From: Gemmatimonadota bacterium
GTDB lineage: Bacteria; JAAXHH01
DNA length: 64,000 nt
Direction of reading: 5' to 3'
Assembly (NCBI GenBank): GCA_026706345.1
Contig: JAPOYX010000198.1
Span: 47,828-111,827 of the forward strand
Shown: piece after piece, positions 1 to 64,000 of the stretch
How the letters are laid out: each line of letters opens with the position of its first letter
How positions within the stretch are numbered: position 1 is the stretch's first letter
Notes under the pieces: generated by a model
What the model was told of the DNA's origin: nothing
Database searches by the model: none
What the model saw: only the letters and a program-made list of their open reading frames with translations
Translations under genes and position numbers: made by a program

Positions 1-969
1 ACCGGTTCATTCAAGGACCTGGGCATGACCGTGCTGGTCTCCATGGTGAACCAGATGATAGCGGAAGGCAAAGGAATCAGGGGGATCGCGTGCGCATCCA
101 CGGGAGACACCTCGGCTTCGCTGGCGGCCTACTGCGCCTCGGCGGGCATCCCGGCCATCGTGTTTCTGCCCAGGGACAAGGTTTCCGTGACCCAGCTCAT
201 ACAGCCCATCTCCCACGGCGCGCTGACCCTATCGCTGGATACGGATTTCGATGGATGCATGGAGATCGTCCAGCAGGTGGCGGAAAACGAGGGCATCTAC
301 CTGGCGAATTCCATGAACTCCCTGCGCCTGGAGGGGCAGAAGACGATCGGGATCGAGATCTGCCAGCAGTTCGACTGGGAGGTGCCCGACCTGATCATCA
401 TCCCGGGCGGAAACCTGGGCAATGTCTCCGCGCTGGGCAAGGGATTCCTGATGATGGAGGAGCTCGGGCTGATCGACAAGCGCCCGCGCATCGTCTGCGC
501 GCAGGCCGCGCGGGCCAATCCGCTCTACCTGAGCTACCTGAAGGGGTTCGGCGAATACGAACCCGTCCATGCCGAAAAGACCGTTGCCAGCGCCATTCAG
601 ATCGGCAACCCCGTCAGCTACAAACGCGCGGTGCGCGTGTTGCGGACCTTCGACGGCAAAGTCGAACAGGCCACCGAGGACGAAATCGCGAACGCCTCCG
701 CCCGGGGCGATCTTACCGGACTCTACAACTGTCCGCACACGGGCGTCGCGCTGGCGGCGCTCTTCAAAATGGTCGAACGGGGCGAGATTCACGCCTCGGA
801 CCGTGTCATCATCATCTCCACGGCGAACGGCCTGAAGTTCACCGATTTCAAAGTCGGATACCACGAAAACCGGCTGAACGACGTCAAAGTGAAACATGGA
901 CAGTCTCCCCTCGAACTTCCCGCCCGTTACGATGACGTGGTACGGGCGATCGACCGGACGCTGGCATGA
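1..969 (+). CDS. thrC: Threonine synthase. The 5' end is partial and the reading frame is open from base 1.
   Basis: The in-frame translation from position 1 gives [14 protein letters not shown], the PLP-lysine SFKD motif. [19 protein letters not shown] and the C-terminal region are typical of threonine synthase. The ORF-track entry 25..969 is the same frame starting at the first ATG. Confidence 0.85.
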
Positions 970-2477
970 TGAGAGCGATACCGACCACCGGCGCGACCGC
1001 CTTTCCCGTGGCCGGAGCCCTGCTGACCCTTGCCCTGCTCGTCCTCGCCTGCGGCGGTCCTTTGCAGTTCCGCGGCGGACCTTCCGGGCCGGAACGCCGC
1101 CTGGCAGAGGACATAGGCCGGATCCTGGACCACCCGGACCTGGCGCCCATGACCATAGGCGTGAAAGTCGTGTCGCCGGTCACCGGCCGAACCCTCTTCT
1201 CGCGGCATTCCGGCGGACTGTTTCATCCCGCGTCCAATACGAAGCTGTTCACCGCCGCGGGCGTCCTGCGTACCATGGGACCGGACTATCGCTATCTGAC
1301 GACCGTGTTCGGCGACGGAGACGCCTATGCCAGGGGCGATACCCTCTACACTTCGCTTTATCTTCTCGGCCGCGGAGACCCACTGCTGGAATCGGCGCAC
1401 CTGGACAGCCTCGCCGTCGTCGTCGCCGAATGGTGCGGGACGCGGGTCATCGCGGGCGACATCGTCGTCGACGACGCCTACCTGGACGGGGTACCCTACG
1501 GCGAAGGATGGATGTGGGACGACGTGCAGTACAGCTACTCCGCCTCGCTGAACGCGCTCTCGGTGAACGGCAACAGCGTGTGGATCGGTGTATCTCCCGG
1601 CGCCGCCGTCGGCGCGCCCGTGACGGTCCGAGTGGATCCGCCGACGACGTCCGTCACCTTCGAAGTGGAGGCCCTGACGGCGGCGGCCGGGGATACGTCG
1701 GCCGTCGAACCGCTCCGGGTCGAACGGGACTGGCCGGCGCGGTCCAACCGAATCGTCGTGACCGGCCGCCTCGGGATGGACGCGAAAGAGCAGGCATACT
1801 ACCGGTCCGTCGAAGAACCCGGGCTGTACGCGGGAAACCTGTTCCGGGACACGCTGCAGGGCCGCGGCATCCGCGTCACCGGCCCCGTGCGAAGGGGGAT
1901 CACGCCGACGCGCGCACGGGCGCTGGCGACGTGGTCATCGCCGGTGCCCGGGGCCCTGGCCCTTTTGCTCAAGTACAGCAGCAACCTGACGGCGGAACTG
2001 CTCGTTAAAACCATGGGACGCCACGTCACAGGCGAGACGGGTACGGCCGTCGACGGTCTGGCCGCGCTGCGGGGGGTCCTGACGGACTATATCGCCCTGG
2101 ACCCGGCCGCCTACCGGTTCGCCGACGGTTCCGGCCTGTCGTGGTACAACTACGTGTCCCCCGACCAGATCGTGGACCTGCTGACGGCCATGTACCACGA
2201 TGCCGCGATCGGCGGGAGCTTTCGGGAGGCATTGCCCGTCGCGGGAGTGGACGGCTCCCTGAGGAACCGGATGAAGGATACGGCGGCCATGGGCAATCTC
2301 CGGGCGAAGACCGGCACCCTGACCGGCGTGAGCTGCCTGAGCGGCTATGTAAGCACCCGGGACGGCGAACCCCTGGTCTTCTCGATCATGATGAACAATT
2401 TCGTCGGCCCGGCGTCGACCGCCCGTCGAGCGCAGGATGAAATCGGCGTCCTGCTGGCGGGTTTCAGTCGAAAGTGA
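966..2477 (+). CDS. dacB: D-alanyl-D-alanine carboxypeptidase/endopeptidase, PBP4 / peptidase S13 family.
   Basis: Present are an N-terminal signal/TM segment, the SxxK motif (SNTK), KTG (RAKTGTLTG), and the PBP4-like length of 503 aa. The start overlaps the thrC stop in an ATGA arrangement. Confidence 0.8.
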
Positions 2478-2511
2478 CCTGATTGAATCAACTGCCCGGA
2501 AGGGGTCGAAC

Positions 2512-2982
2512 ATGGCGGGTTCCAGGGATCCACACGTAGAAGGCCGGGTCAACCGGGCGCACTATTCGAGCAAGACGGAACTGTCGGCGCGGCTTTTTGC
2601 CGTCCTGGACCTGACTGCGGAGGATCGGGGACTGAAGCTGATTCCCCAGCTCTCCCGGGCGGTGAGGCGGGGAGACGTCCTGGAACTCATCTGCACCGAC
2701 GAAGAAGACGCCGGTCCGGGTTCGAAGGTGAACCGGGCCGCCTACATCGGCTTCGCGGAAGTTTCGGAAACGGGTTTGCTGCTGTGCGGCGATACCGTCA
2801 CCGTCCGGCAGGAAGAGATCGGGGAGATCGCGGGATTCGACGAGACGCACCTGCCCAACCATCTGAACGTCGTGCTTCGGTCGAACCGTTGCGGCACGGG
2901 CCGAGAAAGAGAACTTCCCCTGGACGTGCCGATCACCTTTTCCGGCATATGCGCGGATACGGACCGGGACATCGGATTCTGA
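2512..2982 (+). CDS. Hypothetical protein of 156 aa. It may have a SAF-like beta fold. I could not assign a family.
   Basis: The ATG at 2512 is preceded by a GGAAGGGG RBS-like element. The ORF is clean and has coding-like composition. I did not recognise a motif family. Confidence 0.5.
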   Translation: MAGSRDPHVEGRVNRAHYSSKTELSARLFAVLDLTAEDRGLKLIPQLSRAVRRGDVLELICTDEEDAGPGSKVNRAAYIGFAEVSETGLLLCGDTVTVRQEEIGEIAGFDETHLPNHLNVVLRSNRCGTGRERELPLDVPITFSGICADTDRDIGF

Positions 2983-3100
2983 GCCCCTGGCCGGCCGCCT
3001 GGTACGCCGATCGCCCGATCCGTCGAGCGCCTGGTCCACCTGCCTGGCCCACCCGGCACCGGTCCGAAGACCCCGCGCGGCCAACGGCGTTCCTCCCAAC

Positions 3101-4063
3101 CTACCGTCCGCCGGCCAGTTCTTCCCGCAACGCGACGTAACTGTCGTATCGCTCCCTGGACACGGCTCCCGCCGACAAGGCGGTCCGCAGGGTGCAGTCC
3201 GGTTCGTGGACGTGCGTACAATCGTGAAACCTGCAGCCCGACAGGTGGTCGCGCATTTCGGGGAACAGTTCCGGCAGCTCGCGGGGCGACACGTCCCACA
3301 GGCTGAATTCCCGGATTCCCGGAGAATCGATGACCAGGCCGCCGGCAACGAGCCTGTGCGCGGCGAGATAGGTGGTGGTATGCCGGCCCCGGCCCGTCGT
3401 CCGGTTCACCTCGCGAATCCGGAGTCCCAGACCGGGCTGTATGGCGTTGAGCAGGGAGGTCTTTCCCGCGCCGGACGGACCCGCGATCGCGGATGTCCTG
3501 TTCCGTAGCGTGGCCTTCAGCACATCGACCCCCTGCATGGTCACGGCGCTGGTCGGGATGACGCGGAAACCGGCCCTTGTGTAGATCCCCGGTATATCCG
3601 GATCCGCGTCCGTCGCCAGGTCTATCTTGTTCAGGCAGATGACCGGGGCCAGGTTGCCGGCTTCCGCGGCCACGAGCAGGCGGTCCAGCAACTGCAGATT
3701 CGGCTGCGGGTTCCTCACGGCGAAGACGACGACGAGATAGTCGGCATTGGCGATCATGATCTGCTCGACGCGCCGCCTGCCGGGGGCGAGACGGGAGAGT
3801 TTCGAGCGGCGGGGAAGCACCTCTTCTATGGCGCCCGTTTCCCCCTGGTCCTCCACGACGCGCACGCGGTCGCCGATGGCAACCGGGTTCACCGCTTCAA
3901 TGCGGCCGACCTGCTCCACGGAGTGATGCCGGTCGTCCCGCTCCGGATAGATCAGCGCTTTCTTCATCCTGCTGCGCAGCGCGCAGGCGAGGATCCCGTG
4001 CCGGGTCTCCACGTCGAACACGCCCCGGTGTTCCCTGATTACGATGCCTTCCATGGTATTCAT
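3101..4063 (-). CDS. rsgA: Ribosome small-subunit-dependent GTPase A.
   Basis: It shows the circularly permuted GTPase order: NKIDL (G4) precedes GPSGAGKTSLLN (G1). It has the C-terminal zinc-finger CRFHDCTHVHEPDC and is 320 aa long. Confidence 0.85.
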   Translation of the reverse strand: MNTMEGIVIREHRGVFDVETRHGILACALRSRMKKALIYPERDDRHHSVEQVGRIEAVNPVAIGDRVRVVEDQGETGAIEEVLPRRSKLSRLAPGRRRVEQIMIANADYLVVVFAVRNPQPNLQLLDRLLVAAEAGNLAPVICLNKIDLATDADPDIPGIYTRAGFRVIPTSAVTMQGVDVLKATLRNRTSAIAGPSGAGKTSLLNAIQPGLGLRIREVNRTTGRGRHTTTYLAAHRLVAGGLVIDSPGIREFSLWDVSPRELPELFPEMRDHLSGCRFHDCTHVHEPDCTLRTALSAGAVSRERYDSYVALREELAGGR

Positions 4064-4142
4064 GATCGAAATGCCGGCTCCCCGGCCGTTTCTCCGGCCA
4101 TCGTTTCCCGATTCTCCGGTCTGGGCCGGCCCGGTTCGCCTG

Positions 4143-5195
4143 TCAGGCCGTCCGGGTCCATGCCGCCTGGTCCGCCTGGTCCGCCTGGCCCGCCTGGCCC
4201 GTGCACAACGTGTACAACAGCCGCCGCATGACGAGTTCGGGCGACAGCGTGCTGGTCTTCAGCGCTATATCGGCCTCGGACAGCGCCTCGAAACCGTTTA
4301 ACAGGTCTCGTCCCGCAAGGAGCCTGGACTGGGCGGCGTAGCGGTTGTAAAACCGGTTGAACCCCCAACCCAGCTGCAGTTTCTTCTTGATATCGTCGTC
4401 GTTCCGGCGCTCCCGTTTCAGGAACCGTATCTTCCAAAGTATCACCAGATGACGGACGAAGAGCGATACGATGGCCTGGGGCGCGTCGCCGCCGTCAATC
4501 GCGCGCTGGTAGGCGCCCAGCGCCCTGGCCAGGTCTTTCTCGCCCACGGCCTCGGCGATGTCGAATACCGAACCTGCGCGAACGGGTCCGAGCGAACTTT
4601 CCACGTCTCCGGCCGCTATCGTTTCCCGGCCGCCGACGAACACGGCCAGCTTTTCCAGCTCTCCGGCCAGTTCCCCCAGGTCCTGCCCCACGACGGCCTG
4701 CAACTGGTGGGCGGCCTCCGAGGTCAGGCGCTTCCCGTAGCGCCGCGCGTGCTGCTGAAGCCATGCCGGAACCCGTTCGGGAAACAGCGGGTAGAACACC
4801 ACCGAAACCGCCGCCGCCGCCAGCCGTCCGTACAGTTTGGTCTTCAGGTTCACCCGGGGCGCCTCGAGCACCAGGACCGTGCTTGACGCGGGCCGCTCAG
4901 CGTAATCCGCGACGGCTTCCCGGTCCTTCTGCGGCAATCGGTGGAAATCCCTCGCCACGACGATCCGGCGGTCCGTCATCATGGGCACCAGCGATGCGGC
5001 CGTCAGGATCGCGGTGGCGTCGCTTTCGTCGCCGCGAAACACGTCCAGGCAGAACGCTTCCGTCCCGGGGTCGATGACGCGGGCGACCAGGGCGTCTATG
5101 GCTTCTTCCTTCCGGTACGCCTCGTCGCCGGTGAAGAAGTACACCGGATCGATCCGGCCCCGCTCTATCTGTTCGATCAGCTGTTCTGGGTTCAT
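4143..5195 (-). CDS. holA: DNA polymerase III delta subunit.
   Basis: MNPEQLIEQIERGRIDPVYFFTGDEAY matches the HolA N-terminus, and the length and helical C-terminal domain fit HolA. The C-terminal tail GQAGQADQADQA comes from an imperfect 9-bp tandem repeat. The start was chosen at the MNPEQ Met rather than the upstream ORF start at 5285. Confidence 0.75.
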   Translation of the reverse strand: MNPEQLIEQIERGRIDPVYFFTGDEAYRKEEAIDALVARVIDPGTEAFCLDVFRGDESDATAILTAASLVPMMTDRRIVVARDFHRLPQKDREAVADYAERPASSTVLVLEAPRVNLKTKLYGRLAAAAVSVVFYPLFPERVPAWLQQHARRYGKRLTSEAAHQLQAVVGQDLGELAGELEKLAVFVGGRETIAAGDVESSLGPVRAGSVFDIAEAVGEKDLARALGAYQRAIDGGDAPQAIVSLFVRHLVILWKIRFLKRERRNDDDIKKKLQLGWGFNRFYNRYAAQSRLLAGRDLLNGFEALSEADIALKTSTLSPELVMRRLLYTLCTGQAGQADQADQAAWTRTA

Positions 5196-5291
5196 TTCGG
5201 CACCTTGCCGCCGAACCACGGCCGACCGTATCGGGCCGGGCTCATCCAGCGGCGCAAATCGGGTTACGGGACACGCAGCATACAATATATA

Positions 5292-5327
5292 TTCAAGTCA
5301 AGCCACCTGATACCTTCAAGTCAAGCC
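5292..5327. repeat. Direct repeat TTCAAGTCAAGCC x2 with 10 bp between copies, in the divergent holA / 5392-ORF intergenic region.
   Basis: The exact 13-mer occurs at 5292-5304 and at 5315-5327. Confidence 0.4.
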
Positions 5328-5391
5328 GCCTGTGGCATACCTCGACCGAATCCGGGCATTGAAACCGGGTCGGCAGAACGGATGCTTCGAC

Positions 5392-6204
5392 ATGACGCGC
5401 ATCGACCGGACCGCGATAGGAGACCGCCTGGAAGAACTGTACCGTTCTTTCGACTTTTCGATGATCTCGCCTGATCCGCTCGAAGTGGTGAGACGCTTCA
5501 ACCGACCGGAAGATCAAGAGATCGCCGGCCTGGTCGCGGCTTCACTGGCCTACGGCCGGGCTGAATTGATCACGGGAGCGGCCGCTGAAGCGTTGGGGAG
5601 GATGGGGGAAGCGCCCCGGGACTTCGTCATGGGCTTCGACCCGGGACGGGACGGCGGACGATTCGACGGGTTCGTATACCGGTGGACGCGGGGGCGAGAC
5701 CTGTCGATGCTGGTGGGGCTCATGCAGCAGGCCCTGCGCCGGCATGGCTCCCTTGGCGCGCTCTTCGCCCGGGGCCACCGCGCATCGGACCCCCATACGG
5801 GTCCCGCGCTGAGCCATTTCACCGATACGCTCCTCGGGTACGCGCGGGAGGATCACCCCGCGGAACGGCGCGGGGCGAAAACGGGGATCCGCTACCTGTT
5901 GCCCTCCCCGAGAACGGGAAGCGCCTGCAAGCGGATGAACCTCTACGTCCGCTGGATGGTACGCCGGGACGCCCCGGACCTGGGTCTCTGGCAGCGTATT
6001 TCCCCCTCCAGCCTGGTCATGCCGATCGACACCCACGTGGCCCGGATTTCCAGGCGGCTGGGCCTGACGTCCCGCCGACAGGCGGATTGGAAAATGGCCG
6101 AGGAAGTCACGCGGGCGCTGAGAAGATTCGACCCGGACGATCCGGTGAAATACGACTTCGCCATGTGCCACTGGGGCATGCTGGAGTTCAGAAACCGCCG
6201 CTGA
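5392..6204 (+). CDS. Conserved hypothetical protein. It may be TIGR02757/DUF2400-like with a helix-hairpin-helix fold. The family assignment is tentative.
   Basis: The 270-aa ORF starts at MTRIDRTAIGDRLEELY and has coding composition. The C-terminal PIDTHVARISRRLGL resembles HhH-GPD-type DNA-binding loops. The family name is recalled from memory and not verified. Confidence 0.45.
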   Translation: MTRIDRTAIGDRLEELYRSFDFSMISPDPLEVVRRFNRPEDQEIAGLVAASLAYGRAELITGAAAEALGRMGEAPRDFVMGFDPGRDGGRFDGFVYRWTRGRDLSMLVGLMQQALRRHGSLGALFARGHRASDPHTGPALSHFTDTLLGYAREDHPAERRGAKTGIRYLLPSPRTGSACKRMNLYVRWMVRRDAPDLGLWQRISPSSLVMPIDTHVARISRRLGLTSRRQADWKMAEEVTRALRRFDPDDPVKYDFAMCHWGMLEFRNRR

Positions 6205-6324
6205 TTCGTTTCTGCTTGCCGGGAACGGAAGTATCTTCCTATTTTACCGTGTTTTGTAGCGGCCAGGCATCCACAGGATCCACGAAAAAGACGCAGTCCC
6301 CGGTCACACGGCCACGGAGGGAAC

Positions 6325-7593
6325 ATGCTGGACCAGCGATTCGTCAGGAACAATCCCGAAACGGTAAAGCAGGCGGTCGCGAACAAGAACGAGCGGGTCG
6401 ACGTCGACCAGTTCCTCGACCTGGACGTCCGGCGCCGGGAGCTGCTGCAGACGAGCGAATCGCTCAAACAGCAGCGAAATACCGTGTCCGACGAAATCGC
6501 GCGCATGAAGCGCGGCGGCGAAGACGCTTCCGCGCGGATCGAGGAAATGCGGGAGGTGTCCGCGCGCATCAAGGATATCGACGCCCACCTGGCCGGCATC
6601 CAGGACAGCCTGCAGTCCGTGCTCGAGCGCCTGCCCAACATCCCCCATCCCACGGTGCCGGTCGGCGCGGACGAAAGCGCCAACGTGGAGGTGCGCCGCT
6701 GGGGCGCCACGCCCGAGGTGGAGTTCGAACGCAAGGCCCACTGGGACCTCGGGGAAGCCCTCGACATCATCGATTTCCAGCGGGCGGGCAAGATATCGGG
6801 CAGCCATTTCGTCCTCTTCAAGGGAGACGGCGCCAGGCTGCAGCGCGCGCTGATCCAGTTCATGCTCGACCTCCATATCCAGAAGCACGGATACACGGAG
6901 GTCATCCCGCCCTTCATCGTCAACCGCCAGAGCATGTTCGGCACGGGGCAGCTGCCCAAGATGGAAGAAGACATGTACCGGACGGACCTGGACGACCTGT
7001 TCCTCATACCCACCGCGGAAGTCCCCGTCACCAACATGCACCGCGACGAAATGCTCGCCGGGGACGACCTGCCGATCTGCTACACGGCCTACAGCCCCTG
7101 CTTCCGCCGCGAAGCCGGCTCCTACGGGCGGGAGACCCGGGGACTGATCCGGGTGCACCAGTTCGACAAGGTGGAGATGGTCAAGTTCGTCCGTCCCGAG
7201 ACCTCCTACGATGAACTGGAAACGCTGGTGAACGACGCGGAGGAAGTGCTGCAGTTGTTGAACATCCCCTACCGCGTGGTGGTCCTGAGCACGGGCGACC
7301 TGAGTTTCGCCGCGGCGAAGTGCTATGACCTGGAAGCCTGGGCGCCCGGCGTAAACCGCTGGCTGGAAGTCTCCTCGTGCAGCAATTTCGAGGATTTCCA
7401 GGCGCGAAGAAGCGGTATCCGATATCGGGACGAGGACGGCAAAAGCCGGTTCGTGCACACCCTGAACGGATCCGGCATGGGCATGGCGCGGACCCTGATC
7501 GCGGTTCTCGAACACTATCAGACCGGGCGGGGCAGCATCCGCGTACCGGAGGTGCTGGTACCCTATATGGGCGGGTTGAAGGAAATCGGGTGA
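6325..7593 (+). CDS. serS: Seryl-tRNA synthetase.
   Basis: MLDQRFVRNNPE matches the SerS N-terminus, followed by a coiled-coil arm. The class II motifs FRREAGSYGRETRGLIRVHQFDKVE and GSGMGMARTLIAVLE are present. Length is 422 aa. Confidence 0.9.
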   Translation: MLDQRFVRNNPETVKQAVANKNERVDVDQFLDLDVRRRELLQTSESLKQQRNTVSDEIARMKRGGEDASARIEEMREVSARIKDIDAHLAGIQDSLQSVLERLPNIPHPTVPVGADESANVEVRRWGATPEVEFERKAHWDLGEALDIIDFQRAGKISGSHFVLFKGDGARLQRALIQFMLDLHIQKHGYTEVIPPFIVNRQSMFGTGQLPKMEEDMYRTDLDDLFLIPTAEVPVTNMHRDEMLAGDDLPICYTAYSPCFRREAGSYGRETRGLIRVHQFDKVEMVKFVRPETSYDELETLVNDAEEVLQLLNIPYRVVVLSTGDLSFAAAKCYDLEAWAPGVNRWLEVSSCSNFEDFQARRSGIRYRDEDGKSRFVHTLNGSGMGMARTLIAVLEHYQTGRGSIRVPEVLVPYMGGLKEIG

Positions 7594-8087
7594 GTGCTCC
7601 CAATCATTCGAACATGCCGGCAATTCCTGAACGGATCAGATTCGATTCCGGAAGCCCCGATCAGACGGCGCGTCTCGGAGAGCGCCTGGCCGCGCGGCTG
7701 GAGCCGGGAGACACGGTGCTGGTAACCGGCGATCTCGGCGCGGGAAAGACCCGTTTCATCCAGGGGATATGCGCCGGCCTGGGCATCGGCGAACCGGTCA
7801 CGAGTCCCACCTTCACCCTCGTCAACGAGTACGACGGTCGGCTTGGCCGACTTCGAGTGGCCCATTTCGACTTCTACCGGCTGGACAGCCCGGATTCGGT
7901 GCTGGAACTCGGCTTCGACGAATACGTGGACACCTGCGTCTGTCTCGTGGAATGGGGCGACAAATTTCCGGAGATCATGCCCTCCGACGCGATCACGGTG
8001 CATATCGAAATCGGAGACGGAACGCGTAGAGTGCTGGAGATAACCGGCGGCGGCCTCGTATCCGATCCGGAAGAGGCGGCGCCCTGA
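7590..8087 (+). CDS. tsaE: tRNA threonylcarbamoyladenosine biosynthesis protein TsaE.
   Basis: Walker A LVTGDLGAGKTRFIQG, TSPTFTLVNEY and VAHFDFYRL are TsaE signatures. A GTG start at 7590 overlaps the serS stop. An ATG at 7614 is the alternative start. Confidence 0.8.
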   Translation: MSAPNHSNMPAIPERIRFDSGSPDQTARLGERLAARLEPGDTVLVTGDLGAGKTRFIQGICAGLGIGEPVTSPTFTLVNEYDGRLGRLRVAHFDFYRLDSPDSVLELGFDEYVDTCVCLVEWGDKFPEIMPSDAITVHIEIGDGTRRVLEITGGGLVSDPEEAAP

Positions 8088-8136
8088 CCGCGGCGACACC
8101 GGGCGGGAACAGACGGGGCCAGACGGGACCGGGTGG

Positions 8137-10554
8137 CTAAAGGGGTTTTATAGCCGGCTGCGCGACGGCCTGATTGGGGAGCAGGGCGGGAACGTGGGAT
8201 TCCACCACGGTGATGCCCATGGCTCGTTTCAGCACTTCGTCCATGGTCGCCACCGGGCGGAGATCGATCCCTTCCTTTACTTCCGGCGGTACATCCACCA
8301 GGTCCTTCCGGTTGCGCTGAGGGATCGCCACTTCCCTGATACCCGCCCGGCGCGCGGCGATCAGTTTCTCGTTCAGCCCGCCGATGGGCAACACGTTTCC
8401 GCGGAGCGTGATCTCGCCCGTCATGGCGATATCGCACCGCACCGGCACGCCGGTCAGCGCCGAACAGAGCGCCGTCGCGATGGTGATCCCGGCGGAGGGG
8501 CCATCCTTGGGGATCGCGCCCTCGGGCATGTGCACGTGAATCTCGACGTTCTTGTAGAAGTCCGGCTCGAGTCCCAGCGAGGCCGCACGGGAACGGGCGT
8601 AGGTGAGTGCCGCGTGGGCCGACTCCCGCATCACTTCGCCCAGCTGGCCGGTAAGCGTCAGCCTCCCCGCGCCACGGCGGTTCAGGACGCTGACCTCGAT
8701 GGTAAGGATATCGCCTCCCGACTGTGTCCAGGCGAGTCCCGTCGCCAGGCCCACCGAATCCTGTTTCACGACTTCCGAATCCAGGTAACGCGGCACGCCG
8801 AGGTGATCGGAAAGCTGCCTGCGCGTAACCTGCATACCTTTTCCCGACTTGCCTTCCACCACCTTTCGGGCCAGCTTGCGGCACACGGCGGCGATGTGAC
8901 GTTCCAGTCCCCGGACGCCGGCTTCTCGCGTGTACTCCCGGATGATGCCCAACAGGGCTTCCTTCCTGAAGGTGACGCGCTCCTTCTTCAATCCGTGGGC
9001 TTCCACCTGCTTGGGTACCAGGAAACCCCGGGCGATGGCCAGTTTCTGGGTTTCGAGATAGCCGGGCAGCTCGAGGATCTCCATACGGTCGTTCAGGGCC
9101 GGGGGGATGGTGTCGGTCGTGTTGGCCGTCGTCAGGAACAACACCCGGGACAGATCGTAATCCACTTCAAGGTAGTGGTCGTTGAAAGTGTTGTTCTGTT
9201 CGGGGTCCAGCACCTCCAGCAGGGCTGACGCGGGGTCGCCGCGCACGTCCCGGCCCAGCTTGTCCACCTCGTCGAGCAGGATGACCGGATTGACGCTCCC
9301 GGCGCGGCGCATCGCCTGTATGATGCGTCCGGGCATGGAACCGATATAGGTCCGGCGATGGCCCCGTATCTCGGCTTCGTCGTGTACGCCGCCGAGAGAC
9401 ATGCGGACGAATTTGCGGCCCATGGCGCGTGCGATCGAACGGCCCAGAGACGTCTTGCCCACGCCGGGCGGACCGACCAGGCACAGGATCGGACCCTTAA
9501 GGTGCCGGGTGAGCTGGATCACCGACAGGTACTCGAGAATGTGTTCCTTCGGTTTTTCCAGCCCGTAGTGATCGGCATCGAGGACGGACTCCACTTTTAC
9601 GATGTCCCGGTTGTCCCGCGTCCGCTTTCGCCACGGCACCTCGACGAGCCACTCGAGGTAGTTGCGGATCACCGTCGCTTCGGGCGAGGTGGGATGCATC
9701 TGCTGGAGCTTGTCCAGTTCGTTCATGGCCTTTTCGTGGGCCTCTTTAGGCATCTTCGCGTCTGCGATCTGCTGTGCCAGGCCACCCAGGTTTTCCGGCA
9801 GGTCCTCCAGTTCGCCCAGTTCCTGCTTGATCACGCGCATCTGCTCCTGGAGGAAGAACTCCCGCTGCGATTTGTGAATCCTTTCCCGGACTTCGCCGTC
9901 GAGCTGGTTCTTGATCTCCAGGATCTCCAGCTCCGTGGCCAGAATGGCGGCCAGTTCATCGAGCTGCTCGGTGATCGAGGGCGCCTCGATGAGCCGCTGC
10001 TTGACCTGGGGGCTCTGCTGGATGAAGGCCGACATCGTATCCACCAGGCGCTGGGCGTCATCCATGTTCTGCAGGGACAGCAGGATCTCGTCGGGCGCCT
10101 GCTGGTTCAGCTTGATGTACTCCGAGAACTGATCCACGACCGTCCGCAGTCTCGCCTGCACCTCCGCCTGATTGTCTTCGGTTTCCTCGACCAGGGCGAT
10201 CTTGACGCGCATGTAGGGGTCGGTGGACAGAAACCGGACGATCCGCGCCCGGACGATCCCCTCGACGAGTACGCGGATGAGGCCGTTGGGCAGCTTTACC
10301 ACCTGCAGGATCCGGGCCACGATCCCCGTTCTGTGTACGTCCTCCTTCACGGGGGTTTCGACATCCGGGTTGCGCTGGGCGGTCAGGAAGAGCAGACGGT
10401 CGTTGTTGACCCCGTGCTCCAGGGCCTTGATGGAAGCGTCCCTCGCAATGATGAGAGGGTATTCCATGTACGGGAACACGACCACTTCACGGAGCGGTAT
10501 GAGGGGCAGCTTGTCGTCGAATGTAATGGGGTCGGTGCGTTTCAGGGTAATCAT
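8137..10554 (-). CDS. lon: ATP-dependent Lon protease.
   Basis: The 805-aa protein has an N-terminal LON domain, an AAA+ Walker [16 protein letters not shown], and a C-terminal Ser-Lys dyad region [15 protein letters not shown]. Confidence 0.95.
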
Positions 10555-10610
10555 GGGAAATCGTCGGACGGCTGGTTCGCGGGAACGGGCAGGCGGACCG
10601 CGGGTGGAGG

Positions 10611-11858
10611 TCAGGCGCTCTGCTTGCTTTCCTTGCCCTGGACGTAGACGGGCGGCGCTTTTTCTTTCACGGTTTCCTCCGTAACGACGACCTCGCGCAG
10701 GTCGTCCCGCGTCGGCGCGTCGAACATCACGTCCAGCATCACTTCCTCGAGGATGGACCGCAACGAACGCGCGCCCGTCTTCTTGTCCATCGCCTCCTTC
10801 ACCACAGCCTGGAGGGCTTCGTCCGTGAAGGTCAGCTTGACGTCTTCCATTTCGAGCAGCCGCTGGTACTGCTTCACGAGGGCGTTCCTGGGCTTGAGCA
10901 GGATTTCCATCAGCGCATCGGCGTCGAGTTCGCCCAGCGTGGCGATCACGGGCAGCCTGCCGATGATTTCCGGTATCAGCCCGTACTGCAGCAGGTCGTC
11001 GGGTTCGACCCGGGCGAGGAGTTCACTCGTATTGCGGCCCGCGGAATTCTTCGACACGCCGCCGAATCCGATGGTCCCTTCCGCGGTCCGCCGTTCGATG
11101 ATCTGGTCGAGATCGTCGAAAGCGCCACCGCAGATGAAGAGGATGTTCCGCGTGTTGATCTGGACGAAGTTCTGTTCGGGGTGTTTCCGGCCGCCCTTCG
11201 GAGGTACGTTGGCGATGGTTCCTTCAAGCATCTTGAGCAGGGACTGCTGCACGCCTTCTCCCGACACGTCGCGGGTTATGGAGGGGTTGGCCGACTTGCG
11301 CGCCACCTTGTCGACCTCGTCGATATAGACGATGCCGCTTTCCGCTTTCGGCACGTCGTAATCCGCGGCCTGGAGCAGGCGGACCAGGACGCTCTCCACG
11401 TCTTCGCCCACGTATCCGGCTTCCGTGAGCACCGTGGCATCCGCGATGCAGAAGGGCACGTGCAGCATTTTCGCCAGGGTCTGGGCCAGCAGCGTCTTCC
11501 CGGTGCCCGTGGGGCCGATCAGCAGGATGTTGCTCTTCTCCAGTTCCACTTCGTCCTGCGCGGCGCCGTGCTGTATGCGCTTGTAATGGTTGTACACGGC
11601 AACGGAAAGCACCTTCTTGGCCTGTTCCTGGCCGATGACGTATTCGTCCAGCGCCTCCTTGATCTCCGTGGGCAGGGGGAGGTGCTCGACGGTCGACAGG
11701 GTGCTGCGGCTCATCTCCTCGGCGAGGATCCCGTTGCACATCAGGATGCACTCGTTGCAGATGTATACGTTCGGACCCGTGATGAGGCGTTCCACCTCGT
11801 CGGCGTTTCTATTGCAGAAGGAGCAGCGCAGGTCCCGCGACGCCGGTCGTTTCTTCAT
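10611..11858 (-). CDS. clpX: ATP-dependent Clp protease ATP-binding subunit ClpX.
   Basis: N-terminal zinc-binding [11 protein letters not shown]...CNEC, Walker [16 protein letters not shown], and the IGF-like loop. Confidence 0.95.
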
Positions 11859-11867
11859 GATCCCGTC

Positions 11868-12491
11868 CTAGGCGGTTTTCCCGTTCAGCGATTCCGCGAT
11901 GGCCCTGGAAGCGGCGGTTTCGACCACGTGGTCCACCAGGCCGTATTCGACAGCCTGCTCGGGCGACATCCAGAAGTCCCGGTCGGTATCCGCTTCGATC
12001 TTGTCCACGGACTGGCCGGTGTGATGAGCCATGATCTCGTTCATGGTCCGCTTCATGCGAAGCATTTCCTCGGCCTGGATCTCGATATCCTTGGCCGTGC
12101 CGGCCATGTGGGGGATGGAAGGCTGGTGAATCAGTATGCGCGAATAGGGGAGGGCGTACCGCTTTCCGGTTGCGCCCGCCGTGAGCAGAAAGGCGCCCAT
12201 GCTGGCGGCCATGCCCAGGCAATAGGTCTCCACGTCGGGCTGGATGAACTGCATGGTGTCGTATATGGCGAGCCCCGCGGTTATGCTGCCGCCGGGACTG
12301 TTGATGTAGAGCTTGATGTCCTTCTCGGCGTCTTCGTACTGCAGATAGAGCAACTGGGCGATCACCAGGTTCGCGATGGTGTCGTCGATCGGCATGCCGA
12401 TAAAGACGATGCGGTTCTTCAACAGCAGAGAGTAGATGTCGTAGGCCCGTTCTCCCCGGCCCGTCTGTTCGATCACCATCGGCACTAACAT
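11868..12491 (-). CDS. clpP: ATP-dependent Clp protease proteolytic subunit ClpP.
   Basis: The 207-aa protein has the catalytic Ser context [11 protein letters not shown] and the typical ClpP N-terminus [17 protein letters not shown]. Confidence 0.95.
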
Positions 12492-12503
12492 GATGCGCTC
12501 CTT

Positions 12504-13778
12504 CTACTCCGTTTGTATGTCGGCGTGCTGCACGAGGAATTCAACGACTTTCTCTTCTCTTAAATCCGCTTCGATGCGTTCCAGCCGTCCGTTTTCCTGG
12601 AAAAGCCGCCGGATCTGGTCGACCGAGGCCTGTCCCCGGCCCGCCAGGGCCTCCAGCCGCTCGTCCACTTCCGCCTGATCCACCGTCAGCCCTTCCTGCT
12701 CACTGATGGCGTCCAGGATGAGATGGCGCATGATCTGGCTGCTGGCCACCGGCCGGTACTGCTGACGAAGGGCGTTTTCGTCGACTTCGTCCCGGCCCCG
12801 CGCGGTGCGGCGCGCGTCCGCCACGACCTGGTCGAGGTAGGCCGTCATCATGGATTCGGGCACTTCGAAATCGTGGGCGTCCACGATCTGCGTGACCAGG
12901 TCCCTGCGCAACTCCAGGTCCGGTTCCCGTTCGATTTCCTCCCGGATCGACTGTTTCAGGGCGTCCAGGCTCTCCATGCCGATGTCCACCGCGAAGTCGT
13001 CATCCACCTCGGGCAGTTGCCGCTCCAGCACCTCCCGGACGCTCACGATGAAACAGGCGTCCTGACCGGCCATGCCCTCATCGGGGTAATCGGACGGCAG
13101 GGTGGTTTTAACGGATCGGTCCTCGTCCGCCCTGACACCGACGAGTTGCGTATCGAACCCCTCTCCGAGGCGGCCTGATCCGATCTGGAAAAACTGGTTT
13201 TCCTCCTTGCGTCCGATGATCGGCACCCCGTTGTCGTCCGCGTGCTGCACATCGGCCCGGATAAAGTGATCCTTCTCCGCCTCCCCGTCGATCCGAACCA
13301 CGGTGGCGTATCGTTCCCGCAATCCTTCGAGCCGCTTGTCTATATCGTCATCGGAAACGTCCACCACCCGCCGGGTCACCCGCAATTCCTTGTACTGCTT
13401 GAGTTCTATGGCGGGTTTGACCTCCACGCTGGCCCGCAGTTTCAGGTCCCGCCCTTCGTCATAGTCGATCTCCTCGATCACGGGCCGGCTGATCGGCTTG
13501 ATCTCGGCGCTTTCGTGGGCGCTGTTGAGGTATTCAGGGATTTTCTTCTCGAGCACTTCCGCCCGGATTTCATTGCCGAGCCGGGCTTTGAGCACGCTGA
13601 GCGGAACCTTTCCCCGCCGGAACCCGGGAAGGCGCACCTCTCTACTGTAACGCGCGTAGGCCGCGTTCAGTTCGGATTGAATCGCATCGGAAGGAACTTC
13701 GATCTCCAGGACGCGTTTCCAGGGTTTGGGTTCGGACACCGTGTAGTTCAAGCCAACTCCTCCCGCGCTCTTGCTCAT
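12504..13778 (-). CDS. tig: Trigger factor.
   Basis: The 424-aa protein has an N-terminal ribosome-binding domain with the FRRGKVPLSVLK motif (GFRxGxxP). It sits in the conserved tig-clpP-clpX-lon order. Confidence 0.9.
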   Translation of the reverse strand: MSKSAGGVGLNYTVSEPKPWKRVLEIEVPSDAIQSELNAAYARYSREVRLPGFRRGKVPLSVLKARLGNEIRAEVLEKKIPEYLNSAHESAEIKPISRPVIEEIDYDEGRDLKLRASVEVKPAIELKQYKELRVTRRVVDVSDDDIDKRLEGLRERYATVVRIDGEAEKDHFIRADVQHADDNGVPIIGRKEENQFFQIGSGRLGEGFDTQLVGVRADEDRSVKTTLPSDYPDEGMAGQDACFIVSVREVLERQLPEVDDDFAVDIGMESLDALKQSIREEIEREPDLELRRDLVTQIVDAHDFEVPESMMTAYLDQVVADARRTARGRDEVDENALRQQYRPVASSQIMRHLILDAISEQEGLTVDQAEVDERLEALAGRGQASVDQIRRLFQENGRLERIEADLREEKVVEFLVQHADIQTE

Positions 13779-13945
13779 GATTACGAGAACACCAGGCGCC
13801 GGTCTTCCGTAAAACCGGCGGACGACGACAGGCCCGGACCCGAAAGCGCCCGCCCGTCGCTTGACAAGCCGTGGTAATTAACCGTGGAGAGGGGTGAATG
13901 TCAACGGAAAAGAGCCGGGGCTCCAGCGCCCTGCGACCGAAGATC

Positions 13946-14027
13946 CCGGACGTGATGCGAGAGGGGGGAGTCGAACCCCCATGGGTTGCCCCACTGGATC
14001 CTAAATCCAGCGCGTATACCAGTTCCG
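13946..14027 (-). tRNA. tRNA-Leu with anticodon TAG.
   Basis: The reverse complement folds as a class II tRNA. The acceptor is GCGAGGG/CTCTCGC with one G-U pair. The D-arm is TGGCGGAACTGGTATACGCGC. The anticodon stem-loop is CTGGA-TTTAGGA-TCCAG. It has a long variable arm and the T-arm GGGGGTTCGACTCCCCC. Confidence 0.75.
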
Positions 14028-14087
14028 CCACCCTCGCGCAGCCTGTGTACCTGCCCCGGGATGTATACCTGCCGCTTCCCGTCGCCT

Positions 14088-15806
14088 TCATTCTTCAGGG
14101 CCGTTTCCGAGCAGCTTCCGGTATCTTTCTTCGTCTTCGAGTATCGCCAGGGCCGCCCTGATCTGCGGATCGTGTTTCGTGGCGAAGGCGTACCGTCCCG
14201 TCGTTCCCCAGAGCTTCGCGCTGATTTCGGTCCCGATGCGGACTACGAGCAACTCCCTGTGCCTGAGGTACTCCAGTTCATGCTGCCGGTTCAGCTTCAT
14301 CCGCAGATCGGCGAGCGATTCCAGCACATCGGTGGACGCGGGACGGTCCAGGCGGTCCAGGCGGTCCAGACGATCCCGGACGATCTCTTCCAGCTCGTCG
14401 AGCGTCCGTTCCGCCGTGGAGATGTATTCGAAGGAACGCGCTTCGACGAACCGGCGGAAGGCGTCGATCATAGCGTCCGATACGTCAAAGGTCGCCTGAT
14501 TCGCATCGGGTTCGCCCGACACGTAGTGGGAGGCGAACTTGATGAACAGGCTCTGGTTGTTCAGGGCCTGTATCAGGTGAGGGTATTCGGGCACCGCGAT
14601 CTCGACGTCCGGCGTGATGCCGCCGCCGCCGTACACGGTCCGGCCCAGGTTCGTCTCGTACGTCTCCGCTTCTGTCTCGTCCGCCTGGCCCGCATCGCCG
14701 CGCGCCGCATTCGACGGGCCGGGCTCGTTCAGGCTCGCCCTGGTTTTCTGTATGAGCCTGCCGCTCGGCGTATAATACCGCGCCGTCGTGATCTTCAGGG
14801 CCGTTTCCTTGTTCATGGGAAAAATCTGCTGCACCGAGGCCTTGCCGAGGGTCGGCTGGCCGGCCACGACGCCGCGGTCCCAGTCCTGGATCGCTCCGGC
14901 GACGATCTCGGACGCGCTGGCGCTGTACCGGTCGACCAGGACCACCAGCGGCGTGTCCTTCAGGGTAAAGGTATCGGCGGCGTGGTAGGATCGCTGGTCC
15001 GTACCGGTACGCCCCATGGTGTAGACGATGAGACGCTCTTCTTCCAGGAACTTCCCCGCTACCTCCACGGCCTGCTCCAGCAATCCTCCCGGATTGCCGC
15101 GCAGATCGAGCACGTAGCCCCGGGCGCCCTGTTCTCCCAGTTGTTCCAACGCCTGTTCCACCTTGTTCGAAGCATCTTCGGTAAACTGGTTCAGTTTGAT
15201 GTAGCCGACCGCGCCTTCCAGCATGCCCGCGTAAGGAACCACCGGTATGGTGATGATGGCCCGCGTCAGGGTGAAGTCGATAGACGCCGCCTCGCCTTCC
15301 CTGCTGACCGAAATCGTCACGGAAGTGCCCGGACTTCCCCGGAGGAGATCCGCCGCCTGAGAGACATCGATGTCGGCCGTGGACCGGTCCTCAATCCGGA
15401 CGATGCGGTCGCCGGTCTGCAGGCCGACGTCGTAGGCGGGCGTATCGTCAAACAGCGCGACAACGACCAGGGCGTCCTCCTGCTTTTGAATCTTGATGCC
15501 CAATCCGCCGTACTTCCCCTGGATCTGCATCATTTTCATCTCGTCGTTCTGCTTTTTCTCCAGAAACTCCGTATAGGGATCCAACGTGGCGAGCATGGCG
15601 TGGATGGCCGCGGCTATCGCTTCTCCTTCGTTCAGGTCGTCCACGTACCTGGCGCGGATGCGTTCCACGACCTGTTGCAGGAGCTTCAGGTCGTACTGCT
15701 GTTCGCCGACCGCCTGCACGCGGTCATACCTGAGCAGCCATCCGGCGCCCAGCAGACCGATGAGCAACAGGCCGATCAGGGTGATTCTTCTGTTACGCGC
15801 CCGCAT
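14088..15806 (-). CDS. ctp: Carboxyl-terminal processing protease, peptidase S41.
   Basis: Signal/TM N-terminus, PDZ region, LDLRGNPGG and DRYSASASEI catalytic-region motifs. The 572-aa protein has an extended C-terminal domain. Confidence 0.85.
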   Translation of the reverse strand: MRARNRRITLIGLLLIGLLGAGWLLRYDRVQAVGEQQYDLKLLQQVVERIRARYVDDLNEGEAIAAAIHAMLATLDPYTEFLEKKQNDEMKMMQIQGKYGGLGIKIQKQEDALVVVALFDDTPAYDVGLQTGDRIVRIEDRSTADIDVSQAADLLRGSPGTSVTISVSREGEAASIDFTLTRAIITIPVVPYAGMLEGAVGYIKLNQFTEDASNKVEQALEQLGEQGARGYVLDLRGNPGGLLEQAVEVAGKFLEEERLIVYTMGRTGTDQRSYHAADTFTLKDTPLVVLVDRYSASASEIVAGAIQDWDRGVVAGQPTLGKASVQQIFPMNKETALKITTARYYTPSGRLIQKTRASLNEPGPSNAARGDAGQADETEAETYETNLGRTVYGGGGITPDVEIAVPEYPHLIQALNNQSLFIKFASHYVSGEPDANQATFDVSDAMIDAFRRFVEARSFEYISTAERTLDELEEIVRDRLDRLDRLDRPASTDVLESLADLRMKLNRQHELEYLRHRELLVVRIGTEISAKLWGTTGRYAFATKHDPQIRAALAILEDEERYRKLLGNGPEE

Positions 15807-15916
15807 GACCCGAACTCCTGTGGCGTAAACCCGCCATGCTTCGTACCGGGGCCGTAAACGGCCGCCGGCTCGTCTTCCCCATTCCCGACGGCGCGGGAAT
15901 CTTCATGGAACTTTCC

Positions 15917-16531
15917 TCACCCTTTGGATTTCCTGCGGATGTGGAACAGACGGGTAATGGCCGTGAAATTCGACACCACGGCGATCAGAACCAGGGCGAC
16001 GGGAAGGTACGTCTCCCCGAGCATCGCACCCAGTCCGAGACAGATGATCCGTTCCGGCCGCTGCATGAGCCCGACGGTACACTCCTGCCCGAGCCCCTCC
16101 GCCCGGGCCCGTACGTAACTGACCATAAGGGAGCCGCTGATGGCCATCACGGACGCCAGCACCCACCAGGCGCTCAGATCGCTGTCGCCCGCGCTGAAAA
16201 GGTAGAAGGCGATGATGCCGATGAATACGGCAATCTCGGCATAGCGGTCCAGCGTGGAATCGAGGAGCGCCCCGAAGGTGCTTCGGGTCCCCGTTTCCCG
16301 GGCAAGGTGCCCGTCAAGCACATCGCAACTGCCGCCGATGAACATGACCAGCCCCGCCCACCTGAAAGCGCCTAGTCCGAAGAGACAGGCCGAGACCAGG
16401 GTGATCCCGAAGCCGAGCATCGTCAACGCGTTGGGATGAATCCCGAACCGCACGGATGTACGGACGAAGGGCCCCAGCATGTTGACGTACCATGTCTTCA
16501 CTTTCGAACTCAGCATGGCATACTCCCGCAT
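15917..16531 (-). CDS. CDP-alcohol phosphatidyltransferase, PgsA-like.
   Basis: It carries the motif D-x2-DG-x2-AR...G-x3-D-x3-D (SCDVLDGHLARETGTRSTFGALLDSTLDRYAE) and multiple TM helices. The start was chosen at MREYAML (16531) rather than the long upstream ORF extension to 16894. Confidence 0.7.
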   Translation of the reverse strand: MREYAMLSSKVKTWYVNMLGPFVRTSVRFGIHPNALTMLGFGITLVSACLFGLGAFRWAGLVMFIGGSCDVLDGHLARETGTRSTFGALLDSTLDRYAEIAVFIGIIAFYLFSAGDSDLSAWWVLASVMAISGSLMVSYVRARAEGLGQECTVGLMQRPERIICLGLGAMLGETYLPVALVLIAVVSNFTAITRLFHIRRKSKG

Positions 16532-16737
16532 CAGGCCGCGACGCGCTTCCGCCTGCACCCCGCTCTGTCTTTTCCCGCCTTGTGCCGCAGAACGCGACCA
16601 GGGTAACCGACGTATTGCAGCGAGGGTTTTCATTGCCGGAAACGTGATGCCGGAATATAGCCGGCGCGCCCCCCCGCAGTCAAGGAAAAGTCGTTGAGAG
16701 CCCGGGAGAAAGGCGTTCCCGGGATCCAGCTTTTCGC

Positions 16738-16766
16738 TTGACATCATCGGGTGCGATTCGTAATTA
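16738..16766 (+). promoter_or_regulatory. Putative sigma70-type promoter of hrcA: TTGACA, 17 bp spacer, TAATTA.
   Basis: TTGACA at 16738-16743 is followed by a 17-bp spacer and TAATTA at 16761-16766. It lies about 150 bp upstream of the hrcA ATG. Confidence 0.4.
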
Positions 16767-16913
16767 AAGTATCGGGTTTTTAGCGTGATCGTCCGCCTGC
16801 GGAAGGCATGGAACATCACGGTTCCACCTCGGGTCGGTTCGGGGCCGTGCCGCTTCCGACACCTGGCCTGTATGACGTCCTCCCATTCAGACAATACAGA
16901 CCGCGGGATCGAA

Positions 16914-17945
16914 ATGGCGTATACACTTCAGACAGACCGGGACAAGGATATACTCCGGAACCTGGTCGAACACCATGTAACCACGGGCCAGCCCGTCGGC
17001 TCCAAGTCGATTGCCGGCAACGGGCCGATCGCCGTGAGTCCGGCGACGGTGCGCAATACCATGGTGAACCTCGAGGACGCCGGTTACATCACCCGGCCCC
17101 ATCCCTCCGCCGGGGGCGTTCCGACGGATAAGGGTTACCGGTACTACGTGGATACCCTCCTTCGCATGCGGCCCATAAACAAGCGGGACAGGGAGCGCAT
17201 CAACCTCGAACTGGAAAACGACTGGTTGAGCGTGCAGGAACTGTTGAGCCACACCGCGCACATCCTCGGCCTGGTGTGCCGGGAAGTCGGTGTGGCGCTG
17301 GCGCCAAGGCTGTACGACGGAAGACTCGACCGGGTGGAACTGATACCGGTCGCCCGACGCAAGGTGCTGCTGGTGCTGACCCTCACTTCCGGCCTGGTCC
17401 GGAGCATCGTCGCCGAACTCGACGCGGATATTCCCGCGGACCGGCTCGCCGACGCCAACTGGTTCCTGAACGAGCGGCTGAACGGCTGCTCCCTCAGGGA
17501 GATCAAGGGGCAGCTCGACGAACGCCTGGAGGACGCGCCAGGGTCCAAGCGGAAGATCGTCCAGCTGTTCATCCAGTATAGCAATTACCTCTTCGATTTC
17601 GAGGAGAACGAGAAGACCCATATCGGCGGCACGACCTATATCGTGTCGCAGCCGGAGTTCGTGACGGATTACACGAAGCTTTCGTCGCTGCTTCATTTTC
17701 TCGAACACAAGCGGACGGTGGCCCATTGGCTGAGCGAGCGCCATCATGAAAACCGGATCGCCGTGACCATCGGACACGAAAACGGCCAGAACGAAGTGCA
17801 GTCCTGCAGCGTGGTGACGTCGACCTATCGAATCGGCGACATGGCGGGCATTATCGGGGTAATCGGCCCGACGCGCATGCCTTACGCGCGCCTGATGTCC
17901 GTCGTCGGGTACACGGCGAGATACCTGAATACGATATTCGCGTGA
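16914..17945 (+). CDS. hrcA: Heat-inducible transcription repressor HrcA.
   Basis: MAYTLQTDRDKDILRNLVEHHVTTGQPVGSKSIA is the HrcA winged-helix N-terminus. The protein is about 343 aa and lies upstream of grpE-dnaJ. Confidence 0.9.
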   Translation: MAYTLQTDRDKDILRNLVEHHVTTGQPVGSKSIAGNGPIAVSPATVRNTMVNLEDAGYITRPHPSAGGVPTDKGYRYYVDTLLRMRPINKRDRERINLELENDWLSVQELLSHTAHILGLVCREVGVALAPRLYDGRLDRVELIPVARRKVLLVLTLTSGLVRSIVAELDADIPADRLADANWFLNERLNGCSLREIKGQLDERLEDAPGSKRKIVQLFIQYSNYLFDFEENEKTHIGGTTYIVSQPEFVTDYTKLSSLLHFLEHKRTVAHWLSERHHENRIAVTIGHENGQNEVQSCSVVTSTYRIGDMAGIIGVIGPTRMPYARLMSVVGYTARYLNTIFA

Positions 17946-18114
17946 ATCCCGCGGTTTTCGTCCCGATCCAGTTTACCAGCGGACGTGAGCGATCACGCCC
18001 GCTTCGTTTTGGCATTCCGGGCGCGACCGGGTGTGACCGCGCGGACCGAATAATATAGAAACGAATATAGACACGAGGTTGTTACGGGTTAGAGACTGGA
18101 GGTTGTAAACCATT

Positions 18115-18888
18115 ATGGGCAAGGAAGAGGAAGCCGGAGTGGAGTCTGCGGCAACGCCCGGTGACGTAGCGGAAGCGACCGGGACCGCGGCGCAGGAAAA
18201 CGACCCCGGGGCCGGGCCGGATTCCGAAGCAGGACCGGACCATGGCGCCGAATCGGGAAATGGCCCGGCGGCCGAGGCGGAAGACCGGAACGTCGAGTCC
18301 GCGTCCGACGGAGAAGCGGACCCCGCGGAGAAGTTGGATGGCGCTCCGACCGATACGGAAGAGGATGAACAGGCCAGACTGGCCGAGGAGGCCCTGCGGT
18401 ACAAGGACCGCCTGGTACGCCTGGCCGCCGAGTTCGACAACTACAAGAAACGTACCGGCCGCGAGTTCACCGCGCTGGTAAAAAACGCGGGTGAATCGCT
18501 GATCACCGAGTTGCTGCCCATCCTCGACAACATGGAAAGGGCCCTCCAGGCTCCGCAGACCTCCGAGGAGACCCGGTCCTTCGCCCAGGGTTTCGAGATG
18601 ATCCGCCAGCAGTTCCTGGAGAAACTGGAGAAGGCGGGCATGAAGGAGATCGCGGCGGAGGGAACGCCCTTCGATCCCACGCGGCACGAAGCCGTCATGG
18701 CCGTAGAAAACGAAGAACATCCGGCCGACACGGTGATCAACGTGGTCGAAAAGGGGTACACGCTTAATGAAAAGGTCCTGCGCGCGGCCAAGGTCATCGT
18801 GACGCGCGCGACGGCGAAAGCGCCGGTCCAGGCGGATCAGGCGAACCAGGACAACGGCGGAAAATCGGATCCAGTGGAAGATGAATAA
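18115..18888 (+). CDS. grpE: Nucleotide exchange factor GrpE.
   Basis: An acidic N-terminal tail is followed by the GrpE core [16 protein letters not shown]...[14 protein letters not shown]...[21 protein letters not shown] is present. Confidence 0.9.
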
Positions 18889-20032
18889 ACAGGACTACTA
18901 CGATACCCTGGGCGTCGCGCGCTCGGCATCCGAGGACGAAATCAAGAAGGCGTACCGGAAGCTGGCCATGCAGTATCACCCGGACCGGAATCCGGGCGAC
19001 AAGGCGGCGGAAGAGAAATTCAAGACGGCCGCCGAAGCCTACGAAGTGCTGAGTGATCCGGACAAGCGTACGCGTTACGACCGGTTCGGCCACCAGGGCG
19101 TGGCGGGCGACTTCGGCTCGGGCGGCTTCCAGTGGGGGGACTTTACCCACGCCGGCGACTTCGAGGACATCCTGGGGAACCTGTTCGGGGGCAGCATATT
19201 CGGCGACTTCTTCGGCGGCCGGACCCGCGGAAGGGCAAGCAACCGCGGCGAGGACCTCCGGGTGAACCTCAGGCTGACCCTGGAGGAACTGGCCCAGGGC
19301 GTCAGCAAGACGATTCGAATCAAGCGTTACGTACCCTGCGACCACTGCGACGGCATCGGCGCCGCCGACCGGAACGGCGTGCGGACCTGCCCGACCTGCC
19401 AGGGGCAGGGCCAGGTTCAGCAACGCGCGAACTCCCTCTTCGGCGTCGTGATGAACGTGACGACCTGTCCGAACTGCCAGGGGCAAGGAAAGACCATAGA
19501 CCGGCCCTGCGCCACGTGCGAGGGGCAGGGCAGACAGATGAAGACGGTCACGGTCAAGGTGGATATCCCGACCGGCGCCGGCGACGGGAACTACATGCGC
19601 CTCCAGGGCCAGGGCCACGCGGGTATCCGCGGCGGAACGGCGGGCGACGTGCTCGTCGTCATCGAACAGGAACCCCACGAGCTATTCGAACGGCAGGATG
19701 ACGACATCATCTACGTCATGCCGCTCAGTTTCAGCCAGGCGGCCCTGGGCGACCAGGTGGAGGTCCCGACCCTTACGGGCAAGGTCCGGCTCTCCATCCC
19801 TCCCGGTACCCAGTTCGGCAAGGTGTTCCGGCTGCGGGGCAAGGGCATGCCCTATCTCAACGGGTACGGCCAGGGCGACCAGCTCGTAAAGGTCATCGTC
19901 TGGACGCCAACGGAACTGACCGGCCGGGAAAAGGAACTGTACCAGGAGCTGTCCCGGTTGAACAGCGGAAAGACGCCGGTAAACGACCGGGGATTCTTCA
20001 ATCGGATCCGGGAAGAGTTGTTCGGCGACTGA
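18881..20032 (+). CDS. dnaJ: Molecular chaperone DnaJ.
   Basis: J-domain with HPDRN, a G/F-rich linker, and four CxxCxGxG zinc-finger repeats ([32 protein letters not shown]). It overlaps the grpE stop by 8 bp. Confidence 0.95.
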
Positions 20033-20083
20033 AGCCGGTGCAGCCACACGAACCCGGGCCCGGTTGCCGCCTGATCCTCGCCT

Positions 20084-20986
20084 ATGCGTCACTGGGTTGA
20101 AGTCACCATAGCCGTCTCGCCCGAAACCGAAGAAGCGATCGTCAACGCCTTCTGGGAGCTGGGTTCCAGCGGCGTCCTGCAATCCGGGGACGGACGTGCC
20201 GGCGCATCCGAATGCGTGACCGGGTTCTGGGCCGATCGGCCCGGAGTGGACGAGAAGCTAGACCGGATCGCCCACCTCTGGGAAGCGCTTCGCGGCCTGG
20301 GCGAGGCGGAAGGCCCATGCCGGATCTCCACGCGCAGGGTTGCTGAAGACGACTGGGCCGGGAAATGGAAAGCGCAGGTAGCGCCCGTCCGGATTTCGGA
20401 CCGGCTCATGGTCGCCCCGCCCTGGTCCGAGGTACCCCGGTCCGACGGACTTCTCGCAGTCCGGATCAACCCGGGCACGGGGTTCGGCACGGGCGGGCAC
20501 GAGACCACGCAACTGTGCCTGCGGCAACTGGAAAAACGGATTCGGCCGGGAGACCGGGTACTCGACGTGGGATCGGGGTCCGGCGTGCTCTCCATCACCG
20601 CGGTCCTCCTGGGCGCTTCCCGGGCGACAGGCATCGACATCGATCCCGAGACCATCGGAAACGCGCTGGAGAACGCCCGGCTGAACGGGGTAGCCGACCG
20701 GGTCGATGTATATGCCGGCCGCCTGGATCATCCCGCAATCGACGGACGGTACCGGATCGTGGTCTCCAATATCAGCGCGGCCAGCCTGACCGCCATGCTT
20801 CCCGGTTTCTCTGCCCGTCTCCACCCTGCCGGTGAGTTGATCCTGTCCGGTTTGCTCATCAAGGAAGCCCCGTCATTCGAGGCCACGCTGAAAGACGGGG
20901 GTTTTACTTTACTCGAACGGGAGACCCGGGGCGTATGGTGGGCCGGCGCGGTCCGTCTTGCGACCGGGCGGCCCGGCGTGCCGTGA
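20084..20986 (+). CDS. prmA: Ribosomal protein L11 methyltransferase.
   Basis: 300 aa with the SAM-binding motif VLDVGSGSGVLSI and the PrmA N-terminal domain. Confidence 0.85.
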   Translation: MRHWVEVTIAVSPETEEAIVNAFWELGSSGVLQSGDGRAGASECVTGFWADRPGVDEKLDRIAHLWEALRGLGEAEGPCRISTRRVAEDDWAGKWKAQVAPVRISDRLMVAPPWSEVPRSDGLLAVRINPGTGFGTGGHETTQLCLRQLEKRIRPGDRVLDVGSGSGVLSITAVLLGASRATGIDIDPETIGNALENARLNGVADRVDVYAGRLDHPAIDGRYRIVVSNISAASLTAMLPGFSARLHPAGELILSGLLIKEAPSFEATLKDGGFTLLERETRGVWWAGAVRLATGRPGVP

Positions 20987-20998
20987 TCGGCGGAAACG

Positions 20999-21742
20999 AT
21001 GGAATTCAGCTATGTGCCCCCGGACCGGATCTCGGGGAACGCGGCCTTCGTTACGGACGAGGACGAACAGAAACACCTGACGCGCGCACTGCGGAAGAAA
21101 CCCGGGGATGCCGTTCGTTTCGTAGACGGCGAAGGCTGGATCTACGACGGCGTACTCGTTCGCGTGAAACCGGAGATCGAAATCGAGATCCGGGACCGCC
21201 GGAGAGACCGCGAGGCGGAATCGCCCGAAGTCACGCTCGCGCCATCGCTGCTCAAGGGGTCGCGGCTGGACGCGGTCGTCGAGAAGTCAACGGAGCTGGG
21301 CGTCGCCGTCATCCTTCCCATGCGCAGCGCCCGGACGGTGGCGGGCGGCAGGCCGGCCGGCGAACCGGGCAATCAACGGCTGGAGCGCTGGCGGCGCATT
21401 GCCCGGAGCGCAATGAAACAATCGCTGCGCGCCCGGCTGCCCCGGATCGTCCCGGTCACGAACCTGGTGGATATCGTGGGAACCGCGTCATCCTACGACC
21501 TGGCCCTGATCGCCTGGGAAGAGGAAAGGGAAAGGAGCCCGGCCCTCGCGACGGGCCTCGGCGCGGAAGCCAGGCGCGTCCTGCTGATGATCGGCCCCGA
21601 GGGCGGATTCACCCGGGAGGAGATCGCCATGGCCCGGGAAGCGGGCGTTCAAACGGTTTCCCTGGGACGTTCGCGCCTTCGGTCCGATACGGCGTCCATC
21701 GCGGGGCTGACCCTGCTCATGGCGGCGCTGGATGCCGTCTGA
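20999..21742 (+). CDS. rsmE: 16S rRNA (uracil1498-N3)-methyltransferase RsmE.
   Basis: 247 aa with the C-terminal SPOUT knot region MIGPEGGFTREEI...VSLGRSRLRSDTA. Confidence 0.85.
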   Translation: MEFSYVPPDRISGNAAFVTDEDEQKHLTRALRKKPGDAVRFVDGEGWIYDGVLVRVKPEIEIEIRDRRRDREAESPEVTLAPSLLKGSRLDAVVEKSTELGVAVILPMRSARTVAGGRPAGEPGNQRLERWRRIARSAMKQSLRARLPRIVPVTNLVDIVGTASSYDLALIAWEEERERSPALATGLGAEARRVLLMIGPEGGFTREEIAMAREAGVQTVSLGRSRLRSDTASIAGLTLLMAALDAV

Positions 21743-21787
21743 CGGCGGCCGGCGGACATCCCGGTCCCGCGTCACGCACGAAGCTCC

Positions 21788-22147
21788 ATGGAGGACGATA
21801 ACATGTCCGAGTGTCTGTTCTGCCGGATCACCGCCGGATCGCTGCCCACCGAATTCGTCTACGAAGACGAACACGTCGTGGCCTTCCGGGACATAAACCC
21901 CGCCGCACCGGTGCATATCCTCGTCGTGCCGCGCGCGCATATCGAAACCGTCGCCGCCCTGGGCGGCGACACGACCGGGGTCATGAGCCGGCTCACGGCG
22001 GCGGCGAACCGGATCGCCCGGGAGTCCGGCGTCCATACCGATGGGTACCGGTTGATCGTCAACTGCGGCCGGGACGGAGGCCAGACCATCTTCCATCTCC
22101 ACATGCACCTGCTCGGGGGACGTAAAATGCCCGAACTGGCCGCTTGA
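21788..22147 (+). CDS. HIT-family protein (histidine triad nucleotide-binding).
   Basis: CLFCRI is followed by the HxHxHxx triad HLHMHLLGG. The start may be the internal Met at 21803. Confidence 0.8.
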   Translation: MEDDNMSECLFCRITAGSLPTEFVYEDEHVVAFRDINPAAPVHILVVPRAHIETVAALGGDTTGVMSRLTAAANRIARESGVHTDGYRLIVNCGRDGGQTIFHLHMHLLGGRKMPELAA

Positions 22148-22301
22148 GCGGCGACGGACGGGACGAACGGCGCATATCGGGATCGGAGAAATTAACTCCT
22201 TGCTTTTTAAACCGGTCCATGGCATATTATGAAGGCTGAAACAGAGACGAAGAGTAAGACTTGGTTCACCCGATTCGAGTGGCATGAGAGGGGGTGTGAG
22301 G

Positions 22302-22499
22302 ATGCCAGGTATTCGTGTCAGGGAAGGAGAACCGTTCGAAAAGGCCCTGCGGCGTTTTACCAAGACTTGCGAAAAAGTCGGCATCATGTCTGAGATACGC
22401 AAGCATCAGCATTTTGAAAAGCCGAGCGCGAAACGCAAGCGCAAGCTGAACGCGGCGAAGCGGAAGAATCAGAAGCGGCTTCAGCAGGAAAGATACTGA
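22302..22499 (+). CDS. rpsU: 30S ribosomal protein S21.
   Basis: [28 protein letters not shown]...KRKRK is canonical S21. The coordinates give about 65 aa. The ORF-track entry 22284 is in the same frame upstream. Confidence 0.9.
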
Positions 22500-22515
22500 T
22501 CCACCGGAGCGGGTC

Positions 22516-22980
22516 ATGACGCTCAAAGAGCGTTTGACGGATGATATGAAATCGGCACTCAGGAACCGGGAAACCGTCCGCCTCGGCCTGGTTCGCATGA
22601 TACGCGCGCAGATCAAGAACCGGGAAATCGCCCAAGGGAACGAACTGCGGGACGAGGAAGTGATCGAAGTGGTCTCCTCCCTGATCAAGTCCCGTAGAGA
22701 GGCCCTGGAGTTCGCCGTCAAGGGGGATCGGAAGGACCTGGTCGCCGAGGCCGAAGAAGAGTTGAAGATCCTTGCGTCCTATCTTCCGGATCAGCTGTCC
22801 GAAGAAGAGATCAGATCCGTGGTTCGGGAAGCCATCGATCAGTCCGGGGCCACGGGACCAAGAGACCTGGGCAAGGTGATGGGGGCGGTCATGCCTCGTG
22901 TCAAGGGCCGGGCAGACGGCAGGCTCGTCAACGACATCGTGCGGGCATGCCTGGCAACGCCGGCCATGCGGACCGGATGA
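22516..22980 (+). CDS. GatB/YqeY-domain protein.
   Basis: 154 aa. MTLKERLTDDMKSALRNRE and the GatB_Yqey-like C-terminus are present. It is located after rpsU, as is common. Confidence 0.8.
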   Translation: MTLKERLTDDMKSALRNRETVRLGLVRMIRAQIKNREIAQGNELRDEEVIEVVSSLIKSRREALEFAVKGDRKDLVAEAEEELKILASYLPDQLSEEEIRSVVREAIDQSGATGPRDLGKVMGAVMPRVKGRADGRLVNDIVRACLATPAMRTG

Positions 22981-23061
22981 TTCCGTTAAATTCGCGGGCA
23001 GCGACGGTCCTTTTACGAAGCCTCTCCGAAACCCCGGAGAGGCTTTCTGTGTTTTGATGCC

Positions 23062-23676
23062 ATGAACTGGATCGATATCGCCATCGTGATTCTCGTCCTT
23101 TACCAGATGGCAGCCGGCTATCGCAAGGGGTTCGCCGGCAGCCTGCTGGACCTGGCGGGAATCGTCGTGGCCGTGGTCATTTCACTGACCCAGTTCGGCC
23201 TGGTGTCCGACCTCCTCGGCCGCGTGACCGGCGTTTCCTCCGGCTGGCTGCACTGGCTCAGCCTGTTCGCCTGCCTCGGACTCGCGCTCGCGCTGACCAA
23301 CGCCGTAACCGGTGTGATCGGCCGGTGGTTACGGGGCGCTTCAAAGTCTCTCCTCGACCGCGTGACCGGCTTTCTGCTCGGGGGTGCGCGGGGATGCGTC
23401 ATCGCCAGCCTGCTGCTGATCCTGTACGTATTCATACCGTTCTCCGGTACGACCAGAGCGCACCTGGACGAATCGTCCCTTGCGCCGGAGACCCTGTCCA
23501 TCGTCCCGGCCATCATCGATTCCGTGATGGACCGGGTAGACCCCGGTTCCCCGCCTCTCATGGACGAACTGGAACGCTACCTCGGTTCCGCGCCGCGGAT
23601 CGGAATACTGGTCGATAGCGGCCGCCCGTGCGGATCGCCGGCCGAACATACCGCGCGCATGGACCGATCCGGGTAA
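23062..23676 (+). CDS. cvpA: CvpA-family membrane protein (colicin V production protein-like).
   Basis: MNWIDIAIVILVLYQMAAGYRKGF is typical of CvpA, with about four TM helices. Confidence 0.75.
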   Translation: MNWIDIAIVILVLYQMAAGYRKGFAGSLLDLAGIVVAVVISLTQFGLVSDLLGRVTGVSSGWLHWLSLFACLGLALALTNAVTGVIGRWLRGASKSLLDRVTGFLLGGARGCVIASLLLILYVFIPFSGTTRAHLDESSLAPETLSIVPAIIDSVMDRVDPGSPPLMDELERYLGSAPRIGILVDSGRPCGSPAEHTARMDRSG

Positions 23677-23699
23677 CTGGACGGGTAACAGGAACAAGC

Positions 23700-26159
23700 A
23701 TGAAACCCGGTATCCCTCCCCATACGCTGACCGTACTGGAATTCGATGCCGTGCGGACCATGGTATCGGAAAGGACGGTCTCCGCGTCGGGCGACCGCCG
23801 TGCCATGTCCCTGGAACCAGGCAACGACGTCGTCGTGATCCGGAAGAACCTGCAGACCGTCACCGAGATGCGCGGGTTCCTGGACCAGGCCGAAACCGTT
23901 CCCCTGCGGAGCATCAAGGACATCGGAGAATCCCTGGAAGAGGCGGGCGTAGCCGGCGCCAGGCTGGAACCCCAGGCGCTTCTTGACATAGCCGACACCC
24001 TCCGGGTAAGCCGCCTCATGCGGGCGTTCGGCCAACGGCTGCGCGACGGCTCCGCCGTCCCCCACGTCCGATCCCTTACCGCCGGCCTGGGAGATTTCCA
24101 GGAAATCGAAACATCCATCGGGCACGCGATCGACGCCGACGGGAACATACGCGACCAGGCCAGCCCCGCGTTACGCCGGACCCGCACGGACCAGCAGACC
24201 ACGAGGGAACGCGCGCGGAACTGGCTGCAGCGGTTCATTCAGTCCGAAACCGGAGCCCGGGCGCTGCAGGACCCGGTCATCACCATGCGGGACGGGCGAT
24301 ACGTGGTCCCCGTGCGGATGGATCATCGCGGCCAGGTGCAGGGCGTGGTCCACGACCAGTCCGCCAGCGGCGCCACGGTTTTCGTCGAACCCATGGGCGT
24401 CGTGGAGTTCAACAACCGGCTTCGCGAACTGGTCGTCGAGGAAGCCCACGAGATCGAACGCGTTCTGTTGACCCTGACGGACCAGGTGCACCGGCAGGTG
24501 GAGGCCATAGCCGTATCCTACGGGCTCCTGGGGCAACTCGACTTCTATCACGCCGCGGCCCTGTTGTCCCTCGACCTGCGGGCAACGCCGCCGCGGCTGA
24601 ATACCGATGGGCGCATCGTCCTGCGCAACGCCCGGCACCCCATCCTGCAGCTGTCGGACCAGTGCGAAGCCGTCGTTCCGCTGGACCTTGAAGTCGGCGA
24701 AAACGCGAAAACGCTCGTGATTACCGGTCCCAACATGGGCGGCAAGACCGTCGCCCTGAAATCGGTCGGAATCATGACCGTGATGGCACAGGCCGGCTTG
24801 CACATACCGGCGGACGACGACACCGAAATCGCCGTGTTCGATGCCATCTTCGCGGATATCGGGGACGAGCAATCGATCGAGGCGAATCTGAGCACCTTCT
24901 CGGCCCACCTTGGACATATACGAACCATACTGGACGAGGCCGATGAACGCACCCTGGTGCTCCTCGACGAGTTGGGCGCCGGCACGGACCCTTCGGCGGG
25001 CTCGGCCATGGGCATGGCCATCCTGGAGTCGCTTACCCTGCGGGGAACCGTCACGGCGGCCACGACCCATTTCGACGCGCTCAAGGCCTTCGCCTCGCGA
25101 ACCGAGAGGGTCGAAAACGGTTCGATGGTCTTCAACGTGGAAACCCTCACACCCTCCTTCCAGTTCAGGCAGGGGATCCCGGGCGCCAGCTACGCCATCG
25201 AGATCGGGAGCCGGCTCGGCATGCCCGAAGACGTCCTCGAGCGGACTTCCGGGTTCATGGGCACCGCCGAACGGCGCCTCGACGAAGTCATCATGGAGGT
25301 GGACCGGAAGCACGAACTGCTCGTCGACGCGCAGGAACAGGCCGAAAAACTCCGCGATGAGCTGAACGCCCTGAAGCTACACTACGAAAGTCAGATCGCC
25401 GCCTACAGGCAGAAAGAACGCGAAGTGATCGCTTCCGTCCGCGAAAAGACGGACCGGCTGCTGAAAGAGGCCCGGGACGCCGTCGACCAGGCGGTGGCCG
25501 ACGTCCGCCGGGAACAGGCCGCGTCCAGGGTCGTGGAGAAGGCCCGCGATACGATCAGGGACCAGCGCGCGCTGCTTCAAAGCATGCTCGATTCCGTGGA
25601 TGCGGACACGCCCCCTGCCGGCCCCGGCGATCCGGTCGCCGGCTCGGGCGGACCGCCTGCCGAACCCGATGCTTCGGTCACCGGCCAGGGAACGCCCGGG
25701 CAGTCCGTTTCGGTCGGCGACGAGGTCTGGGTGGGATCGCTTCGGCAGGCGGGCACGGTGCTCCAGGACCAGGGAGACCGCCTGCGCATCCGGACCGGCA
25801 GGATGGAGATCACGGCGCGGCGGGCCGAGGTCAGCCTTCATAAACCGGATTCGGAAAAGTCAGGCGGAACTTCGGCGAATCCCGTCAAAGTACGGGTGGA
25901 CCGGCCCCGCGTTGCCCTTTCGGAACTGGACGTGCGGGGTTTTCGCGCGAGGGAGGCCATCGACGCCGTCGACCGCTACATCGACCAGACCGCCCTTGAT
26001 GACCTCAACGAAATCCGTATACTGCATGGTAAGGGCACGGGCGCGCTGAGCAGCGCAATCCAGGAGTTTCTGCAGACCCACCCCCTGGTCAAATCCTCCC
26101 ATTTCGCCGAACAGCGGGACGGGGGCACCGGGGTGACCATCGTGCAGATGAAAGCGTAA
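23700..26159 (+). CDS. mutS2: Endonuclease MutS2.
   Basis: MutS domain III/IV, Walker A GPNMGGKTV, and the C-terminal Smr domain RILHGKGTGALSSAIQEFL. Start chosen at MKPGIPPHTL. Confidence 0.9.
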   Translation: MKPGIPPHTLTVLEFDAVRTMVSERTVSASGDRRAMSLEPGNDVVVIRKNLQTVTEMRGFLDQAETVPLRSIKDIGESLEEAGVAGARLEPQALLDIADTLRVSRLMRAFGQRLRDGSAVPHVRSLTAGLGDFQEIETSIGHAIDADGNIRDQASPALRRTRTDQQTTRERARNWLQRFIQSETGARALQDPVITMRDGRYVVPVRMDHRGQVQGVVHDQSASGATVFVEPMGVVEFNNRLRELVVEEAHEIERVLLTLTDQVHRQVEAIAVSYGLLGQLDFYHAAALLSLDLRATPPRLNTDGRIVLRNARHPILQLSDQCEAVVPLDLEVGENAKTLVITGPNMGGKTVALKSVGIMTVMAQAGLHIPADDDTEIAVFDAIFADIGDEQSIEANLSTFSAHLGHIRTILDEADERTLVLLDELGAGTDPSAGSAMGMAILESLTLRGTVTAATTHFDALKAFASRTERVENGSMVFNVETLTPSFQFRQGIPGASYAIEIGSRLGMPEDVLERTSGFMGTAERRLDEVIMEVDRKHELLVDAQEQAEKLRDELNALKLHYESQIAAYRQKEREVIASVREKTDRLLKEARDAVDQAVADVRREQAASRVVEKARDTIRDQRALLQSMLDSVDADTPPAGPGDPVAGSGGPPAEPDASVTGQGTPGQSVSVGDEVWVGSLRQAGTVLQDQGDRLRIRTGRMEITARRAEVSLHKPDSEKSGGTSANPVKVRVDRPRVALSELDVRGFRAREAIDAVDRYIDQTALDDLNEIRILHGKGTGALSSAIQEFLQTHPLVKSSHFAEQRDGGTGVTIVQMKA

Positions 26160-26279
26160 GCGCGGTCCTGGTAGCGGCACCGCGGCGACACGGAGGCGGC
26201 GGGCCGGTAAAGAGTCGGATCGCGGCAAGACGAATCCCCATACGCATTCAAGTCTCGCGTTTCATCAGGAGGAGCAATC

Positions 26280-26861
26280 ATGGCCTTTACGCTGCAGTTG
26301 GGCGAAGCGGCGCCGGGGTTCTCCCTTCCGGCGACGGACGGAAGGACGTACGGCCTGGAGGATTTCGCCGGCGCGGAAACTCTGGTGGTGTTCTTCACCT
26401 GCAATCACTGCCCCTACGTGACGGGATCCGACGAAGTCACGCGCGGGACCGTGGAAAAGTACGCTTCCAGGGGGGTCCGTTTCGTCGGGATCAACTCCAA
26501 CAGCGAGGTTACCCATCCCGACGACGACTTCGATCACATGGTCAGCCGCATGAATGTCCATCGTTTTCCCTGGGTCTACCTGCGCGACCTGTCCCAGGAT
26601 ACCGCGCGGGCCTACGGCGCCCTCAGAACGCCCCACTTCTATATCTTCGACCGGAACCGCAACCTGGTCTATACCGGCCGCGGAGTCGACAGTCCCAGGG
26701 ACGCGGACGGGATTACGGAAAACGACCTGGAAGCGGCCCTCGACGATATCACGGCGGGCAGGCCGGTACGCACGCCGCTTACCAACCCCATCGGCTGCAA
26801 CGTGAAATGGGAGAACCGGGACGCGCACTGGATGCCGCCCGAAGCCTGCGACCTGGTGTGA
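26280..26861 (+). CDS. Thioredoxin-fold thiol-disulfide oxidoreductase, AhpC/TSA-like.
   Basis: CxxC active site [10 protein letters not shown], 193 aa, with an AGGAGG RBS. Confidence 0.7.
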
Positions 26862-26912
26862 GGTTCATGAAAGCACCGGCTGAAGCCGGCCGGCATACAT
26901 GGGGAGAGAGCC

Positions 26913-28682
26913 TTGGCGCGCATACCGGACGACCTCATCGATTCGATCCGGTCGCAGGCGGACATCGTGGACGTTGTGTCCGACTACGTCACGCTGCGGA
27001 AATCGGGTAGAAACTACCTGGGACTCTGTCCTTTTCACGACGAAAAGACGGCTTCATTCAGCGTGAACCCGGAACGCCAGATCTTCCATTGTTTCGGGTG
27101 CGGCAAGGGCGGCAACGTATTCACCTTTCTCATGGAGCACGAGAACGTTTCCTTCGTGGAAGCGGTCCGCCACATCGCCGGGCGCCTCAATATCTCCATA
27201 CCGGATACGTACCGGGAACGCGAAGCCTCCAGCGAGGCGGAAAGCCTCGCGCGGGTTACCCGGTTTGCCGCCCGGTTCTTCCACGAGCGCCTGATGAACA
27301 GCGGCCAGAGTTCGATCGTACGGCGCTATACCGAGAAACGGGGGCTGTCGGACGAGACGATCAAGTCCTTCGGGCTCGGCTACGCGCCCGATTCCTGGAA
27401 CGACCTGCTGAACGCGGCGCGGAAGCAGGACATCGACGCGCCCTGGCTGGTCAAGGCCGGACTGGCCAAGACCGGCGAACAGCGGACCTACGATGCCTTC
27501 CGGAAGCGGCTCGTCTTTCCCATACAGGCGCCGGGAGGCCGCGTGGTCGGGTTTGGCGGGAGAGCCCTTTCCGACGAGGATCAACCCAAGTACCTCAATT
27601 CACCGGAGTCCCCCATTTACCGCAAGAGCCAGGTGCTCTACGGACTGTACCAGGCCCGGGAGGCATTGAGGCAGCAAGGACGGGTACTCGTCGTGGAAGG
27701 ATACATGGATCTGCTCGGCCTGCATCAGCACGGCGTCCGCGGGGTAGTCGCCCTGTGCGGAACGGCGTTGACGCGGGATCAGGCCCGGCTCGTGGCGCGG
27801 TACGGACAGCAGGCGTTCCTGGTCTACGATTCGGACCAGGCCGGGGTGAGGGCGACCTGGCGCGCGATCGAACCCCTGGTGGAAGCCGGGCTCTGGACCC
27901 GTATCGTGCGGTTGCCGGAGGGATACGATCCCGACTCGTACGTGGCAGAACACGGCCCGGACGGATTCCTGAAGCGCGTCGAACAGGCCGATTCCATTGC
28001 CGATTTCATGGGATTCCACGCCAACCTCCAGGAATCCGGCGACCGGGAAGAGGTATTTCGAACGCTGGCCGACCTGATCCGGAAGACGACGAACCTGGTC
28101 CACCGGGAGCGGTACCGGGAAGAAGCCGAACACCGGTTTCCGGCGCTGCAGGGCCTGCTGGCCTCGGAACTTCGGAGCCCGGGTGCCGTCCGGCGCGACC
28201 GCCGGTCCACTCAGGCCGAGAGCGAACAGGTTCGCGACGAAGCGCCGGTGGAACGGGGCCTGGTCCAGCTCATGCTCAACGACCGGGCCATTGCCGAACT
28301 CGTCGAGAGGCAACTGGAGCCACAGGATTTCAATAGTCCCCTGTACCGCGGGATCGTCGAACACTGTTTCGCGAAACTGGGCGATGAGGGGACCTATGAC
28401 CTCTCCGGCCTGGTCGATACCATCGACAACGACGAGACCCGCCGGGTCATCACGGAACTGATCAATACGGTCGACTCGGGTGTTCACCTGGAACAAAGAG
28501 CCCGGGACCACATCATACGCATCAAGCAGAAACGGCTCAAGGAAAGCATGACCCGCCTCATGGAACAGATCAAGCAGATGGAAAAAGATGGGCGAAGCAG
28601 CGAATTGACCGAAGCCATGGCCACCTACATGGAACTCAAGCACCAGGAAAAAGTCCTGCTGCAGACGGCCCGCGGAGATTGA
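26913..28682 (+). CDS. dnaG: DNA primase.
   Basis: Zinc finger CPFHDEKTASFSVNPERQIFHCFGCGKGGN, TOPRIM domain (EGYMDLL), and a C-terminal helicase-interaction domain. Length is 589 aa. Confidence 0.9.
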   Translation: MARIPDDLIDSIRSQADIVDVVSDYVTLRKSGRNYLGLCPFHDEKTASFSVNPERQIFHCFGCGKGGNVFTFLMEHENVSFVEAVRHIAGRLNISIPDTYREREASSEAESLARVTRFAARFFHERLMNSGQSSIVRRYTEKRGLSDETIKSFGLGYAPDSWNDLLNAARKQDIDAPWLVKAGLAKTGEQRTYDAFRKRLVFPIQAPGGRVVGFGGRALSDEDQPKYLNSPESPIYRKSQVLYGLYQAREALRQQGRVLVVEGYMDLLGLHQHGVRGVVALCGTALTRDQARLVARYGQQAFLVYDSDQAGVRATWRAIEPLVEAGLWTRIVRLPEGYDPDSYVAEHGPDGFLKRVEQADSIADFMGFHANLQESGDREEVFRTLADLIRKTTNLVHRERYREEAEHRFPALQGLLASELRSPGAVRRDRRSTQAESEQVRDEAPVERGLVQLMLNDRAIAELVERQLEPQDFNSPLYRGIVEHCFAKLGDEGTYDLSGLVDTIDNDETRRVITELINTVDSGVHLEQRARDHIIRIKQKRLKESMTRLMEQIKQMEKDGRSSELTEAMATYMELKHQEKVLLQTARGD

Positions 28683-28700
28683 GCGACCCCTATCTTTTGC

Positions 28701-28729
28701 TTGACGATGACCCGCCGTCCATCTATATT
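28701..28729 (+). promoter_or_regulatory. Putative promoter for the tRNA pair: TTGACG, 17 bp spacer, TATATT.
   Basis: TTGACG at 28701-28706 is followed by a 17-bp spacer and TATATT at 28724-28729. It lies about 40 bp upstream of the first tRNA. Confidence 0.45.
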
Positions 28730-28768
28730 TGTCCAGGCTGTCGGGTATGCTGACTGGGCGGTCATCAT

Positions 28769-28842
28769 GGGCCTGTAGCTCAGTTGGTTAGAGCATCCGA
28801 CTCATAATCGGACGGTCCCAGGTTCGAGTCCTGGCGGGCCCA
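28769..28842 (+). tRNA. tRNA with CAT anticodon. It is elongator Met or lysidine-modified Ile2.
   Basis: Cloverleaf with the acceptor GGGCCTG/CGGGCCC (one U-G pair), the D-arm TAGCTCAGTTGGTTAGAGC, the anticodon stem-loop TCCGA-CTCATAA-TCGGA, and the T-arm CCAGGTTCGAGTCCTGG. Confidence 0.85.
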
Positions 28843-28848
28843 TATGCC

Positions 28849-28922
28849 GGGCGCTTAGCTCAGCCGGTTAGAGTGCCACGCTCACATCGTGGAGGTCAGT
28901 GGTTCGAGTCCACTAGCGCCCA
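28849..28922 (+). tRNA. tRNA-Val with anticodon CAC.
   Basis: The acceptor is GGGCGCT/AGCGCCC. The anticodon stem-loop is CCACG-CTCACAT-CGTGG. The T-arm is GGTTCGAGTCC. The gene lies 6 bp after the previous tRNA. Confidence 0.85.
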
Positions 28923-28991
28923 TTTCTGCATTGGTTCAACCGAAAAGGCGGGGGCTTTCCAGAAGTCTCCGTTTTTTTGATACGGTTCTGA

Positions 28992-29819
28992 ATGTATCGT
29001 CTCATCGCCCTGGACATCGACGGCACGTTGCTCGACGGCAGCAGAGAAATGTCCGATGCCACGGTCGACGCCGTACATTACGCGATCGAGAGCGGCGTTC
29101 AAGTCACCGTGTGTACCGGGCGGAGCCTACCGTCCGCCGCGGACGCCGTGCGGCATCTGCCTTTGAACGCGCCGTACGTGCTGAACAACGGCGCCATGAT
29201 TTACGATGTACCCAATCATCGTGCCAGGTATTTGCGACACCTCCCGAGTCATGTCGCGTTGGATGCCGTGAGGGTGTTTCGCAGCATCGGGTTTCATCCC
29301 ATTGTCTACGGTCCCCTGCCCGAAGTGGGCTACTTCTACTATGACTCCTTCGATCCGGACAACCAGTCCTTTGTCGACTACGCCGAGCAGAACGCCGACC
29401 GCGTTCACCGGGTGGACGACGTCTGCGATTTTCTCCGGCAGGACATTACCTGTATCACGGTCGCCGAGCGCAACGAACGGGTCAGGTCCCGGGAGTCACA
29501 CATAAGGGGGCAGCTGCCGGACGCGCAGGTGGTCTTCGAGATCAGTCCATGGGACCGCAGGTACAGTGTCATCACGGTAATGCCTTCCGGCGTTACCAAG
29601 GGCGAAGGGCTGCGCAGGCTGGCCCTGTTGCTCGGGATCGGCCTTTCCGAGGTCATGGCCGTGGGAGACAACCTGAACGACCTGGAGATGCTCGACGTCG
29701 CGGGCCTGGGGGTGGCCATGGGGAATGGAACACCCGAAATACGCGCCCGGGCGGATTATGTCACGGCTACGGTGGACGACGAAGGCGTCGCCCGGGCCAT
29801 CGAACGATTCATACTCTGA
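28992..29819 (+). CDS. Cof-type HAD-IIB hydrolase (sugar-phosphate phosphatase family).
   Basis: Motif I is ALDIDGTLL. The cap region follows, then motif IV MAVGDNLNDLEML. Length is 275 aa. Confidence 0.8.
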   Translation: MYRLIALDIDGTLLDGSREMSDATVDAVHYAIESGVQVTVCTGRSLPSAADAVRHLPLNAPYVLNNGAMIYDVPNHRARYLRHLPSHVALDAVRVFRSIGFHPIVYGPLPEVGYFYYDSFDPDNQSFVDYAEQNADRVHRVDDVCDFLRQDITCITVAERNERVRSRESHIRGQLPDAQVVFEISPWDRRYSVITVMPSGVTKGEGLRRLALLLGIGLSEVMAVGDNLNDLEMLDVAGLGVAMGNGTPEIRARADYVTATVDDEGVARAIERFIL

Positions 29820-29837
29820 TCTGCAACGGCCGCTGCC

Positions 29838-30668
29838 ATGTCCTACGACCTCATCGCGATCGACATCGACGGCACCCTGCTGACGTCCCGCCGCGAGATC
29901 TCTCCCGGGACGCTCCAGGCGCTTCGAAGGGCCGCCGAGGCCGGGAAACACGTGGCTCTTTGCACCGGCAGAAGCCTGAACTCCGGCCGGGCAGCCGCGG
30001 AGCAGGTGCCGCCTTCCACGACGCTGATCTTCCACAGCGGCGCCCTCATACTCGAGTCCCTCGACGGCCCGCTGCTCAGGGCAGTCAACATGCCCCGGTC
30101 CCTGGCGATCGACCTGGTCGATTTCATCAAGCGGCGGGGACACGATCCCCTCGTCTACGAACCGGTGCCGGAAAGCCGGTATATCTGGTTTGAGCGTCCC
30201 CGTTCGGCCAATGGCTGGCGGGAACGCTACCTGGAGGCCAACGCGGACAAGGCCTTTCAGGTGGAAGGTCTGGACCAGGTGCTGGACCGGGACCCGGCGC
30301 AGATCGCCGTCGCCGGAAAAGGTTCGTCCATGCGTGACCTGGAGGCGGAGCTGACGGGATACGGGAACCGGATCGGCACCATCATGTCGCGCAGCACTTT
30401 GGTGGACGACTACTGGTGCATGGAAATCGTACCGGCCGGCGTGTCGAAGGCGAAGGCCCTTGCTTTCCTCGGTGACCGGTACGGAATCGCGCCGGAGCGC
30501 ATGATCAGTATCGGTGACAACTTCAACGACCTGGACATGATCGAATACGCCGGACTCGGCGTCGCCATGGGGAACGCGCCGGACCCGGTGCGGCGCGCGG
30601 CGGACCTGGTCGCGCCGACCAACGACGCGGACGGCGTCGCCCACGTCATCGACACCTGTCTCCTGTGA
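29838..30668 (+). CDS. Cof-type HAD-IIB hydrolase and tandem paralog of the upstream gene.
   Basis: AIDIDGTLL, ISIGDNFNDLDMI. Its length is co-linear with the upstream HAD. It starts 19 bp after the first HAD stop. Confidence 0.8.
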   Translation: MSYDLIAIDIDGTLLTSRREISPGTLQALRRAAEAGKHVALCTGRSLNSGRAAAEQVPPSTTLIFHSGALILESLDGPLLRAVNMPRSLAIDLVDFIKRRGHDPLVYEPVPESRYIWFERPRSANGWRERYLEANADKAFQVEGLDQVLDRDPAQIAVAGKGSSMRDLEAELTGYGNRIGTIMSRSTLVDDYWCMEIVPAGVSKAKALAFLGDRYGIAPERMISIGDNFNDLDMIEYAGLGVAMGNAPDPVRRAADLVAPTNDADGVAHVIDTCLL

Positions 30669-30673
30669 ACCCG

Positions 30674-30720
30674 TCCCTCCCCGTGGAGCCAGGGAGGGAG
30701 AATCCCTTTGATTTTTAAAG
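30674..30720 (+). terminator. Possible intrinsic terminator after the HAD pair.
   Basis: An 8-bp GC stem TCCCTCCC/GGGAGGGA with a 10-nt loop is followed, after 7 nt, by TTTGATTTTT. Confidence 0.35.
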
Positions 30721-30832
30721 AATCTCCCCCTATCTTCCTGTATAATCCCGTTGGCGGGTTCGACGAGATACGGCGAACGATTGGCCTGGACTGAAACAGC
30801 GTGCCCTGACCGGGGAACAAGGAGACTTTCAA

Positions 30833-31507
30833 ATGATTCGCATGGCTTTGACTTCCATGGCGCTTTCCGCGTTATTGCTGCTGACCGGAACCACCGCGCC
30901 CCTGCATGCCCAGCATGACGACCCGAACATGGAATGGGTGATGGACGGCCCCTTGTATGACCGGCTGGGCGGCGAAGAGATGATTATGGGCGTGATCGAT
31001 GACTTCGTTGCCTCGACCGTGGAAGAGGAAACGTTGAAAAGCCACCTCGAAGGAGTCGACCAGGAAGCCTGGAAGGCGGCCCTGTTGGCGCAGTTCACGG
31101 TTGTCTCCGGCGGTGAAATCGAGTACGACGGCAAGAGCTTCAAGGAAAGCCTGGGAGAAATGGGCATCGAGGAAGAGGCCATGGACCTCGTTGCCGAGCA
31201 GTTGACCATCGCGCTGGAGATGAACGAAGCGTGGCCGGAGGACGTGGATGAGCTGCTGGTGGCCCTGGAATTGAAAGAAGCCGAGATGGCGGACGAAGAG
31301 ATGGCGGAAGAGGAGATGGATTCGGACGGCGTAAGCGGGCACGGGGAGCCGGAAGAGGGAACCGGCAACGACAGTGACGGAGAGAACGCGAACGCCGAAA
31401 TGGATACCGACGCCGAAATGGATACCGACGCCGAAATGAACGCGAACGCCGGAATGGATACCGACGCCGAAATGAACGCGGATGCGGAAGACGCCCCGCG
31501 CAAGTAG
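30833..31507 (+). CDS. Secreted protein with a truncated-haemoglobin-like N-domain and an acidic tandem-repeat C-terminal tail.
   Basis: Signal peptide MIRMALTSMALSALLLLTGTTAPLHA. PLYDRLGGEEMIMGVIDDFVASTV resembles the trHb pre-A/B helices (xIYDKIGG...EDFY), but the B10 Tyr and proximal His positions are not conserved. The C-terminal 70 aa are Asp/Glu-rich, with DTDAEM x4 and NANAEM. Confidence 0.5.
   Translation: MIRMALTSMALSALLLLTGTTAPLHAQHDDPNMEWVMDGPLYDRLGGEEMIMGVIDDFVASTVEEETLKSHLEGVDQEAWKAALLAQFTVVSGGEIEYDGKSFKESLGEMGIEEEAMDLVAEQLTIALEMNEAWPEDVDELLVALELKEAEMADEEMAEEEMDSDGVSGHGEPEEGTGNDSDGENANAEMDTDAEMDTDAEMNANAGMDTDAEMNADAEDAPRK
31386..31490 (+). repeat. In-frame 18-bp tandem repeat (GATACCGACGCCGAAATG = DTDAEM) with interspersed AACGCGAACGCC units.
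   Basis: ggataccgacgccgaaatg occurs three times exactly, with an additional degenerate copy. It lies inside the 30833..31507 ORF. Confidence 0.7.
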
Positions 31508-31534
31508 CCGGGCAAGTCTCTCCTATGGGATCTT

Positions 31535-31576
31535 ATGACCGGACGATTGGAGGTGATCGTCCGGTCATTTATGTAT
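31535..31576 (+). terminator. Strong rho-independent terminator.
   Basis: A perfect 13-bp stem ATGACCGGACGAT/ATCGTCCGGTCAT with an 8-nt loop (TGGAGGTG) is followed by TTTATGTAT. Confidence 0.7.
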
Positions 31577-31587
31577 AGGGCGGTTCG

Positions 31588-32364
31588 ATGGCCATAGCGT
31601 ACTTCGATTGCTTCTCCGGTATCAGCGGCGACATGATCCTGGGCGCGCTGGTGGACGCCGGCCTGGACTTCGATACCCTGAACAGTGAACTGAAGAAAAT
31701 GCCCCTCGAAGGCTACCGCCTCAGCCGGTCGACGGTGACCCGCCAACATATCGCGGGAACCAAGGTCGATGTCGCCGTTCGGACTTCGAGCGGCCGGGAA
31801 ATCATCGAAGGACCCGGCGAGGACGGACCTTATCACGACCACGGGGAAGCGAGGCACCTGAGCGACTTGACTTCCGTCATCGAAGACAGCACACTCGATG
31901 CCCCGGTCAAACACCAGGCCGCTCGGGTGTTCGATCAACTGGCGACAGCGGAAAGCGAGGTACACGGCATTTCGAAGCAGGAGGTGCACCTGCACGAAGT
32001 CAGCGGGGTGGACGCCATCGTCGACGTCGTGGGCGCCTGCATAGGCCTGGCCCTGCTCGACATACGACAGGTGTACGCCTCGGCACTGCCGTTGGGACGG
32101 GGGTTTATCCATTGCGCCCACGGCCTGATGCCGGTCCCCGCCCCGGGTGCGCTGGAACTGATGCGGGACATGCCGGTTTACCACACCGGGATCGAGGGCG
32201 AACTGGTTACACCGACCGGTGCCGCGTTTCTGAAAGCCACGGCCGACGGGCACGGTATCATGCCGAGGATGGTGTTGAGGAGGATCGGTTACGGCGCCGG
32301 CACCAAGGATTTCCCGGAGCATCCGAACCTGCTCCGGGTATGTATTGGCGACCCCCTGGATTAG
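31588..32364 (+). CDS. LarC-family (DUF111) protein, N-terminal domain only. It corresponds to the nickel-pincer cofactor LarC1 part.
   Basis: MAIAYFDCFSGISGDMILGALVDAGLDFDTL is the hallmark LarC N-terminus. The ORF ends after 258 aa (full LarC is about 400-420 aa). No LarC2-like ORF follows. Confidence 0.75.
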   Translation: MAIAYFDCFSGISGDMILGALVDAGLDFDTLNSELKKMPLEGYRLSRSTVTRQHIAGTKVDVAVRTSSGREIIEGPGEDGPYHDHGEARHLSDLTSVIEDSTLDAPVKHQAARVFDQLATAESEVHGISKQEVHLHEVSGVDAIVDVVGACIGLALLDIRQVYASALPLGRGFIHCAHGLMPVPAPGALELMRDMPVYHTGIEGELVTPTGAAFLKATADGHGIMPRMVLRRIGYGAGTKDFPEHPNLLRVCIGDPLD

Positions 32365-32425
32365 ACCGGATCAGGTCGGGCGGACCGGGTAAGATGTCCG
32401 CCTCCGCTATGCGAATACCGTCATC

Positions 32426-33079
32426 ATGCTGCTCCAGCTCGCCCTGGACATTCCCCACGCCGCAGCGGTTCGCCGCCTGCTGGACGAGACCGCCTTCGGG
32501 GTGGATATCATCGAGCTCGGCACACCCCTGCTGATCCGTTACGGGACCGGCATCATCTCCGAGATCAGACGGGATTATCCCGAAACGAAGATCCTGGCGG
32601 ATCTCAAAATCGTTGATGCCGGCGCCCTGGAATCGGGCCTTGCCTTCGACGCGGGAGCGGATATCGTAACCGTGCTCGGGACGGCGCACCAGACTACACT
32701 CTGTGAAGCAGCCGAGCAGGCGAAGCAGTCCGGAGGCCGGATCATGGCCGACCTGATCACCGCACGCGAAGCGGATGAGGCCGTCCGCCTGGCCCATGCG
32801 CTGGACCGGGCCGGCATGGACTTCATCTGTCTTCACACGGCTTTTGACATACGGGGACAGGAGGATTCGGCGCCGATACCGGAACGAATCGACCGGGTGG
32901 GCGCAGTAGTTCACCGGGCGGGGCTGGCCGTCGCGGGTGGATTGAATCCCCGGATGATCGAGCGCCTGGTTCCCCACGATCCGGATATCGTGGTCGTGGG
33001 GCGTTACGTTACCGGAAACGTCGATCCCGGCGGGGCGGTCCGCCGGATCAGGGAGATCATGCATCGAACCGATGGATAA
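32426..33079 (+). CDS. hxlA: 3-hexulose-6-phosphate synthase. A KGPDC-type decarboxylase of the same family cannot be excluded.
   Basis: 217-aa OMPDC-fold family with LALDIPH...DIIELGTPLL...DLKIVDAG. Its adjacency and overlap with a SIS-domain PHI gene supports HPS. Confidence 0.7.
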   Translation: MLLQLALDIPHAAAVRRLLDETAFGVDIIELGTPLLIRYGTGIISEIRRDYPETKILADLKIVDAGALESGLAFDAGADIVTVLGTAHQTTLCEAAEQAKQSGGRIMADLITAREADEAVRLAHALDRAGMDFICLHTAFDIRGQEDSAPIPERIDRVGAVVHRAGLAVAGGLNPRMIERLVPHDPDIVVVGRYVTGNVDPGGAVRRIREIMHRTDG

Positions 33080-33662
33080 CGAGACAGCCTCTTCCCCGTT
33101 TGACGAAATCCGGCGGACTATCCTCGACGAGATGCGGCGGACGCTGAACCGGGTCTCATCCGAAGAAGTCGAAGCGCTCGTGCGGGAAGTCACGGAGGCC
33201 GGACGGGTCTTCGTCGCCGGCGCGGGACGTTCCGGGCTCGTCATGAAGGCCTTCGCCATGCGGCTCACGCAACTCGGCTTTCAGGTCCATGTGGTGGGTG
33301 AAACAACCACACCGGCGGTCAAATCGGGAGATCTGCTGCTGATCGGATCGGGATCGGGCGTAACGGAACGCCTCGTCCACTATGCCGGAAAAGCCGTCGA
33401 GGCCGACGCGCGGGTCGCGGTAGCGACCGCCGACCCGGGATCGCCCGCCGCCCGGCTGGCCGACCTGGTCGTCGTCATACCCGCGCCCACGCCGAAATCG
33501 TCGAAAGAGACCGGCGGCCAGGGACTTCGGTCGCACCAGCCGATGGCCACGCTCTTCGAACAGTGCCTCGGCGTGATGCTCGATGCCGGCGTCAAGCTGC
33601 TCATGGCGCAACTCGATGAAACCGAGCGCGGCATGTTTGCCCGCCACGCCAATCTTGAATAA
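33072..33662 (+). CDS. hxlB: 6-phospho-3-hexuloisomerase (SIS domain).
   Basis: SIS motif VFVAGAGRSGLVMKAFAMRLTQLG...LLLIGSGSGVTE, 196 aa. It overlaps the HPS stop by 8 bp, which indicates translational coupling. Confidence 0.75.
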   Translation: MDNETASSPFDEIRRTILDEMRRTLNRVSSEEVEALVREVTEAGRVFVAGAGRSGLVMKAFAMRLTQLGFQVHVVGETTTPAVKSGDLLLIGSGSGVTERLVHYAGKAVEADARVAVATADPGSPAARLADLVVVIPAPTPKSSKETGGQGLRSHQPMATLFEQCLGVMLDAGVKLLMAQLDETERGMFARHANLE

Positions 33663-33699
33663 GCACCGGCAGTTCCGGTGTACTCCGCGGGCCGCGGTG

Positions 33700-35319
33700 C
33701 TACGCCCTCGACAGGCGCCTGAGCACTTCCCGGTTCAGGACTGCCCGCAGAAATCCGCGCCAGTGGCCGTCGCGGTCTCTATCCGCCGACCGGTACGGAT
33801 CGGTACCCATGTACAATGCGCCGCCGTCTTTGTGCGGCTTCAACAACACCGCGGGCGAACCGTCGCCCCACCGTCCGATGAAGCGCACGTCTTCGTCTGT
33901 TTCCGCCGGGCGGACCCGCCACTGGTGCGCGTCGAGCGCGGCCCCCTCGGGCAGATCGGGCCAGCCGGCGGTCAGCAGGATCCGATCCTGATCATTGAGG
34001 ACGGACTCCCGCCGTATGCCGAACACGCGTTCCCGCGCGGCGCCGTGGCGCATCCCCTCGTCCAGGCTGAAGTCGTCGGCCGAACCCACGATCCATCCAC
34101 CTGCCCGCATGTACCGAATCAACCGATCGACGACCGCGTCTTTGACCGTTGGACAGGGCGTACAGAAAAGCAAATCGCACCCGGAGAGTCTGTCTCCTTC
34201 TGAAATCTGGTGATCGGACGCGAATCCCACCTCCAGTCCCGTACTTTCTTCGAGGATGCCATGGGGCGTCAGCACGTCCAGCCCGGGCTCGCGGCTCGCG
34301 AAGGAATCGTACGAAAACAGGCATCTGTACTCCGGGGCCGGCGCATTCGCGCGTTCCGTCTCCGTCACCGATCGACTCAGTGCGGCAATCGTCGCCCATT
34401 GCTCCGGGTTCGATTCCGACAGGGGCCTGCCTCGTATGGCGCGGTCCTCCCACCACTCGGTATCGTCCCAGGCATGCCAGCCAACGGCCGAAACGCCCGG
34501 CGCGCAAGCCGCGCGTGTCCATTCCCGCAGTTCCCGAAGCGTGGCCTGATACCTGCTCCGCGCCACCTGCGATCCCACGACCATCCAGACGTCGCTGTCC
34601 GTCAACGTCCCGGACATGCGCACCGCCCAGCGGATCAGGCGATCCGTATCCGATGCGGACCGAAACGGCGGGGATCCCGGATCGATGATGACGAAGTCCA
34701 GCGCGCGGGCCGTATGCTGAAAATGGACCAGCGTATCGGCGGGAAGGAGAGCGTCAAGATGGAAACCCACCGTCGTTTTCAGGTTCGACCTCACCTTCTT
34801 CACGGCCCTGACCACCTCCGCCGTGAACGAGGCATACTGTTCCATCTGCCAGATCCTGCGTCCATGCCGATATCCGTCTTCGGTCAGTTCCATGGTCGAC
34901 AGACGGCCTTCGACGGACTCCATCACCGGTTGCCAGCGGTCTTCGGGATACTCGCTGCCCCCCGTCGGCGCGTCCTCCAGCTGCAGCGCGTACAATCCCT
35001 TGCAGGACCCGAATACTTCTGTCACGCGCTGTACATAGTCCAGGCGCCACGCCCGCGTGTCGGGCAACAGGTACAAGGCCTTCGGATTGCCGATGTGCAG
35101 GATCGACCGGATTCCCGCGTCTTCCGCGGCGGCGATCATTTCTTTCAGGCGGTTCGTCTGGTCTTCCGAAGTCAGTTGGTTTCTCAGATCGAATCCGGCT
35201 CTCAAGACAACGTATTGAAAGCCGTTGGCCTTGAGCTCGGCAAAGTCGTCGCGCCATCGGTCCGCGCGGGCAAACTCGTTATAGTACGTAAAGGCCTGCA
35301 GTCTTGATTTGGCGAACAT
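33700..35319 (-). CDS. Glycoside-hydrolase-like protein, possibly GH42-like beta-galactosidase architecture.
   Basis: 539 aa with no signal peptide. It has an N-terminal TIM-barrel-like region (NGFQYVVLRAGFD...) and a central GGWIVGSADDF segment resembling the GH42 trimerisation / GATase1-like domain. The call comes from resemblance only. Confidence 0.4.
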   Translation of the reverse strand: MFAKSRLQAFTYYNEFARADRWRDDFAELKANGFQYVVLRAGFDLRNQLTSEDQTNRLKEMIAAAEDAGIRSILHIGNPKALYLLPDTRAWRLDYVQRVTEVFGSCKGLYALQLEDAPTGGSEYPEDRWQPVMESVEGRLSTMELTEDGYRHGRRIWQMEQYASFTAEVVRAVKKVRSNLKTTVGFHLDALLPADTLVHFQHTARALDFVIIDPGSPPFRSASDTDRLIRWAVRMSGTLTDSDVWMVVGSQVARSRYQATLRELREWTRAACAPGVSAVGWHAWDDTEWWEDRAIRGRPLSESNPEQWATIAALSRSVTETERANAPAPEYRCLFSYDSFASREPGLDVLTPHGILEESTGLEVGFASDHQISEGDRLSGCDLLFCTPCPTVKDAVVDRLIRYMRAGGWIVGSADDFSLDEGMRHGAARERVFGIRRESVLNDQDRILLTAGWPDLPEGAALDAHQWRVRPAETDEDVRFIGRWGDGSPAVLLKPHKDGGALYMGTDPYRSADRDRDGHWRGFLRAVLNREVLRRLSRA

Positions 35320-35401
35320 GTCTCCCTATCCGGTATGAGTCTGCGAATGTAACCGCGCCGTTATAGTGAATGCATTAAGAATAGGCACCGTCCGTTAAAA
35401 A

Positions 35402-37291
35402 TCAAAACGCCTGTCCCAGCCCGAAATAGAAGAAAGTCCGGTCGTACTTTCTCGAATTGGGCAGGTCGATCTTGCTTTGATTGTGAAAGCCCACGTCACC
35501 CCGTATCAGACCGATCGGCGAATTCACCCGTACTCCCGCCCCGTAACCCAGCAGGAGATCCCCGAATCCGAAAGAACCCACCGTCTTCCCCACCCCGCCC
35601 CAGTCCGCGAATACGGCCAGGTCAAACCGGGATAGGGGTACCTGGATTTCATGCTGCGCGCTGATGGCGATCAGTCCGCCGTCGGGCTGGCCGATCCGGT
35701 TTATGCCGAACCCCCGCACCGATCGGTCGCCGCCGATGAACAGTCTGCTGTCGAGGGGTACGCGGTTTTCATTAAGCGCCTTCACGTAGGCGAACGAGAC
35801 AGAAGTTGAAAAATCCGGCGCGTTGGGAATGGACAGGTATTTACGGGCTGTGGCCCTCAGCGTAAGTATCGAGTTCCGGTTGAGCGTGGAACTGCCGAGC
35901 AGGGGGCTGGCCACGCTGCTCTGGAATTGACCGAAGAATCCCGTCTTCGGGTTCAGGATATCATTCCGCGTGTCGTACGTCACAAGCCCGGTCAGACTGC
36001 CTTCGCGCCTGGACCGGAGGCTGTCGGCTTCCGAACCGCTTCGCAGGAGGTCGGCCAGTTCGTCGCTAAACGACGACACCTCGATGTTCTTCAGCGTATA
36101 GGTCAGTTGACTGCGGTAGGTGCGAGAGAGTTCGCGGTTGACCGCCACGGACACGCCCGCTTCCTGCTCGGTATGGCTGATGCGGTCCTCGCGCCGGAAG
36201 AACGCGCGCAGGATGCCCGTCGTCCTGGTCCGGAACAACCACGGCTGCGTGACCCCCGACTCGACGTGCTGGAAGAGCGAACTGATCTGACCGTTGGCGC
36301 CAATGGTGATCCCCCGGCCCAGCCAGTTTCGGTAGGCGACACTGAAGCTGCCCCTGAAGCGTTCGGCCGTGGCGAACCCGGCGCCGAAGCTCACCTCTCC
36401 CCCGGGCAGTTCGGTGACCTCCACCACCAGGTCCCGTACCGTAGTGGAGGTGTCGCTCCTCAGGGGAGACAGGCGCACGCTGCGGAACAGGCCCGTCTGG
36501 AAGAGCCGGGTCTGGCTCAACGATATCTTCGCGTTGTCGTAGAGTTCTCCCGGTTGGATCTCCAGTTCGCGGATCACCACGTTTTTGTGGGTCTTCCGCA
36601 GACCTCGGACCTGTATCGCGCCCACGCTGACAGGATGCCCTTCGAAAACCCGGAAGTTGACGGTAACGGAATGGTCCTCCGCGTGCAGCATGATGTTCGA
36701 GTCCACCGCCACGTCCAGCAGCGCACGGCGATCGGCGAGACGCTGGATGTAGCGTTTGTCCGTCGCGGCGGACAGCCGGTAGAAAACCTGGCCTTCCCGC
36801 GTAATCAGGTTCTGCCGGATCTCGTCTTCGGACAGGTATCCGAAGCCGTTCAGATTGACCGCGCGCACGGTGTACCGCGGACCTTCGTCGATGACGATCC
36901 TGAGCGCGACCCGATCCGCGTCAATCTCGTCGCGAACGGACCGGACCCTGGCATCCAGAAATCCGCTGTTCCTGTAGAAACTCTCTATCGCCGCCAGGTC
37001 GGTCCGCCAGATGGCGTTGTTCACTCGACTGCGTTGCCAGAATCTGGGTCGAAGAAAACTGTCCGTTCTGGTTTCGATCAGACCGAGGATACGGTCCTCG
37101 GCGATGGCCGCGTTGCCTTCGACGACGATGCGCTCGACGATGTCGGACTGCTGGGCGTCAGCGGGGGAAGCGTACAGGATCGCCAGGAGAAACAGCGTCC
37201 GGACCGCACCGGGATACCGCGTCCGGGATGAACCGATACGACCCGATTCGGCAACGGTTGGCTTCGAGGGAAGCCTCATTCCCTTTACCAT
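35402..37291 (-). CDS. Omp85-family outer-membrane protein, TamA-like (POTRA domains plus a Bac_surface_Ag beta-barrel).
   Basis: Signal peptide (LFLLAILYASPADAQ). POTRA-like repeats are followed by a C-terminal barrel ending ...FFYFGLGQAF with a terminal aromatic residue. At 629 aa it is closer to TamA than to BamA. Confidence 0.75.
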   Translation of the reverse strand: MVKGMRLPSKPTVAESGRIGSSRTRYPGAVRTLFLLAILYASPADAQQSDIVERIVVEGNAAIAEDRILGLIETRTDSFLRPRFWQRSRVNNAIWRTDLAAIESFYRNSGFLDARVRSVRDEIDADRVALRIVIDEGPRYTVRAVNLNGFGYLSEDEIRQNLITREGQVFYRLSAATDKRYIQRLADRRALLDVAVDSNIMLHAEDHSVTVNFRVFEGHPVSVGAIQVRGLRKTHKNVVIRELEIQPGELYDNAKISLSQTRLFQTGLFRSVRLSPLRSDTSTTVRDLVVEVTELPGGEVSFGAGFATAERFRGSFSVAYRNWLGRGITIGANGQISSLFQHVESGVTQPWLFRTRTTGILRAFFRREDRISHTEQEAGVSVAVNRELSRTYRSQLTYTLKNIEVSSFSDELADLLRSGSEADSLRSRREGSLTGLVTYDTRNDILNPKTGFFGQFQSSVASPLLGSSTLNRNSILTLRATARKYLSIPNAPDFSTSVSFAYVKALNENRVPLDSRLFIGGDRSVRGFGINRIGQPDGGLIAISAQHEIQVPLSRFDLAVFADWGGVGKTVGSFGFGDLLLGYGAGVRVNSPIGLIRGDVGFHNQSKIDLPNSRKYDRTFFYFGLGQAF

Positions 37292-37345
37292 GTGAATTGC
37301 CTGACCGTTTGGTCCCCTGTCGTCCTTACATGCAAAGGCGCAGGC

Positions 37346-40300
37346 TTACCGAAACCGGAATTTGACCTGGAGGTCGATTCCATTCTGGGGAAGTTCGCCC
37401 GATTGATCGGAAAACGTCTCGATATACAGGAAGTCGGTCAGTTGGTAACCGACCCGCAGCGAGTATTCCGAAGATTGGAACAATCGGGTAAAACTGACCC
37501 GGGCGCGCCGGTTGATCCGCTTGCTGAGGGTAAGTTGAACCGGCGATCCGGCCTGAACGGCGCTGTTCATCGAGAAAGGATCGCCCTCGACCTGGACTTC
37601 GTCGAGATTCAACAAGGCCTCCGCGAGTGCTTCGCCGGTAATTAAAAAGGCCCTGTTTCTCATACCGGCGTATTCATCGGGCGTGCCCAGGCTGGTGAGT
37701 CCGGCCGTGCCGAAAGTCAGCAGGGAGACGACCTCGGGCCCGTAGATTACCTCGGGGCCGGCAAGCGACCGGGAACCCGAAGCCAGAATCTCCGTAGCGT
37801 TGTCGTCGCGCGGCGCGGCGCGCAACTGGGGCGTCACCGTCGACACCGGTCCGGACGCGAGCAGTTCCACTTCGTAATAGGTATCGTGAATGTCGCGCAC
37901 GCGGGGCGCCCAGGCCTGAATGTTCAGGACCGGATCGAGCTGCGCTACCGGGTACTCGATCAACGCGGTGAAGCTCTCCAACGGTACGCGCCTGGTCAGG
38001 TCGATCCGTCCGGTTTCCAGTTCGAAGGTGGCGCCCAGGTACCTGATCACGCCGTCTTCCTCGGCAACGGCGTTTCCGGTCACCAGGGGATTCTGCACCG
38101 TATTGCCGAGGGCCACTCCGCCCTCGACGGTCAGTTGGGCGATATTGTTCTCGACGGCCAGGTCGGTCACGTCCACGGCTACGTCCAGCGCGATGCTTTC
38201 CAGGAACGGGTCCGGCGTGTCCTGCGGACGTATGATCGCGTTGTCGAGGAGCAATTCGCCTATATCCAGCGGATGCGTAACCACGCCAGTCACGACGATC
38301 GGATCGGCTACATTGTAGATCCGTGAACGATCCCGGTTGCCGGTCCAGGCAAGCGATCCGTCGATAATGAGCATGGCCGAACCGAGCCGTTCCACTTCAG
38401 CCTGGCTGAAATCGGCATAGGCTTCGATTTCGGCGAAGGACAGGTTGTCCGTCAAGAGGTCGCCGGAAACCCGGACCGTGCCGTCCCCGGCGCGGAACGC
38501 TACGGGCTTTAGCCCGAAGGCGCCTCCATCGACGTCGACCTGGAGCACGTCTGCCCGGAACGTCGGTTCGAACTCACGGAACCGCAACGCCGCGTCCCGA
38601 ACGGTGACCTGACCGACCGACCGGGGTGAAGCGGGTGTTCCTCCGATGGACAGGCGGATGTCGGCCTTCCCCTCGATGCGTTCGAGATCGTACACGACGC
38701 CACTCAGGAAAGACAGGTCGATGTCGTCTCCTTCGACGGTCAGGGCGATATCCTCCACACCGGTCGCATCGCCGGTCCTTTCATTACGGGCCGGGTCATA
38801 GGGTATGGTGCCGTGGGCGGTTATGGTATCGCCGCCTTTGCGAATCCTCAGGTCCCGGATGGCGATTTCCCCGCCACCATACACTAAGTGGGCGGCGAGG
38901 CTGTCCAGGGAGGCCTGATTGTATCTCGGTTGATCCATGGAAACGCGGGCGTCTATGACCCGGGCGGAGGGCGGACCGGTGACTTCGATCCGGGTATTCA
39001 CGTTACCGCCCAGGGGAAGGTCGAGATTCGCCAGTGCCATTACGGCGTCCATCCTGATCTGTTCACCCAGGATGGTGAAGTCGGACGCGCCCGCACCCGT
39101 TCCGCCATTGACGTACGCCAGGCGGCCGCGCATCGTAAGCCGGCCCCGCTCGTCATCGGGTTGGTTGATGCGGCGAATCGTGGCGGACACGGAATCCATA
39201 TGGATGTGGGCCCCGTCGAAATGCAGCCTTACGGGGTTCGTGTTCACCAACTCGTTCTGGAGTCCGAACAGTTTCAGCGAATCCAGCGCCATGACCCCGT
39301 TGACGTCGCCGCGGTCCCGGACCGACCCGTTCACGTCGATCCTGCCCCGGATGTACCCGTCCAGGTCGGCAGGCACGATCTCGAAGAACTCACGCAGGGG
39401 CGCTACGGCCAGGTTGTCCACGACCAGGGACGCCGTGTATCTTTCGCCGGACGGAAGCGACTCCGGCTGGACTTCCGGCGCCCACCGCAGATCGACCGGA
39501 TAGGCAAGATCGATATCCGATCGTCCCAAAGGGCTTTGCACGGATAGCACGGGAACCCGCAGCAATCGGTCTTCGTAAAGCGCCGAGGCGGTCACCGTGC
39601 CAAGCAGGTTGGTTCTGTTTCCTATCGCATAACGCACGTCCGAAACGGTCAGCAGGCCATTGATGCTAGGATCGCCCGGGGTTCCTCCCAGGGATATCAC
39701 CCCGTCCATGGCGCCGCTGAACGTGCCTTCTGATACCAGGAAAGGAGAGAGGAACTCCAGTTGCACGTCTTCCAGGACGGTTTCGAGGTCGACCCGCCCA
39801 TCGGCGGCGAGACTTGCCGTACCGTTGACCGTGATCCGGCCGAAATCACCCGTCAGCCTGAATTCGTCCACGGTAATGACCTGGTTCTCGAGTTTCACGG
39901 TGGAGGGGGCTACGGAATGCAGTATCCGGTCGTTCATCAGTACATCAAGTGAATCAAGGGAGACCGTTATGGCGGACCGGTCGGGATACCCGGCCAGTCC
40001 CACGGCGTGTATATTCCCGCTGAACGTGCCGGTGCCGCCTTCGATCGGTCTCTTGGAAAGTATGGAGAGGAGAGGTGACAGCGAAGTCTGCACCAGATCG
40101 ACCTGCAGATCGTAAGTGTTCTGTCCGGTCAGCTCGATGGATCCCTCCGCCGAAACGGTGGGGCCGGGGTTTCGCGTCATAGTGAAATCCAGGCGGTCTT
40201 CGCTGATCTTCATTTCCAGATCGGTGTCGCCCAGATTTTCGTTTTGAATCGCCAGGTTTCGGACGGTACCCTTCCCCTTGACGGAGGGTTGTTGAACGGT

Positions 40301-42085
40301 GCCGGAAATACCGCCCTGCATGCGAAGAATGGCATCCAGTCCCCACCAGGATTCGCCCCGGAGGTAATCTCCGAGCCTGAGGTCATGCACGTTGAAGTAG
40401 CCGGAGACAGCCTGGTCTCCGGTCAGATTCGTCCTGGCATGGAATTCCAGCCTGTCCAGCACGGCATTGATCGTCATGCTGCGTTGTTCGTCCAGAAAAC
40501 CTTCGATTTTCGTTTCGCCGAGGAGGACATCGCCATAGGCCAGGCCGCTGACCCAGCCACCCAGCCGGACGGTCGGCCGCCTGAGCGTGCCTAACAGGTA
40601 GAGATCCAGTTCGGCCGAACCACGAAGTTTTGCGAAATCCAGCGGCGGGGGCAGGATTCCGACGTCGTTCACGTCAACCGAACCGGTCAACTGAATGTCT
40701 CCATCCGTGCCGAGCCGGCCCTCGGTGTGTACCAGGAAAGACGCTTCCCGGAGGTCGACCCGGAGTTGGCCGCGACGGTACCCGGCCGATACCGTCACGT
40801 CCCGCAGCGGCAGGTCGTTTATGCTCACCAGGGTGGAAGAAGCGTTCAGATCGGCCCTGCGAGGCGCATCGTCGAACCCGCCCCCTTCCATTTCGAAGGC
40901 GAATTCCACTTCTCCCTCGAGCGCGCTTCCGTCGTCGACAAGGGCCGGCGGCAGCGCGGAGAGCATGAGACCGGGTGACTCCAGCTGCAAGCGATATCCG
41001 GTAGACTCCCCGCTAAAGTCGAGCAACCCCCGTCCCGACACCCATCCCGCCTCATGCTTTCCCCGGAACCGACCGACCGTGAGCACATTCCGCGCATACG
41101 TCATATCCACCGTGGCCAGATTGAACGATCCGTACTCCGATCGCACCACCGGTGATGTGAACCTGGCCTTTAAATCCGGGTCGGACAGACTGTTGCGCAG
41201 CGACCCGGTCATGCTGAAGATCCCGGGCATAGTGTTTTCGAAACCGATAATCCGCAGTATGGCGCCCACCTGTCCGTTCGCGGCGAAATCCAGCGTGGCG
41301 GGATTCTCGCGCGCGGTCGAGATCTCGCCGGTCACGTGAAATCCCATCGGGGGGCCGTGGGCGGATTCCATGGTCAGGTCGTGAATCGTAACGGCGTCTC
41401 CTTCGAAGTATACGTCCGCGCGCATATTCGTTACGGCGTCTTCATATCCTCCAATATGGTAAGCCACGTGCCCTGCGCCTATTTCGCCTTCCATCGTGAA
41501 GGGCCGGAGCACGGCGCCGCTGAAACCGACTTCCCCGGCGCTCACCGCCGTGGAATCCGCGGGATCGTAATAGCGGAACGTGCCGTTCCGGATCCGCAGG
41601 TCGCGCAGATCAAAGGGCAGGCCGGACATTCCCTCATCTGATGACCCGACCGCTTCCTCGTCCCACGCCGGATCCTCCAGCAGCAGAGACAGGGAACTCT
41701 TCCCGCTACCGGCGGCGTTTTCGAAGTAGGCCATGCGGAATCCGTCGATATCGACGCTGTAGAGCGGCGCCTCTCCAAACACGGCGTCCCAGACGTTGAA
41801 GCCTATACTGATCTCGTCCGCTCCCGCGACTTCCCCGCCGGTCTGGATGTCCGGAAGGCGAAGGGATACGCCCCGCATCGCCAGGTGCGTCCGCAAACCA
41901 AGCTCGATCCGTTCGATCGTTACCTGTCCGTTGAGCCGGTCCTGTACGGTCCGCTCCACGGCGCGGCGGACCTGGTCCATGCCCCAACCGGTACCCAGCA
42001 GGATGAAGACGGCCAGGCTCGCGGCCAGTATCAACGAGGCCAACAGACCCAGCCCTATAGTCCATTTATTTAGCCGCAGGTTCAT
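37346..42085 (-). CDS. TamB-like translocation and assembly module protein (AsmA-like, DUF490 C-terminus).
   Basis: 1579 aa with a single N-terminal TM anchor (TIGLGLLASLILAASLAVFILLG). It has a long beta-rich body and the C-terminus ...QNGIDLQVKFRFR typical of TamB. It lies immediately upstream of, and co-directional with, the Omp85 gene. Confidence 0.75.
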   Translation of the reverse strand: MNLRLNKWTIGLGLLASLILAASLAVFILLGTGWGMDQVRRAVERTVQDRLNGQVTIERIELGLRTHLAMRGVSLRLPDIQTGGEVAGADEISIGFNVWDAVFGEAPLYSVDIDGFRMAYFENAAGSGKSSLSLLLEDPAWDEEAVGSSDEGMSGLPFDLRDLRIRNGTFRYYDPADSTAVSAGEVGFSGAVLRPFTMEGEIGAGHVAYHIGGYEDAVTNMRADVYFEGDAVTIHDLTMESAHGPPMGFHVTGEISTARENPATLDFAANGQVGAILRIIGFENTMPGIFSMTGSLRNSLSDPDLKARFTSPVVRSEYGSFNLATVDMTYARNVLTVGRFRGKHEAGWVSGRGLLDFSGESTGYRLQLESPGLMLSALPPALVDDGSALEGEVEFAFEMEGGGFDDAPRRADLNASSTLVSINDLPLRDVTVSAGYRRGQLRVDLREASFLVHTEGRLGTDGDIQLTGSVDVNDVGILPPPLDFAKLRGSAELDLYLLGTLRRPTVRLGGWVSGLAYGDVLLGETKIEGFLDEQRSMTINAVLDRLEFHARTNLTGDQAVSGYFNVHDLRLGDYLRGESWWGLDAILRMQGGISGTVQQPSVKGKGTVRNLAIQNENLGDTDLEMKISEDRLDFTMTRNPGPTVSAEGSIELTGQNTYDLQVDLVQTSLSPLLSILSKRPIEGGTGTFSGNIHAVGLAGYPDRSAITVSLDSLDVLMNDRILHSVAPSTVKLENQVITVDEFRLTGDFGRITVNGTASLAADGRVDLETVLEDVQLEFLSPFLVSEGTFSGAMDGVISLGGTPGDPSINGLLTVSDVRYAIGNRTNLLGTVTASALYEDRLLRVPVLSVQSPLGRSDIDLAYPVDLRWAPEVQPESLPSGERYTASLVVDNLAVAPLREFFEIVPADLDGYIRGRIDVNGSVRDRGDVNGVMALDSLKLFGLQNELVNTNPVRLHFDGAHIHMDSVSATIRRINQPDDERGRLTMRGRLAYVNGGTGAGASDFTILGEQIRMDAVMALANLDLPLGGNVNTRIEVTGPPSARVIDARVSMDQPRYNQASLDSLAAHLVYGGGEIAIRDLRIRKGGDTITAHGTIPYDPARNERTGDATGVEDIALTVEGDDIDLSFLSGVVYDLERIEGKADIRLSIGGTPASPRSVGQVTVRDAALRFREFEPTFRADVLQVDVDGGAFGLKPVAFRAGDGTVRVSGDLLTDNLSFAEIEAYADFSQAEVERLGSAMLIIDGSLAWTGNRDRSRIYNVADPIVVTGVVTHPLDIGELLLDNAIIRPQDTPDPFLESIALDVAVDVTDLAVENNIAQLTVEGGVALGNTVQNPLVTGNAVAEEDGVIRYLGATFELETGRIDLTRRVPLESFTALIEYPVAQLDPVLNIQAWAPRVRDIHDTYYEVELLASGPVSTVTPQLRAAPRDDNATEILASGSRSLAGPEVIYGPEVVSLLTFGTAGLTSLGTPDEYAGMRNRAFLITGEALAEALLNLDEVQVEGDPFSMNSAVQAGSPVQLTLSKRINRRARVSFTRLFQSSEYSLRVGYQLTDFLYIETFSDQSGELPQNGIDLQVKFRFR

Positions 42086-42119
42086 GTGCCATTACCGGGA
42101 AGTGAAGGCGCCGAAGCCG

Positions 42120-44486
42120 TTAATCGAACAACTTGTGGACGAAACGGGTTCTCAGCGCCCTGGCCGCCCATTCCATGTTTCGTTCAATGTCCCGCCACAA
42201 CTGTTCGCCCGGTCCGGTGCCGTTTCCTTCCTCATAACCCAGACGACGGGCGAGAAACAGGAACTCCTGGGACGTCTTGTCCGGAAGGACCAGGTCCCTG
42301 GCGTTGCCGCGCACCATGCGCAGCGCGTTGATCAGCCTGACCAGGAAACGATACGCCGTGCCGAGCATGTCATGCTCCTCGTCCGAAAGGTAACCGGCCC
42401 CGTTCAGCGCTTCCATGGCCTCCAGCGTAGTCGGTCCGCGAACCGCCGAATTGCCGACGCCGTAGCGAATCTGCAGATCCTGTACGAAGTACTCGATGTC
42501 GATCAACCCGCCGTAACTGTATTTGACGTTGATGGCGCCGGTTTCGACCAATTCATCGTTCTGCCGTTCGCGCAGATGGGTCCATGAACGGCCGTCGACC
42601 GGGGCGTCGGCGTACACGAAGGCATCGCGGGCGGCCTCGACGTTCGCACCCAGGACCGGATCGCCCCCGATGGCGCGCAGCTTGATCAGCGCATGGCGCT
42701 CGTAGGGCAGGGCGCCGCCCTTTTCGTTGAAATACGCGTTGAACTTCTCGAGCGACGAGGCCAGCGCGCCCTTTTCGCCGTAGGGCCGAAGCCGGAGGTC
42801 GATTTCGAACAGGCCTTCTCTCCGGGATTCGATGGTGCCGCAGATCATGCGCACGAGCCGCTCGTAGTACTCCGAATTCAACACGGTCTGGGGGCCGCTC
42901 GTACTGCCCTGTCCGGCGTAGACGAACAGCAGTTCCATGTCGGATGCCCAGCCCAGTTCCCTGCCGCCGCATTTCCCCAGCGCACAGATACTGAAAACGC
43001 AGGGCGCGCCGGAGGGCAGCAGCGGCGCGCCGTATTGCCGGCGCTGCTCCCGGTCGCAGATATCGTACGCCGATTCCAGGATCACCTCGGCCAGCGTGGT
43101 GAGCTCACGGGAAAAGGCCTGGATGTCTTCGTGCTGCTCCAGGATCTCGCGCATGCTGATCCGCAGCATCTCCTTATCCTTGTAACGGTTCAGCAACTCC
43201 TTGCGGCGGGCGTAGCTTCCGACCCTGGACAACCGTGCGCCCAGTTCGCCTTCCATCTGCTCCCGCGATCTGACGATTCCGACCACCTTGATGTCCTGCA
43301 GCACGGGGAAGAGGTTCTTGTACTGCATCCTGAGGAAGTCTTTCCACAGGAAATCGCTTGTGCCGAAGAGCTTTGCCATCGCGGCGATTACTTCCTGCTT
43401 CTCCAGCTGGTCGAACATCTCTTCCATCGCCCGGCCGGGCCGGACGTTGGCCAGGACCTGGTCGATCAACTGGTTGAAATGTTCCAGGGCCTGGGCGGGA
43501 TTTGGCGCCCGGGTCAGCAGGTGGGTAAACTGCTTGATGAGCGCGATGACGAATCGCAGTTCCTGGAGTTTCCGCGGATCGGTGATCTTCGCTCCGCGCC
43601 GGTCGGTCACCTCGAGCGTATCCTGTACCTGGACTCCGGCGGCCGCGATATCGATGCGTCGAATGTTGATGTTACGCAGCGCCAGGGCGGTCGACAGGGC
43701 GTACAGAAACGCCGGCGTGTCCTGGCCCGTGATGCCGAGACGGGTCGCCCCGGACCCGGTGTCGTTGTCGATCGTCACATGCACCGGGAACATGGAGGAG
43801 GTCTCCGCTTCCTGCTCGCGACGGAGGTAGTCCACGACGCGCTCGTTGATCCTTCGCTGCAATGCGCCGGCGCTGTCCATGCGCAGACGGCGCATGGCGT
43901 CCTTGATTTCCAGCGTTATGGCGGGCCAGTCCGGCGGCTCCTCCGACGGCGCGTGCACCCGGAAGACATCCACGATCTTTCGCCGGGAACGCAGCGACGA
44001 CGAGGTGATGCCCGGCGGCGCGGCCGGAGTGCCCGAGCGAACACGGCGGCGACGTTGAAGCCGGGAGGACCGCTTGCCCGGATCGCCGGCCGGTTCCGCG
44101 TCGGCGTAGGTGAATACGTCCCCGCGGCGTATGCTCAGTCCGTTGGACGCCAGGAGTCCCGACAGGATGGAAATCACCGAGAGGTAATCGAAGGCCACGA
44201 CGGTAAGGCGCCACGTCGAATCGTCCAGGGGCTCCACGTCGACCTCCGCGGCGTTGTCCGGTCCAAGCCGGCTGATCATCCCGATGTGGCGCCGGATCAC
44301 TTCGGGCTCGTATCGCTCGAAATAGGCCGGCGCCATCCTGCCGATATGATCCCTGACCAGGATATCCGGCAAGTCATTGCCCTTGAGTTGTTCCGAAAGT
44401 TCCGCGAAAGGTACCGTATTCGTCATGCTCTGGTTCCGGGGTGGTTTGGCGGGACACAAAACTCCTAAGATACAAGATACATTCAA
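42120..44486 (-). CDS. GlnE-family nucleotidyltransferase (glutamine-synthetase adenylyltransferase-like), single catalytic module with an N-terminal ACT-like region.
   Basis: The nucleotidyltransferase motif ICALGKCGGRELGWASDMELLFVY matches the GlnE signature GKLGGxEL...SDxDLxF. A GlnE-type C-terminal helical domain is present. The N-terminal 120 aa resemble an ACT fold (RLTVVAFDYLSVISILSGLLASNG). At 788 aa it is shorter than two-module GlnE. Confidence 0.55.
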   Translation of the reverse strand: MNVSCILGVLCPAKPPRNQSMTNTVPFAELSEQLKGNDLPDILVRDHIGRMAPAYFERYEPEVIRRHIGMISRLGPDNAAEVDVEPLDDSTWRLTVVAFDYLSVISILSGLLASNGLSIRRGDVFTYADAEPAGDPGKRSSRLQRRRRVRSGTPAAPPGITSSSLRSRRKIVDVFRVHAPSEEPPDWPAITLEIKDAMRRLRMDSAGALQRRINERVVDYLRREQEAETSSMFPVHVTIDNDTGSGATRLGITGQDTPAFLYALSTALALRNINIRRIDIAAAGVQVQDTLEVTDRRGAKITDPRKLQELRFVIALIKQFTHLLTRAPNPAQALEHFNQLIDQVLANVRPGRAMEEMFDQLEKQEVIAAMAKLFGTSDFLWKDFLRMQYKNLFPVLQDIKVVGIVRSREQMEGELGARLSRVGSYARRKELLNRYKDKEMLRISMREILEQHEDIQAFSRELTTLAEVILESAYDICDREQRRQYGAPLLPSGAPCVFSICALGKCGGRELGWASDMELLFVYAGQGSTSGPQTVLNSEYYERLVRMICGTIESRREGLFEIDLRLRPYGEKGALASSLEKFNAYFNEKGGALPYERHALIKLRAIGGDPVLGANVEAARDAFVYADAPVDGRSWTHLRERQNDELVETGAINVKYSYGGLIDIEYFVQDLQIRYGVGNSAVRGPTTLEAMEALNGAGYLSDEEHDMLGTAYRFLVRLINALRMVRGNARDLVLPDKTSQEFLFLARRLGYEEGNGTGPGEQLWRDIERNMEWAARALRTRFVHKLFD

Positions 44487-44581
44487 CCCTGCGTAAAATC
44501 AACCGTAACACGCATTTGTGCAGCGCGCCTCCGTACGTGCACGCACGTGCCTAAAAAAACGCGGTCTGTCCACTTTTTTCT

Positions 44582-44609
44582 TGACAGCCCTACAAAACGT
44601 TATATTATT
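44582..44609 (+). promoter_or_regulatory. Strong sigma70-like promoter upstream of the DtxR-like gene: TTGACA, 16 bp spacer, TATTAT.
   Basis: TTGACA at 44582-44587 is followed by a 16-bp spacer and TATTAT at 44604-44609. It sits in a roughly 200-bp AT-rich intergenic region, which is unusual in this GC-rich window. Confidence 0.5.
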
Positions 44610-44647
44610 CGAAGCCATGTTTGAATAGCCAAACTTTTCATTGTGCC

Positions 44648-44665
44648 GGCAACACGATTGTTGCC
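44648..44665. promoter_or_regulatory. Perfect inverted repeat GGCAACA-cgat-TGTTGCC between the promoter and the repressor start codon. It is a candidate operator or RNA hairpin.
   Basis: The 7-bp arms are exact reverse complements. It lies 18 bp upstream of the ATG at 44683. A second inverted repeat, GTTTGaatagcCAAAC, lies at 44620-44635. Confidence 0.35.
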
Positions 44666-44682
44666 ATAACGAATCGGACAAA

Positions 44683-45216
44683 ATGATGGATGTCTGGAGA
44701 GAATTCGAGCACAACGAGATCACGCACAGCGGCGCGCACTACCTGATGACGGTGCAGCAGCTGATCGAGGACCAGGGATACGCCCGGGTATCGGACGTGG
44801 CCCGGGAGATGCATATCACGCCGGGCAGTGCGTCGATCATGATCAAGTCGCTCCGGGAAAAGGGATACCTGGAAGAGGACCGGAACCGGTTCCTCAAACT
44901 CTCGGAGGAAGGGAACCGGCTGGCGCAGTCGGTATGGTCGCACCGGCAGATCCTCATCGCCTTTCTCAAGGGCGTCCTGCATATCGACGCGGAACAGGCG
45001 GAAATCGACGCGTGCAAGATCGAGCACCTAATCAGCACGACGACCGGAGAGCGGCTGCTGCTCTTCCTGCAGTTCCTCCTGTCGGACGATCCCCACGGCA
45101 GGGCGTTTCTCAAGTCCTACTGGGACGCCAACGTGCTGTCGATCTGCGACTTCGAAACCTGCGCGGTTTGCGAGGAAGTGGGCGAATGCCTGGTTATCCG
45201 ATCGGAGTCGGCGTGA
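44683..45216 (+). CDS. DtxR/MntR-family metal-dependent transcriptional repressor with an unusual Cys-rich C-terminal tail.
   Basis: N-terminal wHTH (YLMTVQQLIEDQGYARVSDVAREMHITPGSASIMIKSLREKGYL) and a DtxR dimerisation/metal-binding region. The C-terminus CDFETCAVCEEVGEC has 4 Cys and replaces the usual SH3-like domain. ATG at 44683 is preferred over the TTG at 44641 in the ORF track. Confidence 0.8.
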   Translation: MMDVWREFEHNEITHSGAHYLMTVQQLIEDQGYARVSDVAREMHITPGSASIMIKSLREKGYLEEDRNRFLKLSEEGNRLAQSVWSHRQILIAFLKGVLHIDAEQAEIDACKIEHLISTTTGERLLLFLQFLLSDDPHGRAFLKSYWDANVLSICDFETCAVCEEVGECLVIRSESA

Positions 45217-45274
45217 GGGACGTGGAAGCATTCGGTATCCTGACGGCGGGACACGCGCCGTCAGAAAACAAAAA

Positions 45275-45316
45275 GGGACTATCGCGACATGGCCCGGCAA
45301 GCCCGGCGATAGTCCC
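45275..45316. repeat. REP-like hairpin element, copy 1: GGGACTATCG, 22 bp spacer, CGATAGTCCC.
   Basis: A 10-bp perfect inverted repeat at 45275-45284 and 45307-45316 is preceded by AAAAAG. It lies 59 bp after the DtxR-like stop. A second hairpin TGACGGCG...CGCCGTCA lies at 45241-45263. Confidence 0.5.
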
Positions 45317-45513
45317 TGGCAGGACAGGTATAACTGTCCCTGAGGGCGGTACGGACGTACGCGACCCTCTTATTCTATAGTATAAGGAAACCGCCATGAC
45401 GGGTCAATACTATAACGGGTCGATTCCGACGAAAGGGGATACTGCCTATCCGAAAAACACCTTTCAGTTCCGTAGCGAGTACCGGCATCGGACCTTCTGA
45501 CGCGAGATAACCC

Positions 45514-45780
45514 ATGCATTCCGAACTCTTTACCACCAGCACGCAAGCAAAGACTATTCGCCTGGATGAGCTGAAATCGGGCGAGAAGGCAACGATAAGG
45601 CAGATCAAGGGCACGGCGGGAGAAGAAGTACACCTGATGGAACTTGGGCTGCTCCCCGGGACAACCGTCGAATTGATCAAACGCGCACCCATGGGCGATC
45701 CGATCGAGATACGCGTTCGGAGTTACCACCTGTCCATTCGCTGCGCGGAGGCCCGTTCGGTCATGGTGGAAAGAAGTTGA
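45514..45780 (+). CDS. feoA: Ferrous iron transport protein A.
   Basis: 88 aa with an SH3-like FeoA signature (LDELKSGEKATIRQI...GLLPGTTVELIKRAPMGDPIEIRV). Confidence 0.8.
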   Translation: MHSELFTTSTQAKTIRLDELKSGEKATIRQIKGTAGEEVHLMELGLLPGTTVELIKRAPMGDPIEIRVRSYHLSIRCAEARSVMVERS

Positions 45781-45798
45781 ACTAAAGGGTAGAAAAAA

Positions 45799-45837
45799 GG
45801 ACTATCGGTTCGGCTGGCCGGCTCTCCCCGATAGTCC
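45799..45837. repeat. REP-like hairpin element, copy 2: GGACTATCGG, 19 bp spacer, CCGATAGTCC.
   Basis: It has the same arm sequence as copy 1 (core GACTATCG / CGATAGTC). It is preceded by AAAAAAGG and lies 19 bp after the feoA stop. The loop is related (GGCCGGC versus GGCCCGGC). Confidence 0.5.
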
Positions 45838-45948
45838 TTGGACCAGGGGGATACGTACACTTGGCGAGTACAATCCGGTCCCGGCCTGTTTTGAAATATA
45901 CGCCCCCTGGCGGCCGCTGTCAATTCCACAGGTTTACCCGGGGGCTAA

Positions 45949-47154
45949 ATGCTTCGTAAAACTATCTTCTGGATCCATCTCTCGTCGGGCGTAATCGCCG
46001 GCATTGTCATTCTGATCATGTCGGTGACCGGCGTGCTGCTCACCTTCCAGAGCCAGATCGTCGACTTCGCCAACCGGGAATACGCCACGGTCCATCCTCC
46101 CCATCCCCGTGCCGAGCGCATGGATCTAGACGTGGTGCTCGCGGCGGTCCGGAGCATCGAGCCCGAGGCGGAGCCCACCTCCGTCACCATACGTCCCGAT
46201 CCGACCGAGGCGTACGTCGTGCGATACGGTCGTGCGAAAACCGTCTTCGTCGACCCCTATTCAGGGGATGTCCGGGGCGAAGGCAATATCGCCGTCCGTA
46301 ATTTCCTCCGGGAAATCATGTACTGGCACCGCTGGTTCGGCGCGGAAGGCGAAAACAGGGCGGTCGCCCGCGCGGTCACAGGCGCCTGCAACCTGGCGTT
46401 CTGCCTGCTGACCATCACGGGGCTGTACATCTGGTGGCCCCGCAAGTGGACCCTGGCGGCGTTCAAGGCCGTCTTTGTCCCGAACTTCAAGACGCGCGGA
46501 AAGAGCCGGGATTTCAACTGGCACAATTCCTTCGGCATCTGGTGCCTTCCAGCCCTTTTCCTGATCTCGCTGAGCGGGGTGGTCATCTCCTATCGTTGGG
46601 CCGGTGACCTGGTCTACGCGCTCACGGGTACGGAACCCCCTCAACGGGCTGTGCAATCCGCATCGGAACCGGCAACGCCCGGGGACGAATCCGCACCGTT
46701 GCCAGCCGCTCCCTCCGAATCCTTTCTGGCCGCGGCACGAAAGCAGGTGCCGGAATGGGCGTACATCACGCTGAACCTGCCGAAGGAAGGCGCGGAAACC
46801 ACCACGCTGAACGTATCTGAAATGGATAACCGCATACCGCTGACCCGCTCCACCCTTACCGTGTCCACGACAGATGCAGGGATAGTCGAATGGGTACCTT
46901 TCACCAGCCTGAACATGGGACGACAGATCCGCACCTGGCTGCGTTGGATCCATACGGGTGAAGCGGCAGGATGGTTCGGCCAGCTCATCGCGGGCGTGGC
47001 CTCCGCCGGAGGCGTGGTCCTGGTCTGGACGGGGCTCTCGTTGGCATGGAGACGTTTCCGAAGATTCAACAAAACACGGCAAGACAGGACATTCACGACA
47101 AAGGATATACCAGGAGAATCCGATGAAGAACCAAAGCTTGCTCGCACAGGATGA
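45949..47154 (+). CDS. PepSY-associated TM-helix protein (PiuB/FoxB-like putative ferric-siderophore reductase).
   Basis: MLRKTIFWIHLSSGVIAGIVILIMSVTGVLLTF is the hallmark PepSY_TM N-terminus. It has 4 TM segments with conserved His, and is 401 aa long. Confidence 0.75.
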   Translation: MLRKTIFWIHLSSGVIAGIVILIMSVTGVLLTFQSQIVDFANREYATVHPPHPRAERMDLDVVLAAVRSIEPEAEPTSVTIRPDPTEAYVVRYGRAKTVFVDPYSGDVRGEGNIAVRNFLREIMYWHRWFGAEGENRAVARAVTGACNLAFCLLTITGLYIWWPRKWTLAAFKAVFVPNFKTRGKSRDFNWHNSFGIWCLPALFLISLSGVVISYRWAGDLVYALTGTEPPQRAVQSASEPATPGDESAPLPAAPSESFLAAARKQVPEWAYITLNLPKEGAETTTLNVSEMDNRIPLTRSTLTVSTTDAGIVEWVPFTSLNMGRQIRTWLRWIHTGEAAGWFGQLIAGVASAGGVVLVWTGLSLAWRRFRRFNKTRQDRTFTTKDIPGESDEEPKLARTG

Positions 47155-47524
47155 GGAAAACCAGACGCGGGTGTATTCGTGCCATTCCGGGCATATCCAC
47201 GTCATCTACCGGCGCATCAATATCGCCCTGTCGACGGGTGAATTCCGCGAACTCCTGGACTGCGTCGTACAGACCTTCGAGTACATTCAGAAACAAAGCC
47301 CGGAGCGTATGGAATCGAAACACATCGACGTGACGTTCGACGACACGGTCGTAAAAATGCCCCTGCCCGGCTTCAGGACGTTCGTACAAGTCCTCAGACG
47401 GGCGATGACCAGTTTCCAGAGACTATCGGGTGTATACAACAAGCCCTCCGGAGTGGAAGCGGAATACATAGCCAACGGCAAGCTCATTCCGTTTGCACCC
47501 TGCAGGTACAACCAATTGAATTGA
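47123..47524 (+). CDS. Hypothetical protein of 133 aa between the PepSY-TM gene and feoB.
   Basis: The ATG at 47123 overlaps the upstream gene by 32 bp. This stretch is markedly lower in GC (about 52%) than the window average. The ORF is clean, contains a CHSGH segment, and I could not assign a family. Confidence 0.45.
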   Translation: MKNQSLLAQDEENQTRVYSCHSGHIHVIYRRINIALSTGEFRELLDCVVQTFEYIQKQSPERMESKHIDVTFDDTVVKMPLPGFRTFVQVLRRAMTSFQRLSGVYNKPSGVEAEYIANGKLIPFAPCRYNQLN

Positions 47525-47642
47525 CTGGTCGGCCTGGAAAGCCTGCCCGCATCGCTTTTTATTCCCTTTTAGCATGTATTGCGTTATATTTGGTCTGATC
47601 CGGGCGTGACGGTTTCCCGGTCCTATAGCGACACCGTTTCCA

Positions 47643-49903
47643 TGCCAGAACGCTCCATGGACATGACCGAAACTACCGATACATTCACGGCGCGTGAATC
47701 CGCGTTCGACGTACTCCTCGTCGGCAACCCGAATACCGGCAAGACGTCCGTATTCAATTCTCTGACCGGGCTCCGGCAGAAAACGGGCAACTATCCCGGC
47801 GTGACCGTGGAGAAGAAGACGGGCATCGTGGCGGGGCCGGACGGCGGCACGCTTCGTCTCCACGACATGCCCGGAATGTACAGCCTTACCCCGAAGTCTC
47901 TCGACGATTCCATCGCACGGGAGGTGCTGATCGGGGAAGCGGACGAGAACCTGGACATCCGGCTCATCGTGGTTGTTGCGGACGCCTCGAATCTCAACAG
48001 GAACCTCTACCTGGTTACCCAGCTCATCGACCTCGGCATCCCCGTCGCCGTGGCCATGAACATGATGGACAACGCCGTCAGCAGCGGCGTCCACATCGAT
48101 CTGGACGCACTCTCCGATCAACTGAAGGTCCCGATCGTACCCGTAATCGCTTCACGTCAACAGGGAATAGACGAGTTGCGACAGATGATGTTCGACCAGA
48201 TCGGTCCGGGGGGATCGGAAACGCGGCCAGCCGGATCGCCGGAAGAGGCTGCGCAGGGATCGATCGGACCCGCCTCGGGTCCGGCCAGGGTTTCTTTCGC
48301 CGAACGGTTTCCGCGGCGGCGTCTGCTGGGCGGCCTGCTCGACGAAGCGCTCTCTCCCGCTGCGGCCTGGTTCGGAGCACACACGAAACTGAACGAGGTA
48401 GCGCAGACTTCGGAAGCACTGCGGGTGACTTCGAGCGACCAGGCGCTGCAGACGTGGATGGAAGGCCGCCAGGACGCCTCCTGCAGAGACGACCTGAAAC
48501 GCATCGTGGAGCAGGTGCGGGGCAGGCTGGACGAGATACAGGTGCCCTGGCGGATGCTGGAGACCATTCTGCGGTATGACCAGATCGACGAGCTCTATTC
48601 CAAGGTCGTGCGGGAGGAACGAGATACCCAGGCCAGGCCAAGCGTCCGGCTGGACCGCGTGTTCACCCACCGGGTGGCCGGCCCCGCCATCGTACTGATC
48701 GTGTTCGCACTGGTCTTCCAGTCCATCTTCTCCTGGGCAGAAACGCCCATGACGCTCATCGAGGACGGAGTCGGCGCCCTGGGCGCCTTCGTCTACCAGT
48801 TTCTGCCGGAAGGCCTGTTGCGCAACCTGCTCGTGGACGGCGTCATTGCCGGGGTGGGCGCCGTGCTGGTCTTTCTCCCCCAGATCCTCTTTCTCTTCTT
48901 CTTCCTGGCTCTGCTCGAAGATACGGGCTACATGGCCCGCGTAGCCTTTATCATGGACCGTTTCATGAAGAGCATGGGACTGTCGGGCCATTCGGTCATG
49001 CCGCTGCTTTCGTCCTTTGCCTGCGCGATACCGGGCATCATGGCGACGCGGACGATCTCGAACTGGAAGGACCGCCTGATCACGATCATGATCGCGCCGC
49101 TGATGAGCTGCAGCGCCCGCCTGCCCGTATACATCCTGCTGATCGGCGCCTTCTTCCCGTCCATGACGATTTTGGGCGTATTCACGCTGCAGGGCCTCAT
49201 GCTGTTCACCATGTACATCTTCGGGATTGTCGTCGCTATCGCCGCGGCGCTGGTGTTCAAGCGGTTTTTCATGAGGGACGCCGTTCCCACGAGTTTCGTC
49301 ATGGAACTGCCGCCCTACCGGCTGCCCTCCCTCAAGTGGGTTTTGCTGCAAATGTTCGAACGGGCGAAGGTCTTCGTGACGGAGGCGGGCCAGATCATAC
49401 TGGCCATATCGGTCGTCCTCTGGTTCCTCGCCTCGTACCCGCAACCCGACGACTACGATACCATGTCGTCCAGGTCGCGCATACAACAGAGTTACGCCGG
49501 CCAGCTCGGCCAGCTGATCGAACCGGCCATCGAGCCCCTCGGGTTCGACTGGAAGGTGGGTATCGGCCTCATCACGTCCTTCGTCGCCAGGGAAGTGCTG
49601 GTCAGCACCATGGCCACGATCTACAACGTGGAGGAGGCCGACGAGACCTCGGTCGATCTCCGAACGTCGCTCCAGAACGAGGTGGATCCGGAAACGGGCG
49701 AGCGGGTATACACACCGCTTGTGGCGGTCGCCCTCATGGTGTTCTTCGCCCTGGCCTGCCAGTGCATGGCCACGGTCGCCATCGTGAAGCGGGAGACCAG
49801 CAGTTGGCGATGGCCCATCGTCATGATCGCGTACATGACCGCCCTGGCCTATATCGGATCTTTCGTTGTCTACCAGGGAGGATTGCTCCTGGGATACGGG
49901 TAG
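47643..49903 (+). CDS. feoB: Ferrous iron transport protein B.
   Basis: G-domain motifs VLLVGNPNTGKTSVFN (G1) and NMMD (G4). A GDI/helical domain follows, then the polytopic membrane domain with gate motifs. Length is about 753 aa. Confidence 0.9.
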
Positions 49904-49953
49904 CTGCCATCGGATCGTTTGGCATTTAACCGTTCCGTCGTTATCTTGTCATC

Positions 49954-50145
49954 ATGGATCTTCAAACCCTGATCGTTGCCATAACCGTTGGAATCGCGGC
50001 CGCGTTTGTCGTTCGCACCTTCACGCGGCAGTTCACGTCCCGGGGCCGGAAGGGATGCGCAAGCTGCAGCCACGGCGGCTCGGGCGGCCAGCCAGGCGCA
50101 TCGCGGGATGGCGATCTGATACAGGTGGAATCGATCCGGGAATAG
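49954..50145 (+). CDS. FeoB-associated Cys-rich membrane peptide.
   Basis: 63 aa. An N-terminal TM helix (LIVAITVGIAAAFVV) is followed by CASCSHGG. It sits immediately after feoB. The family assignment is from memory. Confidence 0.55.
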   Translation: MDLQTLIVAITVGIAAAFVVRTFTRQFTSRGRKGCASCSHGGSGGQPGASRDGDLIQVESIRE

Positions 50146-50180
50146 CTTCAGTCCACAAACGCAGATCGACACCAGACCAC

Positions 50181-50747
50181 ATGTCCGTACTCGATACAAT
50201 CCGGAACAGACGGTCGATTTACGAATTCAGGACGGAACCGGTCCCCCGGGAAGTGATCGCCCGTGTGCTCGAAACGGCCGTGTGGGCGCCGAACCACAAG
50301 CTGACGGAACCCTGGCGCTTCCTGGTCGTCACGGGGAAGACCAAGGAGGCCCTGGCGACCATCTACTGCAAGATCCAGCGTGAAAAAACGAAGTCGGACG
50401 ACTCCGGTATCCTGCGGAAGGCCACTGAAAAGGGTTATGCCAAGATCATGTCCAAGCCCGCCGTCATCGGCGTGGTCTGCAAGAAGGACGAGGACGCCTT
50501 CCGCGCGCGCGAGGACTATGCCGCCACCTGCTGCGCTATTCACAACATCGCGCTGGCCGCCTGGGAAGAGGGCATCGGCATGCAGTGGAGCACGGGAGGG
50601 CTTATCCGGGATCCCGAGACGCTGGAACTGCTGAAAATCGATTCACGTGAAGAAGAAATCATCGGATTCCTCTACACAGGTTATCCGGCGCAGGTCCCCG
50701 CCCAGAAAAGAATACCCGCCGCCGAACGAACCGAATGGTTCGGCTGA
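50181..50747 (+). CDS. Nitroreductase-family protein.
   Basis: MSVLDTIRNRRSIYEFR...PNHKLTEPWRFLVV are classic nitroreductase/FMN-binding motifs. Length is 188 aa. Confidence 0.75.
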   Translation: MSVLDTIRNRRSIYEFRTEPVPREVIARVLETAVWAPNHKLTEPWRFLVVTGKTKEALATIYCKIQREKTKSDDSGILRKATEKGYAKIMSKPAVIGVVCKKDEDAFRAREDYAATCCAIHNIALAAWEEGIGMQWSTGGLIRDPETLELLKIDSREEEIIGFLYTGYPAQVPAQKRIPAAERTEWFG

Positions 50748-50807
50748 CGCATCCATAGACTTCTTCCATAGGACAAATACGCAACCTCGAAACACCCTGG
50801 AGCCGCC

Positions 50808-51344
50808 ATGTCCGTAGTTTCCGAAGTTCGATTCGCATCGGGATTCCACTGGGAAGACTACATGCGGAACAGCGAGAAGAATCTCGAAAGGTTCAATGAA
50901 AATTACGAGAAAGCAAACCTGGATCCGGAGGATGCGCGGTTCCTCGCCTCCATCACGACGCCCTTGAAGGTGCTCATCCTCGCGGAGGACTGGTGCGGCG
51001 ACGTGGTGCAAAGCCTTCCACCCATCGTCCGCATGTTGGAGCAGAGCCCGGCCATCGCGTACCGGATCTTCCGCAGGGACGAGAACCTGGACATCATGGA
51101 CCGGTATCTCACTGACGGTTCCAGGGCCATTCCCTATCTCGTCTTTATGGACGACGGCCTGAACGAGGTGGCCCGGTGGGGACCACGCCCGGACGAATGC
51201 CAGGCGATCATGCGGGACAACAAGGGCAGGATCCCCATGGAAGACATCTACCCCCGCATCCGTTCCTGGTACAGGCAACACGGGAACGGCCCGCTCGTGA
51301 CGGAAATCCGGGGCGTCCTCGAACGAATCAAGCGGACCGCATGA
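50808..51344 (+). CDS. Thioredoxin-fold protein (monothiol, WCGDV motif).
   Basis: ILAEDWCGDVVQSLPPI sits in the thioredoxin active-site position but has only one Cys. Length is 178 aa. Confidence 0.55.
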   Translation: MSVVSEVRFASGFHWEDYMRNSEKNLERFNENYEKANLDPEDARFLASITTPLKVLILAEDWCGDVVQSLPPIVRMLEQSPAIAYRIFRRDENLDIMDRYLTDGSRAIPYLVFMDDGLNEVARWGPRPDECQAIMRDNKGRIPMEDIYPRIRSWYRQHGNGPLVTEIRGVLERIKRTA

Positions 51345-51351
51345 TCCTTCC

Positions 51352-51858
51352 ATGGCCGAAACCGTCACGGAAATCAAGCACAACACTGGCAAGCCCGACC
51401 AGTCCTTCTCGTGCCGCCTGCTCTACCACGGGGGCAGCCGCATGGTGATTTCCTACCGGTCCACCCGGGAATACCGGCAGGGGGACATCCGGATTCCCCC
51501 GGGCACGCTGACCCTGGCCTATTACGAAGAAGGACTGCCCCACATCCTGTGGAAGATGATCGGACCGGACGGAAGCCTCGTCGGGCACTACGTACACCTC
51601 TGCGACCGGGTACGGATCGGACCGGACCACGTTGAGTATGACGACCAGTTGCTTGACCTGTGGTTCTTTCCGGACGGCGGCTGCCGCGTGCTGGACGAGG
51701 ACGAACTGCGGCAGGCCGCTGACAACGGACTGATCGAACCTGATACGGCGGATCGCGTAAGGACAACTGCCGGGGATGTCGTGCGCCGTATCCACACGAT
51801 CACGGCGGATTTCGACGCGCTGCTCGACAGCCGCGGACTTGCTCAGCACGCCAGCTAG
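51352..51858 (+). CDS. DUF402-like protein.
   Basis: 168 aa. LDLWFFPDGGCRVLDEDELRQAADNGLI resembles the DUF402 core. The call comes from resemblance only. Confidence 0.45.
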   Translation: MAETVTEIKHNTGKPDQSFSCRLLYHGGSRMVISYRSTREYRQGDIRIPPGTLTLAYYEEGLPHILWKMIGPDGSLVGHYVHLCDRVRIGPDHVEYDDQLLDLWFFPDGGCRVLDEDELRQAADNGLIEPDTADRVRTTAGDVVRRIHTITADFDALLDSRGLAQHAS

Positions 51859-52051
51859 CTCCCTGTATACACCATACACGCCAGCCGTTCCAAGGAGCGT
51901 TGCGGCCGGTTTTCGTCCACCGTAATCTACTTGACAGACAACGGTTTTTTTCGTAAGTTCAAAGTACCGGAAATACGGTGAAACAGATGCCTGTCCGACG
52001 CAGTGGAAACAGGTGGTCGAATCTCACCGTACAAGTTCAACCTGCCAATTT

Positions 52052-53017
52052 ATGCCATCATTGAAAAACACGGTTACGCATCGCTTATCGGCTAAGGGCA
52101 TCGATCCCCTCGCGCTCTACGGCCAGTACGATTCCAGGCTGCGCGCCATAGAGAGTGAATTCGACGCCAAAATCACCGCCCGGGGCGAAGAAGTCGTGAT
52201 CACGGGCAAAGCGGAAGAAGTCAGGCAGATCACCAATGTGCTGCGCGAGATGATCAAGTCTGTCCAGCAGGGCCGAACGCGCGAAGTGGACGATATCATC
52301 CGGGCAACCAGGACCGAAAAGAAAAACGGTGAAGAATCCGGCTCGTACTCCGGTGAATCGATCGAAGTGCTGTCCCGGCGGGAACGGATCCGGGCGCGGA
52401 GTCCCAACCAGCAGGAGTACGTGGACCAGGTCCGGAAATGCGATATCGTGTTTTCCATCGGGCCCGCCGGTACGGGTAAGACCTACCTGGCGGTAGCCAT
52501 GGCCATCTCGGCCCTACGCAGGGGAGAGGTCGATCGGATCGTATTGGCGCGGCCGGCCGTGGAAGCGGGCGAAAGCCTCGGGTTTCTTCCCGGCGATCCG
52601 AGGGAAAAGGTCGACCCGTACCTCAAGCCCCTCTATGACGCGCTGCACGACATGATCCCGAACCACAAGGCCGGACGTCTCATCGAAGACGGGACCATCG
52701 AGATCATTGCCATGGCGTATATGCGAGGCCGTACGCTGAACAACGCCTTCGTGATCCTCGACGAGGCCCAGAACACGACGACGGCGCAGATGAAGATGTT
52801 CCTGACCCGCCTGGGCGCCAATTCCAAGGCGATCATCACCGGCGATATCACCCAGATCGATCTGCCCGAGGACAAGGTTTCCGGACTGGTTCACGTCCAG
52901 GAGGTGCTGGCGGACATCCGGGGCATCGCCTTCGTATACCTGACGGATAAGGACGTGGTCAGGCACCGGCTCGTTCAGGACATCATCAAGGCCTATGAAC
53001 GGCATGAGAACCCCTAA
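52052..53017 (+). CDS. phoH: PhoH-like ATPase.
   Basis: Walker A GPAGTGKTYLAVAMAI, Walker B ILDEAQN, and a KH-like N-terminus. Upstream promoter: TTGACA, 17 bp, TAAGTT at 51935-51963. Confidence 0.85.
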   Translation: MPSLKNTVTHRLSAKGIDPLALYGQYDSRLRAIESEFDAKITARGEEVVITGKAEEVRQITNVLREMIKSVQQGRTREVDDIIRATRTEKKNGEESGSYSGESIEVLSRRERIRARSPNQQEYVDQVRKCDIVFSIGPAGTGKTYLAVAMAISALRRGEVDRIVLARPAVEAGESLGFLPGDPREKVDPYLKPLYDALHDMIPNHKAGRLIEDGTIEIIAMAYMRGRTLNNAFVILDEAQNTTTAQMKMFLTRLGANSKAIITGDITQIDLPEDKVSGLVHVQEVLADIRGIAFVYLTDKDVVRHRLVQDIIKAYERHENP

Positions 53018-53034
53018 GTCCGTTTGCTTTCATC

Positions 53035-53505
53035 TTGACTGTTGAAATCGAAACCACCCTGCCCGCGCTGGACGTGCCGCGCGAGGCGCTCTGCAGTGCC
53101 GTTTGCCGGGTACTTCAGGGGGAAGGCCGAGACCATGCGGCCGTGACCGTGGTACTGGTCGACGACCCCTACATCCGGCGGTTGAATCACAAGTATCGCC
53201 ATCTGGATCGCGCGACGGACGTGCTGTCGTTCAACCTGGACGACGGTACCGGGCTCGACAGGGAAGCACTGGGCGACGTGTACATTTCCGTCGACCGGGC
53301 CCGGGACCAGGCCGGCCGTTATCATGTGTCCCTGGACGACGAGTTGCACCGGCTCGTGGTTCACGGGTGTCTGCACCTGCTGGGCTATGACCACCACAAC
53401 GCTTCGGAACGCAAAGTGATGCGGGAGAAGGAGCGGGTCTACTCGGCGGCCGAGGACGCCGGCGGGAATTCGGATGGTCACATAGGAGAAAAGCGTCGTG
53501 GATGA
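53035..53505 (+). CDS. ybeY: rRNA maturation endoribonuclease YbeY.
   Basis: HGCLHLLGYDH zinc-binding motif, 156 aa. A TTG start is inferred. Confidence 0.85.
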   Translation: MTVEIETTLPALDVPREALCSAVCRVLQGEGRDHAAVTVVLVDDPYIRRLNHKYRHLDRATDVLSFNLDDGTGLDREALGDVYISVDRARDQAGRYHVSLDDELHRLVVHGCLHLLGYDHHNASERKVMREKERVYSAAEDAGGNSDGHIGEKRRG

Positions 53506-54820
53506 CGACATTCCCCTATTGGTCGAATGGCTGATCCTGACCGGCTGTACTATTTACGCCATGCTCCTGACCGGAGCGGAATCCGCGTTTTCCAGCCTGC
53601 CCAAAACCACGCTTCAGGAACTCAAGGCCGCCCACGAAGGCGGACAATCCAGCCGCGTTACCCGGTGGCTCGACAACCAGGAACGCCTGTTTACCACCCT
53701 GCTCATCGGAAAAACCATCACCACGGCCGGCGTCGTCATCTCCGTGGTGGCCCTGGCCCTGACGCCGCCGCTTACCGACTCCTTCGGCTCGACCCTCACG
53801 CTGACTATCTCCGGACTGTTCGCCATCGGGCTGTTGCTGGTCCTGATCGAGTGGCTTCCGCGACTCCTCGTGTCCCGGTACTCCGACCTGACCGTTCGCG
53901 TTTCCGCCGTACTGGTCCTCGTCAGCTACTGGCTGTTCTGGCCGCTGATCACGCCGCTGCTCGTGCTGAACCTGCGCATGGCGCGCGCGGGACTCTTCAG
54001 CAGCGGCCGCAATCCCTACTGGCTCGACGACGAACTGCACCGGGTACTCGAACTCGAAGAGACCCGCGAACTGAAGCCCGACGACAAGGAGATGATCAGC
54101 AGCATCATCGAAATGCACGACACCAGCGTACGGGAAGTGATGGTGCCGCGGGTCGACATGGTGTGCGCGGAAAAATCCCGTCCCATTCCGGAACTGCTCG
54201 AGCTCATCCGCGAGATGGGCCATTCGAGGATTCCGATCTACGGCGATTCCGTCGACGATATCGTGGGGGTGGCCTACGCCAAAGACCTGCTTCAGCTAAG
54301 CGACGATCCTGAAGGAGAGAAGGAGCTGGAAGACCTGCTTCGCCCGCCCTACGTCGTGCCGGAAACCAAAAAAGCCGCCGAGCTGCTGAAGGAGTTCCAG
54401 CAGGAAAAGATCCACCTGGCCATCGTCGTGGACGAACACGGGACGACCGCGGGCCTGGTGACCCTGGAAGACCTGCTCGAGGAGATCGTGGGGGAGATCC
54501 AGGACGAATACGACGACGAGGATCCGATGTACGAGGCGCTGTCGGGCGGCTCGTTCCTCGTCCACGCCCGGCTCAATATAGATACGCTGAACGACATCCT
54601 CGACCTGGATATCACGCCGGACGGTTTCGAGACCGTCGGCGGCCTGGTTTTCAACGAACTCGGCCGGGTGCCCGAACCCGGCGAGGCCGTGCCGTTCCGG
54701 AATTTCCGGATCGTGGTGCGCGAGGTGGAGGGACAGCGGATCATCAAGGCGGTGGTCAGCCGCCTGCAGCCTCGATCCGAAGAAGGCGGGACCGATTCGA
54801 TGGAGGACCGGGTGGCGTAG
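53498..54820 (+). CDS. corC: CorC/HlyC-family transporter-associated protein (DUF21 TM domain, CBS pair, CorC_HlyC).
   Basis: N-terminal four-TM DUF21, tandem CBS domains, and a C-terminal transporter-associated domain. The GTG start overlaps ybeY. It sits in the conserved phoH-ybeY-corC order. Confidence 0.85.
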   Translation: MDDDIPLLVEWLILTGCTIYAMLLTGAESAFSSLPKTTLQELKAAHEGGQSSRVTRWLDNQERLFTTLLIGKTITTAGVVISVVALALTPPLTDSFGSTLTLTISGLFAIGLLLVLIEWLPRLLVSRYSDLTVRVSAVLVLVSYWLFWPLITPLLVLNLRMARAGLFSSGRNPYWLDDELHRVLELEETRELKPDDKEMISSIIEMHDTSVREVMVPRVDMVCAEKSRPIPELLELIREMGHSRIPIYGDSVDDIVGVAYAKDLLQLSDDPEGEKELEDLLRPPYVVPETKKAAELLKEFQQEKIHLAIVVDEHGTTAGLVTLEDLLEEIVGEIQDEYDDEDPMYEALSGGSFLVHARLNIDTLNDILDLDITPDGFETVGGLVFNELGRVPEPGEAVPFRNFRIVVREVEGQRIIKAVVSRLQPRSEEGGTDSMEDRVA

Positions 54821-54928
54821 CATCTGCCGGATGTCTCTCGGGCGGGCGGGCCGACCCGGCATGCGTCCATCGGGTTCGTCACGTATCACGTATACACCCT
54901 TATCCCCCGCCACGACGGGAGTCCATGG

Positions 54929-56422
54929 ATGGCCGCGGACCGCCCCAACATCATCCTCATCATGACCGACCAGCAGCGGGTCGATACGATCCGCGGCTGG
55001 GACAATCCCCACATGATCACCCCGGCCCACGACAGGCTGGCCGCCGAAGGGGTTTCCTTCCGGGAGGCCTACTGTCCGGGCGCCACCTGCGTGGCCTCGC
55101 GGGCCGCCGTCTTCACCGGCATGTACCCCCATAACACGGGCGTCTACAGTTTCCAGCCCTGGGGAGGCCACCGCAACTGGGTGCAGGACCTGGCTGAGGC
55201 CGGCTACTGGTGCGCCAGCGTTGGCAAGATGCATTTCATGCCCAGAGACATCCCCGGCGGGTTTCACGAGCGGATCGTCGTCGAAAACCCGACCAGCATG
55301 AGCCTGGCCGGCGGCGGCGCGGACGACGACTGGGGCCGCTACATGACCTTCCACGGCGTGGAACGGCCCAACGACCGCCACCTGACGGACCCCGACTGGT
55401 GGACCAGGCTGCAGGGCGTGCCGTGGCACGAGGAAGAGCGGTTCCACAGCGACGTCTTCATTGGAAACTCGGCCCTCAACTGGATCCGCAGCCACCGCGG
55501 CGACAGGCCCTTCTTCCTCGAAATCGGATTTACGGGTCCCCACGAACCCTGGGACCCGCTCCCCCGTCACCTGAGCCTGTACGACGATGTCGAGATACCC
55601 ATGCCGGTAACCCGGGAGAACGAACTGGCGGAAAAGCCGCCCCAGCAGGAAGCGCTGAAGAAGATGTTCTCCACGGCCGGCCACGAGTCCGGCATCAACA
55701 TGTACCTGGCCAACGATGAACGCATCGACCGCATGCGCCGGCACTACTACGCCAAGGTGACTACGGTGGACGAGAAGATGGGGGAAATCCTGGACGCCCT
55801 GGAGGAAAGGGGCTACCTGGACAACGCCCTGGTCATCTTCTGCTCGGACCACGGCGAGAACCTGGGCGACCACGCCCTGGCCTACAAGTGGCTGATGTAC
55901 GACACCATCACCCACATCCCCCTCATCATCCGCTACCCGGACCGCCGGCGCCGGGGCGACCACGTAAGCGACCTGGTCTCCCTCATGGACCTGGGTCCCA
56001 CCATCCTCGAGGCGGCCGGCGTGCCGGTCCCCACCTACTTGGAAGGGCGGTCCTTACAGCCCTATGCCGACCCGGACTCCTCCGTCACGCCGCGGGACTA
56101 CGTCTTCTGCGAGGACAACTACCAGATCATGATGCGCAGCCCGGTCCACAAGATGGTATACTACATTGGCCAGGAGGAGGGCGAGCTATACGACCTGGTG
56201 GCCGATCCCGGGGAGCTGTGGAACCGGTGGTCCGACAGCCGCTACGGGGCAGTCAAGGCCAGGATGAAAGAAGACCTGCTGGAGTGGCTGGCGGCCAGCA
56301 ACTACTGGCACGCCGGTTACAAGCGGGATCGCTCCGCGCAGTATGCCGTGCGCTGGCCCACCGACGACAACGTCAACCTCCAGGGCCCGCCCGCGGAGGA
56401 TGCGGAGAAGCCGGGGTTTTAG
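54929..56422 (+). CDS. Sulfatase-family protein (arylsulfatase-like) with no signal peptide.
   Basis: IILIMTDQQRVD and the active-site segment CVASRAAVFTGMYPHNTG are present. This is a C-x-A-x-R variant of the C-x-P-x-R formylglycine motif. 497 aa. The N-terminus MAADRPNII has no signal sequence. Confidence 0.75.
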   Translation: MAADRPNIILIMTDQQRVDTIRGWDNPHMITPAHDRLAAEGVSFREAYCPGATCVASRAAVFTGMYPHNTGVYSFQPWGGHRNWVQDLAEAGYWCASVGKMHFMPRDIPGGFHERIVVENPTSMSLAGGGADDDWGRYMTFHGVERPNDRHLTDPDWWTRLQGVPWHEEERFHSDVFIGNSALNWIRSHRGDRPFFLEIGFTGPHEPWDPLPRHLSLYDDVEIPMPVTRENELAEKPPQQEALKKMFSTAGHESGINMYLANDERIDRMRRHYYAKVTTVDEKMGEILDALEERGYLDNALVIFCSDHGENLGDHALAYKWLMYDTITHIPLIIRYPDRRRRGDHVSDLVSLMDLGPTILEAAGVPVPTYLEGRSLQPYADPDSSVTPRDYVFCEDNYQIMMRSPVHKMVYYIGQEEGELYDLVADPGELWNRWSDSRYGAVKARMKEDLLEWLAASNYWHAGYKRDRSAQYAVRWPTDDNVNLQGPPAEDAEKPGF

Positions 56423-56427
56423 TCCCT

Positions 56428-58800
56428 TCATCCCCGGACCACGATAAATTCAACCGTCTTCTTATCCGTCCGCTCCGAGTGTAGATCCGTGACGGTCAGG
56501 GTCAGCGTGTACGTACCGGGCTCCAGGTCCTCCGTTACGATCGACGTGTACCCGTAGTCGTCCGCCGACGTACCGCCGTCTTCGAAGGCCACGTAGGTCG
56601 ATTGTTCATCGGATCGCTGGCTGACCAGACGTCCCAGCGCGGTGAGGAATCTCAGGAGGACATTGCGCCCGGGTTCCCTTGCGGCGATTTCCAACTCCGA
56701 ACGAAAACTCGTTCTGCCCGCGGCATCTCGCGTCAGGTTGTAGATCTCGTAATAGAGGAAAACCGGCGTCGAAGGAGCATAAAGTCGTGCGGGGTGAGGC
56801 GTGATATGCAGGCCGTTCCGCACGAGCAGACCCGTACCTTCCGTGGGAACGATGGACGCGGCGAGCTTGATGTCACTCAACAAAACCCGGTCTGCATTGT
56901 AGTCCGAGATATCGAGCGGCGCCGTATAGATGCCGAACTTCCGCGAAAGCGAATCCCGAAGAGCTACCGCGGACCGATAGGCTCCGGGCGGCGCACGGAA
57001 CCGGAAAGCACCCGTACTGAGCTGCAGTTTTTCCTGCTCGGATGCGGGGCGGCGCAAGGGTCCCATTTGAAAAGGTGTGCCCTGAACAAAATTGAAGTCC
57101 TGGTCCTGGAGGGCGATCCGACCTGACAGCCAGGTTCGTTCGCCAAGGCCGTCAGCCACGTTTCCCAACTGGGCTGAAGGAACGCTGTAAGCCACTTCGA
57201 CGTCGGCCTGATCTCCGGTTCCCTTGAAAGAAGCCATCTGATATACGAAGTTGAGCGGATCTCCGCCGTAATCGTGGCGATGGAATTCGGGCACTTTTCT
57301 GATCAGTTCCTCGGCCTGTTTTCGCGGCGTATTCAGGAAGTTGTACGCGAGCCGGTTCGTCGTGCCGAAATTGGTCGCCCGATCAGGCAGGTCAATCACC
57401 TGAAGCGGGTGGTCGAAAACCATTGAATTACGCTGGTCGGTGAAGAATATCTCCAGGCCGAAGGGGACATAGACCCAGCTTTCGGTAGGGAAAGCCACCG
57501 ACTTGGTCGCGCGGCCGGCCCTTGCGCTGAATTCGCCGAAATCCTGATTGGGAGCCCCGGTGTTTACTTCCATGTTGACGCGTTGCCGGCTGACATCGCG
57601 GATCATGTCCACGTCCCGGTTCCCCGTGGGGAATATCGCGTTCACCACGTCCTCCCCCGATTTCAAAATGAAATGCTGCCGGTCGTCCGGATGACCGAAG
57701 CGAACATAGATCTCGCCGCGGCGGTCCCAGGGATCCTTGCCTTTTGAAAAGTGCAGCCTGGAAAATATCATCCTCCGGTAATGTTCCACCAGACGTTCGT
57801 TGATCCGGGTTGTGGGATCAGGATCGCGGGCCGCCCAGTAGGTCCTCCACAGCTTCTCCCTTTCCTGCACCGACGCTTCGCGGTATGCTTTGGCTTCGTC
57901 CGGCGACGCCACACCGGAAAGATCCCTGTAGAGGGCGACCTTTTCGGGATCGATATCCGACAGGACCGCCACGTACCGCCTCATGGCGTGGTACGCGCGT
58001 TCGTGCTGGTCCCGGGCATGATAGTGGTAGGCTTCGAGTTGTCCCGACAGCCCTGCGACAAGTGGATTGGCCTGGACACCCTGCGACTCGGCGACCTGTT
58101 GCAGCAACGCGTATCCCCGGTGAAAGTCCTTTAACTGTATCGCGCAGAAGGCCAGGCGGTAGAGCGCGTCGTCGTGCTCCGGATTCACGGAGGCCTGCCT
58201 GAAGTACCAGTCCAATGCGGTTTCGGGCTCGTCCCTGTCCGCTTCGTAGGCGAACCCCAGTCGAAAGTAAGCGTCCGGATGCTCCGGATTCAACTCGACG
58301 GCGCGCCGGTAAGACTCGTCCCGGATCTTTAATTCCCTCTCGGCCGCCCGTGGCCGGAACGTCGCCAGCCTGATCCTTCCATACGTGCGTCCTCGGTAGT
58401 AGTAAACATCCGCGTTATCCGGCACCAGTTTCCCTGCATCGTCCAAGACCTCTCTCGCGTCATTCTTCTTGTCTTTGAGGATGTATACGCGGGCCAGTTG
58501 GATGAGGCTTTCAACGGATGCGCTGTCGATCTTCAGCGCCTCCTTTACCGCCTTCTCGGCCTCGTCATACCTGCTCTGCGCGTCCAGGACCCGGCTCAGC
58601 CAGTAGTGGGCATCCGCGGATCCGGGCTGTTTATCCAGCAGGTCCCGCAGCGTGGCTTCCGCCCGTTCATAGTCACCCGCGCCAAACTGTTCCCTGGCCC
58701 GTTCCATCGGGGCCTCGCTCTCCTGTGCCGCTACAGCGCCAGGCAACATACCGCCGAGCATGAGGCCCAGAAACAGGGAAACCGTTCTCAGGTTCGTCAT
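56428..58800 (-). CDS. Secreted TPR-repeat protein with a C-terminal GWxTD-type domain (paralog A).
   Basis: Signal peptide MTNLRTVSLFLGLMLGGMLPGAVAAQ. N-terminal TPR-like repeats cover about 300 aa. The C-terminal domain carries WRTYWAARDP...ERLVEHYRR...KDPWDRRGEIYVRFGHPDDRQHFI. Start taken at 58800; the ORF track extends to 58881. Confidence 0.7.
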   Translation of the reverse strand: MTNLRTVSLFLGLMLGGMLPGAVAAQESEAPMERAREQFGAGDYERAEATLRDLLDKQPGSADAHYWLSRVLDAQSRYDEAEKAVKEALKIDSASVESLIQLARVYILKDKKNDAREVLDDAGKLVPDNADVYYYRGRTYGRIRLATFRPRAAERELKIRDESYRRAVELNPEHPDAYFRLGFAYEADRDEPETALDWYFRQASVNPEHDDALYRLAFCAIQLKDFHRGYALLQQVAESQGVQANPLVAGLSGQLEAYHYHARDQHERAYHAMRRYVAVLSDIDPEKVALYRDLSGVASPDEAKAYREASVQEREKLWRTYWAARDPDPTTRINERLVEHYRRMIFSRLHFSKGKDPWDRRGEIYVRFGHPDDRQHFILKSGEDVVNAIFPTGNRDVDMIRDVSRQRVNMEVNTGAPNQDFGEFSARAGRATKSVAFPTESWVYVPFGLEIFFTDQRNSMVFDHPLQVIDLPDRATNFGTTNRLAYNFLNTPRKQAEELIRKVPEFHRHDYGGDPLNFVYQMASFKGTGDQADVEVAYSVPSAQLGNVADGLGERTWLSGRIALQDQDFNFVQGTPFQMGPLRRPASEQEKLQLSTGAFRFRAPPGAYRSAVALRDSLSRKFGIYTAPLDISDYNADRVLLSDIKLAASIVPTEGTGLLVRNGLHITPHPARLYAPSTPVFLYYEIYNLTRDAAGRTSFRSELEIAAREPGRNVLLRFLTALGRLVSQRSDEQSTYVAFEDGGTSADDYGYTSIVTEDLEPGTYTLTLTVTDLHSERTDKKTVEFIVVRG

Positions 58801-58852
58801 GAATCCGCCGTCCTCGAGCAGTCGAGATGAGTGTAGGAATTGAGTGCCGGGC

Positions 58853-61366
58853 CTAGTTCCTGTCCGTGGAGAATTCCGCAACCCGATCGTTGGTCACGAC
58901 AAACACCTTGGTCCGCGCGGCGGTTTGACCGGAATGCAGGTCTTTGACGCGAACCGTCATTTCATAGGCGCCGGTGGGGGTGGCGCCCGTGTCGATGGAA
59001 GTGTAACTGTACTCGTCCGGGCGGTTGCCTTCGTTCTCGAATACGATGAGTACGGACTGTTCGCTGTCGGACCGCCGCACCAGCCGGTCTATCCCCTTCA
59101 GAACACGCCAGAAGAGGTTCCGCGGCCGGTCTTTGTGTTTCACTTCCAGCTCCACCTGGTACGAAGACCGCCCCGATTCATCCAGGGCAAGATTGTATAT
59201 CTCGTAGTAGAAATGAACGGGGTCTGTGCGCTGGTAGAGGCGTGCCGGATTGGGTACGATTTCAAGCCCGTTGCGTATGAAGGGGCCGTCGGCCGAATCG
59301 GCCGGTGCGATGGAGACGGCCAGCTTGATATCGCTCAGCATCAACGCGGCGCCTGTGTACCCGGGAACGGTGTACTCCTGTTCGAATATTCCAATGCGCC
59401 GGGTGGCTTCGTCCCGGATCTCTATGGCGGCGCGGTAGCGGCCAGCAGGCGACTCCATGTCCATCATGCCCGTGTGCAGTTCGATGCCCACCTCCTTAGC
59501 CGAAACGGATACGGGTGGTCGATCGATGGGTCCGATACGCCTGGAGGTCTGGGCTACGCGGTTGTAATCCTTATCCTGAAACACCATATGGCTGTCCAAC
59601 CACGTGCGCATGCCCTTCCCGTCCTCCGCCGTTTCCAGCTGTTCGGCCGGAACCATATAGGAGATCTCTACTTCGGCCAGGTCGTCGTCCCCCTTATAGG
59701 ATACGATGTCGTACATGAATCGCAGCGGCCCGCCGCCGTAGTCGAACGCATAAGACTCCGGCGTCTTTTTCATCAGCTCGGCCGCGATGCGCCGGGGATG
59801 ATACTTGTCCTGGACGACGGCTTCCGTGATGTTCGTCTCGTGCACTTGCAGCGGATAGTCATACTTCCCGACCCCTACCTGATCGACGAAAAACAGTTCG
59901 AGGTCGTGCTCGAGGTATACCCAGCTCTCGGCGAGGAAACCCAGCGCCTGTGCTTTCGCGGATTTGGGCGGGAAGTAGTTGAAGCTTGTAACACGGTGTT
60001 CTTCCAGTTCGGGCAGGTAATCCCCCGCATCGGGATCGCGCGTGCTGCGCGTTGTCGGATCGCTCCACTCCATACCGGCGTTGTCGATCTTCAGACGGTA
60101 TCGCCACATGAAGTTGCGTTCCCGGATCGCATCGATACGGGCGTCGCCGGTCGGCTGGTAGTTCTTCAGGGCGTTCTCGCCGGTCTGCATGATGAAATGC
60201 TGCCGATCGTCGGGTTCCCCGTAACGAATGTAGATACCGCCCCGGCGATCCCATGGCTGCTGCCCCCCCGCGAAATGTTCCCGCGCATGCATGACCCGCC
60301 GGTAGTGTTCCACCAGCCGCTCGTTCACGGGCGTGGCCGGCTGGGGATCGCGGGCCGCCCAGAACCGGCGTCTGAATTCCGCTTTTTCTTCTTCAGATTC
60401 CAGCTTTTCGTATTGCCGGTATTCCTCCTCCGAAGCCACGTAGACGAGGTCCGTGTAATGCGCCCGTTCCTCCGGTTCCGCCTTGGCCAGGAATTCCTCG
60501 TAGGCCTCATCCGCTTCGGCGAATCGATTCTGAGACTGCAGCATCGAGGCCTTGAGTTTGTTGATCATCGTGTGAACATAGTCCGGCACGTCGCCGCTGT
60601 GGGCCTCGGCCACCTGCGTCAGCAGATCGATGCCTTCCTGGTACTGCTTGAGCAGGTAACTGCATCTCTCCAGGTGGTAAAGCGCATCCCGGTGATCGGG
60701 CTTTATCATAAGCTGCCGGTAGAAGAGGGCCAGCGCCTTCTTGTAATCCCGTGAAGGATTTTCGTAGGACAGTCCCAACTGGTAGTAGGCGTCGGGGTGC
60801 AGCGGATTCGCCGCCGCCGCCCGGCTGAAGGATCTCCGGGCCTGCAGGACGTAAAGTGGAGCCGCGGGATCTCTCTTGCTCTGCGTCATGTACGCGATCC
60901 CGAGCATGTAATGCACCTCGGAATACTCCGGATCGTAGCGGAGGGCCTGCTTAAGGCTCTTGCGCGCGTCGACCAGGCGGTTCTTCATGCGCATGTACGT
61001 CCGACCCAGCGCAAAGTGCACATCCGGGTTCTTCCGGTCGTGGCGAACGGCGATTCGCAGCTGTTTCGCCGATTCTCTGTCGTCGCCGAGTTCATAATGG
61101 GCGACGCCAAGCCAGTAGCGGGCTTCACCGGACCTGGACTTGAGGCGGACCGCCTCCTCGAAGACCGTTTTCGCCTCCTCGAATTTCCGCTGGTCGTAGA
61201 GGGACCTGCCCTTCTCCAGGAGGGACTCCAGGGAACGGACGGACTCCGGTTCCGACTGCGCTTCCGACGACGTCCTGACTACGATGGGACTCAGCAGGCA
61301 GCAGGACAGCAGGATTCCAGCGATGATCGTGCGACCCGGGAGCGGCCGCGAAGACAGGGCGGACAT
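58853..61366 (-). CDS. Secreted TPR-repeat protein with a C-terminal GWxTD-type domain (paralog B).
   Basis: 837 aa with an N-terminal signal/TM (IIAGILLSCCLLSPIVV) and TPR repeats. The C-terminus carries RRFWAARDP...ERLVEHYRR...QQPWDRRGGIYIRYGEPDDRQHFI, collinear with paralog A. It lies 52 bp upstream of A on the same strand. Confidence 0.7.
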   Translation of the reverse strand: MSALSSRPLPGRTIIAGILLSCCLLSPIVVRTSSEAQSEPESVRSLESLLEKGRSLYDQRKFEEAKTVFEEAVRLKSRSGEARYWLGVAHYELGDDRESAKQLRIAVRHDRKNPDVHFALGRTYMRMKNRLVDARKSLKQALRYDPEYSEVHYMLGIAYMTQSKRDPAAPLYVLQARRSFSRAAAANPLHPDAYYQLGLSYENPSRDYKKALALFYRQLMIKPDHRDALYHLERCSYLLKQYQEGIDLLTQVAEAHSGDVPDYVHTMINKLKASMLQSQNRFAEADEAYEEFLAKAEPEERAHYTDLVYVASEEEYRQYEKLESEEEKAEFRRRFWAARDPQPATPVNERLVEHYRRVMHAREHFAGGQQPWDRRGGIYIRYGEPDDRQHFIMQTGENALKNYQPTGDARIDAIRERNFMWRYRLKIDNAGMEWSDPTTRSTRDPDAGDYLPELEEHRVTSFNYFPPKSAKAQALGFLAESWVYLEHDLELFFVDQVGVGKYDYPLQVHETNITEAVVQDKYHPRRIAAELMKKTPESYAFDYGGGPLRFMYDIVSYKGDDDLAEVEISYMVPAEQLETAEDGKGMRTWLDSHMVFQDKDYNRVAQTSRRIGPIDRPPVSVSAKEVGIELHTGMMDMESPAGRYRAAIEIRDEATRRIGIFEQEYTVPGYTGAALMLSDIKLAVSIAPADSADGPFIRNGLEIVPNPARLYQRTDPVHFYYEIYNLALDESGRSSYQVELEVKHKDRPRNLFWRVLKGIDRLVRRSDSEQSVLIVFENEGNRPDEYSYTSIDTGATPTGAYEMTVRVKDLHSGQTAARTKVFVVTNDRVAEFSTDRN

Positions 61367-61476
61367 AATCTCGGAGGTGGGATCGTTTTGGTAGATGACA
61401 AGCCATGCAAAGCAGGTTCGAGAAACAACAGGCCTGTCCGGGTCCTACCAGAATATCCGGGTACGGGAGCGGGCTG

Positions 61477-62136
61477 TCAAGTTGAAATTCGGGGACGGGT
61501 CGGCGGCCTCACCGCACTTTGAATCACCCGCAACAGGCGTTTGTAGGGCGAGTCGACAGGAGACGCCGCGGCGCCGGCCAGAGGCGGATCGGATTGTCCG
61601 GAATCCGGCGGAATGCCAGGTCCGGTGTCCCGGTTATGCGCGGAGTGTCCGTCCGAGAGCAGGATCCGCATGTTGAAGAACCGCTCGCGGCGCGGGTCGT
61701 GCAGACACAGACGTACCGGTGCTTTGATGCGCAGGCAAAGTACCGCGGGCAGCAATTCCGCGCATGGATTGAGATCGACGGCGAAATTGAGGCCTTCCTC
61801 CGACAACCGGTCCACGATCCGGGTGGAGGGGAGGCCGTACCACCGACGGGTTGTCCGGTCCAGCGGCACCACGCTGATGAGACCTTCCGCCAGGTCGCAA
61901 CATGCGACGGAACCGGGTTCGCCGACGACGAACGCGGACTCCGCCCCCAGACATGCAACCAGTTCCGGGATGATCTCGACCGCTTTGCGGGCTTCTTCGG
62001 TATTCGACGGGAGGCAAACCAGCAACCGGACCGGCCGGCTCCGGATCTCGGACAGGTTGAAAGGCGCACCGCGGAACCGGCACCACCAGGAATAGAGGCT
62101 GAAAATCCAGCGGTCTTTAGGGGACAACCCTGCCAT
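61477..62136 (-). CDS. Hypothetical cytoplasmic protein of 219 aa.
   Basis: Clean ORF with coding composition and no TM segment. It weakly resembles a Rossmann-like N-terminal half of GT9-type glycosyltransferases (VRLLVCLP...NFAVDLNP). I am not confident in that resemblance. Confidence 0.4.
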   Translation of the reverse strand: MAGLSPKDRWIFSLYSWWCRFRGAPFNLSEIRSRPVRLLVCLPSNTEEARKAVEIIPELVACLGAESAFVVGEPGSVACCDLAEGLISVVPLDRTTRRWYGLPSTRIVDRLSEEGLNFAVDLNPCAELLPAVLCLRIKAPVRLCLHDPRRERFFNMRILLSDGHSAHNRDTGPGIPPDSGQSDPPLAGAAASPVDSPYKRLLRVIQSAVRPPTRPRIST

Positions 62137-62195
62137 ATCCGGTTACATAGGTTTAACGAAAGGCCGTCTGACGCGGCCGCAGCCGAATACCGGCC

Positions 62196-62825
62196 CTATT
62201 CCGACTCCTCGGCCTTCTTGCGGATGTCGTAATTTCCGTACATTTGACGAACCATGTCATCGCTGAGGTTTTTGAGGGCGCCTTCGACGGATGCGGCGTA
62301 TTCTCTTTGCCCCCTGCTGAAAAAGCCGATTCGCTCTGAAGCGAAGCCCACGCCCGACGCCATGACGGATGTAAACTGTCTCATCTCCGCGTCATAGAAC
62401 ATCAGTTCGACCGAAACGGCCGTATTTCCCCGTGCATCGTCCTGGAAAGGACCTTCCTCCCGGTTCAGCGACACCATGGCCGAGTTGACCCTGGGAATCA
62501 CCACAAGGTCGAGCTGCCTTTCACCGATCACATCGTCGGCAGGCTGGGCGTCCAATATCGAAACCTGGGAGAAAACGCGGTTCGCCGATTTCGTTATGAC
62601 CGATTCGAGGGATGCGCCGATTTCGCAAATGTATTTCTCGAGATCGGGCCGGTCGACCATCACGAATCCTTTGAATTCCCGGGGGATATAGAGACCGACC
62701 CTCAAGTCCACGGGCCTGGCGATACTGGCCGTGGGGCCTATATCGGGGTTCATTCTGATACTGTACGTACATCCCGTCGCTAGGATGGCGGTCATCAGTA
62801 CCGCTGCGTATTTCAGTACCTGCAT
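62196..62825 (-). CDS. Hypothetical lipoprotein.
   Basis: Signal peptide with lipobox LATGC (MQVLKYAAVLMTAILATGCT). 209 aa. Confidence 0.55.
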   Translation of the reverse strand: MQVLKYAAVLMTAILATGCTYSIRMNPDIGPTASIARPVDLRVGLYIPREFKGFVMVDRPDLEKYICEIGASLESVITKSANRVFSQVSILDAQPADDVIGERQLDLVVIPRVNSAMVSLNREEGPFQDDARGNTAVSVELMFYDAEMRQFTSVMASGVGFASERIGFFSRGQREYAASVEGALKNLSDDMVRQMYGNYDIRKKAEESE

Positions 62826-63211
62826 GCGCCGCTCCTATCCGATCCGTCCATCCGCTCCGGGCAAGTTTGCGCGAGACATGTAAGGCTAACGTCCTTCAAA
62901 TGCGTTTTCAACGTGTTTTGCGACACCTGGCCGCAAACTACGCACACGGCAAACGCCTGTCGAAAACGGACACGCGCATACCCGTTCGAGTTACATGAAA
63001 GGTACGGATTACCGATCGAAAAGTCAAGCGGAGACAGCGTATAATCACCGGCCGGGCATACGCCGCGAAACCCCGATAACACTTGACATTTCAATGGATT
63101 ATCTCTATTTTCAAAGACCGTTGAGCGCGACCGGGAAACCGGTTTTCGAAGCGTTTACGGCGCTTGAGGATAGAGGCTGATTACCACCCTGTTCCGAAGA
63201 TCACAATCCCT

Positions 63212-64000
63212 ATGGCGAGCATCTACCTGGACCATAACGCGACCACGCCGGTCAGACCCGAAGTGTTCGATGCCATGGAACCTTTCTTCAGAGACCGGTT
63301 CGGCAATGCATCGAGCATCCACCGGTACGGACAGGATGCGCGTTCGGCCGTGGAGGAGGCCCGGGCCCAGGTGGCCGGCCTGGTGAATGGACGGCCCGGC
63401 GAAATCTACTTTACAAGCGGCGGCACCGAGTCCGACAACCTGGCGCTCAAAGGCATCGCCTACGCCCGCAGAGCGTACGGCAGGCACATTATCACGACGA
63501 ACATCGAACATTCGGCCGTACTGAACAGTTGCGGTTTTCTCGAGCGGGAAGGCTTCGAAGTGACCTATCTTCCCGTGGATGAATACGGCCGGGTCGATCC
63601 CGGCCAGGTGGCGGACGCCCTGACCGGTCATACGATCCTGATCAGCATCATGCATGCGAACAACGAGATCGGCACGGTCCAGCCCGTGGAGGAAATAGGA
63701 AGGATCGCCCGGGAGAACGGCGTGTGCTTTCACACGGACGCGGTACAGTCCGCCGGCAAGCTGCCGGTCGACGTGGAAGCGATGCACGCGGACCTCCTCT
63801 CGCTTTCGGGCCACAAGATCTACGGCCCCAAGGGCGTGGGGGCCATCTACATCCGCAAAGGCGTCGAAATCGAACCCATGGCCCACGGCGGCCATCACGA
63901 AAATGACGTGCGGTCCGGGACGGAGAACACCGTGGGTATCGTGGGTATCGGCAAGGCTGCTGAACTGGCGGCCGATGAACGGGAACACGAATACCGGAAT
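63212..64000 (+). CDS. iscS: Cysteine desulfurase, IscS/NifS family. The 3' end is partial and runs off the window.
   Basis: MASIYLDHNATTPVRPEV...FGNASSIHRYG...IYFTSGGTESDN...SLSGHKIYGPKGVGAIY carries the PLP-lysine motif SGHK. The frame is open to base 64000. It is absent from the ORF track only because it has no stop within the window. Upstream promoter: TTGACA, 17 bp, TATTTT at about 63085-63113. Confidence 0.85.
   Translation, partial: MASIYLDHNATTPVRPEVFDAMEPFFRDRFGNASSIHRYGQDARSAVEEARAQVAGLVNGRPGEIYFTSGGTESDNLALKGIAYARRAYGRHIITTNIEHSAVLNSCGFLEREGFEVTYLPVDEYGRVDPGQVADALTGHTILISIMHANNEIGTVQPVEEIGRIARENGVCFHTDAVQSAGKLPVDVEAMHADLLSLSGHKIYGPKGVGAIYIRKGVEIEPMAHGGHHENDVRSGTENTVGIVGIGKAAELAADEREHEYRN

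Follow-up and report, generated by a model that had tools for sequence, protein, structure and literature searches.

The gene located at positions 30833..31507 of the window (the whole 64-kb stretch of DNA analysed; all features described here lie on its + strand) encodes a protein of 224 amino acids, the stop codon being included in these coordinates. This is very probably an exported globin, residing in the periplasm or outside the cell, which arose from the periplasmic group-I truncated haemoglobins of Latescibacterota and Gemmatimonadota, kept the 2/2 fold, exchanged the proximal His for Leu, remodelled other haem positions and has since been under strong purifying selection, with three functional pieces: an N-terminal peptide, an acidic domain and a repeat tail. 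The reading we favour is that of a non-haem protein of the periplasm, neofunctionalised for binding or buffering, possibly of metal cations. The reading frame comprises four parts (signal peptide, mature N-terminal peptide, globin domain and polyanionic tail) and its GC content by codon position, 0.66/0.36/0.77, is that of a typical real gene in a window with 62% GC; also, an identical protein has been gene-called on ENA contig ROBB21-1 scaffold_476. The antisense reading frame at 30829-32322 (497 amino acids) is spurious, as inferred from a GC content by codon position of 0.57/0.54/0.71. The initial annotation placed the end of the feature at 31576; the reading frame stops at 31507, and the extra length covers a 3′ hairpin.

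The globin domain (residues 40-147, 30950..31273; net charge −23) had been likened to group-I truncated haemoglobins, and this is borne out by both sequence and predicted structure. Pfam family PF01152 (Bac_globin) matches the whole protein over residues 41-145 with 23.0 bits, above the gathering cut-off of 21, and residues 27-151 alone with 24.6 bits, while phmmer against the PDB sequences retrieves Shewanella benthica trHb1 (1.6e-8), cyanoglobin (2.4e-6) and HbN (2.9e-6). AlphaFold2 models residues 40-150 with pLDDT > 90, and comparison of this predicted model with the PDB by Foldseek gives a 2-on-2 globin fold: M. tuberculosis trHbN ranks first (rmsd 1.9 Å over 108 columns, target-normalised TM 0.77-0.82) and the best 30 matches are all group-I truncated haemoglobins, with rmsd 1.9-2.3 Å. 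The Gly-Gly motifs described for truncated haemoglobins (PMC4720485) are kept at G46-G47 in the AB corner and at G93-G94 at the end of helix E; in an alignment of 71 sequences G46, G93 and G94 show no variation, and the conservation of G47 is 90% or higher. Indeed, the domain is homologous in sequence and predicted fold to M. tuberculosis HbN, S. benthica trHb1 and Synechocystis GlbN, with which it shares, in addition to both Gly-Gly motifs, the pre-F Tyr, B9 Phe, the FG Met-Gly-Ile and E8 Lys. It differs from them in having Leu107 for His, no B10 Tyr, no basic E10, Gln at E4, Trp at E7 and Phe at F4, as well as a signal peptide, an invariant N-terminal peptide and a polyanionic tail of 77 residues; the net charge of the domain is −23, in contrast to about −5 in HbN.

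As determined by alignment, the F8 position of the proximal His corresponds to codon CTG (31151..31153), which encodes Leu107; this residue takes the place of His81 in HbN and of the His in S. benthica trHb1, and is flanked by K104, E105 and S106. The residue at F8 is thus not Glu or Lys, as initially read, but the proposed loss of the proximal His is confirmed and is clade-wide, with Leu at F8 in 79 of the 82 motif-bearing domains and His in 329 of the 438 related trHb1 domains. HisF8 has been described as "strictly conserved" and as a "trHb hallmark", with a basic E10 and hydrophobic E4 and F4 (Met or Leu) supporting the haem (PMC4720485), in a survey which discarded sequences lacking HisF8 or exceeding 160 residues. 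Comparison of the Leu clade with the His-bearing relatives evidences further changes at the haem-anchoring positions: E4 goes from V/L/M/I to Gln, E7 from Leu to Trp, F4 from Met to Phe and G5 from Phe to Met, whereas E10, which is basic in 46% of the His-bearing domains, is basic in 0% of the Leu clade, where it is Ala, Thr or Asp. The initial annotation was correct in placing Val at B10 (Val59), but not in taking it as a sign against haem, since Val is the commonest B10 residue among the His-bearing relatives (119/329). From these alignments, the haem-anchoring positions appear to have been remodelled together and then fixed, and the clade-wide loss at F8 together with the further changes makes a non-haem globin fold the more likely reading.

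It is quite improbable that the protein still is a haemoprotein by means of other axial ligands, such as His28 and/or Met33 of the N-terminal peptide, in which case it could serve in the periplasm as a hexacoordinate carrier of electrons or remove reactive oxygen or nitrogen species. The peptide does have an invariant His and an invariant Met that predate the loss of the F8 His, and the pocket volume is kept (see below); however, this loss coincides with that of the basic E10 and with changes at the haem-supporting positions E4, F4 and G5, the Asp that several members of the Leu type (P0077, P0093) have at E10 would be repulsive to a haem propionate, and the peptide is predicted not to be packed on the domain. 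The surroundings of the motif-bearing relatives that retain His are also consistent with a haem function, as the gene adjoins those for cytochrome c, a NapC/NirT-like protein and a GMC oxidoreductase in one of them (L036) and for an Fe/Mn superoxide dismutase in another (L035), and periplasmic truncated-haemoglobin domains are documented as fusions to pentahaem cytochromes in cable bacteria (PMC11976967). Against this, our literature search retrieved no truncated haemoglobin with a proximal ligand other than F8.

In respect to the pocket itself, the summed side-chain volume of 20 pocket positions is 3156 ± 27 Å3, as compared with 3183 ± 93 Å3 in the His-bearing relatives, and B9 Phe, E11 Leu, E14 Gln, E15 Phe and G8 Val are invariant in the Leu clade. 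As the summed volume is unchanged, a haem-sized cavity may persist, which suits ligand binding as well as a mere scaffold. This leads to an explanation that we hold to be unlikely, in which the protein is a periplasmic carrier or sensor of a hydrophobic non-haem ligand (a lipid or fatty acid, a quinone, a signalling compound, or a tetrapyrrole that is free of metal or weakly bound), accommodated in a cavity whose walls are now formed by Val, Leu, Trp and Phe together with two invariant Gln residues, while the tail merely keeps the protein soluble or extended. The invariant pocket positions and unchanged volume, from which nothing seems to fill the cavity, agree with it, and so does the fact that non-haem globins re-use the pocket, for a fatty acid in RsbR-type sensors and for a bilin in phycobiliproteins (PMC8717448). 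The superposition of the model on holo-HbN at 1.9 Å points in the same direction, although AlphaFold models tend to be holo-like with or without bound ligand. However, no neighbouring gene suggests a lipid or tetrapyrrole pathway, and a ligand carrier leaves the invariant N-terminal peptide and the extreme acidification unexplained.

The family is strongly conserved, with about 80 orthologues from metagenome-assembled genomes labelled Latescibacterota or Gemmatimonadota, of sponge-associated and marine bacteria; complete chromosomes (e.g. OY762445, OZ241838, OX638340) were among the assemblies retrieved. Pairwise comparison of residues 27-147 with 21 orthologues resulted in dN/dS values of 0.04-0.18 (about 0.1) with dS up to 0.8, which indicates that this is not a decaying gene. 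In fact, the proposal that the protein is a decaying haemoglobin relic, or that its tail is an assembly artefact, so that no selected function exists, is effectively refuted. What speaks for it, namely the missing haem ligand that defines the family of origin and the low complexity and repetitiveness of the tail, is outweighed by the purifying selection on the domain, by a reading frame that is undisrupted throughout about 80 protein clusters and in 44 distinct proteins derived from the loci of independent assemblies, by the conservation of both the ribosome-binding site and the 3′ hairpin across the aligned loci, and by the fact that Leu at F8 and the other pocket changes are fixed and not scattered. 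Likewise, independent assemblies carry the same type of repeat with other copy numbers, and an assembly artefact was rejected on these grounds.

In a neighbour-joining tree all Leu-type sequences form one clade, beside the motif-bearing sequences of the His and Ser types. The gene order HAD-HAD-globin-...-LarC is common to the Leu forms, to a form with Ser at F8 (L066) and to one His-bearing form (L035, encoding protein P0140), so that a His-bearing globin occupies the same HAD-globin-LarC locus as the His-less ones; the commoner His-bearing type (P0137) is found at a different locus. The initial annotation made no mention of the family-wide conservation, of the locus shared with a His-bearing globin or of the copC/copD neighbours described below.

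The protein starts with a Sec-type signal peptide (residues 1-26, 30833..30910; predicted cleavage LHA|QH), and this initial assignment holds, given R3, the hydrophobic core ALSALLLLTG, the c-region PLHA and a conserved -x-A|Q site in all homologues, where the cleavage context is [V/T/A/S/L]-x-A followed by QHDDP. The signal peptide lacks both a twin-arginine motif and a lipobox. The cleavage site was read by eye with the −3/−1 rule, and from these sequence features export and cleavage at this site are to be expected.

The predicted mature protein begins with the invariant peptide QHDDPNMEW (residues 27-35, 30911..30937), which the initial annotation did not report in its general form QHDDP(D/N)MEW. 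In sequences that are otherwise 32-77% identical, A26, Q27, H28, D29, D30, P31 and M33 never vary and conservation at E34 and W35 is 90% or higher, while the codons vary synonymously. A search of 596 Gb of reference genomes for AQHDDP[DN]M resulted in 30 matches, 27 of which belong to the present globin family, and neither the 64-kb window nor the first nine loci retrieved contain a further copy of the motif; as 27 of the 30 matches are in the globin family itself, a general sorting or export tag was discarded. The motif and the tails have no similarity to Pfam families or solved structures. Two AlphaFold runs with different alignments gave pLDDT values of about 44-66 for the peptide, which is therefore predicted to be flexible and not to dock onto the domain; docking in the old haem pocket is likewise unsupported. 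The related peptide QHDDPDME(W/L) occurs also in the His-bearing proteins P0137 and P0140. The peptide is thus older than the loss of His, and its role may be independent of any non-haem function.

At the other end of the protein, residues 148-224 (31274..31504) form a polyanionic tail of 77 residues, which is predicted to be disordered (pLDDT about 51-55), comprises 29 Asp/Glu, 3 Lys/Arg, 8 Met and 1 His, and has no Pfam match. Tandem Repeats Finder identified a 15-bp in-frame repeat encoding (E/D)E(E)MA (31283..31319, 2.5 copies) and an 18-bp array (31392-31474, 4.6 copies, score 127) which, read in register, extends over 31385..31492 and comprises six in-frame hexapeptide units: NANAEM, three DTDAEM, NANAGM and NADAED. 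The acidic tail with its 18-bp in-frame repeat had been recognised from the start, but with four copies of DTDAEM, whereas there are three, identical in DNA and making up an identical run of 54 bp. The suggestion that the tail may vary in repeat length proved right for close strains when copy number was compared: the length of protein P0001, with 97% identity, departs from that of the present protein by precisely one unit of six residues. Tail length and sequence thus differ even between strains with 97% identity. Among the clade A tails, which have 0-10 Met and 0-2 His, acidity and low complexity alone are conserved, and the clade B tails are of the type (EGEHEE[A/G])n with 5-7 His.

The negative charge is not a general property of the organism's proteins. 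Indeed, the net charge per 100 residues is −23 for the globin protein versus −5 to +2 for 16 neighbouring proteins, a comparison by which a proteome-wide acidity of the halophile type was rejected. The domain is acidified in the marine clades A and B only, the same clades that have long acidic tails. This acidification of the globin domain itself had not been mentioned in the initial annotation.

The proposed monocistronic bracketing of the gene is supported by a terminator-like hairpin upstream and by a conserved, gene-specific one downstream. The extended −10 of the putative promoter is indeed present, but about 35 nt away from its earlier position (around 30775): the element TGTATAAT, read from the sequence, is located at 30739..30746 and among 11 aligned clade A loci is identical in 4, one or two bases off in six and lost in L007. 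A scan with the sigma-70 consensus at 16-18 nt spacing found no −35 partner, which rules out a full sigma-70 promoter, so that any promoter function would be that of an extended −10. A conserved leader block of 80 nt precedes the ribosome-binding site AAGGAG (30819..30824), which lies 8 nt upstream of the ATG and is invariant in clade A. Downstream of the coding sequence there is a terminator-like stem-loop of 15 pairs followed by TTATGTAT (31535..31568), which is unique within the 64-kb window and is found directly 3′ of the globin gene, once per locus, in 17 of 67 loci (clades A and B), with compensatory stem changes at L029 and L050. Neither the leader nor the 3′ hairpin matches Rfam (E <= 1), and the leader has no excess of predicted structure over shuffled sequence (z = +1.2); a riboswitch or known RNA was on this basis rejected.

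The globin gene of clades B and C is immediately followed by copC-copD or copC, whereas these genes are not at the globin locus in clade A, which includes the window, nor in P0093 and P0240; neither a copper gene nor a second globin gene was found elsewhere in the 64-kb window. Where copC adjoins, a terminator-like hairpin sits between it and the globin gene, and in most of the adjoining CopC proteins the canonical ligands of Cu(II), His1 and D-x-H, are missing. The hairpins, the ligand-poor CopC and the absence from clade A weaken a copC/copD operon as firm functional evidence and, as the whole neighbourhood is syntenic, the adjacency may be historical and not functional. Searches of Pfam and NCBIfam with the whole protein, with the motif and with the tails gave no match to CopC, CusF or SilE/PcoE.

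Taken as a whole, the account of a His-less exported globin with a non-haem role in cation binding or buffering is one that we hold to be plausible, with some reserve. The mechanism that it implies is more tentative and rather doubtful in its particulars: the protein would not act via haem iron, and would bind or buffer cations in the periplasm. A specific metal site, with copper as the leading candidate, would be formed by the N-terminal His/Asp/Met/Trp peptide, while the acidic surface and the tail would provide a low-affinity capacity for cations, the tail being rich in Met in some lineages and in His and Glu in the sister clade linked to copCD. The globin domain would serve as a stable scaffold, and its hydrophobic cavity may still accommodate a small ligand. 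Cu(II) is bound by N-terminal X-His peptides like GHK and Cu(I) by His/Met/Trp sites like that of CusF, and the disordered, Met/His-rich periplasmic proteins SilE and PcoE buffer Ag and Cu. On the other hand, a Gln at the N-terminus is able to form pyroglutamate by cyclisation; an amino-terminal X-His site for Cu(II) would thereby be blocked, which counts against such a site at the mature N-terminus. Likewise, the absence of a copper gene from the window and from the clade A locus counts against a copper role, and the Met/His content of the tail, which is not conserved within clade A, against a metal role. The protein resembles SilE/PcoE and CopC/CusF in its predicted periplasmic location, in its low-complexity segments rich in Met, His and acidic residues and in its short His/Met/Trp peptide, and the copC/copD adjacency in the sister clades is a further link to copper proteins. 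It differs in that there is no sequence similarity, in that the Met residues are spaced by 5-6 residues and not arranged as HxxM/MxxH, and in that the clade A locus has no copper genes.

Among known globins, the nearest His-bearing relatives are exported trHb1 of the same subfamily and compartment, with about 30% identity, which include lipoprotein-type or signal-peptide forms of Burkholderiales and other groups, tandem multi-domain forms and the cytochrome fusions of cable bacteria; these keep the F8 His, F4 Met and often a basic E10, and are near neutral and without acidic tail. A conserved globin fold that has lost the haem His in favour of another role is also found in the N-terminal domains of RsbR, in the sporulation-sensor domains of Bacillus anthracis, in phycobiliproteins and in photoglobin (PMC8717448, PMC7475203). 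However, these are 3-on-3 proteins that are cytoplasmic or thylakoid-associated, whereas the protein under study is 2-on-2 and exported, and there is no sequence relation to the RsbR-type, phycobiliprotein or photoglobin families (no Pfam match at E <= 10), the best fold matches being all truncated haemoglobins. The three non-haem globin families that have been listed are all 3-on-3 (PMC8717448), and our literature search found neither a non-haem family within the 2/2 fold nor a description of a His-less truncated-haemoglobin family, of the present family or of a link between globin and CopC. It is thus a serious possibility, which we rate slightly below even, that this is the first conserved non-haem family in the 2-on-2 globin fold, an exported polyanionic protein whose activity would lie in the N-terminal peptide and the hypervariable tail, and hence a new periplasmic chaperone or buffer for a metal, perhaps copper, or a ligand carrier in marine and sponge-associated Latescibacterota and Gemmatimonadota.

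Were the protein a plain scaffold without special chemistry, it would be a modest curiosity. The N-terminal peptide (QHDDPNMEWVMDG) is a short candidate motif of a new kind for binding a metal or a partner, and the hypervariable acidic tail illustrates how fast repeats can turn over in a surface or periplasmic protein of a symbiont. The occurrence of His-bearing (L035/P0140) and His-less forms at one locus in related genomes constitutes a natural experiment. Surveys in which globins are defined by their His remove a family of this type before inspection, and a conserved, exported, His-less 2-on-2 globin would extend the list of non-haem globin families.

The 224-residue open reading frame of the globin-like gene (30833-31507, plus strand), as read from the sequence, has the codon-position GC pattern of a real gene (0.66/0.36/0.77) within a window of 62% GC. 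The 497-aa frame antisense to this gene and to the LarC gene (30829-32322, minus strand) has a weaker periodicity (0.57/0.54/0.71), and is thus a spurious by-product of high GC rather than a gene. Upstream, also on the plus strand, lie an AAGGAG ribosome-binding site (30819-30824) and an extended -10-like element, TGTATAAT, which is found at 30739-30746 and not near 30775, where the initial annotation had placed the promoter. A leader block common to the clade A loci, the lineage that includes the window protein, runs up to the ribosome-binding site (GGACTGAAACAACG...CCCCGACCGGGG-ACAAGGAGA, 30790-30826); it has no match in Rfam and its predicted structure is no better than that of shuffled sequence. 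At its N-terminus the protein carries a Sec-type signal peptide in which R3 and a hydrophobic core precede PLHA and then QH, with a putative cleavage site between PLHA and QH according to the -3/-1 rule; in every homologue [V/T/A/S/L]-x-A precedes QHDDP.

Both homology and fold place the protein in the trHb1 lineage. The similarity to globins originally noticed by eye was borne out, as the Pfam profile Bac_globin matches residues 41-145 (23 bits, cut-off 21), all phmmer matches among solved structures are group-I truncated haemoglobins (S. benthica, 1.6e-8; cyanoglobin, 2.4e-6; HbN, 2.9e-6), and the best Foldseek match of the AlphaFold2 model is M. tuberculosis trHbN (rmsd 1.9 Å over 108 columns, target TM 0.77-0.82). 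The model, obtained from a 71-sequence alignment, has pLDDT >90 at residues 40-150, with disorder predicted for residues 27-39 and all those beyond 150. The feature first described is real, and the corrections concern its details. At F8, the position of the proximal His, the alignments give Leu107 rather than the Glu or Lys suggested earlier. Among 438 domains taken from two protein searches and realigned, 329 have His at F8; in the 82 domains of proteins bearing the N-terminal motif AQHDDP(D/N)M, this position is Leu in 79, His in 2 and Ser in 1. The changes are not limited to F8 but are consistent across the Leu-type clade, and include positions named in the literature as supporting haem (PMC4720485): E4 is Gln (V/L/M/I in the His-bearing relatives), E7 is Trp (Leu), F4 is Phe (Met), G5 is Met (Phe), CD1 is Leu (Phe or Arg), and E10 is basic in 0% (46%). 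Val at B10 was correctly noted but is uninformative as an argument against haem, since it is also the commonest B10 residue in the His-bearing relatives. The protein lacks both HisF8, by which the trHb1 family is defined, and the supporting residues, and to class it as a haemoglobin would be inappropriate. Summed over 20 pocket positions, side-chain volume is unchanged (3156 ± 27 Å3 in Leu-type proteins vs 3183 ± 93 Å3 in the His-bearing relatives), and nothing has grown in to fill a haem-sized cavity. Such a retained pocket might hold a hydrophobic non-haem ligand, making the protein a carrier or sensor, which we consider somewhat unlikely; that it is still a haemoprotein, with His28 and/or Met33 of the N-terminal peptide as axial ligands, is improbable, and docking of this peptide on the domain was not predicted in two AlphaFold runs (pLDDT 44-66).

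In a rough neighbour-joining tree all Leu-type sequences fall in one clade, whose sister group is the motif-bearing His/Ser-type. Over the mature peptide and domain (residues 27-147), dN/dS against 21 orthologues is 0.04-0.18, with dS up to 0.8, and a relic gene or an artefact is hardly credible. On sequence evidence, we conclude firmly that the protein descends from periplasmic group-I truncated haemoglobins and is exported, that its haem ligand has been lost, and that selection maintains it. Tandem trHb1 domains are common in other proteins (P0088-P0092, P0089, P0172, P0174, P0211), with as many as 10 of them in P0089 (1882 aa); some of these proteins have a signal peptide and an additional N-terminal domain, and in a few of their domains, too, the His at F8 is replaced, by Trp, Phe, Asp, Tyr or Thr.

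An identical protein is encoded on ENA contig ROBB21-1_SAMN13943208 scaffold_476, and its close homologues, about 77 protein clusters at 63-97% identity, belong to MAGs that carry the label Gemmatimonadota, Gemmatimonadetes or Latescibacterota. For some of these, isolate names and locus tags suggest a sponge or coral metagenome as the source. Among species representatives, the Latescibacterota MAG Plut_88884 is the closest. More distant members (30-58% identical) occur, judging by sample names, in other marine, lake and groundwater assemblies. At the mature N-terminus, AQHDDP(D/N)M does not vary among sequences otherwise only 32-77% identical, and its codons vary synonymously; 27 of its 30 occurrences in 596 Gb of reference genomes are in this family. 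This indicates a family-specific functional peptide and rules out a general sorting tag. The motif must predate the loss of His, since His-bearing members (the P0137 type and P0140) carry it as well. In the 156-aa P0078, encoded on a 2.4-kb contig, the first 61 family residues are joined to a tRNA-methyltransferase-like sequence (PF03054); this chimera probably arose in assembly or gene calling.

The protein is also strongly acidic, with a net charge per 100 residues of -23, against -5 to +2 for sixteen neighbouring proteins. The globin domain alone has a net charge of -23 in the window protein and -17 to -20 in clade B, being near neutral in clade C and the His-bearing relatives; long acidic tails are limited to the acidified clades A and B. 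In the window protein the tail spans residues 148-224, of which 29 are acidic, 3 basic and 8 Met, and is encoded by a 15-bp repeat (31283-31319) and an 18-bp array (31385-31492), both on the plus strand. The array, correctly recognized before, consists of six in-frame units, of which three, identical in DNA, encode DTDAEM, and not four as then counted. Its copy number does vary, as had been proposed for checking: P0001, 97% identical, is shorter by exactly one six-residue unit, which rules out an assembly artefact. Clade A tails (18-103 residues; 0-10 Met, 0-2 His) have a common start, KEAE(M/L)xEEEM, and in most cases a basic C-terminus, e.g. APRK or GTRK, with wholly different middles, either (EEM/TEGEM)n, (AEMDxD)n, (GGEANAD)n or Ser/Thr/Ala/Asp/Glu-rich, whereas those of clade B are (EGEHEE[A/G])n with 5-7 His. 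As to the mechanism, which we infer, the reading ranked first, though tentatively, is a non-haem periplasmic cation or metal-binding protein: the N-terminal His/Asp/Met/Trp peptide would be its specific site, while capacity would come from the acidic domain and tail. The evidence does not separate metal binding from a hydrophobic ligand, and the two are not mutually exclusive; the remaining probability goes to something outside the four readings considered.

The window is a housekeeping chromosome stretch, with Lon, ClpXP, trigger factor, HrcA-GrpE-DnaJ, MutS2, AhpC and DnaG, then two Cof-type HAD phosphatases, the globin-like gene, an N-terminal-only LarC homologue and HPS-PHI, and finally BamA, TamB, GlnE, a DtxR-like repressor, a PepSY_TM protein, FeoB, a sulfatase and two TPR proteins. 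An iron-related cluster, not adjoining the globin-like gene, lies 13 kb downstream (44641-49903; DtxR-like repressor, 44641-45216; PepSY-associated membrane protein, 45949-47154; FeoB, 47579-49903). The sulfatase (54929-56422) and the two ~800-aa TPR-repeat proteins (56428-61366, minus strand) belong to gene classes reported as enriched in sponge symbionts. The LarC-like gene (31588-32364, Pfam Ni_insertion; 258 aa, covering 1-234 of the 375-position profile) is a conserved downstream neighbour in almost every lineage, with 258-317 aa; in the window no C-terminal LarC part follows it, HPS and PHI coming next. Between the globin-like gene and the LarC-like gene lies a 15-pair hairpin (ATGACCGG...CCGGTCAT, 31535-31568, plus strand), unique in the window. 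This hairpin is gene-specific, being present once per locus directly after the globin-like gene in 17 of the 67 loci, from clades A and B (L030, L042, L045, L050 and 12 clade A loci besides the window); the sequence of its outer stem is retained, while the inner stem has compensatory changes (L029, L050), a conservation that exceeds the needs of a plain terminator. In every lineage examined a terminator-like hairpin follows the globin-like gene.

The HAD-HAD-globin-...-LarC order is retained in nearly all lineages, the exception being the P0137 type. Between globin and LarC there is nothing in clade A (≥74% identity) or in P0093 and P0240, copC-copD in clade B (56-58%, marine metagenomes), copC in clade C (about 42%; P0077, P0244, P0246) and an Fe/Mn superoxide dismutase gene in the His-bearing locus L035. 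A copper link is only suggestive, the terminator-like hairpin following the globin gene also where copC adjoins it. Among the adjoining CopC homologues the canonical His1 + D-x-H site is found in clade B1 only: His1 and DGH occur in L030 (6667-7853), Gln1 and DGH in L050 (4731-5105), and Gln1 with no D-x-H in L032 (6528-6905), L061 (963-1337) and L062 (5562-5936). With one or both ligands missing, most of them are not canonical Cu(II)-binding proteins. The His- and motif-bearing P0140 (L035, 1338-2701) occupies the same locus, between the HAD phosphatase gene and LarC, and the superoxide dismutase gene after it hints that the haem-binding ancestor may have served under oxidative stress. The P0137 type, with motif and proximal His, is located elsewhere (L036, 5292-10273, and L034), flanked by a RidA-like gene on one side and, on the other, by genes for cytochrome c, a NapC/NirT-like multihaem protein and a GMC oxidoreductase that has a Tat-signal subunit; this may be a module for periplasmic electron transfer in which a truncated haemoglobin takes part.

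The known non-haem globins, of the RsbR type, phycobiliproteins and photoglobin, are all 3-on-3 (PMC8717448; PMC7475203) and unrelated in sequence to this protein. Truncated haemoglobins with several domains or a periplasmic location have been described (Hade et al. 2017, as cited in PMC7475203; also PMC11976967), but the multi-domain and periplasmic examples inspected keep the His. A description of the present family was not found in the literature searched; a major survey excluded by design His-less sequences and those longer than 160 residues (PMC4720485).

Follow-up and report, generated by a model that had tools for sequence, protein, structure and literature searches.

Putative metal-regulated reductive iron-uptake operon with a FoxB-like PepSY_TM protein and antisense RNA-like units in uncultured Gemmatimonadota

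The feo locus described here, located in a window of 64,000 nucleotides (the whole stretch of DNA that was analysed), probably constitutes a metal-regulated, vertically inherited operon through which an uncultured clade of Gemmatimonadota would take up iron reductively. Pfam and NCBIfam scans confirm the six genes listed in the first-pass annotation of this DNA, with the positions and identities it gave them, and ORF133 is without a match in either collection:

44686–45216, + strand: regulator gene, metal-dependent DtxR/MntR family; PF01325 (Fe_dep_repress) and PF02742 (Fe_dep_repr_C)
45514–45780, + strand: feoA (88 aa); PF04023, E 6.7e-21
45949–47154, + strand: PepSY_TM gene (401 aa); PF03929 over its full length, E 1.6e-54
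47123–47524, + strand: ORF133, a conserved soluble Cys/His protein; the first 32 nt of the ORF overlap the 3' end of the PepSY_TM gene
47657–49903, + strand: feoB (748 aa); FeoB_N, two Gate domains and FeoB_C; TIGR00437 at 522.8 bits (cut-off 315.65)
49954–50145, + strand: Cys-rich small membrane protein, FeoB-associated-like (63 aa); PF12669 at 23.2 bits (gathering score 27, not reached)

The genes from the regulator to feoB and the peptide gene are preceded by tamB and a glnE-like gene and followed by a nitroreductase and a thioredoxin-like gene, and this block is syntenic at the same chromosomal position in 10/10 species genomes of the clade, with the same arrangement on further metagenome contigs. 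Several relatives were recovered from sponge metagenomes. The right-hand border drawn earlier at 50150 is arbitrary, as the nitroreductase gene follows the peptide gene after only 35 nt and no terminator-like site was found between them.

A lower GC content of this region (50-58% versus 65%) had been taken as a sign of horizontal acquisition. The drop is real but small, at 59.3% versus 62.3% in the rest of the window, and the right flank also has only 60.5% GC. It results mostly from the 15% of the island (845 nt) that is non-coding at 52.7% GC, with coding GC at 60.4% versus 62.4 ± 2.5% for flank genes. GC3 pooled over the six genes, computed from per-gene values, is 0.78, compared with a mean of 0.779 (sd 0.040) for 30 flank genes, and the synonymous-codon chi-square of island versus flanks (55.8, 41 df, p = 0.06) falls within the range of control blocks of contiguous flank genes (45.6–74.6). 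The idea of a recently acquired genomic island, with its lower GC reflecting foreign origin, could draw on the island having a lower GC than any other stretch of equal length in the window (bottom 0.7% of windows, within a range of only 58.9–65.6%) and on the individually low values of feoA (GC3 0.65) and ORF133 (overall GC 53%). However, the uniform GC3 and codon usage, the lack of any tRNA gene or flanking direct repeats found at the island, and the position shared by ten genomes do not support horizontal acquisition, and no mobility genes were found there either; an acquired island is thus already contradicted and extremely improbable.

The PepSY_TM gene encodes a putative di-haem membrane ferric reductase of the FoxB type. 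Its AF2 model (pLDDT 80.5) comprises a 4-TM bundle and two periplasmic PepSY-like domains, and the sole significant match of the model in the PDB is FoxB (7abw; Foldseek E 7.5e-15, TM 0.64–0.70), at 17–18% sequence identity. Four His residues, H10, H127, H192 and H335, are unchanged across 22 homologues, and H192 aligns with the haem ligand H198 of FoxB. This fold and these residues bear out the earlier proposal of a ferric-reductase-like protein inside a Feo operon, and point to haem binding and reductase activity. Every clade member has the gene between feoA and feoB, with no other importer nearby, so that this arrangement is standard across the clade, which likewise speaks against horizontal acquisition. 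Outside the clade it appears unusual: among 70 more distant PepSY_TM loci, for which DNA was fetched up to 10 kb per side (some contigs being shorter), feoB occurs near the gene in only two, and inside the operon in neither. No paper describing a PepSY_TM gene inside a feo operon was found in the literature.

In relatives, the operon also contains a cassette of porin-like, ApbE, FMN_bind and His-rich 4-TM genes, which is located between the regulator gene and feoA in L006/L013, L007, L012 and L014, and upstream of feoA in L107, whose contig ends short of the regulator. The cassette is also present in the Zixibacteria locus L087 and in L097 and L108, loci without PepSY_TM. No TonB-dependent receptor gene is found at the locus, and no porin gene in the 64 kb window. 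Together with the FoxB fold and the four His residues, the redox cassette in related operons upholds the suggestion that the reduction of Fe(III) is probably coupled to the import of Fe(II). Alternatively, the PepSY_TM protein may not feed FeoB and may merely be co-regulated with feo, serving in xenosiderophore iron release for another importer, in signalling or in redox protection. [quoted passage not shown] However, it is unlikely given the constant position of the gene between feoA and feoB and the absence of another importer nearby, and the different extracytoplasmic redox module placed directly before feoAB in related operons speaks for reduction and Feo being functionally linked. A plausible history is that the ancestral operon used the porin/ApbE/FMN-binding/His-rich 4-TM cassette as its reductase module, that this clade gained the PepSY_TM–ORF133 pair, along with an RNA-like unit (unit B, below), by insertion between feoA and feoB, and that the cassette was later lost in the lineage of the window.

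ORF133 has 30 close homologues with 65–100% identity, with C20, H24, H26 and C47 as invariant residues; only 8 matches came from a profile search against 1.84 billion representatives. Its AF2 model (pLDDT 76) has a bbbba + bba topology with weak PUR-alpha/2nvn/2it9-like matches, and its distant homologues adjoin a PepSY_TM gene, a TonB-dependent receptor gene, or HmuY-like and flavodoxin genes. The protein is cut to 52 aa in L009, L011, L094 and L100, and L016 and L107 do not have it at all; it therefore cannot be essential. Probably translationally coupled to the PepSY_TM gene, ORF133 may encode a dispensable cytoplasmic partner of its product. Downstream of ORF133, the following element precedes feoB:

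47553–47600, + strand: conserved block 5' of feoB, GCTTTTTATTCCCTTTT ... GCGTTATATTTGG, with a -10 hexamer TATATT at 47585–47590

This block is conserved in 10 loci, whereas the DNA upstream of it is not, and it may represent an internal promoter of feoB, with a poor -35 element and a site left uncalled by the promoter scan. The Cys-rich peptide is kept 3' of feoB in all orthologues (54–85% identity), and the L006 orthologue scores 22.6 bits against PF12669, a family known 3' of feoB in species without feoC (PMC8749426).

The regulator gene heads the operon and is accompanied by four control elements:

44581–44608, + strand: sigma-70-like regulator promoter, TTGACA, 16 nt, TATTAT; 11/12 consensus positions
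44617–44636, no strand assigned: candidate operator ATGTTTGAATAGCCAAACTT, an imperfect inverted repeat (ATGTTT / AAACtT) just 3' of the -10
44648–44665, + strand: 5' leader hairpin of the regulator, GGCAACA cgat TGTTGCC; -11.6 kcal/mol, z -2.6
45240–45264, + strand: strong hairpin right after the regulator stop codon; -18.6 kcal/mol, z -4.6

Both promoter hexamers are invariant in 11 orthologous loci, and the leader hairpin is conserved in 11 loci, tolerating a 17-nt loop insertion in L007. In the hairpin after the stop codon both arms vary among orthologues while pairing is kept, and no T-run follows it on the + strand. The candidate operator is the top match to ATGTTT-N(2-10)-AAACAT in the 64 kb window (11/12 positions), and perfect palindromes with the same half-site occupy the same place after the -10 of subfamily regulator genes in other phyla (L089, L088, L097). 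Matches in the window are not above chance (5 versus 3.5 expected), so 44617–44636 is no more than a candidate operator; the motif search suggested in the first-pass annotation yielded this site at the regulator promoter, but none shared with the feoB promoter or the promoter of unit A. Beyond the regulator promoter, the scan called + strand promoters only at the start codon of feoB and 3' of that gene, and none was detectable between the regulator promoter and the feoB region, suggesting that the regulator promoter probably also drives feoA, the PepSY_TM gene and ORF133.

Residues of the regulator are counted from the ATG at 44683 (177 aa). The protein consists of two domains, without an SH3-like domain, and ends in a C-x4-C-x2-C-x5-C tail (CDFETCAVCEEVGEC). 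This tail had been described as replacing the SH3-like domain; it is present, but the two-domain MntR-type architecture is normally without that domain. Nor is the tail peculiar to this locus, as it occurs (C-x4-6-C-x2-C-x3-5-C) in 83/120 top homologues from several phyla, marking a conserved trait of a widespread subfamily. Among four out-group Cys-tail regulators examined, three adjoin iron-uptake genes, in two cases feoAB, with Cys-tail regulators directly upstream of feoAB in L087 and L089. Compared with Bacillus subtilis MntR, D8, E11 and E99 are replaced by H19, M22 and C111, and H77 by Arg, whereas E114 and H115 are kept; H19, C111, E114 and H115 are invariant in 116 homologues. From these residues we infer a DtxR-like metal site composed of His/Cys/Glu/His. 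The Cys/Glu/His set stands at the positions of DtxR C102, E105 and H106, the Fe-sensing primary site of DtxR, with the His at the position of DtxR Met10 and the H79/H77-equivalent ligand missing.

The operon might alternatively serve manganese uptake, with the regulator as an MntR orthologue and FeoB importing Mn(II), as FeoB2 of Porphyromonas gingivalis does. The top NCBIfam matches of the regulator are indeed MntR equivalogs (E 1.5e-20), a manganese sensor, its closest solved structures are MntR, and it shares the two-domain architecture of MntR. However, its MntR score is far under the curated cut-off (73.7 versus 138 bits), as it is under every NCBIfam equivalog cut-off, three of the six MntR carboxylate/His ligands are changed to His, Met and Cys, and the remaining Cys/Glu/His set is invariant in the subfamily and DtxR-like. 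In addition, it is hard to see what Mn(II) uptake would need a ferric-reductase module for, be it of the PepSY_TM or the ApbE/FMN_bind kind. A manganese operon is thus very unlikely, and iron is the presumed metal of both the regulator and FeoB.

The two intercistronic spacers flanking feoA contain what appear to be previously undescribed small-RNA-like genes, antisense to the operon. The units are paralogous, each consisting of a promoter, a structured body and a terminator:

45379–45407, - strand: unit A promoter, TTGACC, 17 nt, TATACT; 10/12 consensus positions
45264–45374, - strand: unit A, three hairpins, of which the third is a terminator stem (arms 45316–45306 and 45285–45275) followed by UUUUUGUUUU
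45895–45923, - strand: unit B promoter, TTGACA, 17 nt, TATATT; 11/12 consensus positions
45791–45888, - strand: unit B, a long hairpin and a terminator stem (arms 45837–45829 and 45807–45799) followed by UUUUUU

Unit A is 90–95% identical within the clade, compared with 63–81% at four-fold degenerate sites of neighbouring genes, and is also found 3' of the regulator gene in L097, L108/L113 and the Zixibacteria locus L087. Its structure shows covariation, with 8/32 pairs changed on both sides, a count reached in 0/500 shuffles and compared with 0–2 in slid controls. Unit B is present in every clade locus covering its spacer (87–98% identity, again higher than at synonymous sites), and no covariation was seen among its sequences, which are too similar to one another. 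The unit A covariance model matches unit B over its full length on the - strand only (E 7.6e-5), and no Rfam family matches either unit. The conserved structures could also belong to the + strand, as processing or stability hairpins of the operon mRNA, or be protein-binding DNA palindromes: symmetric stems mean that covariation leaves the strand unfixed, and the folds of unit A on the two strands are nearly equal in stability (MFE -51.9 kcal/mol, z -4.2, on the - strand versus -51.0 kcal/mol on the + strand). This reading is somewhat unlikely, however, as each unit has near-consensus -35 and -10 hexamers at a fixed 17-nt spacing on the - strand, where the stem is followed by a U-run, whereas on the + strand an A-run precedes the stem and no T-run follows. 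Conservation of the promoter hexamers reaches as far as Zixibacteria; the -35 and the spacing of the unit A promoter are invariant in 11 loci, the Zixibacteria locus among them, and both hexamers of the unit B promoter are conserved in 12 aligned sequences (the window and 11 loci) with a variable spacer sequence. Unit B further favours the - strand, folding 6 kcal/mol better there (-43.0 kcal/mol, z -3.4, versus -37.0, z -1.4) and containing four invariant G-U pairs that would become A-C mismatches on the + strand.

Collectively, these features are consistent with a model in which the regulator is an Fe(II) sensor and acts on the palindrome at 44617–44636 to repress its own promoter. When iron is scarce, the PepSY_TM di-haem protein would move electrons from a presumed donor across the inner membrane and reduce periplasmic Fe(III), free or chelated, after which FeoB would import Fe(II) with the aid of FeoA and the small Cys-rich membrane peptide. 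The two paralogous small RNAs would be transcribed antisense from both intercistronic spacers, and their role is probably to modulate the mRNA of the operon or to act in trans.

Among known systems, FoxB, FpvG, HiuB and VciB (COG3182 inner-membrane reductases) share PF03929, the 4-TM fold and the four conserved His with the PepSY_TM protein. In Caulobacter, FeoAB is the proposed importer of Fe(II) released by HiuB (PMC12424826), the same division of labour between periplasmic reduction and Feo import as proposed here, and the extracytosolic iron reductase activity reported for Vibrio cholerae VciB (PMC8238504) fits such a periplasmic role. However, those systems adjoin TonB-dependent receptors or stand alone, whereas the PepSY_TM gene here lies inside a feo operon without a receptor gene, and its translation is probably coupled to that of a novel 133-aa protein. 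Flavinylation-associated PepSY-like clusters occur together with ApbE and VIT1, an Fe(II) transporter (Meheust et al. 2021, PMC8238504), likewise setting an extracytoplasmic electron-transfer module beside an Fe(II) importer, and in relatives of the present locus the operon includes genes for ApbE and an FMN_bind protein. In those clusters, however, the importer is VIT1 (or P19/FTR1) rather than Feo and the flavinylated partner is usually DUF2271, and the window itself is without the ApbE cassette, which was presumably lost. Compared with FeoAB(C) operons, both the SH3-like FeoA and FeoB, with its G domain, two Gate domains and FeoB_C, are canonical and above curated thresholds, and the PF12669-like peptide follows feoB as in feoC-less species (PMC8749426); in contrast, feoA and feoB are separated by the PepSY_TM gene, ORF133 and an antisense RNA-like unit, feoC is absent, and a dedicated DtxR-family regulator gene heads the operon.

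Like DtxR/IdeR (Fe) and MntR (Mn), the regulator combines a winged-helix DNA-binding domain with a dimerisation/metal domain, and its candidate palindromic operator overlaps the transcription start; it differs from DtxR/IdeR in having no third, SH3-like domain, and from all of them in its sub-threshold equivalog scores and in a Cys tail that no Pfam model covers. RyhB, the PrrF1/PrrF2 pair, FsrA and IsaR1 are iron-responsive small RNAs. Like these, units A and B are about 100 nt long with their own promoter and intrinsic terminator, and they are likewise duplicated and located in an iron-uptake locus adjoining a metalloregulator gene. However, the units have no sequence or Rfam relation to those RNAs, and their orientation antisense to the intercistronic spacers of their own operon suggests that they may act in cis.

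The operon at 44490-50150 appears to be a lineage-specific variant of the Feo iron-uptake operon with an embedded, predicted FoxB-type reductase. The locus also includes a Cys4-tailed DtxR-family regulator linked to feo, a new small accessory protein and a pair of antisense units that resemble sRNA genes, all with functions likewise predicted. All six genes named by the first-pass annotation are present with Pfam and NCBIfam assignments that agree with its identifications, and the 133-aa open reading frame (ORF133) gave no family match.

Features of the operon and its spacers (window positions)
44581-44608, plus strand: conserved promoter of the regulator gene
44617-44636: candidate operator ATGTTTGAATAGCCAAACTT, an inverted repeat 3' of the regulator promoter and the best of its type in the window
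44686-45216, plus strand: DtxR-family regulator (PF01325 and PF02742; C-terminal end CDFETCAVCEEVGEC)
45264-45374, with promoter to 45407, minus strand: sRNA-like unit A (promoter, structured body, intrinsic terminator)
45407-45379, minus strand: unit A promoter, TTGACC-17-TATACT
45514-45780, plus strand: feoA (PF04023, 74.6 bits, cut-off 23)
45791-45888, with promoter to 45923, minus strand: sRNA-like unit B (promoter, structured body, intrinsic terminator)
45923-45895, minus strand: unit B promoter, TTGACA-17-TATATT
45949-47154, plus strand: PepSY_TM gene (PF03929, 186.2 bits, cut-off 28.8, profile positions 1-295 of 295)
47123-47524, plus strand: ORF133, whose start overlaps the PepSY_TM gene end by 32 nt
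47657-49903, plus strand: feoB (TIGR00437, 522.8 bits, cut-off 315.65)
49954-50145, plus strand: 63-aa FeoB-associated-like peptide (PF12669, 23.2 bits, gathering score 27)

FeoB comprises an N-terminal G domain (PF02421, 3.1e-54), two Gate (nucleoside-recognition) membrane domains (PF07670, matched in two stretches) and FeoB_C (PF07664); feoA, for a small SH3-like protein, shares its operon, yet lies 1.9 kb upstream of feoB. The gene for the 63-aa peptide is found 50 nt 3' of feoB in all orthologues. Its product starts with a TM helix and then has a Cys-rich motif (MDLQTLIVAITVGIAAAFVV...GCASCSHGG); its match to PF12669 is sub-gathering (E 8.5e-5, profile positions 1-39 of 44; 22.6 bits for the orthologue on metagenome contig L006). 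A survey of Feo architectures mentions PF12669 downstream of feoB but neither a reductase nor DtxR (PMC8749426). No convincing terminator fold was found 3' of ORF133 or of the peptide gene, and a plus-strand terminator scan was also empty. Nitroreductase-family, Thioredoxin_9 and DUF402 genes (50181-51858, plus strand), syntenic in all relatives, begin 35 nt after the peptide gene with no terminator-like site before the nitroreductase gene; they could be cotranscribed with the feo operon, and a flavin nitroreductase could act as a cytoplasmic electron source.

The PepSY_TM protein has four His residues (H10, H127, H192 and H335) that are invariant among 22 homologues down to 40% identity. Its homologue profile matches FoxB (7abw), a membrane ferrisiderophore reductase, and all four His align with FoxB His residues, H192 being aligned to H198, which the FoxB paper assigns as a haem ligand. 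The AF2 model (pLDDT 80.5) returned chain 7abw_B as its sole significant PDB match (E 7.5e-15, TM 0.64/0.70 over 395 columns), and in this model a four-helix TM bundle is capped by two PepSY domains, with the four conserved His in or near the TM helices as predicted ligands of two b-type haems.

Scanning 185,579 species genomes with the PepSY_TM alignment yielded 80 loci, which were then searched by tblastn with the window proteins. In the ten closest, where PepSY_TM is 70-91% identical, the gene order as far as contigs reach is glnE-like, regulator, feoA, PepSY_TM, (ORF133), feoB, peptide, nitroreductase and thioredoxin-like, and the same order recurs on metagenome contigs L002-L006, L094, L100 and L107. 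The remaining 70 loci, from Acidobacteriota, Verrucomicrobiota, Myxococcota and others, encode PepSY_TM proteins 38-50% identical, and only 2 of them carry feoB within the fetched DNA (up to 10 kb per side, some contigs being shorter), namely L017 at about 3 kb and L079 at about 7 kb on the other strand. A PepSY_TM gene inside feo, between feoA and feoB, is therefore the rule in this clade and uncommon elsewhere. The block was inherited and is not an island. The left neighbour of the block (42120-44486, minus strand; 788 aa, 768 as called) has both a GlnE and a GlnD_UR_UTase domain, plus a weak ACT match, an unusual nucleotidyltransferase architecture that is conserved beside tamB in all relatives. 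Two relatives with the same operon (L010 and L015, PepSY_TM 87-90% identical) are labelled Candidatus Latescibacterota and the others Gemmatimonadota, probably a binning or taxonomy inconsistency. The window matches ENA contig ERZ23496111 ROBB21-1 scaffold_476, and its ORF133 product is identical to a protein with the annotation 'MAG: Gemmatimonadetes bacterium'. Close relatives include MAGs with sponge-metagenome names (APA_bin_41, IRC1_bin_16, PetF contigs), some labelled Latescibacterota or "bacterium".

The first-pass annotation had instead taken a compositional shift as a sign of horizontal acquisition. The dip on which that reading drew is real but weak: the segment has 59.3% GC against 62.3% in the remaining window (60.5% in the right flank), not 50-58% against 65% as had been estimated. 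Its coding DNA has 60.4% GC and its spacers, 845 nt or 15% of the segment, 52.7%; the visible dip reflects mainly spacer density, not foreign origin. GC3 and codon usage proved uniform across segment and flanks: pooled GC3 of the six genes was 0.78 against a flank mean of 0.779 (sd 0.04, 30 genes), with the regulator (0.84) and feoB (0.82) above that mean and feoA (0.65) the sole gene under the flank range, and the synonymous-codon chi-square (55.8, 41 df, p 0.06) fell within the 45.6-74.6 obtained for equal-sized blocks of flank genes. The block occupies the same chromosomal position in all 10 species genomes, with no patchy presence among relatives, and no tRNA gene, flanking direct repeat or integrase/transposase was found among its neighbours. 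Horizontal acquisition is thus not supported; the first-pass annotation is correct at the level of genes and wrong in its evolutionary interpretation.

A second redox module occurs at the same locus in relatives. Between regulator and feoA, a four-gene cassette is present in L006/L013, L007, L012 and L014 (3021-6389 in L006), and in L107 it stands upstream of feoA on a contig that stops short of the regulator. It is also found in L097, L108 and the Zixibacteria locus L087, all three without PepSY_TM, while the contig of L113, nearly identical to L108, covers only the regulator end up to the porin-like gene; the window itself has no cassette. The four products are a porin-like protein (about 424 aa, signal peptide, terminal Phe), ApbE (E 2.1e-65), an FMN_bind protein (21.3 bits, cut-off 22) and a His-rich four-TM protein of 164 aa. 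Together they resemble a channel in the outer membrane and a flavin-dependent reductase in the periplasm that has a membrane electron conduit of its own, so that the cassette is probably an alternative module for periplasmic Fe(III) reduction. Its spread implies an ancestral part of the locus; the PepSY_TM-ORF133 pair would then have entered between feoA and feoB within the Gemmatimonadota clade, and the cassette would have been lost later in the lineage of the window. The presence of two different redox modules before or inside the same feoAB operon provides the strongest contextual support for coupled Fe(III) reduction and Fe(II) import, which we infer for this operon.

ORF133, without a family match, is a genuine gene, with 30 homologues at 65-100% identity in which C20, H24, H26 and C47 are invariant and one Cys is conserved near the C-terminus. 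The family is tiny (8 matches among 1.84 billion representatives). The AF2 model (pLDDT 76, residues 1-104 confident) has a bbbba plus bba topology, for which two programs gave weak PUR-alpha/2nvn/2it9-like matches. Distant homologues (24% identity) lie next to a PepSY_TM gene in L091/L092 (Pfam 7.9e-44 for PepSY_TM), after TonB-dependent receptor and DUF4856 genes in L128, and between HmuY-like and flavodoxin genes in L129, neighbourhoods that point to iron limitation; the membrane protein downstream of the L128 homologue was considered as a PepSY_TM protein and is not one. One subclade (L011, at 11229-11387, L009, L094 and L100) retains a 52-aa remnant of ORF133, fused by deletion to the block upstream of feoB, and L016 and L107 lack the gene; it is therefore accessory rather than essential. 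The 956-aa protein P0151, composed of 'RVYTCHSNVIHIFLRTLDTAVIQMCLLS' repeats, has 14 stretches that match the ORF133 profile, and looks like a translated tandem DNA repeat and not a true relative.

The regulator gave Pfam matches to PF01325 and PF02742 only, with no SH3-like (FeoA-like) C-terminal domain, and its last 35 residues form a Cys tail. It shares two domains with the three-domain DtxR/IdeR repressors but lacks the third, and it scores 35.8 bits against the NCBIfam DtxR equivalog (cut-off 290). Its best named matches are to MntR, well under the cut-off (73.7 versus 138 bits), and the B. subtilis MntR ligands D8, E11, H77, E99, E102 and H103 align with H19, M22, R88, C111, E114 and H115, a partial replacement that, with the score, argues against an MntR manganese repressor. 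H19, C111, E114 and H115 are invariant among 116 regulator homologues. The primary, Fe-selective site of DtxR consists of Met10, C102, E105 and H106. Mapping through the MntR alignment, we take C111, E114 and H115 to occupy the C102, E105 and H106 positions and H19 the Met10/Asp8 position, and on this mapping the regulator is predicted to sense Fe(II). The tail, C-x4-6-C-x2-C-x3-5-C, has no Pfam model. It is carried by 83 of the best 120 homologue clusters, which come from Gemmatimonadota, Zixibacteria, Calditrichota, Latescibacteria, Sumerlaeia and others. This subfamily often adjoins iron-uptake genes: of four out-group regulators inspected, two (L087 and L089) lie directly upstream of feoA-feoB and one (L088) upstream of a TonB-dependent receptor gene, with the fourth (L090) in an unrelated context.

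The inverted repeat at 44617-44636 may be the operator of this regulator, and perfect palindromes of the same half-site occur 3' of the -10 hexamer in L089 (CAGATGTTTTA ctaa TAAAACATCTG), L088 and L097. The motif search proposed at the outset for the promoters of the locus produced a candidate site at the regulator promoter, but no shared operator: scans for TATTTGAATA-type and ATGTTT-N-AAACAT-type motifs gave a convincing site there only, with none claimed at the feoB or unit A promoter. A second match at 45886-45899 overlies the -10 hexamer of unit B, and both that match and the total count are within chance. Two hairpins flank the regulator coding sequence. A conserved 7-bp hairpin lies in its 5' leader (44648-44665, plus strand), with a 17-nt loop insertion in L007, and a strong one (45240-45264, plus strand; -18.6 kcal/mol, z -4.6) stands directly 3' of the stop codon, with arm changes that compensate each other between orthologues; since an A-run rather than a T-run follows, the latter is not a canonical plus-strand terminator.

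The regulator-feoA and feoA-PepSY_TM spacers show stronger conservation than the adjacent genes: identity is 87-98% in the spacers and their units, compared with 46-91% (mostly 63-81%) at the neighbours' four-fold degenerate sites. Units A and B have promoters that match 10-11 of 12 consensus positions, with elements conserved in 11-12 loci, structured bodies of about 100 nt (z -4.2 for A, -3.4 for B), and, read on the minus strand, a long stem and then a U-run. Copies of unit A follow the regulator gene in L097, L108/L113 and Zixibacteria L087 too, with invariant promoter hexamers and rewritten inner stems. In its alignment 94% of cells are paired, and two-sided changes occur in 8 of 32 pairs against 2.2 +/- 1.3 in shuffled alignments (0 of 500 shuffles reach 8) and 0-2 pairs in slid alignments. 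The unit A covariance model finds unit B at full length on the minus strand only (E 7.6e-5), and neither that model nor blastn found another unit elsewhere in the window. In unit B four G-U pairs are invariant, and its minus-strand fold is better by 6 kcal/mol; no covariation was seen in its sequences, which are too conserved. Unit A is missing from L008, L009, L011 and L016; unit B is present in every clade locus covering its spacer.

These features suggest that A and B are paralogous antisense sRNA-like elements without a described family. A riboswitch or other known RNA in the long spacers was considered and rejected: neither unit matched any family in an Rfam E-value search of 43500-51500, whose single hit, 5_ureB_sRNA, was a sub-threshold chance match (20.1 bits, gathering score 40). 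No plus-strand promoter was called between the regulator promoter and the feoB start codon, so that each unit probably lies opposite one long transcript of the operon; the units may act in cis or in trans. When metagenomes were scanned for the terminator-arm pattern, 35 loci came up. Most are unrelated chance matches such as human gut contigs, and only L094, L097, L100, L107, L108 and L113 are true relatives. One more exact copy of the terminator-arm word GGACTATCG lies at 1283-1291 (plus strand), isolated and without a partner arm.

Collectively, three conserved items without a described family (the Cys4-tailed DtxR subfamily, the Cys/His protein ORF133 and the antisense sRNA-like pair) accompany the feo and PepSY_TM genes. 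A joint reading, which we put forward tentatively and consider doubtful as a whole, is that the locus adds a new regulatory and accessory layer to a reductive Feo system. The two putative paralogous sRNAs (about 100 nt, antisense in the intercistronic spacers, one shared by Gemmatimonadota and Zixibacteria) might, under control of the regulator or jointly with it, tune or uncouple the operon or run a trans iron-sparing regulon, the tail of the regulator as an Fe(II) sensor might bind a second metal or an Fe-S cluster, and the PUR-like Cys/His protein ORF133 might be a dedicated cytoplasmic partner of PepSY_TM reductases.

How Feo, which imports Fe(II), obtains its substrate where oxygen is present is a question that keeps returning. 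Reduction in the periplasm is the usual assumption, often with no reductase identified, Sphingobium being one example (PMC7376174). In the literature searched, PepSY_TM genes were not described as members of feo operons. Among known systems, FoxB and FpvG reduce ferrisiderophores in the periplasm (bioRxiv 10.1101/2021.01.28.428567), V. cholerae VciB has reported extracytosolic iron reductase activity, PepSY-like clusters occur together with ApbE and with VIT1, an Fe(II) importer (PMC8238504), and in Caulobacter FeoAB is the proposed importer of iron that HiuB releases (PMC12424826). In the present clade and its relatives, a putative reductase module, either the FoxB-type PepSY_TM protein or the porin/ApbE/FMN-binding/His-rich cassette, is encoded inside the feo operon itself, and the locus offers a compact gene set for testing coupled reduction and import.

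Follow-up and report, generated by a model that had tools for sequence, protein, structure and literature searches.

A small protein of an undescribed family, encoded between PepSY_TM and feoB genes in a Gemmatimonadota iron-uptake operon, as a possible accessory subunit of the PepSY_TM/Feo module

The window (the whole stretch of 64,000 nucleotides that was analysed, from a Gemmatimonadota bacterium) carries an operon with the gene order dtxR-feoA-pepSY_TM-X-feoB, where X denotes a 133-codon open reading frame. The features of the locus are as follows.

44641 to 45216, plus strand: first gene of the locus, encoding a metal-dependent repressor of the DtxR/MntR family, assigned by profile match.
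45514 to 45780, plus strand: feoA (PF04023, E 6.7e-21).
45949 to 47154, plus strand: gene for a PepSY_TM protein of 401 aa (PF03929, E 1.6e-54).
47112 to 47117, plus strand: Shine-Dalgarno sequence AGGAGA, 5 nt before the ATG of X and within the PepSY_TM coding region.
47123 to 47154, plus strand: dual-coding overlap of 32 nt, encoding the PepSY_TM 3' end (...EEPKLARTG and stop) and, in another frame, the X 5' end (MKNQSLLAQDE).
47123 to 47524, plus strand: X, with its ATG at 47123 and its stop codon at 47522-47524.
47180 to 47200, plus strand: X codons 20-26 (C-H-S-G-H-I-H), placing C20, H24 and H26 on the predicted beta2-beta3 hairpin.
47477 to 47521, plus strand: conserved C-terminal peptide of X, KLIPFxPCRYxxLN, codons 119-133.
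47554 to 47603, plus strand: conserved block GCTTTTTATTCCCTTTT...TTATATT.GGTCTGATCCGG in the X-feoB spacer.
47657 to 49903, plus strand: feoB (TIGR00437, E 1.4e-156), with its start at about 47657 (MDMTETTDTF) by comparison with relatives.

The PepSY_TM protein of the operon has four transmembrane segments, each flanked by a conserved histidine within a W-x-H motif (H10, H127, H192, H335), which matches the di-haem arrangement of the ferric-siderophore reductase FoxB (FoxB preprint); it is presumed to be a periplasmic Fe(III) reductase. PepSY_TM proteins such as FoxB, FpvG, VciB and HiuB are widespread inner-membrane ferric reductases (FoxB preprint; PMC8238504), and PepSY-like proteins have been described as carrying electrons across the membrane in assimilatory iron reduction, with an NAD-binding domain fused to roughly a thousand of them (PMC8238504). 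For the supply of electrons to the cytoplasmic haem, and for the coordination of reduction with Fe(II) import, an explanation exists only where an NAD-binding domain is fused (FoxB preprint; PMC8238504).

Between the stop codon of X and the start of feoB lies a spacer of 132 nt (the mechanical feoB reading frame begins at 47579, ahead of the start assigned from relatives). On its plus strand no Rfam family, terminator or consensus promoter was found, and in the genomes without X (described below) the deletion ends precisely at its conserved block, which is kept; as the block survives this deletion, it is probably a promoter or leader element of feoB. The spacers further upstream, dtxR-feoA and feoA-pepSY_TM, each contain one near-invariant element on the minus strand. 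Each element comprises a promoter with invariant -35 and -10 hexamers (TTGACC-17-TATACT from 45407 to 45379 in the dtxR-feoA spacer; TTGACA-17-TATATT from 45923 to 45895 in the feoA-pepSY_TM spacer), followed by a predicted structured minus-strand transcript of about 100 nt (approximately 45372 to 45268, and 45888 to 45791, respectively) that ends in a 12-bp stem and a U-run. Both elements are conserved in related loci where their flanks vary, the promoter spacer of copy A varying too. They look like two paralogous antisense small RNAs; no Rfam family matched either candidate, and RNAduplex comparison of the two candidates with the operon leaders gave nothing above random windows.

The first-pass annotation, made on the letters of this DNA, had described X as a real open reading frame of 133 aa at 47123 to 47524, which was exact in position and sequence, and had taken its 32-bp 5' overlap with the preceding gene as a sign of translational coupling. 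The signals for such coupling were present, with an overlap of 32 nt in 16 of 16 loci examined, an SD-like (A/G)GG(A/G)G motif before X in the same number (16/16), and an ATG preserved in all intact copies. The constant length of the overlap, together with the Shine-Dalgarno sequence that X possesses of its own, indicates that translation of X is coupled to that of pepSY_TM. X also has the lowest GC content among the operon genes (0.532), as had been pointed out, but this value carries no meaning: GC3 is normal (0.716, with neighbours at 0.65-0.82) and the low overall figure comes from the second codon positions (GC2 0.358), that is, from amino-acid composition. A foreign origin of X, at which low GC might hint, was ruled out by the normal GC3.

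X is a genuine protein-coding gene under selection. Among 5.8 billion proteins searched, 30 clusters of 130-136 aa matched X at 65-100% identity (two of them fragments), which makes it much more than a chance reading frame, and the identical sequence is annotated as 'hypothetical protein' in a Gemmatimonadetes MAG. Comparison with 13 orthologous loci by the Nei-Gojobori method gave dN/dS values of 0.12-0.36 at dS of 0.17-1.46, showing purifying selection in the X frame. With these homolog clusters, this selection and the conserved ATG and SD, the description of X as real held good. The reading that X is untranslated, and that its conservation reflects another overlapping feature, finds its only support in mechanical reading frames on the opposite strand; it is effectively refuted by the low dN/dS in the X frame at dS up to 1.46, by GC3 raised in that frame, by the conserved ATG and SD, by a confident AlphaFold2 fold, by the detectability of remote protein homologs, and by the lack of an Rfam match.

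The first-pass annotation had also found no recognisable family for X, and this was confirmed when neither the single protein, nor 28 members, nor their profile gave a match at threshold against Pfam, NCBIfam and PDB sequences. When 1.84 billion representative proteins were searched with the HMMER profile, 9 matched at E <= 1e-3: two belonged to the core family, one (P0031, a repeat protein of 956 aa) was set aside as an artefact of repeat amplification, one (P0032) was a 43-aa truncation remnant, and five (P0033-P0037) were remote single-cluster relatives of 122-147 aa. Profile-profile alignment of the core family with P0033-P0036 by hhalign gave 99.1% probability (E 8e-19, 93 columns), and by this measure these four are true homologs of X at about 25% identity. 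A second, word-indexed search with a mixed alignment and scans of genome and metagenome contigs did not enlarge the family, bar L030, a near-duplicate of P0035 from the metagenome-contig scan. By these searches the family, with about 30 close clusters and 4-5 remote singletons in total, is undescribed and very sparsely populated. Names of the MAGs (APA_bin, IRC1_bin, RHO3_bin, PetF), and these only, suggest that the core family comes from marine-sponge symbionts; the family is restricted to a handful of uncultured lineages, by the same names apparently sponge-associated Gemmatimonadota.

The X protein has a mass of 15.4 kDa, a pI of 8.5 and a GRAVY of -0.39. Its maximum 19-residue Kyte-Doolittle value (KD19) is 0.69, with no hydrophobic segment, and inspection of hydropathy only revealed no hydrophobic stretch at the N-terminus, which makes X most likely a soluble, cytoplasmic protein. 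An AlphaFold2 model from the 28-sequence alignment (pLDDT 75.7, pTM 0.70), a check that had been proposed with the original description, predicted with confidence a beta4-alpha-beta2-alpha core over residues 1-102, in which both helices are long, and a disordered tail. Column identity was 0.86-0.96 in the core, fell to 0.49 in a linker (residues 103-118) and rose to 0.85 in the C-terminal peptide (119-133); this succession of conserved core, variable linker and conserved peptide suggests a tethered short motif. The terminal Asn of the peptide is invariant, remote relatives included, and in a model of P0034 the counterpart of the peptide forms an extra beta-strand.

Seven positions of X are invariant across the superfamily: M1, L7, C20, H26, I34, A94 and the C-terminal Asn. 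The alternation of hydrophobic and polar residues in strands 2 and 3 allows the orientation of further residues to be inferred, with R16, Y18, C20, H24 and H26 on the sheet face opposite the hydrophobic core, and C47, invariant in the core family only, probably facing the core. A cross-strand Cys beside an H-x-H strand motif is a common metal-site geometry. In the putative metal site of X, C20 and H26 are invariant and position 24 is variable (H, N or C across the family), the adjacency of these residues following from beta-hairpin register only. A Cys2His2 site formed by C20, H24, H26 and C47 was rejected as a family-wide feature, as H24 and C47 vary in remote relatives; by the strand pattern, C47 would also lie on the opposite sheet face.

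The predicted fold of X belongs, reproducibly in the models, to the PC4/PUR/Whirly-like (DUF1818-like) alpha/beta class. A two-repeat origin is supported by the architecture of P0037, which consists of two halves each carrying HIH(L/V)..R.LR(I/L).L...EF and aligns in register to both halves of X (93% probability); within the X sequence itself an internal beta-beta-alpha duplication was not significant (z = 1.5; 208/2000 shuffles). The only recurrent sequence signal was to DUF1818 (PF08848), which X matched at 11.9 bits (E 0.24), below the Pfam gathering cut-off of 25 bits, and which was matched weakly by 10 of 28 members (best E 0.0058, all below 25 bits). This sub-threshold signal is consistent with the fold class, and X is predicted to share the three-dimensional fold of 2it9 (Prochlorococcus PMN2A_0962) and 2nvn (Synechococcus), which we take to be structures of cyanobacterial DUF1818 proteins. 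Identity between DUF1818 and X is only 11-13%, the one occurring in Cyanobacteria and the other in Gemmatimonadota, and DUF1818 is not known from an iron operon. The DUF6686 profile (PF20391) matched neither X nor the core family and gave sub-threshold matches in distant relatives only (P0035, E 0.02; P0037, E 8e-4); the literature searched made no mention of DUF6686, and P0037 had no relatives in the database searched. SsgB/SsgA-like proteins (3cm1), also among the closest known kinds, have no sequence similarity to X, and SsgB is an actinobacterial cell-division protein without a link to iron.

As proteins of the PC4/PUR/Whirly-like class typically bind ssDNA or RNA (PMC7549692), and as the best structural neighbours of X include Pur-alpha repeat I-II and MRP1/2, the main rival to a role in iron reduction or transport is that X is a nucleic-acid-binding regulator of PUR/PC4/Whirly type (compare BpuR of Borrelia) that would tune the feo operon post-transcriptionally. 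It would bind ssRNA or ssDNA through its beta-sheet face, with the feoB leader or the two candidate antisense small RNAs as possible targets. Arg, Tyr and His are indeed conserved on the exposed face (R16, Y18, H24, H26, Y29, R31), the pI of X is basic, and the operon contains the strongly conserved block ahead of feoB and the two near-invariant sRNA-like elements. In type I proteins of this class two beta-beta-beta-beta-alpha repeats make up one domain; X differs from PUR-alpha/PC4-like domains (3k44, 8cht, BpuR) in having only two predicted strands in its second repeat, no significant sequence similarity to them, and an invariant Cys/His pair with a tethered C-terminal peptide. We regard this regulatory reading as unlikely, while giving it a real share of the probability.

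The position of X in the operon invites comparison with the small proteins known to accompany Feo transporters and PepSY-family reductases. Like X, FeoC of Gammaproteobacteria is a small, soluble, cytoplasmic, Cys-containing product of a feo operon that many lineages lack or can do without. FeoC, however, folds as a winged helix and its gene follows feoB (PMC8749426), whereas the gene for X, with its beta4-alpha-beta2-alpha fold, precedes feoB and is coupled to pepSY_TM. The FeoC profile (PF09012) gave no match at E <= 1 to X or any of 28 members, nor was there an NCBIfam match, so that in fold, profile and position X is not a FeoC homolog, and the 'FeoC-like regulator' initially offered for it has to be given up in the sense of homology. 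A functional analogue of FeoC is another matter: X might bind the N-terminal G-domain region of FeoB, alone or with FeoA, and stabilise or gate the transporter, perhaps in an iron- or redox-responsive manner through its Cys and His residues. X stands directly upstream of feoB, it is small and soluble with conserved Cys and His, the operon lacks a FeoC, and FeoC itself is poorly conserved and of limited distribution (PMC8749426); yet sequence and fold show no similarity to FeoC, the gene to which X is coupled is pepSY_TM, with the 132-nt spacer standing between X and feoB, and no remote relative with context adjoins feoB, which leaves this analogy rather improbable. A survey of Feo evolution mentioned neither PepSY nor Gemmatimonadota nor an extra accessory protein (PMC8749426). 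An identity of X with FeoA (PF04023, SH3-like) was rejected, as there was no match and the operon has its own FeoA at 45514 to 45780. In Caulobacter the PepSY-family reductase HiuB has a small partner, HiuC (PMC12424826), which resembles X in being small, of no known family and encoded beside a PepSY_TM reductase. It is a proposed modulator of HiuB that is needed for only some substrates, and so an accessory, and it resides in the inner membrane, where it is predicted to pack against HiuB (PMC12424826); X has no transmembrane helix (KD19 maximum 0.69), which rules it out as a membrane partner of the HiuC kind and means that it must act from the cytoplasm.

Genomes of the core family are close relatives in which the entire neighbourhood is syntenic, so that synteny within it has no independent weight, and context was sought in the remote relatives. 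On three independent contigs P0033 is followed, after 56 nt, by a PepSY_TM gene other than the one here (PF03929, E 5.9e-44). P0036 has on one side an HmuY-like gene (E ~6e-6; against a cut-off of 27 bits it scored 27.0 in L028 and 26.5 in L027) and on the other a gene for the long-chain flavodoxin FldA (TIGR01752, E 2.5e-61). P0034 follows genes for a TonB-dependent receptor and a DUF4856 protein, and overlaps by 4 nt the start of a gene for a polytopic membrane protein of no known family, and the two-repeat distant relative P0037 is found within a glycosyltransferase/methyltransferase cluster. Of the four full-length remote relatives considered for context (P0033-P0036, P0035 having no usable context), three are thus in iron or haem acquisition loci of unrelated genomes, and two members of the superfamily adjoin a PepSY_TM gene. 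Homologs next to feoB in other genomes, which the first-pass annotation had suggested seeking, were found in the core family, where synteny is weak evidence, but not among the remote relatives with context (0). The functional link to iron uptake, which had been argued from operon position, gains independent backing from the remote homologs beside PepSY_TM, HmuY/flavodoxin and TonB-receptor genes, and of the two roles initially floated, an adaptor for the reductase fits these contexts better than a FeoC-like protein, though it is not demonstrated. That X is instead a lineage-specific gene unrelated to iron, which the operon has captured and which might encode a small protein of stress or immunity type, would agree with the extremely small and patchy family, with the repeated loss of X and with the neighbourhood of P0037. 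Given the iron and haem loci of three of the four remote relatives, the strictly conserved coupling to pepSY_TM and the clear purifying selection on X, we consider such a capture doubtful indeed.

In two species-level genomes (L020 and L021) a clean deletion of about 290 bp, equivalent to 47264 to 47553 of the window, joins X codon 47 to the spacer block before feoB, with pepSY_TM and feoB intact on both sides; in L020 the X start codon is also changed to CTG. The truncation remnant P0032 has a second, different junction, after X codon 24. As these two junctions are distinct, X has, by comparison of the loci, been lost at least twice in close relatives, and since pepSY_TM and feoB remain intact where it is lost, the reductase/Feo module works without it. 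X is by this token dispensable. The earlier description of X as a real, functionally linked accessory component was borne out, but had missed this dispensability (at least two deletions in sister lineages).

The reading that we prefer, and to which we give somewhat less than an even chance, is that X is a non-essential cytoplasmic accessory subunit of the PepSY_TM/Feo module, with an exposed Cys/His metal or cofactor site and a C-terminal docking peptide; that X binds a metal, which protein it partners with and which way its effect runs are inferred only. Translational coupling would tie the synthesis of X to that of the PepSY_TM di-haem ferric reductase, and the globular domain of X would display its conserved cluster of Cys and His (C20, H24-x-H26) on the beta-sheet's exposed face, where the cluster may bind a metal or cofactor, Fe(II) being the simplest candidate. 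The C-terminal peptide on its flexible linker would dock X to a partner in one of two ways, as an added beta-strand in X's own sheet or by binding a membrane partner, for which PepSY_TM is likelier than FeoB. PepSY_TM would reduce Fe(III) outside and FeoAB would import the Fe(II) of the resulting pathway, X being accessory to the module of both steps; it may sense or accept imported Fe(II), or help to feed or gate electron flow into the reductase. Weighing against this accessory role are the variation of H24 and C47, which excludes Cys2His2 as a general feature; a fold class best known for binding ssDNA or RNA (PMC7549692); the small number of remote relatives with context (four), one of which, P0034, is coupled to a membrane protein other than PepSY_TM; the uninformative synteny of the closely related core family; and the loss of X in at least two lineages that keep feoB and pepSY_TM.

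Around X the genes are all of known kinds (Feo, PepSY_TM reductase, DtxR-family repressor), and X itself is a member of an undescribed family with a known fold class. The operon physically joins feoA, a PepSY_TM reductase gene and feoB, with a coupled, selected, soluble Cys/His protein inserted among them. A bolder form of the accessory-subunit reading, which we think rather unlikely, is that X and its relatives are a new metal- or cofactor-binding class on a PC4/PUR-like scaffold, acting as the cytoplasmic entry or sensor subunit of PepSY_TM reductases (FoxB/VciB-type), docking by the C-terminal peptide and coupling cytoplasmic reductant or Fe(II) status to periplasmic reduction and Feo import. 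Should X prove to be a cytoplasmic partner, the question of how PepSY_TM reductases operate on their cytoplasmic side and are coupled to Feo would gain a concrete candidate and a model open to testing, and the PC4/PUR-like fold would gain a non-nucleic-acid role.

The 133-aa ORF X, encoded between pepSY_TM and feoB, is lost naturally: in two species-level genomes (L020 and L021) a deletion of approximately 290 bp runs from X codon 48 to the feoB leader, and in L020 the X start ATG is, besides the deletion, replaced by CTG. P0032, a truncation product of 43 aa, is a different remnant of X, with its junction after codon 24. Both feoB and pepSY_TM are still intact where X has been lost, and a strongly conserved block in the spacer between X and feoB is kept exactly at the deletion junctions.

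L020 3602..3760: X deletion locus
L021 6001..6160: X deletion locus
47554..47603, + strand: conserved block of the X-feoB spacer, GCTTTTTATTCCCTTTT..GCGTTATATT.GGTCTGATCCGG

This block could be an internal promoter for feoB, with TATATT as the -10 element, or a leader element; it scored below threshold in a scan for consensus promoters.

Further genes and an ORF lie around the operon.

42120..44486, - strand: GlnE/GlnD-like nucleotidyltransferase gene, upstream
49954..50145, + strand: 63-aa ORF just 3' of feoB
50178..51858, + strand: nitroreductase, Thioredoxin_9 and DUF402 genes, downstream

The 63-aa ORF encodes one transmembrane helix followed by G-C-x-x-C, and it matched PF12669, the family of FeoB-associated Cys-rich membrane proteins, at a sub-threshold level (E 8.5e-5, 23.2 bits against a cut-off of 27 bits); in the related locus L004, gene calling places a 59-aa gene at the matching position. 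The nucleotidyltransferase, nitroreductase, Thioredoxin_9 and DUF402 genes are syntenic across all loci of the core family, which comprises X and its close homologs. In two of the related loci pepSY_TM is broken by a single frameshift, at residue ~250 in L007 (~5577) and ~311 in L015 (~5757), with the X gene downstream intact in both. The source of L007 is a 5x-coverage assembly. These frameshifts may be assembly errors or real decay.

Two spacers of the feo operon each contain, on the opposite strand, a sigma70-like promoter that is invariant among the related loci, followed by a near-invariant structured transcript predicted at approximately 100-105 nt (MFE -51.9 kcal/mol for A and -43.0 for B).

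45268..45407, - strand: small RNA candidate A, promoter TTGACC-17-TATACT
45791..45923, - strand: small RNA candidate B, promoter TTGACA-17-TATATT

Both share a 12-bp terminator stem, GGACTATCG...CGATAGTCC, then a U-run at the transcript end, and the pair are candidate paralogous small RNAs. Every one of the 17 related loci covering B carries its stem 9-mer exactly; for the stem 9-mer of copy A the figure is 12 of these 17. Full-unit alignments took in 14 loci in the case of B and 10 in that of A. Conservation of the elements exceeded that of coding DNA, with variable flanking sequence; covariation was absent in both, as the sequences are too conserved. Neither candidate matched an Rfam family or, in a crude scan for duplexes, yielded a trans target. 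The promoter spacer of candidate B, CCAGGGGG (45895..45911, - strand), is itself unusual among spacers in being invariant, and is complementary to CCCCCUGG (45846..45853) within the candidate B transcript. Together these features suggest an additional constraint, for example from + strand operon mRNA structure or a protein-binding site.

In L008 (958..4380), L013 and L017, a 3.4-kb insert parts dtxR and candidate A from feoA, showing that candidate A travels with dtxR rather than feoA. Besides two large ORFs without a family, the insert holds a gene for an ApbE flavin transferase (PF02424, E 2e-59), and by this predicted content provides further extracytosolic-redox context.

The remote X homolog P0034 lies in a TonB-receptor/DUF4856 cluster together with a membrane protein gene, which its own gene overlaps by 4 nt.

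L025 5500..6621: polytopic membrane protein, 374 aa or longer

The two are translationally coupled. The membrane protein matched no Pfam or NCBIfam family, and may represent another type of membrane partner for the X protein family.

Follow-up and report, generated by a model that had tools for sequence, protein, structure and literature searches.

The two tandem genes that close a co-directional gene cluster encode real, ordinary members of the GWxTD family, a known protein family without an assigned function. The conserved unit in both proteins is a module of roughly 540 amino acids, and the curated model TIGR04514 matches only its front part. A 219-aa protein, predicted to have a fold resembling only the N-terminal (acceptor) half of a GT9 heptosyltransferase, is the only partner that always adjoins the first paralog. 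As a tentative reading, somewhat short of an even chance, we propose that the paralogs are exported binding or scaffold proteins whose constant module would bind a common ligand while the TPR region would pick the clients. The GWxTD family itself was already known; the extent of the module, the half-GT9 partner, the promoter of the first paralog and the pairing of other paralogs with permeases are new here.

Layout of the Gene Cluster

The cluster lies on the minus strand of a 64-kb window, the whole stretch of DNA that was analyzed. An earlier note had described four co-directional genes, the last two encoding large proteins placed head-to-tail, and ORF calling confirmed this. In the order of transcription, the genes encode a 209-aa lipoprotein (62196-62825), the 219-aa protein (61477-62136), paralog A (837 aa, 58853-61366) and paralog B (790 aa from its ATG, 56428-58800), separated by 59, 110 and 52 bp. 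Each paralog is composed of an apparent signal peptide, a TPR region (about residues 47-255 in A) and a C-terminal module (residues 296-837 in A). The open frame of B extends back to a TTG at 58881; because its orthologs align from residue 1 of the ATG-initiated protein, the ATG was taken as the start. No third GWxTD paralog was found in the window. Both NCBI records (MCY3773039.1 for A and MCY3773038.1 for B) carry only the name "tetratricopeptide repeat protein."

A convergent arylsulfatase-like gene on the plus strand (54929-56422; NCBIfam arylsulfatase E, 4e-90, below cutoff) marks the downstream boundary. A sulfatase gene beside the array is retained in the close relatives and at locus L030. 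This gene is a flank, and its position does not imply a functional tie to the cluster. On the other side, a spacer at 62826-63211 parts the lipoprotein gene from a divergent nifS/iscS gene that begins at 63212 on the plus strand. This spacer had been put forward as an AT-rich promoter region; it exists, but its AT enrichment is mild (GC 0.53-0.57 versus about 0.60 in the surrounding region). Promoter-like sites were detected there by consensus scan on the plus strand only. Presumably, the spacer holds the promoters of both the nifS/iscS gene and the lipoprotein gene.

Paralogs A and B Belong to the GWxTD Family

Aligned over about 829 columns (about 813 residues of A, E 1e-166), A and B share 36% identity, which agrees with their earlier description as diverged paralogs sharing about one-third of their residues and extends it to the full length. 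The GWxTD part is best conserved between them (54%) and the TPR region least (28%). B shares 68-81% identity with its orthologs in close relatives, 56% with that at L022 and 41% with that at L024.

Family membership was assessed with HMM searches, in which the GWxTD and TPR models matched both proteins. TIGR04514 (GWxTD_dom) scored 65.0 bits on residues 305-394 of A (60185-60454, minus strand; HMM positions 4-93 of 105) and 55.9 bits on residues 291-376 of B (57673-57930, minus strand), at a cutoff of 28. The family call in the earlier note was thus correct down to the accession, and the motifs that it quoted (WAARDP, NERLVEHYRR, PWDRRG and PDDRQHFI) are collinear in both proteins. In Pfam, TPR families matched above the gathering threshold in A (TPR_16, 77.5 bits; TPR_11, 73.5; TPR_19, 71.9) and in B (TPR_19, 76.1; TPR_17, 72.5), and residues from about 30 to 255 of both are matched by many such families. 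The leaders, inspected by eye, have a charged N terminus, a hydrophobic stretch and then an A-Q site that is conserved across homologs, in line with the signal peptides claimed before.

The narrower Pfam model PF20094, with a gathering threshold of 26.9 bits, gave no match to either paralog, even when hits up to E 0.1 were admitted. Many orthologs 75-90% identical to A have a precomputed PF20094 match, and one relative (P0260) scores exactly 26.9 bits; A and B lie just outside this model. The position presumed equivalent to G-W-x-T-D reads P-W-D-R-R-G in both proteins, and the consensus at this presumed position is P-W-D-x-R-G in the 146 nearest cluster representatives. The literal motif gives the family its name and is not a curated requirement for membership. 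TPR repeats followed by GWxTD and a C-terminal region are the usual architecture of the family (TIGR04514/PF20094), and NCBI or JGI annotates many homologs as "GWxTD domain-containing protein," or they have the precomputed PF20094 match. A literature search returned no publication on GWxTD, TIGR04514 or PF20094 and nothing relevant on TTHA1873 or ADOP, in keeping with the earlier statement that the function of these proteins is not established.

At the TPR level, the best NCBIfam matches (E 1e-9 to 1e-17) were periplasmic scaffold or adaptor families of the PrsT, PilW/PilF, Tgl, BamD, BatC and YbgF type, which likewise have a signal peptide followed by several TPRs and whose presumed role is the docking of envelope partners. 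In contrast to A and B, these families lack a GWxTD plus double β-sandwich module. Assignment to individual TPR families was rejected on score for PrsT (TIGR02917, 61.9 versus a cutoff of 312 bits), PilW (TIGR02521, 53 versus 154) and MamA (64 versus 200); scores for BatC and Tgl were also far under the curated cutoffs. No T9SS C-terminal sorting-domain model was among the NCBIfam matches of A or B, and the proteins were not classed as T9SS cargo.

Extent, Fold and Conservation of the Module

At about 540 aa, the conserved unit is longer than the curated TIGR04514 and PF20094 models, which span only about 100-170 aa. The unit matches 7,126 clusters at 50% identity, and both of its halves occur in the same order throughout the family. 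An AF2 model of residues 296-837 of A (pLDDT 84) predicts, in order, the helical GWxTD piece, a small β-hairpin subdomain and two tandem Ig/CBM-like β-sandwiches (about residues 546-826; 58889-59731, minus strand). The fold search, run with the whole model, returned generic β-sandwich matches only, and the GWxTD part may still have a distant enzyme fold; a profile of the GWxTD part gave 0 matches among PDB sequences at E ≤ 10. No solved structure was found to resemble the GWxTD part. Among tandem β-sandwich proteins of the matrix, adhesin or carbohydrate-binding kind, Vibrio cholerae RbmA, the Wzt CBD, GH2 Ig-like domains, macroglobulin/complement MG domains and transglutaminase C-terminal barrels show 5-14% identity and TM-scores of at most 0.18 over the whole model, a generic fold resemblance, and these proteins have neither a GWxTD part nor TPR repeats. 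A transglutaminase-like core was rejected, since the TM-scores concerned (0.14-0.18) are generic fold matches attributed to the C-terminal barrels. Weak E-set, PKD or Y_Y_Y hints were seen at the C terminus of B, and TcfC at that of A.

Residues conserved across the superfamily are charged or aromatic, including Tyr-720 and Tyr-724. In the GWxTD part of A, they comprise W336, D340, R350, E353, H354, R357, D373, R375, G376, G383 and P385; in the Ig-like domains, S678, P705, the stretch YYEIYNL (720-726) and D809 are conserved. Among 146 diverse representatives, conservation reached 93% for E353, 94% for H354, 89% for D373 and 94% for R375, and 98% for S678, 97% for E722, 99% for Y724 and 96% for D809.

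Near-invariant polar residues of this kind (E353-H354, D373, R375, S678, E722 and D809) could equally make up a catalytic or metal site instead of a binding surface, which counts against an adaptor role. The module might then be a new enzyme, for instance a hydrolase or lyase of polysaccharides or envelope polymers, to which the TPR region would deliver substrates, the paralogs differing in substrate range. The genes found beside other paralogs, which encode GH116, GH106, PcRGLX and sulfatases, and a fusion to an FGE-sulfatase domain in one relative are consistent with such an activity. However, neither sequence nor the whole-model fold search revealed similarity to any catalytic family, the conserved residues are scattered across at least two subdomains, the β-sandwich matches are non-catalytic domains, and the adjacency counts for little in genomes rich in glycoside hydrolase and sulfatase genes. 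On balance, we consider an enzymatic module unlikely.

A Conserved Promoter Precedes Paralog A

Upstream of A, a consensus scan identified a σ70-type promoter (61452-61480, minus strand) that overlaps the end of the 219-aa gene at its stop codon. It consists of TTGACA, 17 nt and GATATT. Nine close relatives have CTTGACA and the -10 box unchanged but differ in the spacer, and the motif recurs at the distant loci L001, L022, L024, L028 and L077. A has its own conserved promoter, and A and B can therefore be transcribed on their own, which speaks against the single promoter upstream of the cluster assumed earlier. The motif was missing upstream of all 19 other paralogs examined, and a regulon shared with them was rejected.

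The predicted 5' untranslated region of A contains a hairpin (61398-61437, minus strand; RNAalifold) with the outer stem ACAGGCC/GGCUUGU. Across 18 relatives, five of its 10 pairs show compensatory changes, and 92.8% of cells are paired; shuffles reach 86.8%, slid controls 27-46%. Its stability is not unusual (z -0.49), and a search of the cluster against Rfam gave no match. Directly after the lipoprotein stop codon, the consensus scan found a weak terminator-like hairpin (62162-62178, minus strand); such sites occur in the region in the number expected by chance, and this one is only a hint.

The 219-aa Protein and the Lipoprotein

The 219-aa protein has no signal peptide. Residues 1-160 form a Rossmann-like domain and residues 163-193 a disordered linker, which is followed by a conserved C-terminal helix (SPYxRLLRVIQ). 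In fold, the domain resembles the acceptor half of GT9 enzymes. Sequence searches returned no Pfam (PF01075) or NCBIfam match and no GT9 match in a PDB profile search, and hhalign of the 219-aa profile with Escherichia coli WaaF and WaaC was not significant (E 0.28-0.29). A complete GT-B enzyme of the GT9 family was rejected, as the C-terminal, ADP-heptose-binding Rossmann domain is absent; relative to WaaC, WaaF and other GT-B enzymes, the protein has half the fold and no nucleotide-sugar-binding domain. No separate GT-B C-terminal half is encoded near the gene. Split GT-B pairs such as Alg13/Alg14 are a precedent for half-glycosyltransferase proteins, and PnsB1, a GT9-like, non-catalytic NDH subunit, is another.

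Word-index searches with the 219-aa protein recovered 44 clusters, and four further loci from a metagenome scan were all consistent with the order 219-aa gene, then A. This order is kept at every testable locus, whatever lies upstream (iscS plus lipoprotein, iscS alone or Era). The functional link between the two proteins is weakened by the promoter between their genes, because co-transcription is not needed.

The lipoprotein begins with a signal peptide, MQVLKYAAVLMTAILATG followed by C, with the lipobox ILATG-C19, which fits the PROSITE PS51257-type pattern. All 16 sequences compared (that of the window and 15 orthologs, 56-81% identical) have the lipobox cysteine (L-x-[TA]-G-C), which bears out the lipoprotein assignment. 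Neither the single protein nor the ortholog set matched Pfam, NCBIfam or PDB sequences. The gene is limited to close relatives and missing from L076 and all distant loci; it is a lineage-specific orphan outside the conserved core.

The Four Genes as a Unit

The earlier note had seen in the cluster a candidate for an uncharacterized envelope or secreted system; taken as a dedicated four-component system, this would be one operon transcribed from 62826-63211. The idea is only partly supported. The genes are co-directional and closely spaced, their synteny extends to about 20 related genomes, and the lipoprotein is strongly conserved within its clade. However, synteny in close relatives takes in the unrelated flanking iscS, sulfatase and corC genes as well, and the four-gene order thus mostly reflects recent common descent. 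The neighborhood comparison confirmed co-occurrence in close relatives only: beyond the restricted lipoprotein, B is absent from three loci (L017, L021 and L027), and tandem arrays of at least four paralogs occur elsewhere (L022 together with L030, L024 and L028). Across lineages, only the 219-aa gene and A stay linked. Together with the internal promoter and the terminator-like hairpin, this patchiness makes a four-component system quite improbable.

Genomic Context of Other Paralogs

Genomes had at least four to seven copies each, and the tandem arrays differed in size, some relatives having A alone and others four or more paralogs. Besides the glycan-related genes named above, the neighbors of other paralogs include ADOP/MacB permeases and a SusC-like fragment. 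At 15 loci (L038, L043, L045-L052, L054, L056, L073, L078 and L079), a duplicated MacB_PCD plus FtsX permease lies directly upstream of another paralog and co-directional with it. At least three different paralogs are represented among these permeases, with identities of only 30-36% between them; in NCBIfam, they match ADOP (TIGR03434) best, at 278-286 bits, below the cutoff of 622. At a further locus (L081), a full FtsX-MFP-ATPase set is found a few kb upstream.

In FtsEX-EnvC, a permease acts with a periplasmic partner by mechanotransmission. By analogy with this and MacB-type (type VII) ABC systems, GWxTD proteins could be periplasmic partners of MacB/FtsX-type (ADOP) permeases, which would pass movement driven by ATP on to the TPR-GWxTD protein, the permease of A and B being encoded elsewhere. 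Whereas other paralogs show the adjacency, A, B and all their orthologs lack it: there is no FtsX gene in the window or beside any ortholog of A. Most of the adjacent cases represent one orthologous locus, leaving only about three independent events, and these genomes may contain many ADOP permeases. We regard this partnership as improbable.

The origin of the relatives raises another reading, in which sponge or coral symbionts would use A and B as "eukaryote-like" TPR effectors to manipulate their host. Both proteins are rich in TPRs and have export leaders, and many close relatives come from metagenome-assembled genomes with isolate names (SB0665, APA, IRC1, RHO and Plut) that we take to denote sponge or coral holobionts. 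However, records whose names point to lake, groundwater and open ocean (Zixibacteria at L001 and L023, a groundwater Latescibacterota at L025, and L022 and L024) also contain orthologs of A together with the 219-aa partner, and conservation lies in the bacterial GWxTD module instead of the TPR region. A host-directed role is accordingly very hard to credit.

Discussion

Our preferred reading remains that A and B are exported adaptors. Both would be periplasmic or cell-surface proteins without a recognizable catalytic domain. The fast-diverging TPR region would dock protein partners and so select different clients, while the constant module most likely has a single ligand, shared by the paralogs and located in the envelope or outside the cell, for which a glycan or anionic polymer is our best guess. 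The paralogs would then act as adaptors or scaffolds, the module holding the common ligand or machine. This is suggested by the TIGR04514 and TPR matches, the A-Q leaders, the predicted β-sandwiches and the contrast between a conserved GWxTD part and a divergent TPR region. The envelope-transport and glycan-degrading neighbors of other paralogs and the GT9 N-domain fold of the 219-aa protein point the same way; the glycan-related neighbors may, however, be coincidental, since genes of this kind abound in these genomes.

Within this scheme, A would be the ancestral copy, probably strongly expressed, with its own consensus promoter and the half-GT9-like protein always upstream. B would be one surviving extra copy of a tandem array whose size varies by lineage. 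In the same process, a membrane-bound glycolipid precursor may serve the cytoplasmic 219-aa protein as substrate or signal.

A bolder formulation, which we think improbable, is that the module is an unrecognized periplasmic unit, either a ligand-binding or catalytic "head" on MacB/ADOP permeases or a new glycan-active domain, and that A, with its half-GT9 partner and consensus promoter, is the housekeeping founder in Latescibacterota, Zixibacteria and relatives. Were this so, a function for A would provide one for a family of more than 7,000 protein clusters.

The locus itself reveals no function. It offers several handles: a module extent of about 540 instead of about 100 aa, a list of nearly invariant residues for mutation, a half-GT9-like protein as constant genomic partner, a conserved strong promoter that marks the founder copy, and the recurrent MacB/ADOP permease pairing of other paralogs. 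If any of these handles were to yield a function, it would serve to annotate envelope proteins by the thousand, in Latescibacterota as well as in uncultured lineages related to them.

Gene Layout and Surroundings

ORF calling placed four genes of the same direction on the minus strand within 56428-62825: a 209-aa lipoprotein gene (62196-62825), the gene of a 219-aa protein (61477-62136), and the tandem TPR-GWxTD paralogs A (837 aa, 58853-61366) and B (790 aa from an ATG at 58800, 56428-58800). The intergenic gaps from the lipoprotein gene to B are 59, 110 and 52 bp. The open frame of B reaches a TTG at 58881, and starting there would make B share 29 nt with the end of A; the ATG is supported because B orthologs begin their alignment at residue 1 of the ATG start. 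The start of the 219-aa gene is ambiguous, the GenBank entry having 216 aa. All four proteins are already listed in GenBank (MCY3773038-41, "Gemmatimonadetes bacterium" MAG), two as "tetratricopeptide repeat protein" and two as "hypothetical protein."

The cluster limits are clear on both sides. According to ORFs and family matches, a divergent nifS/iscS cysteine desulfurase gene starts upstream at 63212 (plus strand), and a convergent arylsulfatase-like gene (54929-56422, plus strand) lies downstream, past which a 440-aa ORF (53498-54820) was labeled corC/cnnM by eye. The upstream spacer of 386 bp (62826-63211), described in the earlier note as AT-rich, is present but only mildly AT-rich (GC 0.53-0.57 versus about 0.60 around it). 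No third A/B paralog was found within the 64-kb window. Elsewhere it carries housekeeping genes and genes for the outer membrane (Lon, MutS2, TamB, Omp85 protein, GlnE, FeoB, and PhoH), so the organism has two membranes. An Omp85/POTRA protein (629 aa) adjoins a 1579-aa TamB-like protein at 35402-42085 (minus strand), a pair that looks like the translocation and assembly module TAM. The genomes nearest to the window are labeled Latescibacterota or Gemmatimonadota, and several of their isolate names presumably denote sponge or coral holobiont bins. A role of A and B as host-directed TPR effectors is nevertheless scarcely credible.

Domain Architecture and Family of A and B

Both proteins exceed the NCBIfam cutoff of 28 bits for the GWxTD domain TIGR04514 (GWxTD_dom), the accession given correctly in the earlier note: A scores 65.0 bits at residues 305-394 and B 55.9 bits at residues 291-376. 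The motifs quoted there occur in both proteins and are collinear; the family-naming motif reads PWDRRG in A and B and PWDxRG in the nearest relatives. The threshold of Pfam PF20094, a narrower model than TIGR04514, was reached by neither A nor B and by many close orthologs. The proposed N-terminal repeats were recovered as matches to many Pfam TPR families at about residues 30-255 of both proteins. At the N termini of A, B, and all homologs compared, a charged segment leads into a hydrophobic stretch and then a conserved A|Q site, which fits predicted Sec signal peptides. A and B align over nearly their full length with 36% identity (E 1e-166), as diverged paralogs. The earlier observation is confirmed, and its interpretation finds partial support; A and B truly belong to a known family without assigned function.

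An AlphaFold2 model of A 296-837, calculated from 62 homologs, had a mean pLDDT of 84 and a pTM of 0.77. Its first part, five helices and one strand, is the region matched by TIGR04514. It is followed by a variable insert modeled as disordered (residues about 441-473, pLDDT <50; window 59948-60046, minus strand), then by a β-hairpin (ESWVY...ELFFVDQ) with two helices and by two β-sandwich domains (about 546-670 and 671-826). Insert length varies widely over the GWxTD superfamily, and A and B are only 14% identical in the insert region (residues 401-475).

A HMMER scan with A 296-837, a full pass over 1.84 billion cluster representatives, matched 7,126 clusters at E ≤ 1e-3 and 2,649 at E ≤ 1e-10. 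Among 146 sequences (144 retrieved representatives plus A and B), 138 contained the GWxTD piece, collinear with the hairpin and sandwiches wherever both parts matched. The true conserved unit thus spans about 540 aa, whereas the curated models cover 100-170 aa. The N-terminal fusion partner is nearly always TPR. One relative, the cluster representative P0173 (1229 aa), combines TPR and the GWxTD module with a C-terminal FGE-sulfatase domain and a PEGA domain. Identity between A and B peaks in the GWxTD part (54%) and is lowest among the structured regions in the TPR region (28%); the C-terminal module is constant, the TPR region variable.

Residues conserved in at least 85% of the 146 sequences are W336, D340, R350, E353, H354, R357, D373, R375, G376, G383, and P385, and, in a second set, F/Y557, G642, Y644, L675, S678, A683, P705, Y720, E722, Y724, L726, G732, G799, and D809. 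Near-invariance of the E-H, D, S, E, and D residues would suit a new enzyme; however, similarity to any catalytic family is lacking, and this reading is unlikely. We tentatively prefer, at somewhat less than even odds, that A and B are exported and act as adaptors or scaffolds, lacking any recognizable catalytic domain. The constant GWxTD and double-sandwich module would then bind one shared partner, either an envelope or extracellular ligand or a machine, and the fast-diverging TPR region would pick partners.

Conservation of the Cluster

Scanning one genome per species yielded at least 562 relatives of A, and all window proteins were placed on 69 fetched loci of related genomes (L handles) by tblastn. 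About 20 close relatives (A 67-90% identical) share the arrangement iscS / lipoprotein - 219-aa gene - A - B / sulfatase - corC. Since they share the unrelated flanking genes as well, this mostly reflects recent common descent. The four-gene synteny holds among these relatives but not throughout. B is missing in L017 and, cleanly, in L021 and L027, where the sulfatase gene directly follows A; L076 is without the lipoprotein, with 390 bp from iscS to the 219-aa gene. The L027 lipoprotein ortholog (about 6544-7170) has an in-frame stop, and a B-like gene in the Zixibacteria locus L001/L023 (12570-14860) is broken into three ORFs (161, 133, and 467 aa). Both possibly represent decay of cluster genes, or could be assembly errors.

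In distant lineages (L001/L023, L022+L030, L024, L025, L028, and L077) a gene for a GTPase carrying Era-like Pfam domains takes the upstream position, and the lipoprotein is absent. There too, the gene directly preceding the A ortholog (46-55% identical) encodes a relative of the 219-aa protein, with 33-40% identity. Array size differs between lineages: one extra tandem paralog follows A in L001/L023, and three or more do in L022+L030, L024, and L028. The second array gene is nearer B than A (56% identical to B in L022, 41% in L024), so the A/B duplication is old, as proposed before.

The lipoprotein is an orphan without any match in Pfam, NCBIfam, or PDB searches; its lipobox cysteine is invariant in 16/16 sequences (window plus 15 orthologs). 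The 219-aa protein, which has the fold of only the N-terminal half of a GT9 heptosyltransferase, drew no hit among Pfam, NCBIfam, or PDB sequences, and relatives were found in only 44 clusters. Judged from its constant adjacency only, it may bind a membrane glycolipid acceptor or, by analogy, be a non-catalytic subunit, as PnsB1 is. Either role is weakened by a conserved promoter separating its gene from A.

Transcription Signals

This predicted σ70-type promoter (TTGACA-17 nt-GATATT; 61452-61480, minus strand) lies in the spacer that separates A from the 219-aa gene, overlapping the 219-aa stop codon. Across nine close relatives neither CTTGACA nor the −10 box varies, unlike the remaining spacer. 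The motif recurs at the corresponding position in the distant loci L001 (about 9883), L022 (about 7726), L024 (about 7808), L028 (about 5466), and L077 (about 1455); upstream of 19 other paralogs it was not found. A thus has a conserved consensus promoter of its own, which presumably also serves B, 52 bp downstream. This speaks against a single four-gene operon and suggests strong expression of A. A dedicated four-gene system is, despite the close-relative synteny, judged highly unlikely.

A hairpin in the predicted 5′ UTR of A (61398-61437, minus strand) shows compensatory changes in 5 of 10 pairs across 18 relatives, with 92.8% of cells paired versus 27-46% in slid controls. Its folding stability is unremarkable, an Rfam search gave no match, and distant loci have other hairpins at this position. 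Directly 3′ of the lipoprotein stop lies a weak terminator-like hairpin (GGCCG-loop-CGGCC, then TTTCGTT; 62162-62178, minus strand); terminator-like sites in the region, this one included, are no commoner than expected by chance.

Neighbors of Other GWxTD Paralogs

Elsewhere, the genomes with mapped A loci hold extra solitary or paired paralogs (at least 4-7 copies per genome), none of them with a 219-aa partner. At several loci (L038, L043, L045-L052, L054, L056, L073, L078, and L079) a duplicated MacB_PCD+FtsX permease lies directly upstream of other TPR-GWxTD paralogs and is co-directional with them, for example in L046 at 5338-7872 and then 8001-10436. The best NCBIfam match of the permease is ADOP (TIGR03434), under the cutoff. 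At least three distinct permease paralogs occur (mutual identity 30-36%), and most cases are one orthologous locus. That the GWxTD family partners MacB/ADOP permeases appears quite unlikely; it is compatible with the adaptor or scaffold reading. Further neighbors are GH116, GH106, a PcRGLX-like lyase, peptidase M29, sulfatases, a SusC-like fragment, and an FtsX-MFP-ATPase set. They loosely indicate envelope transport and glycan use, and argue weakly because these genomes are rich in such genes.

The analysis yielded as by-products the true module boundaries, the conserved-residue list, the half-GT9 partner, conservation of the promoter and UTR, and the repeated pairing with permeases. The finding would gain weight only should the GWxTD module prove to be a new functional unit tied to MacB-type transporters or glycan processing.
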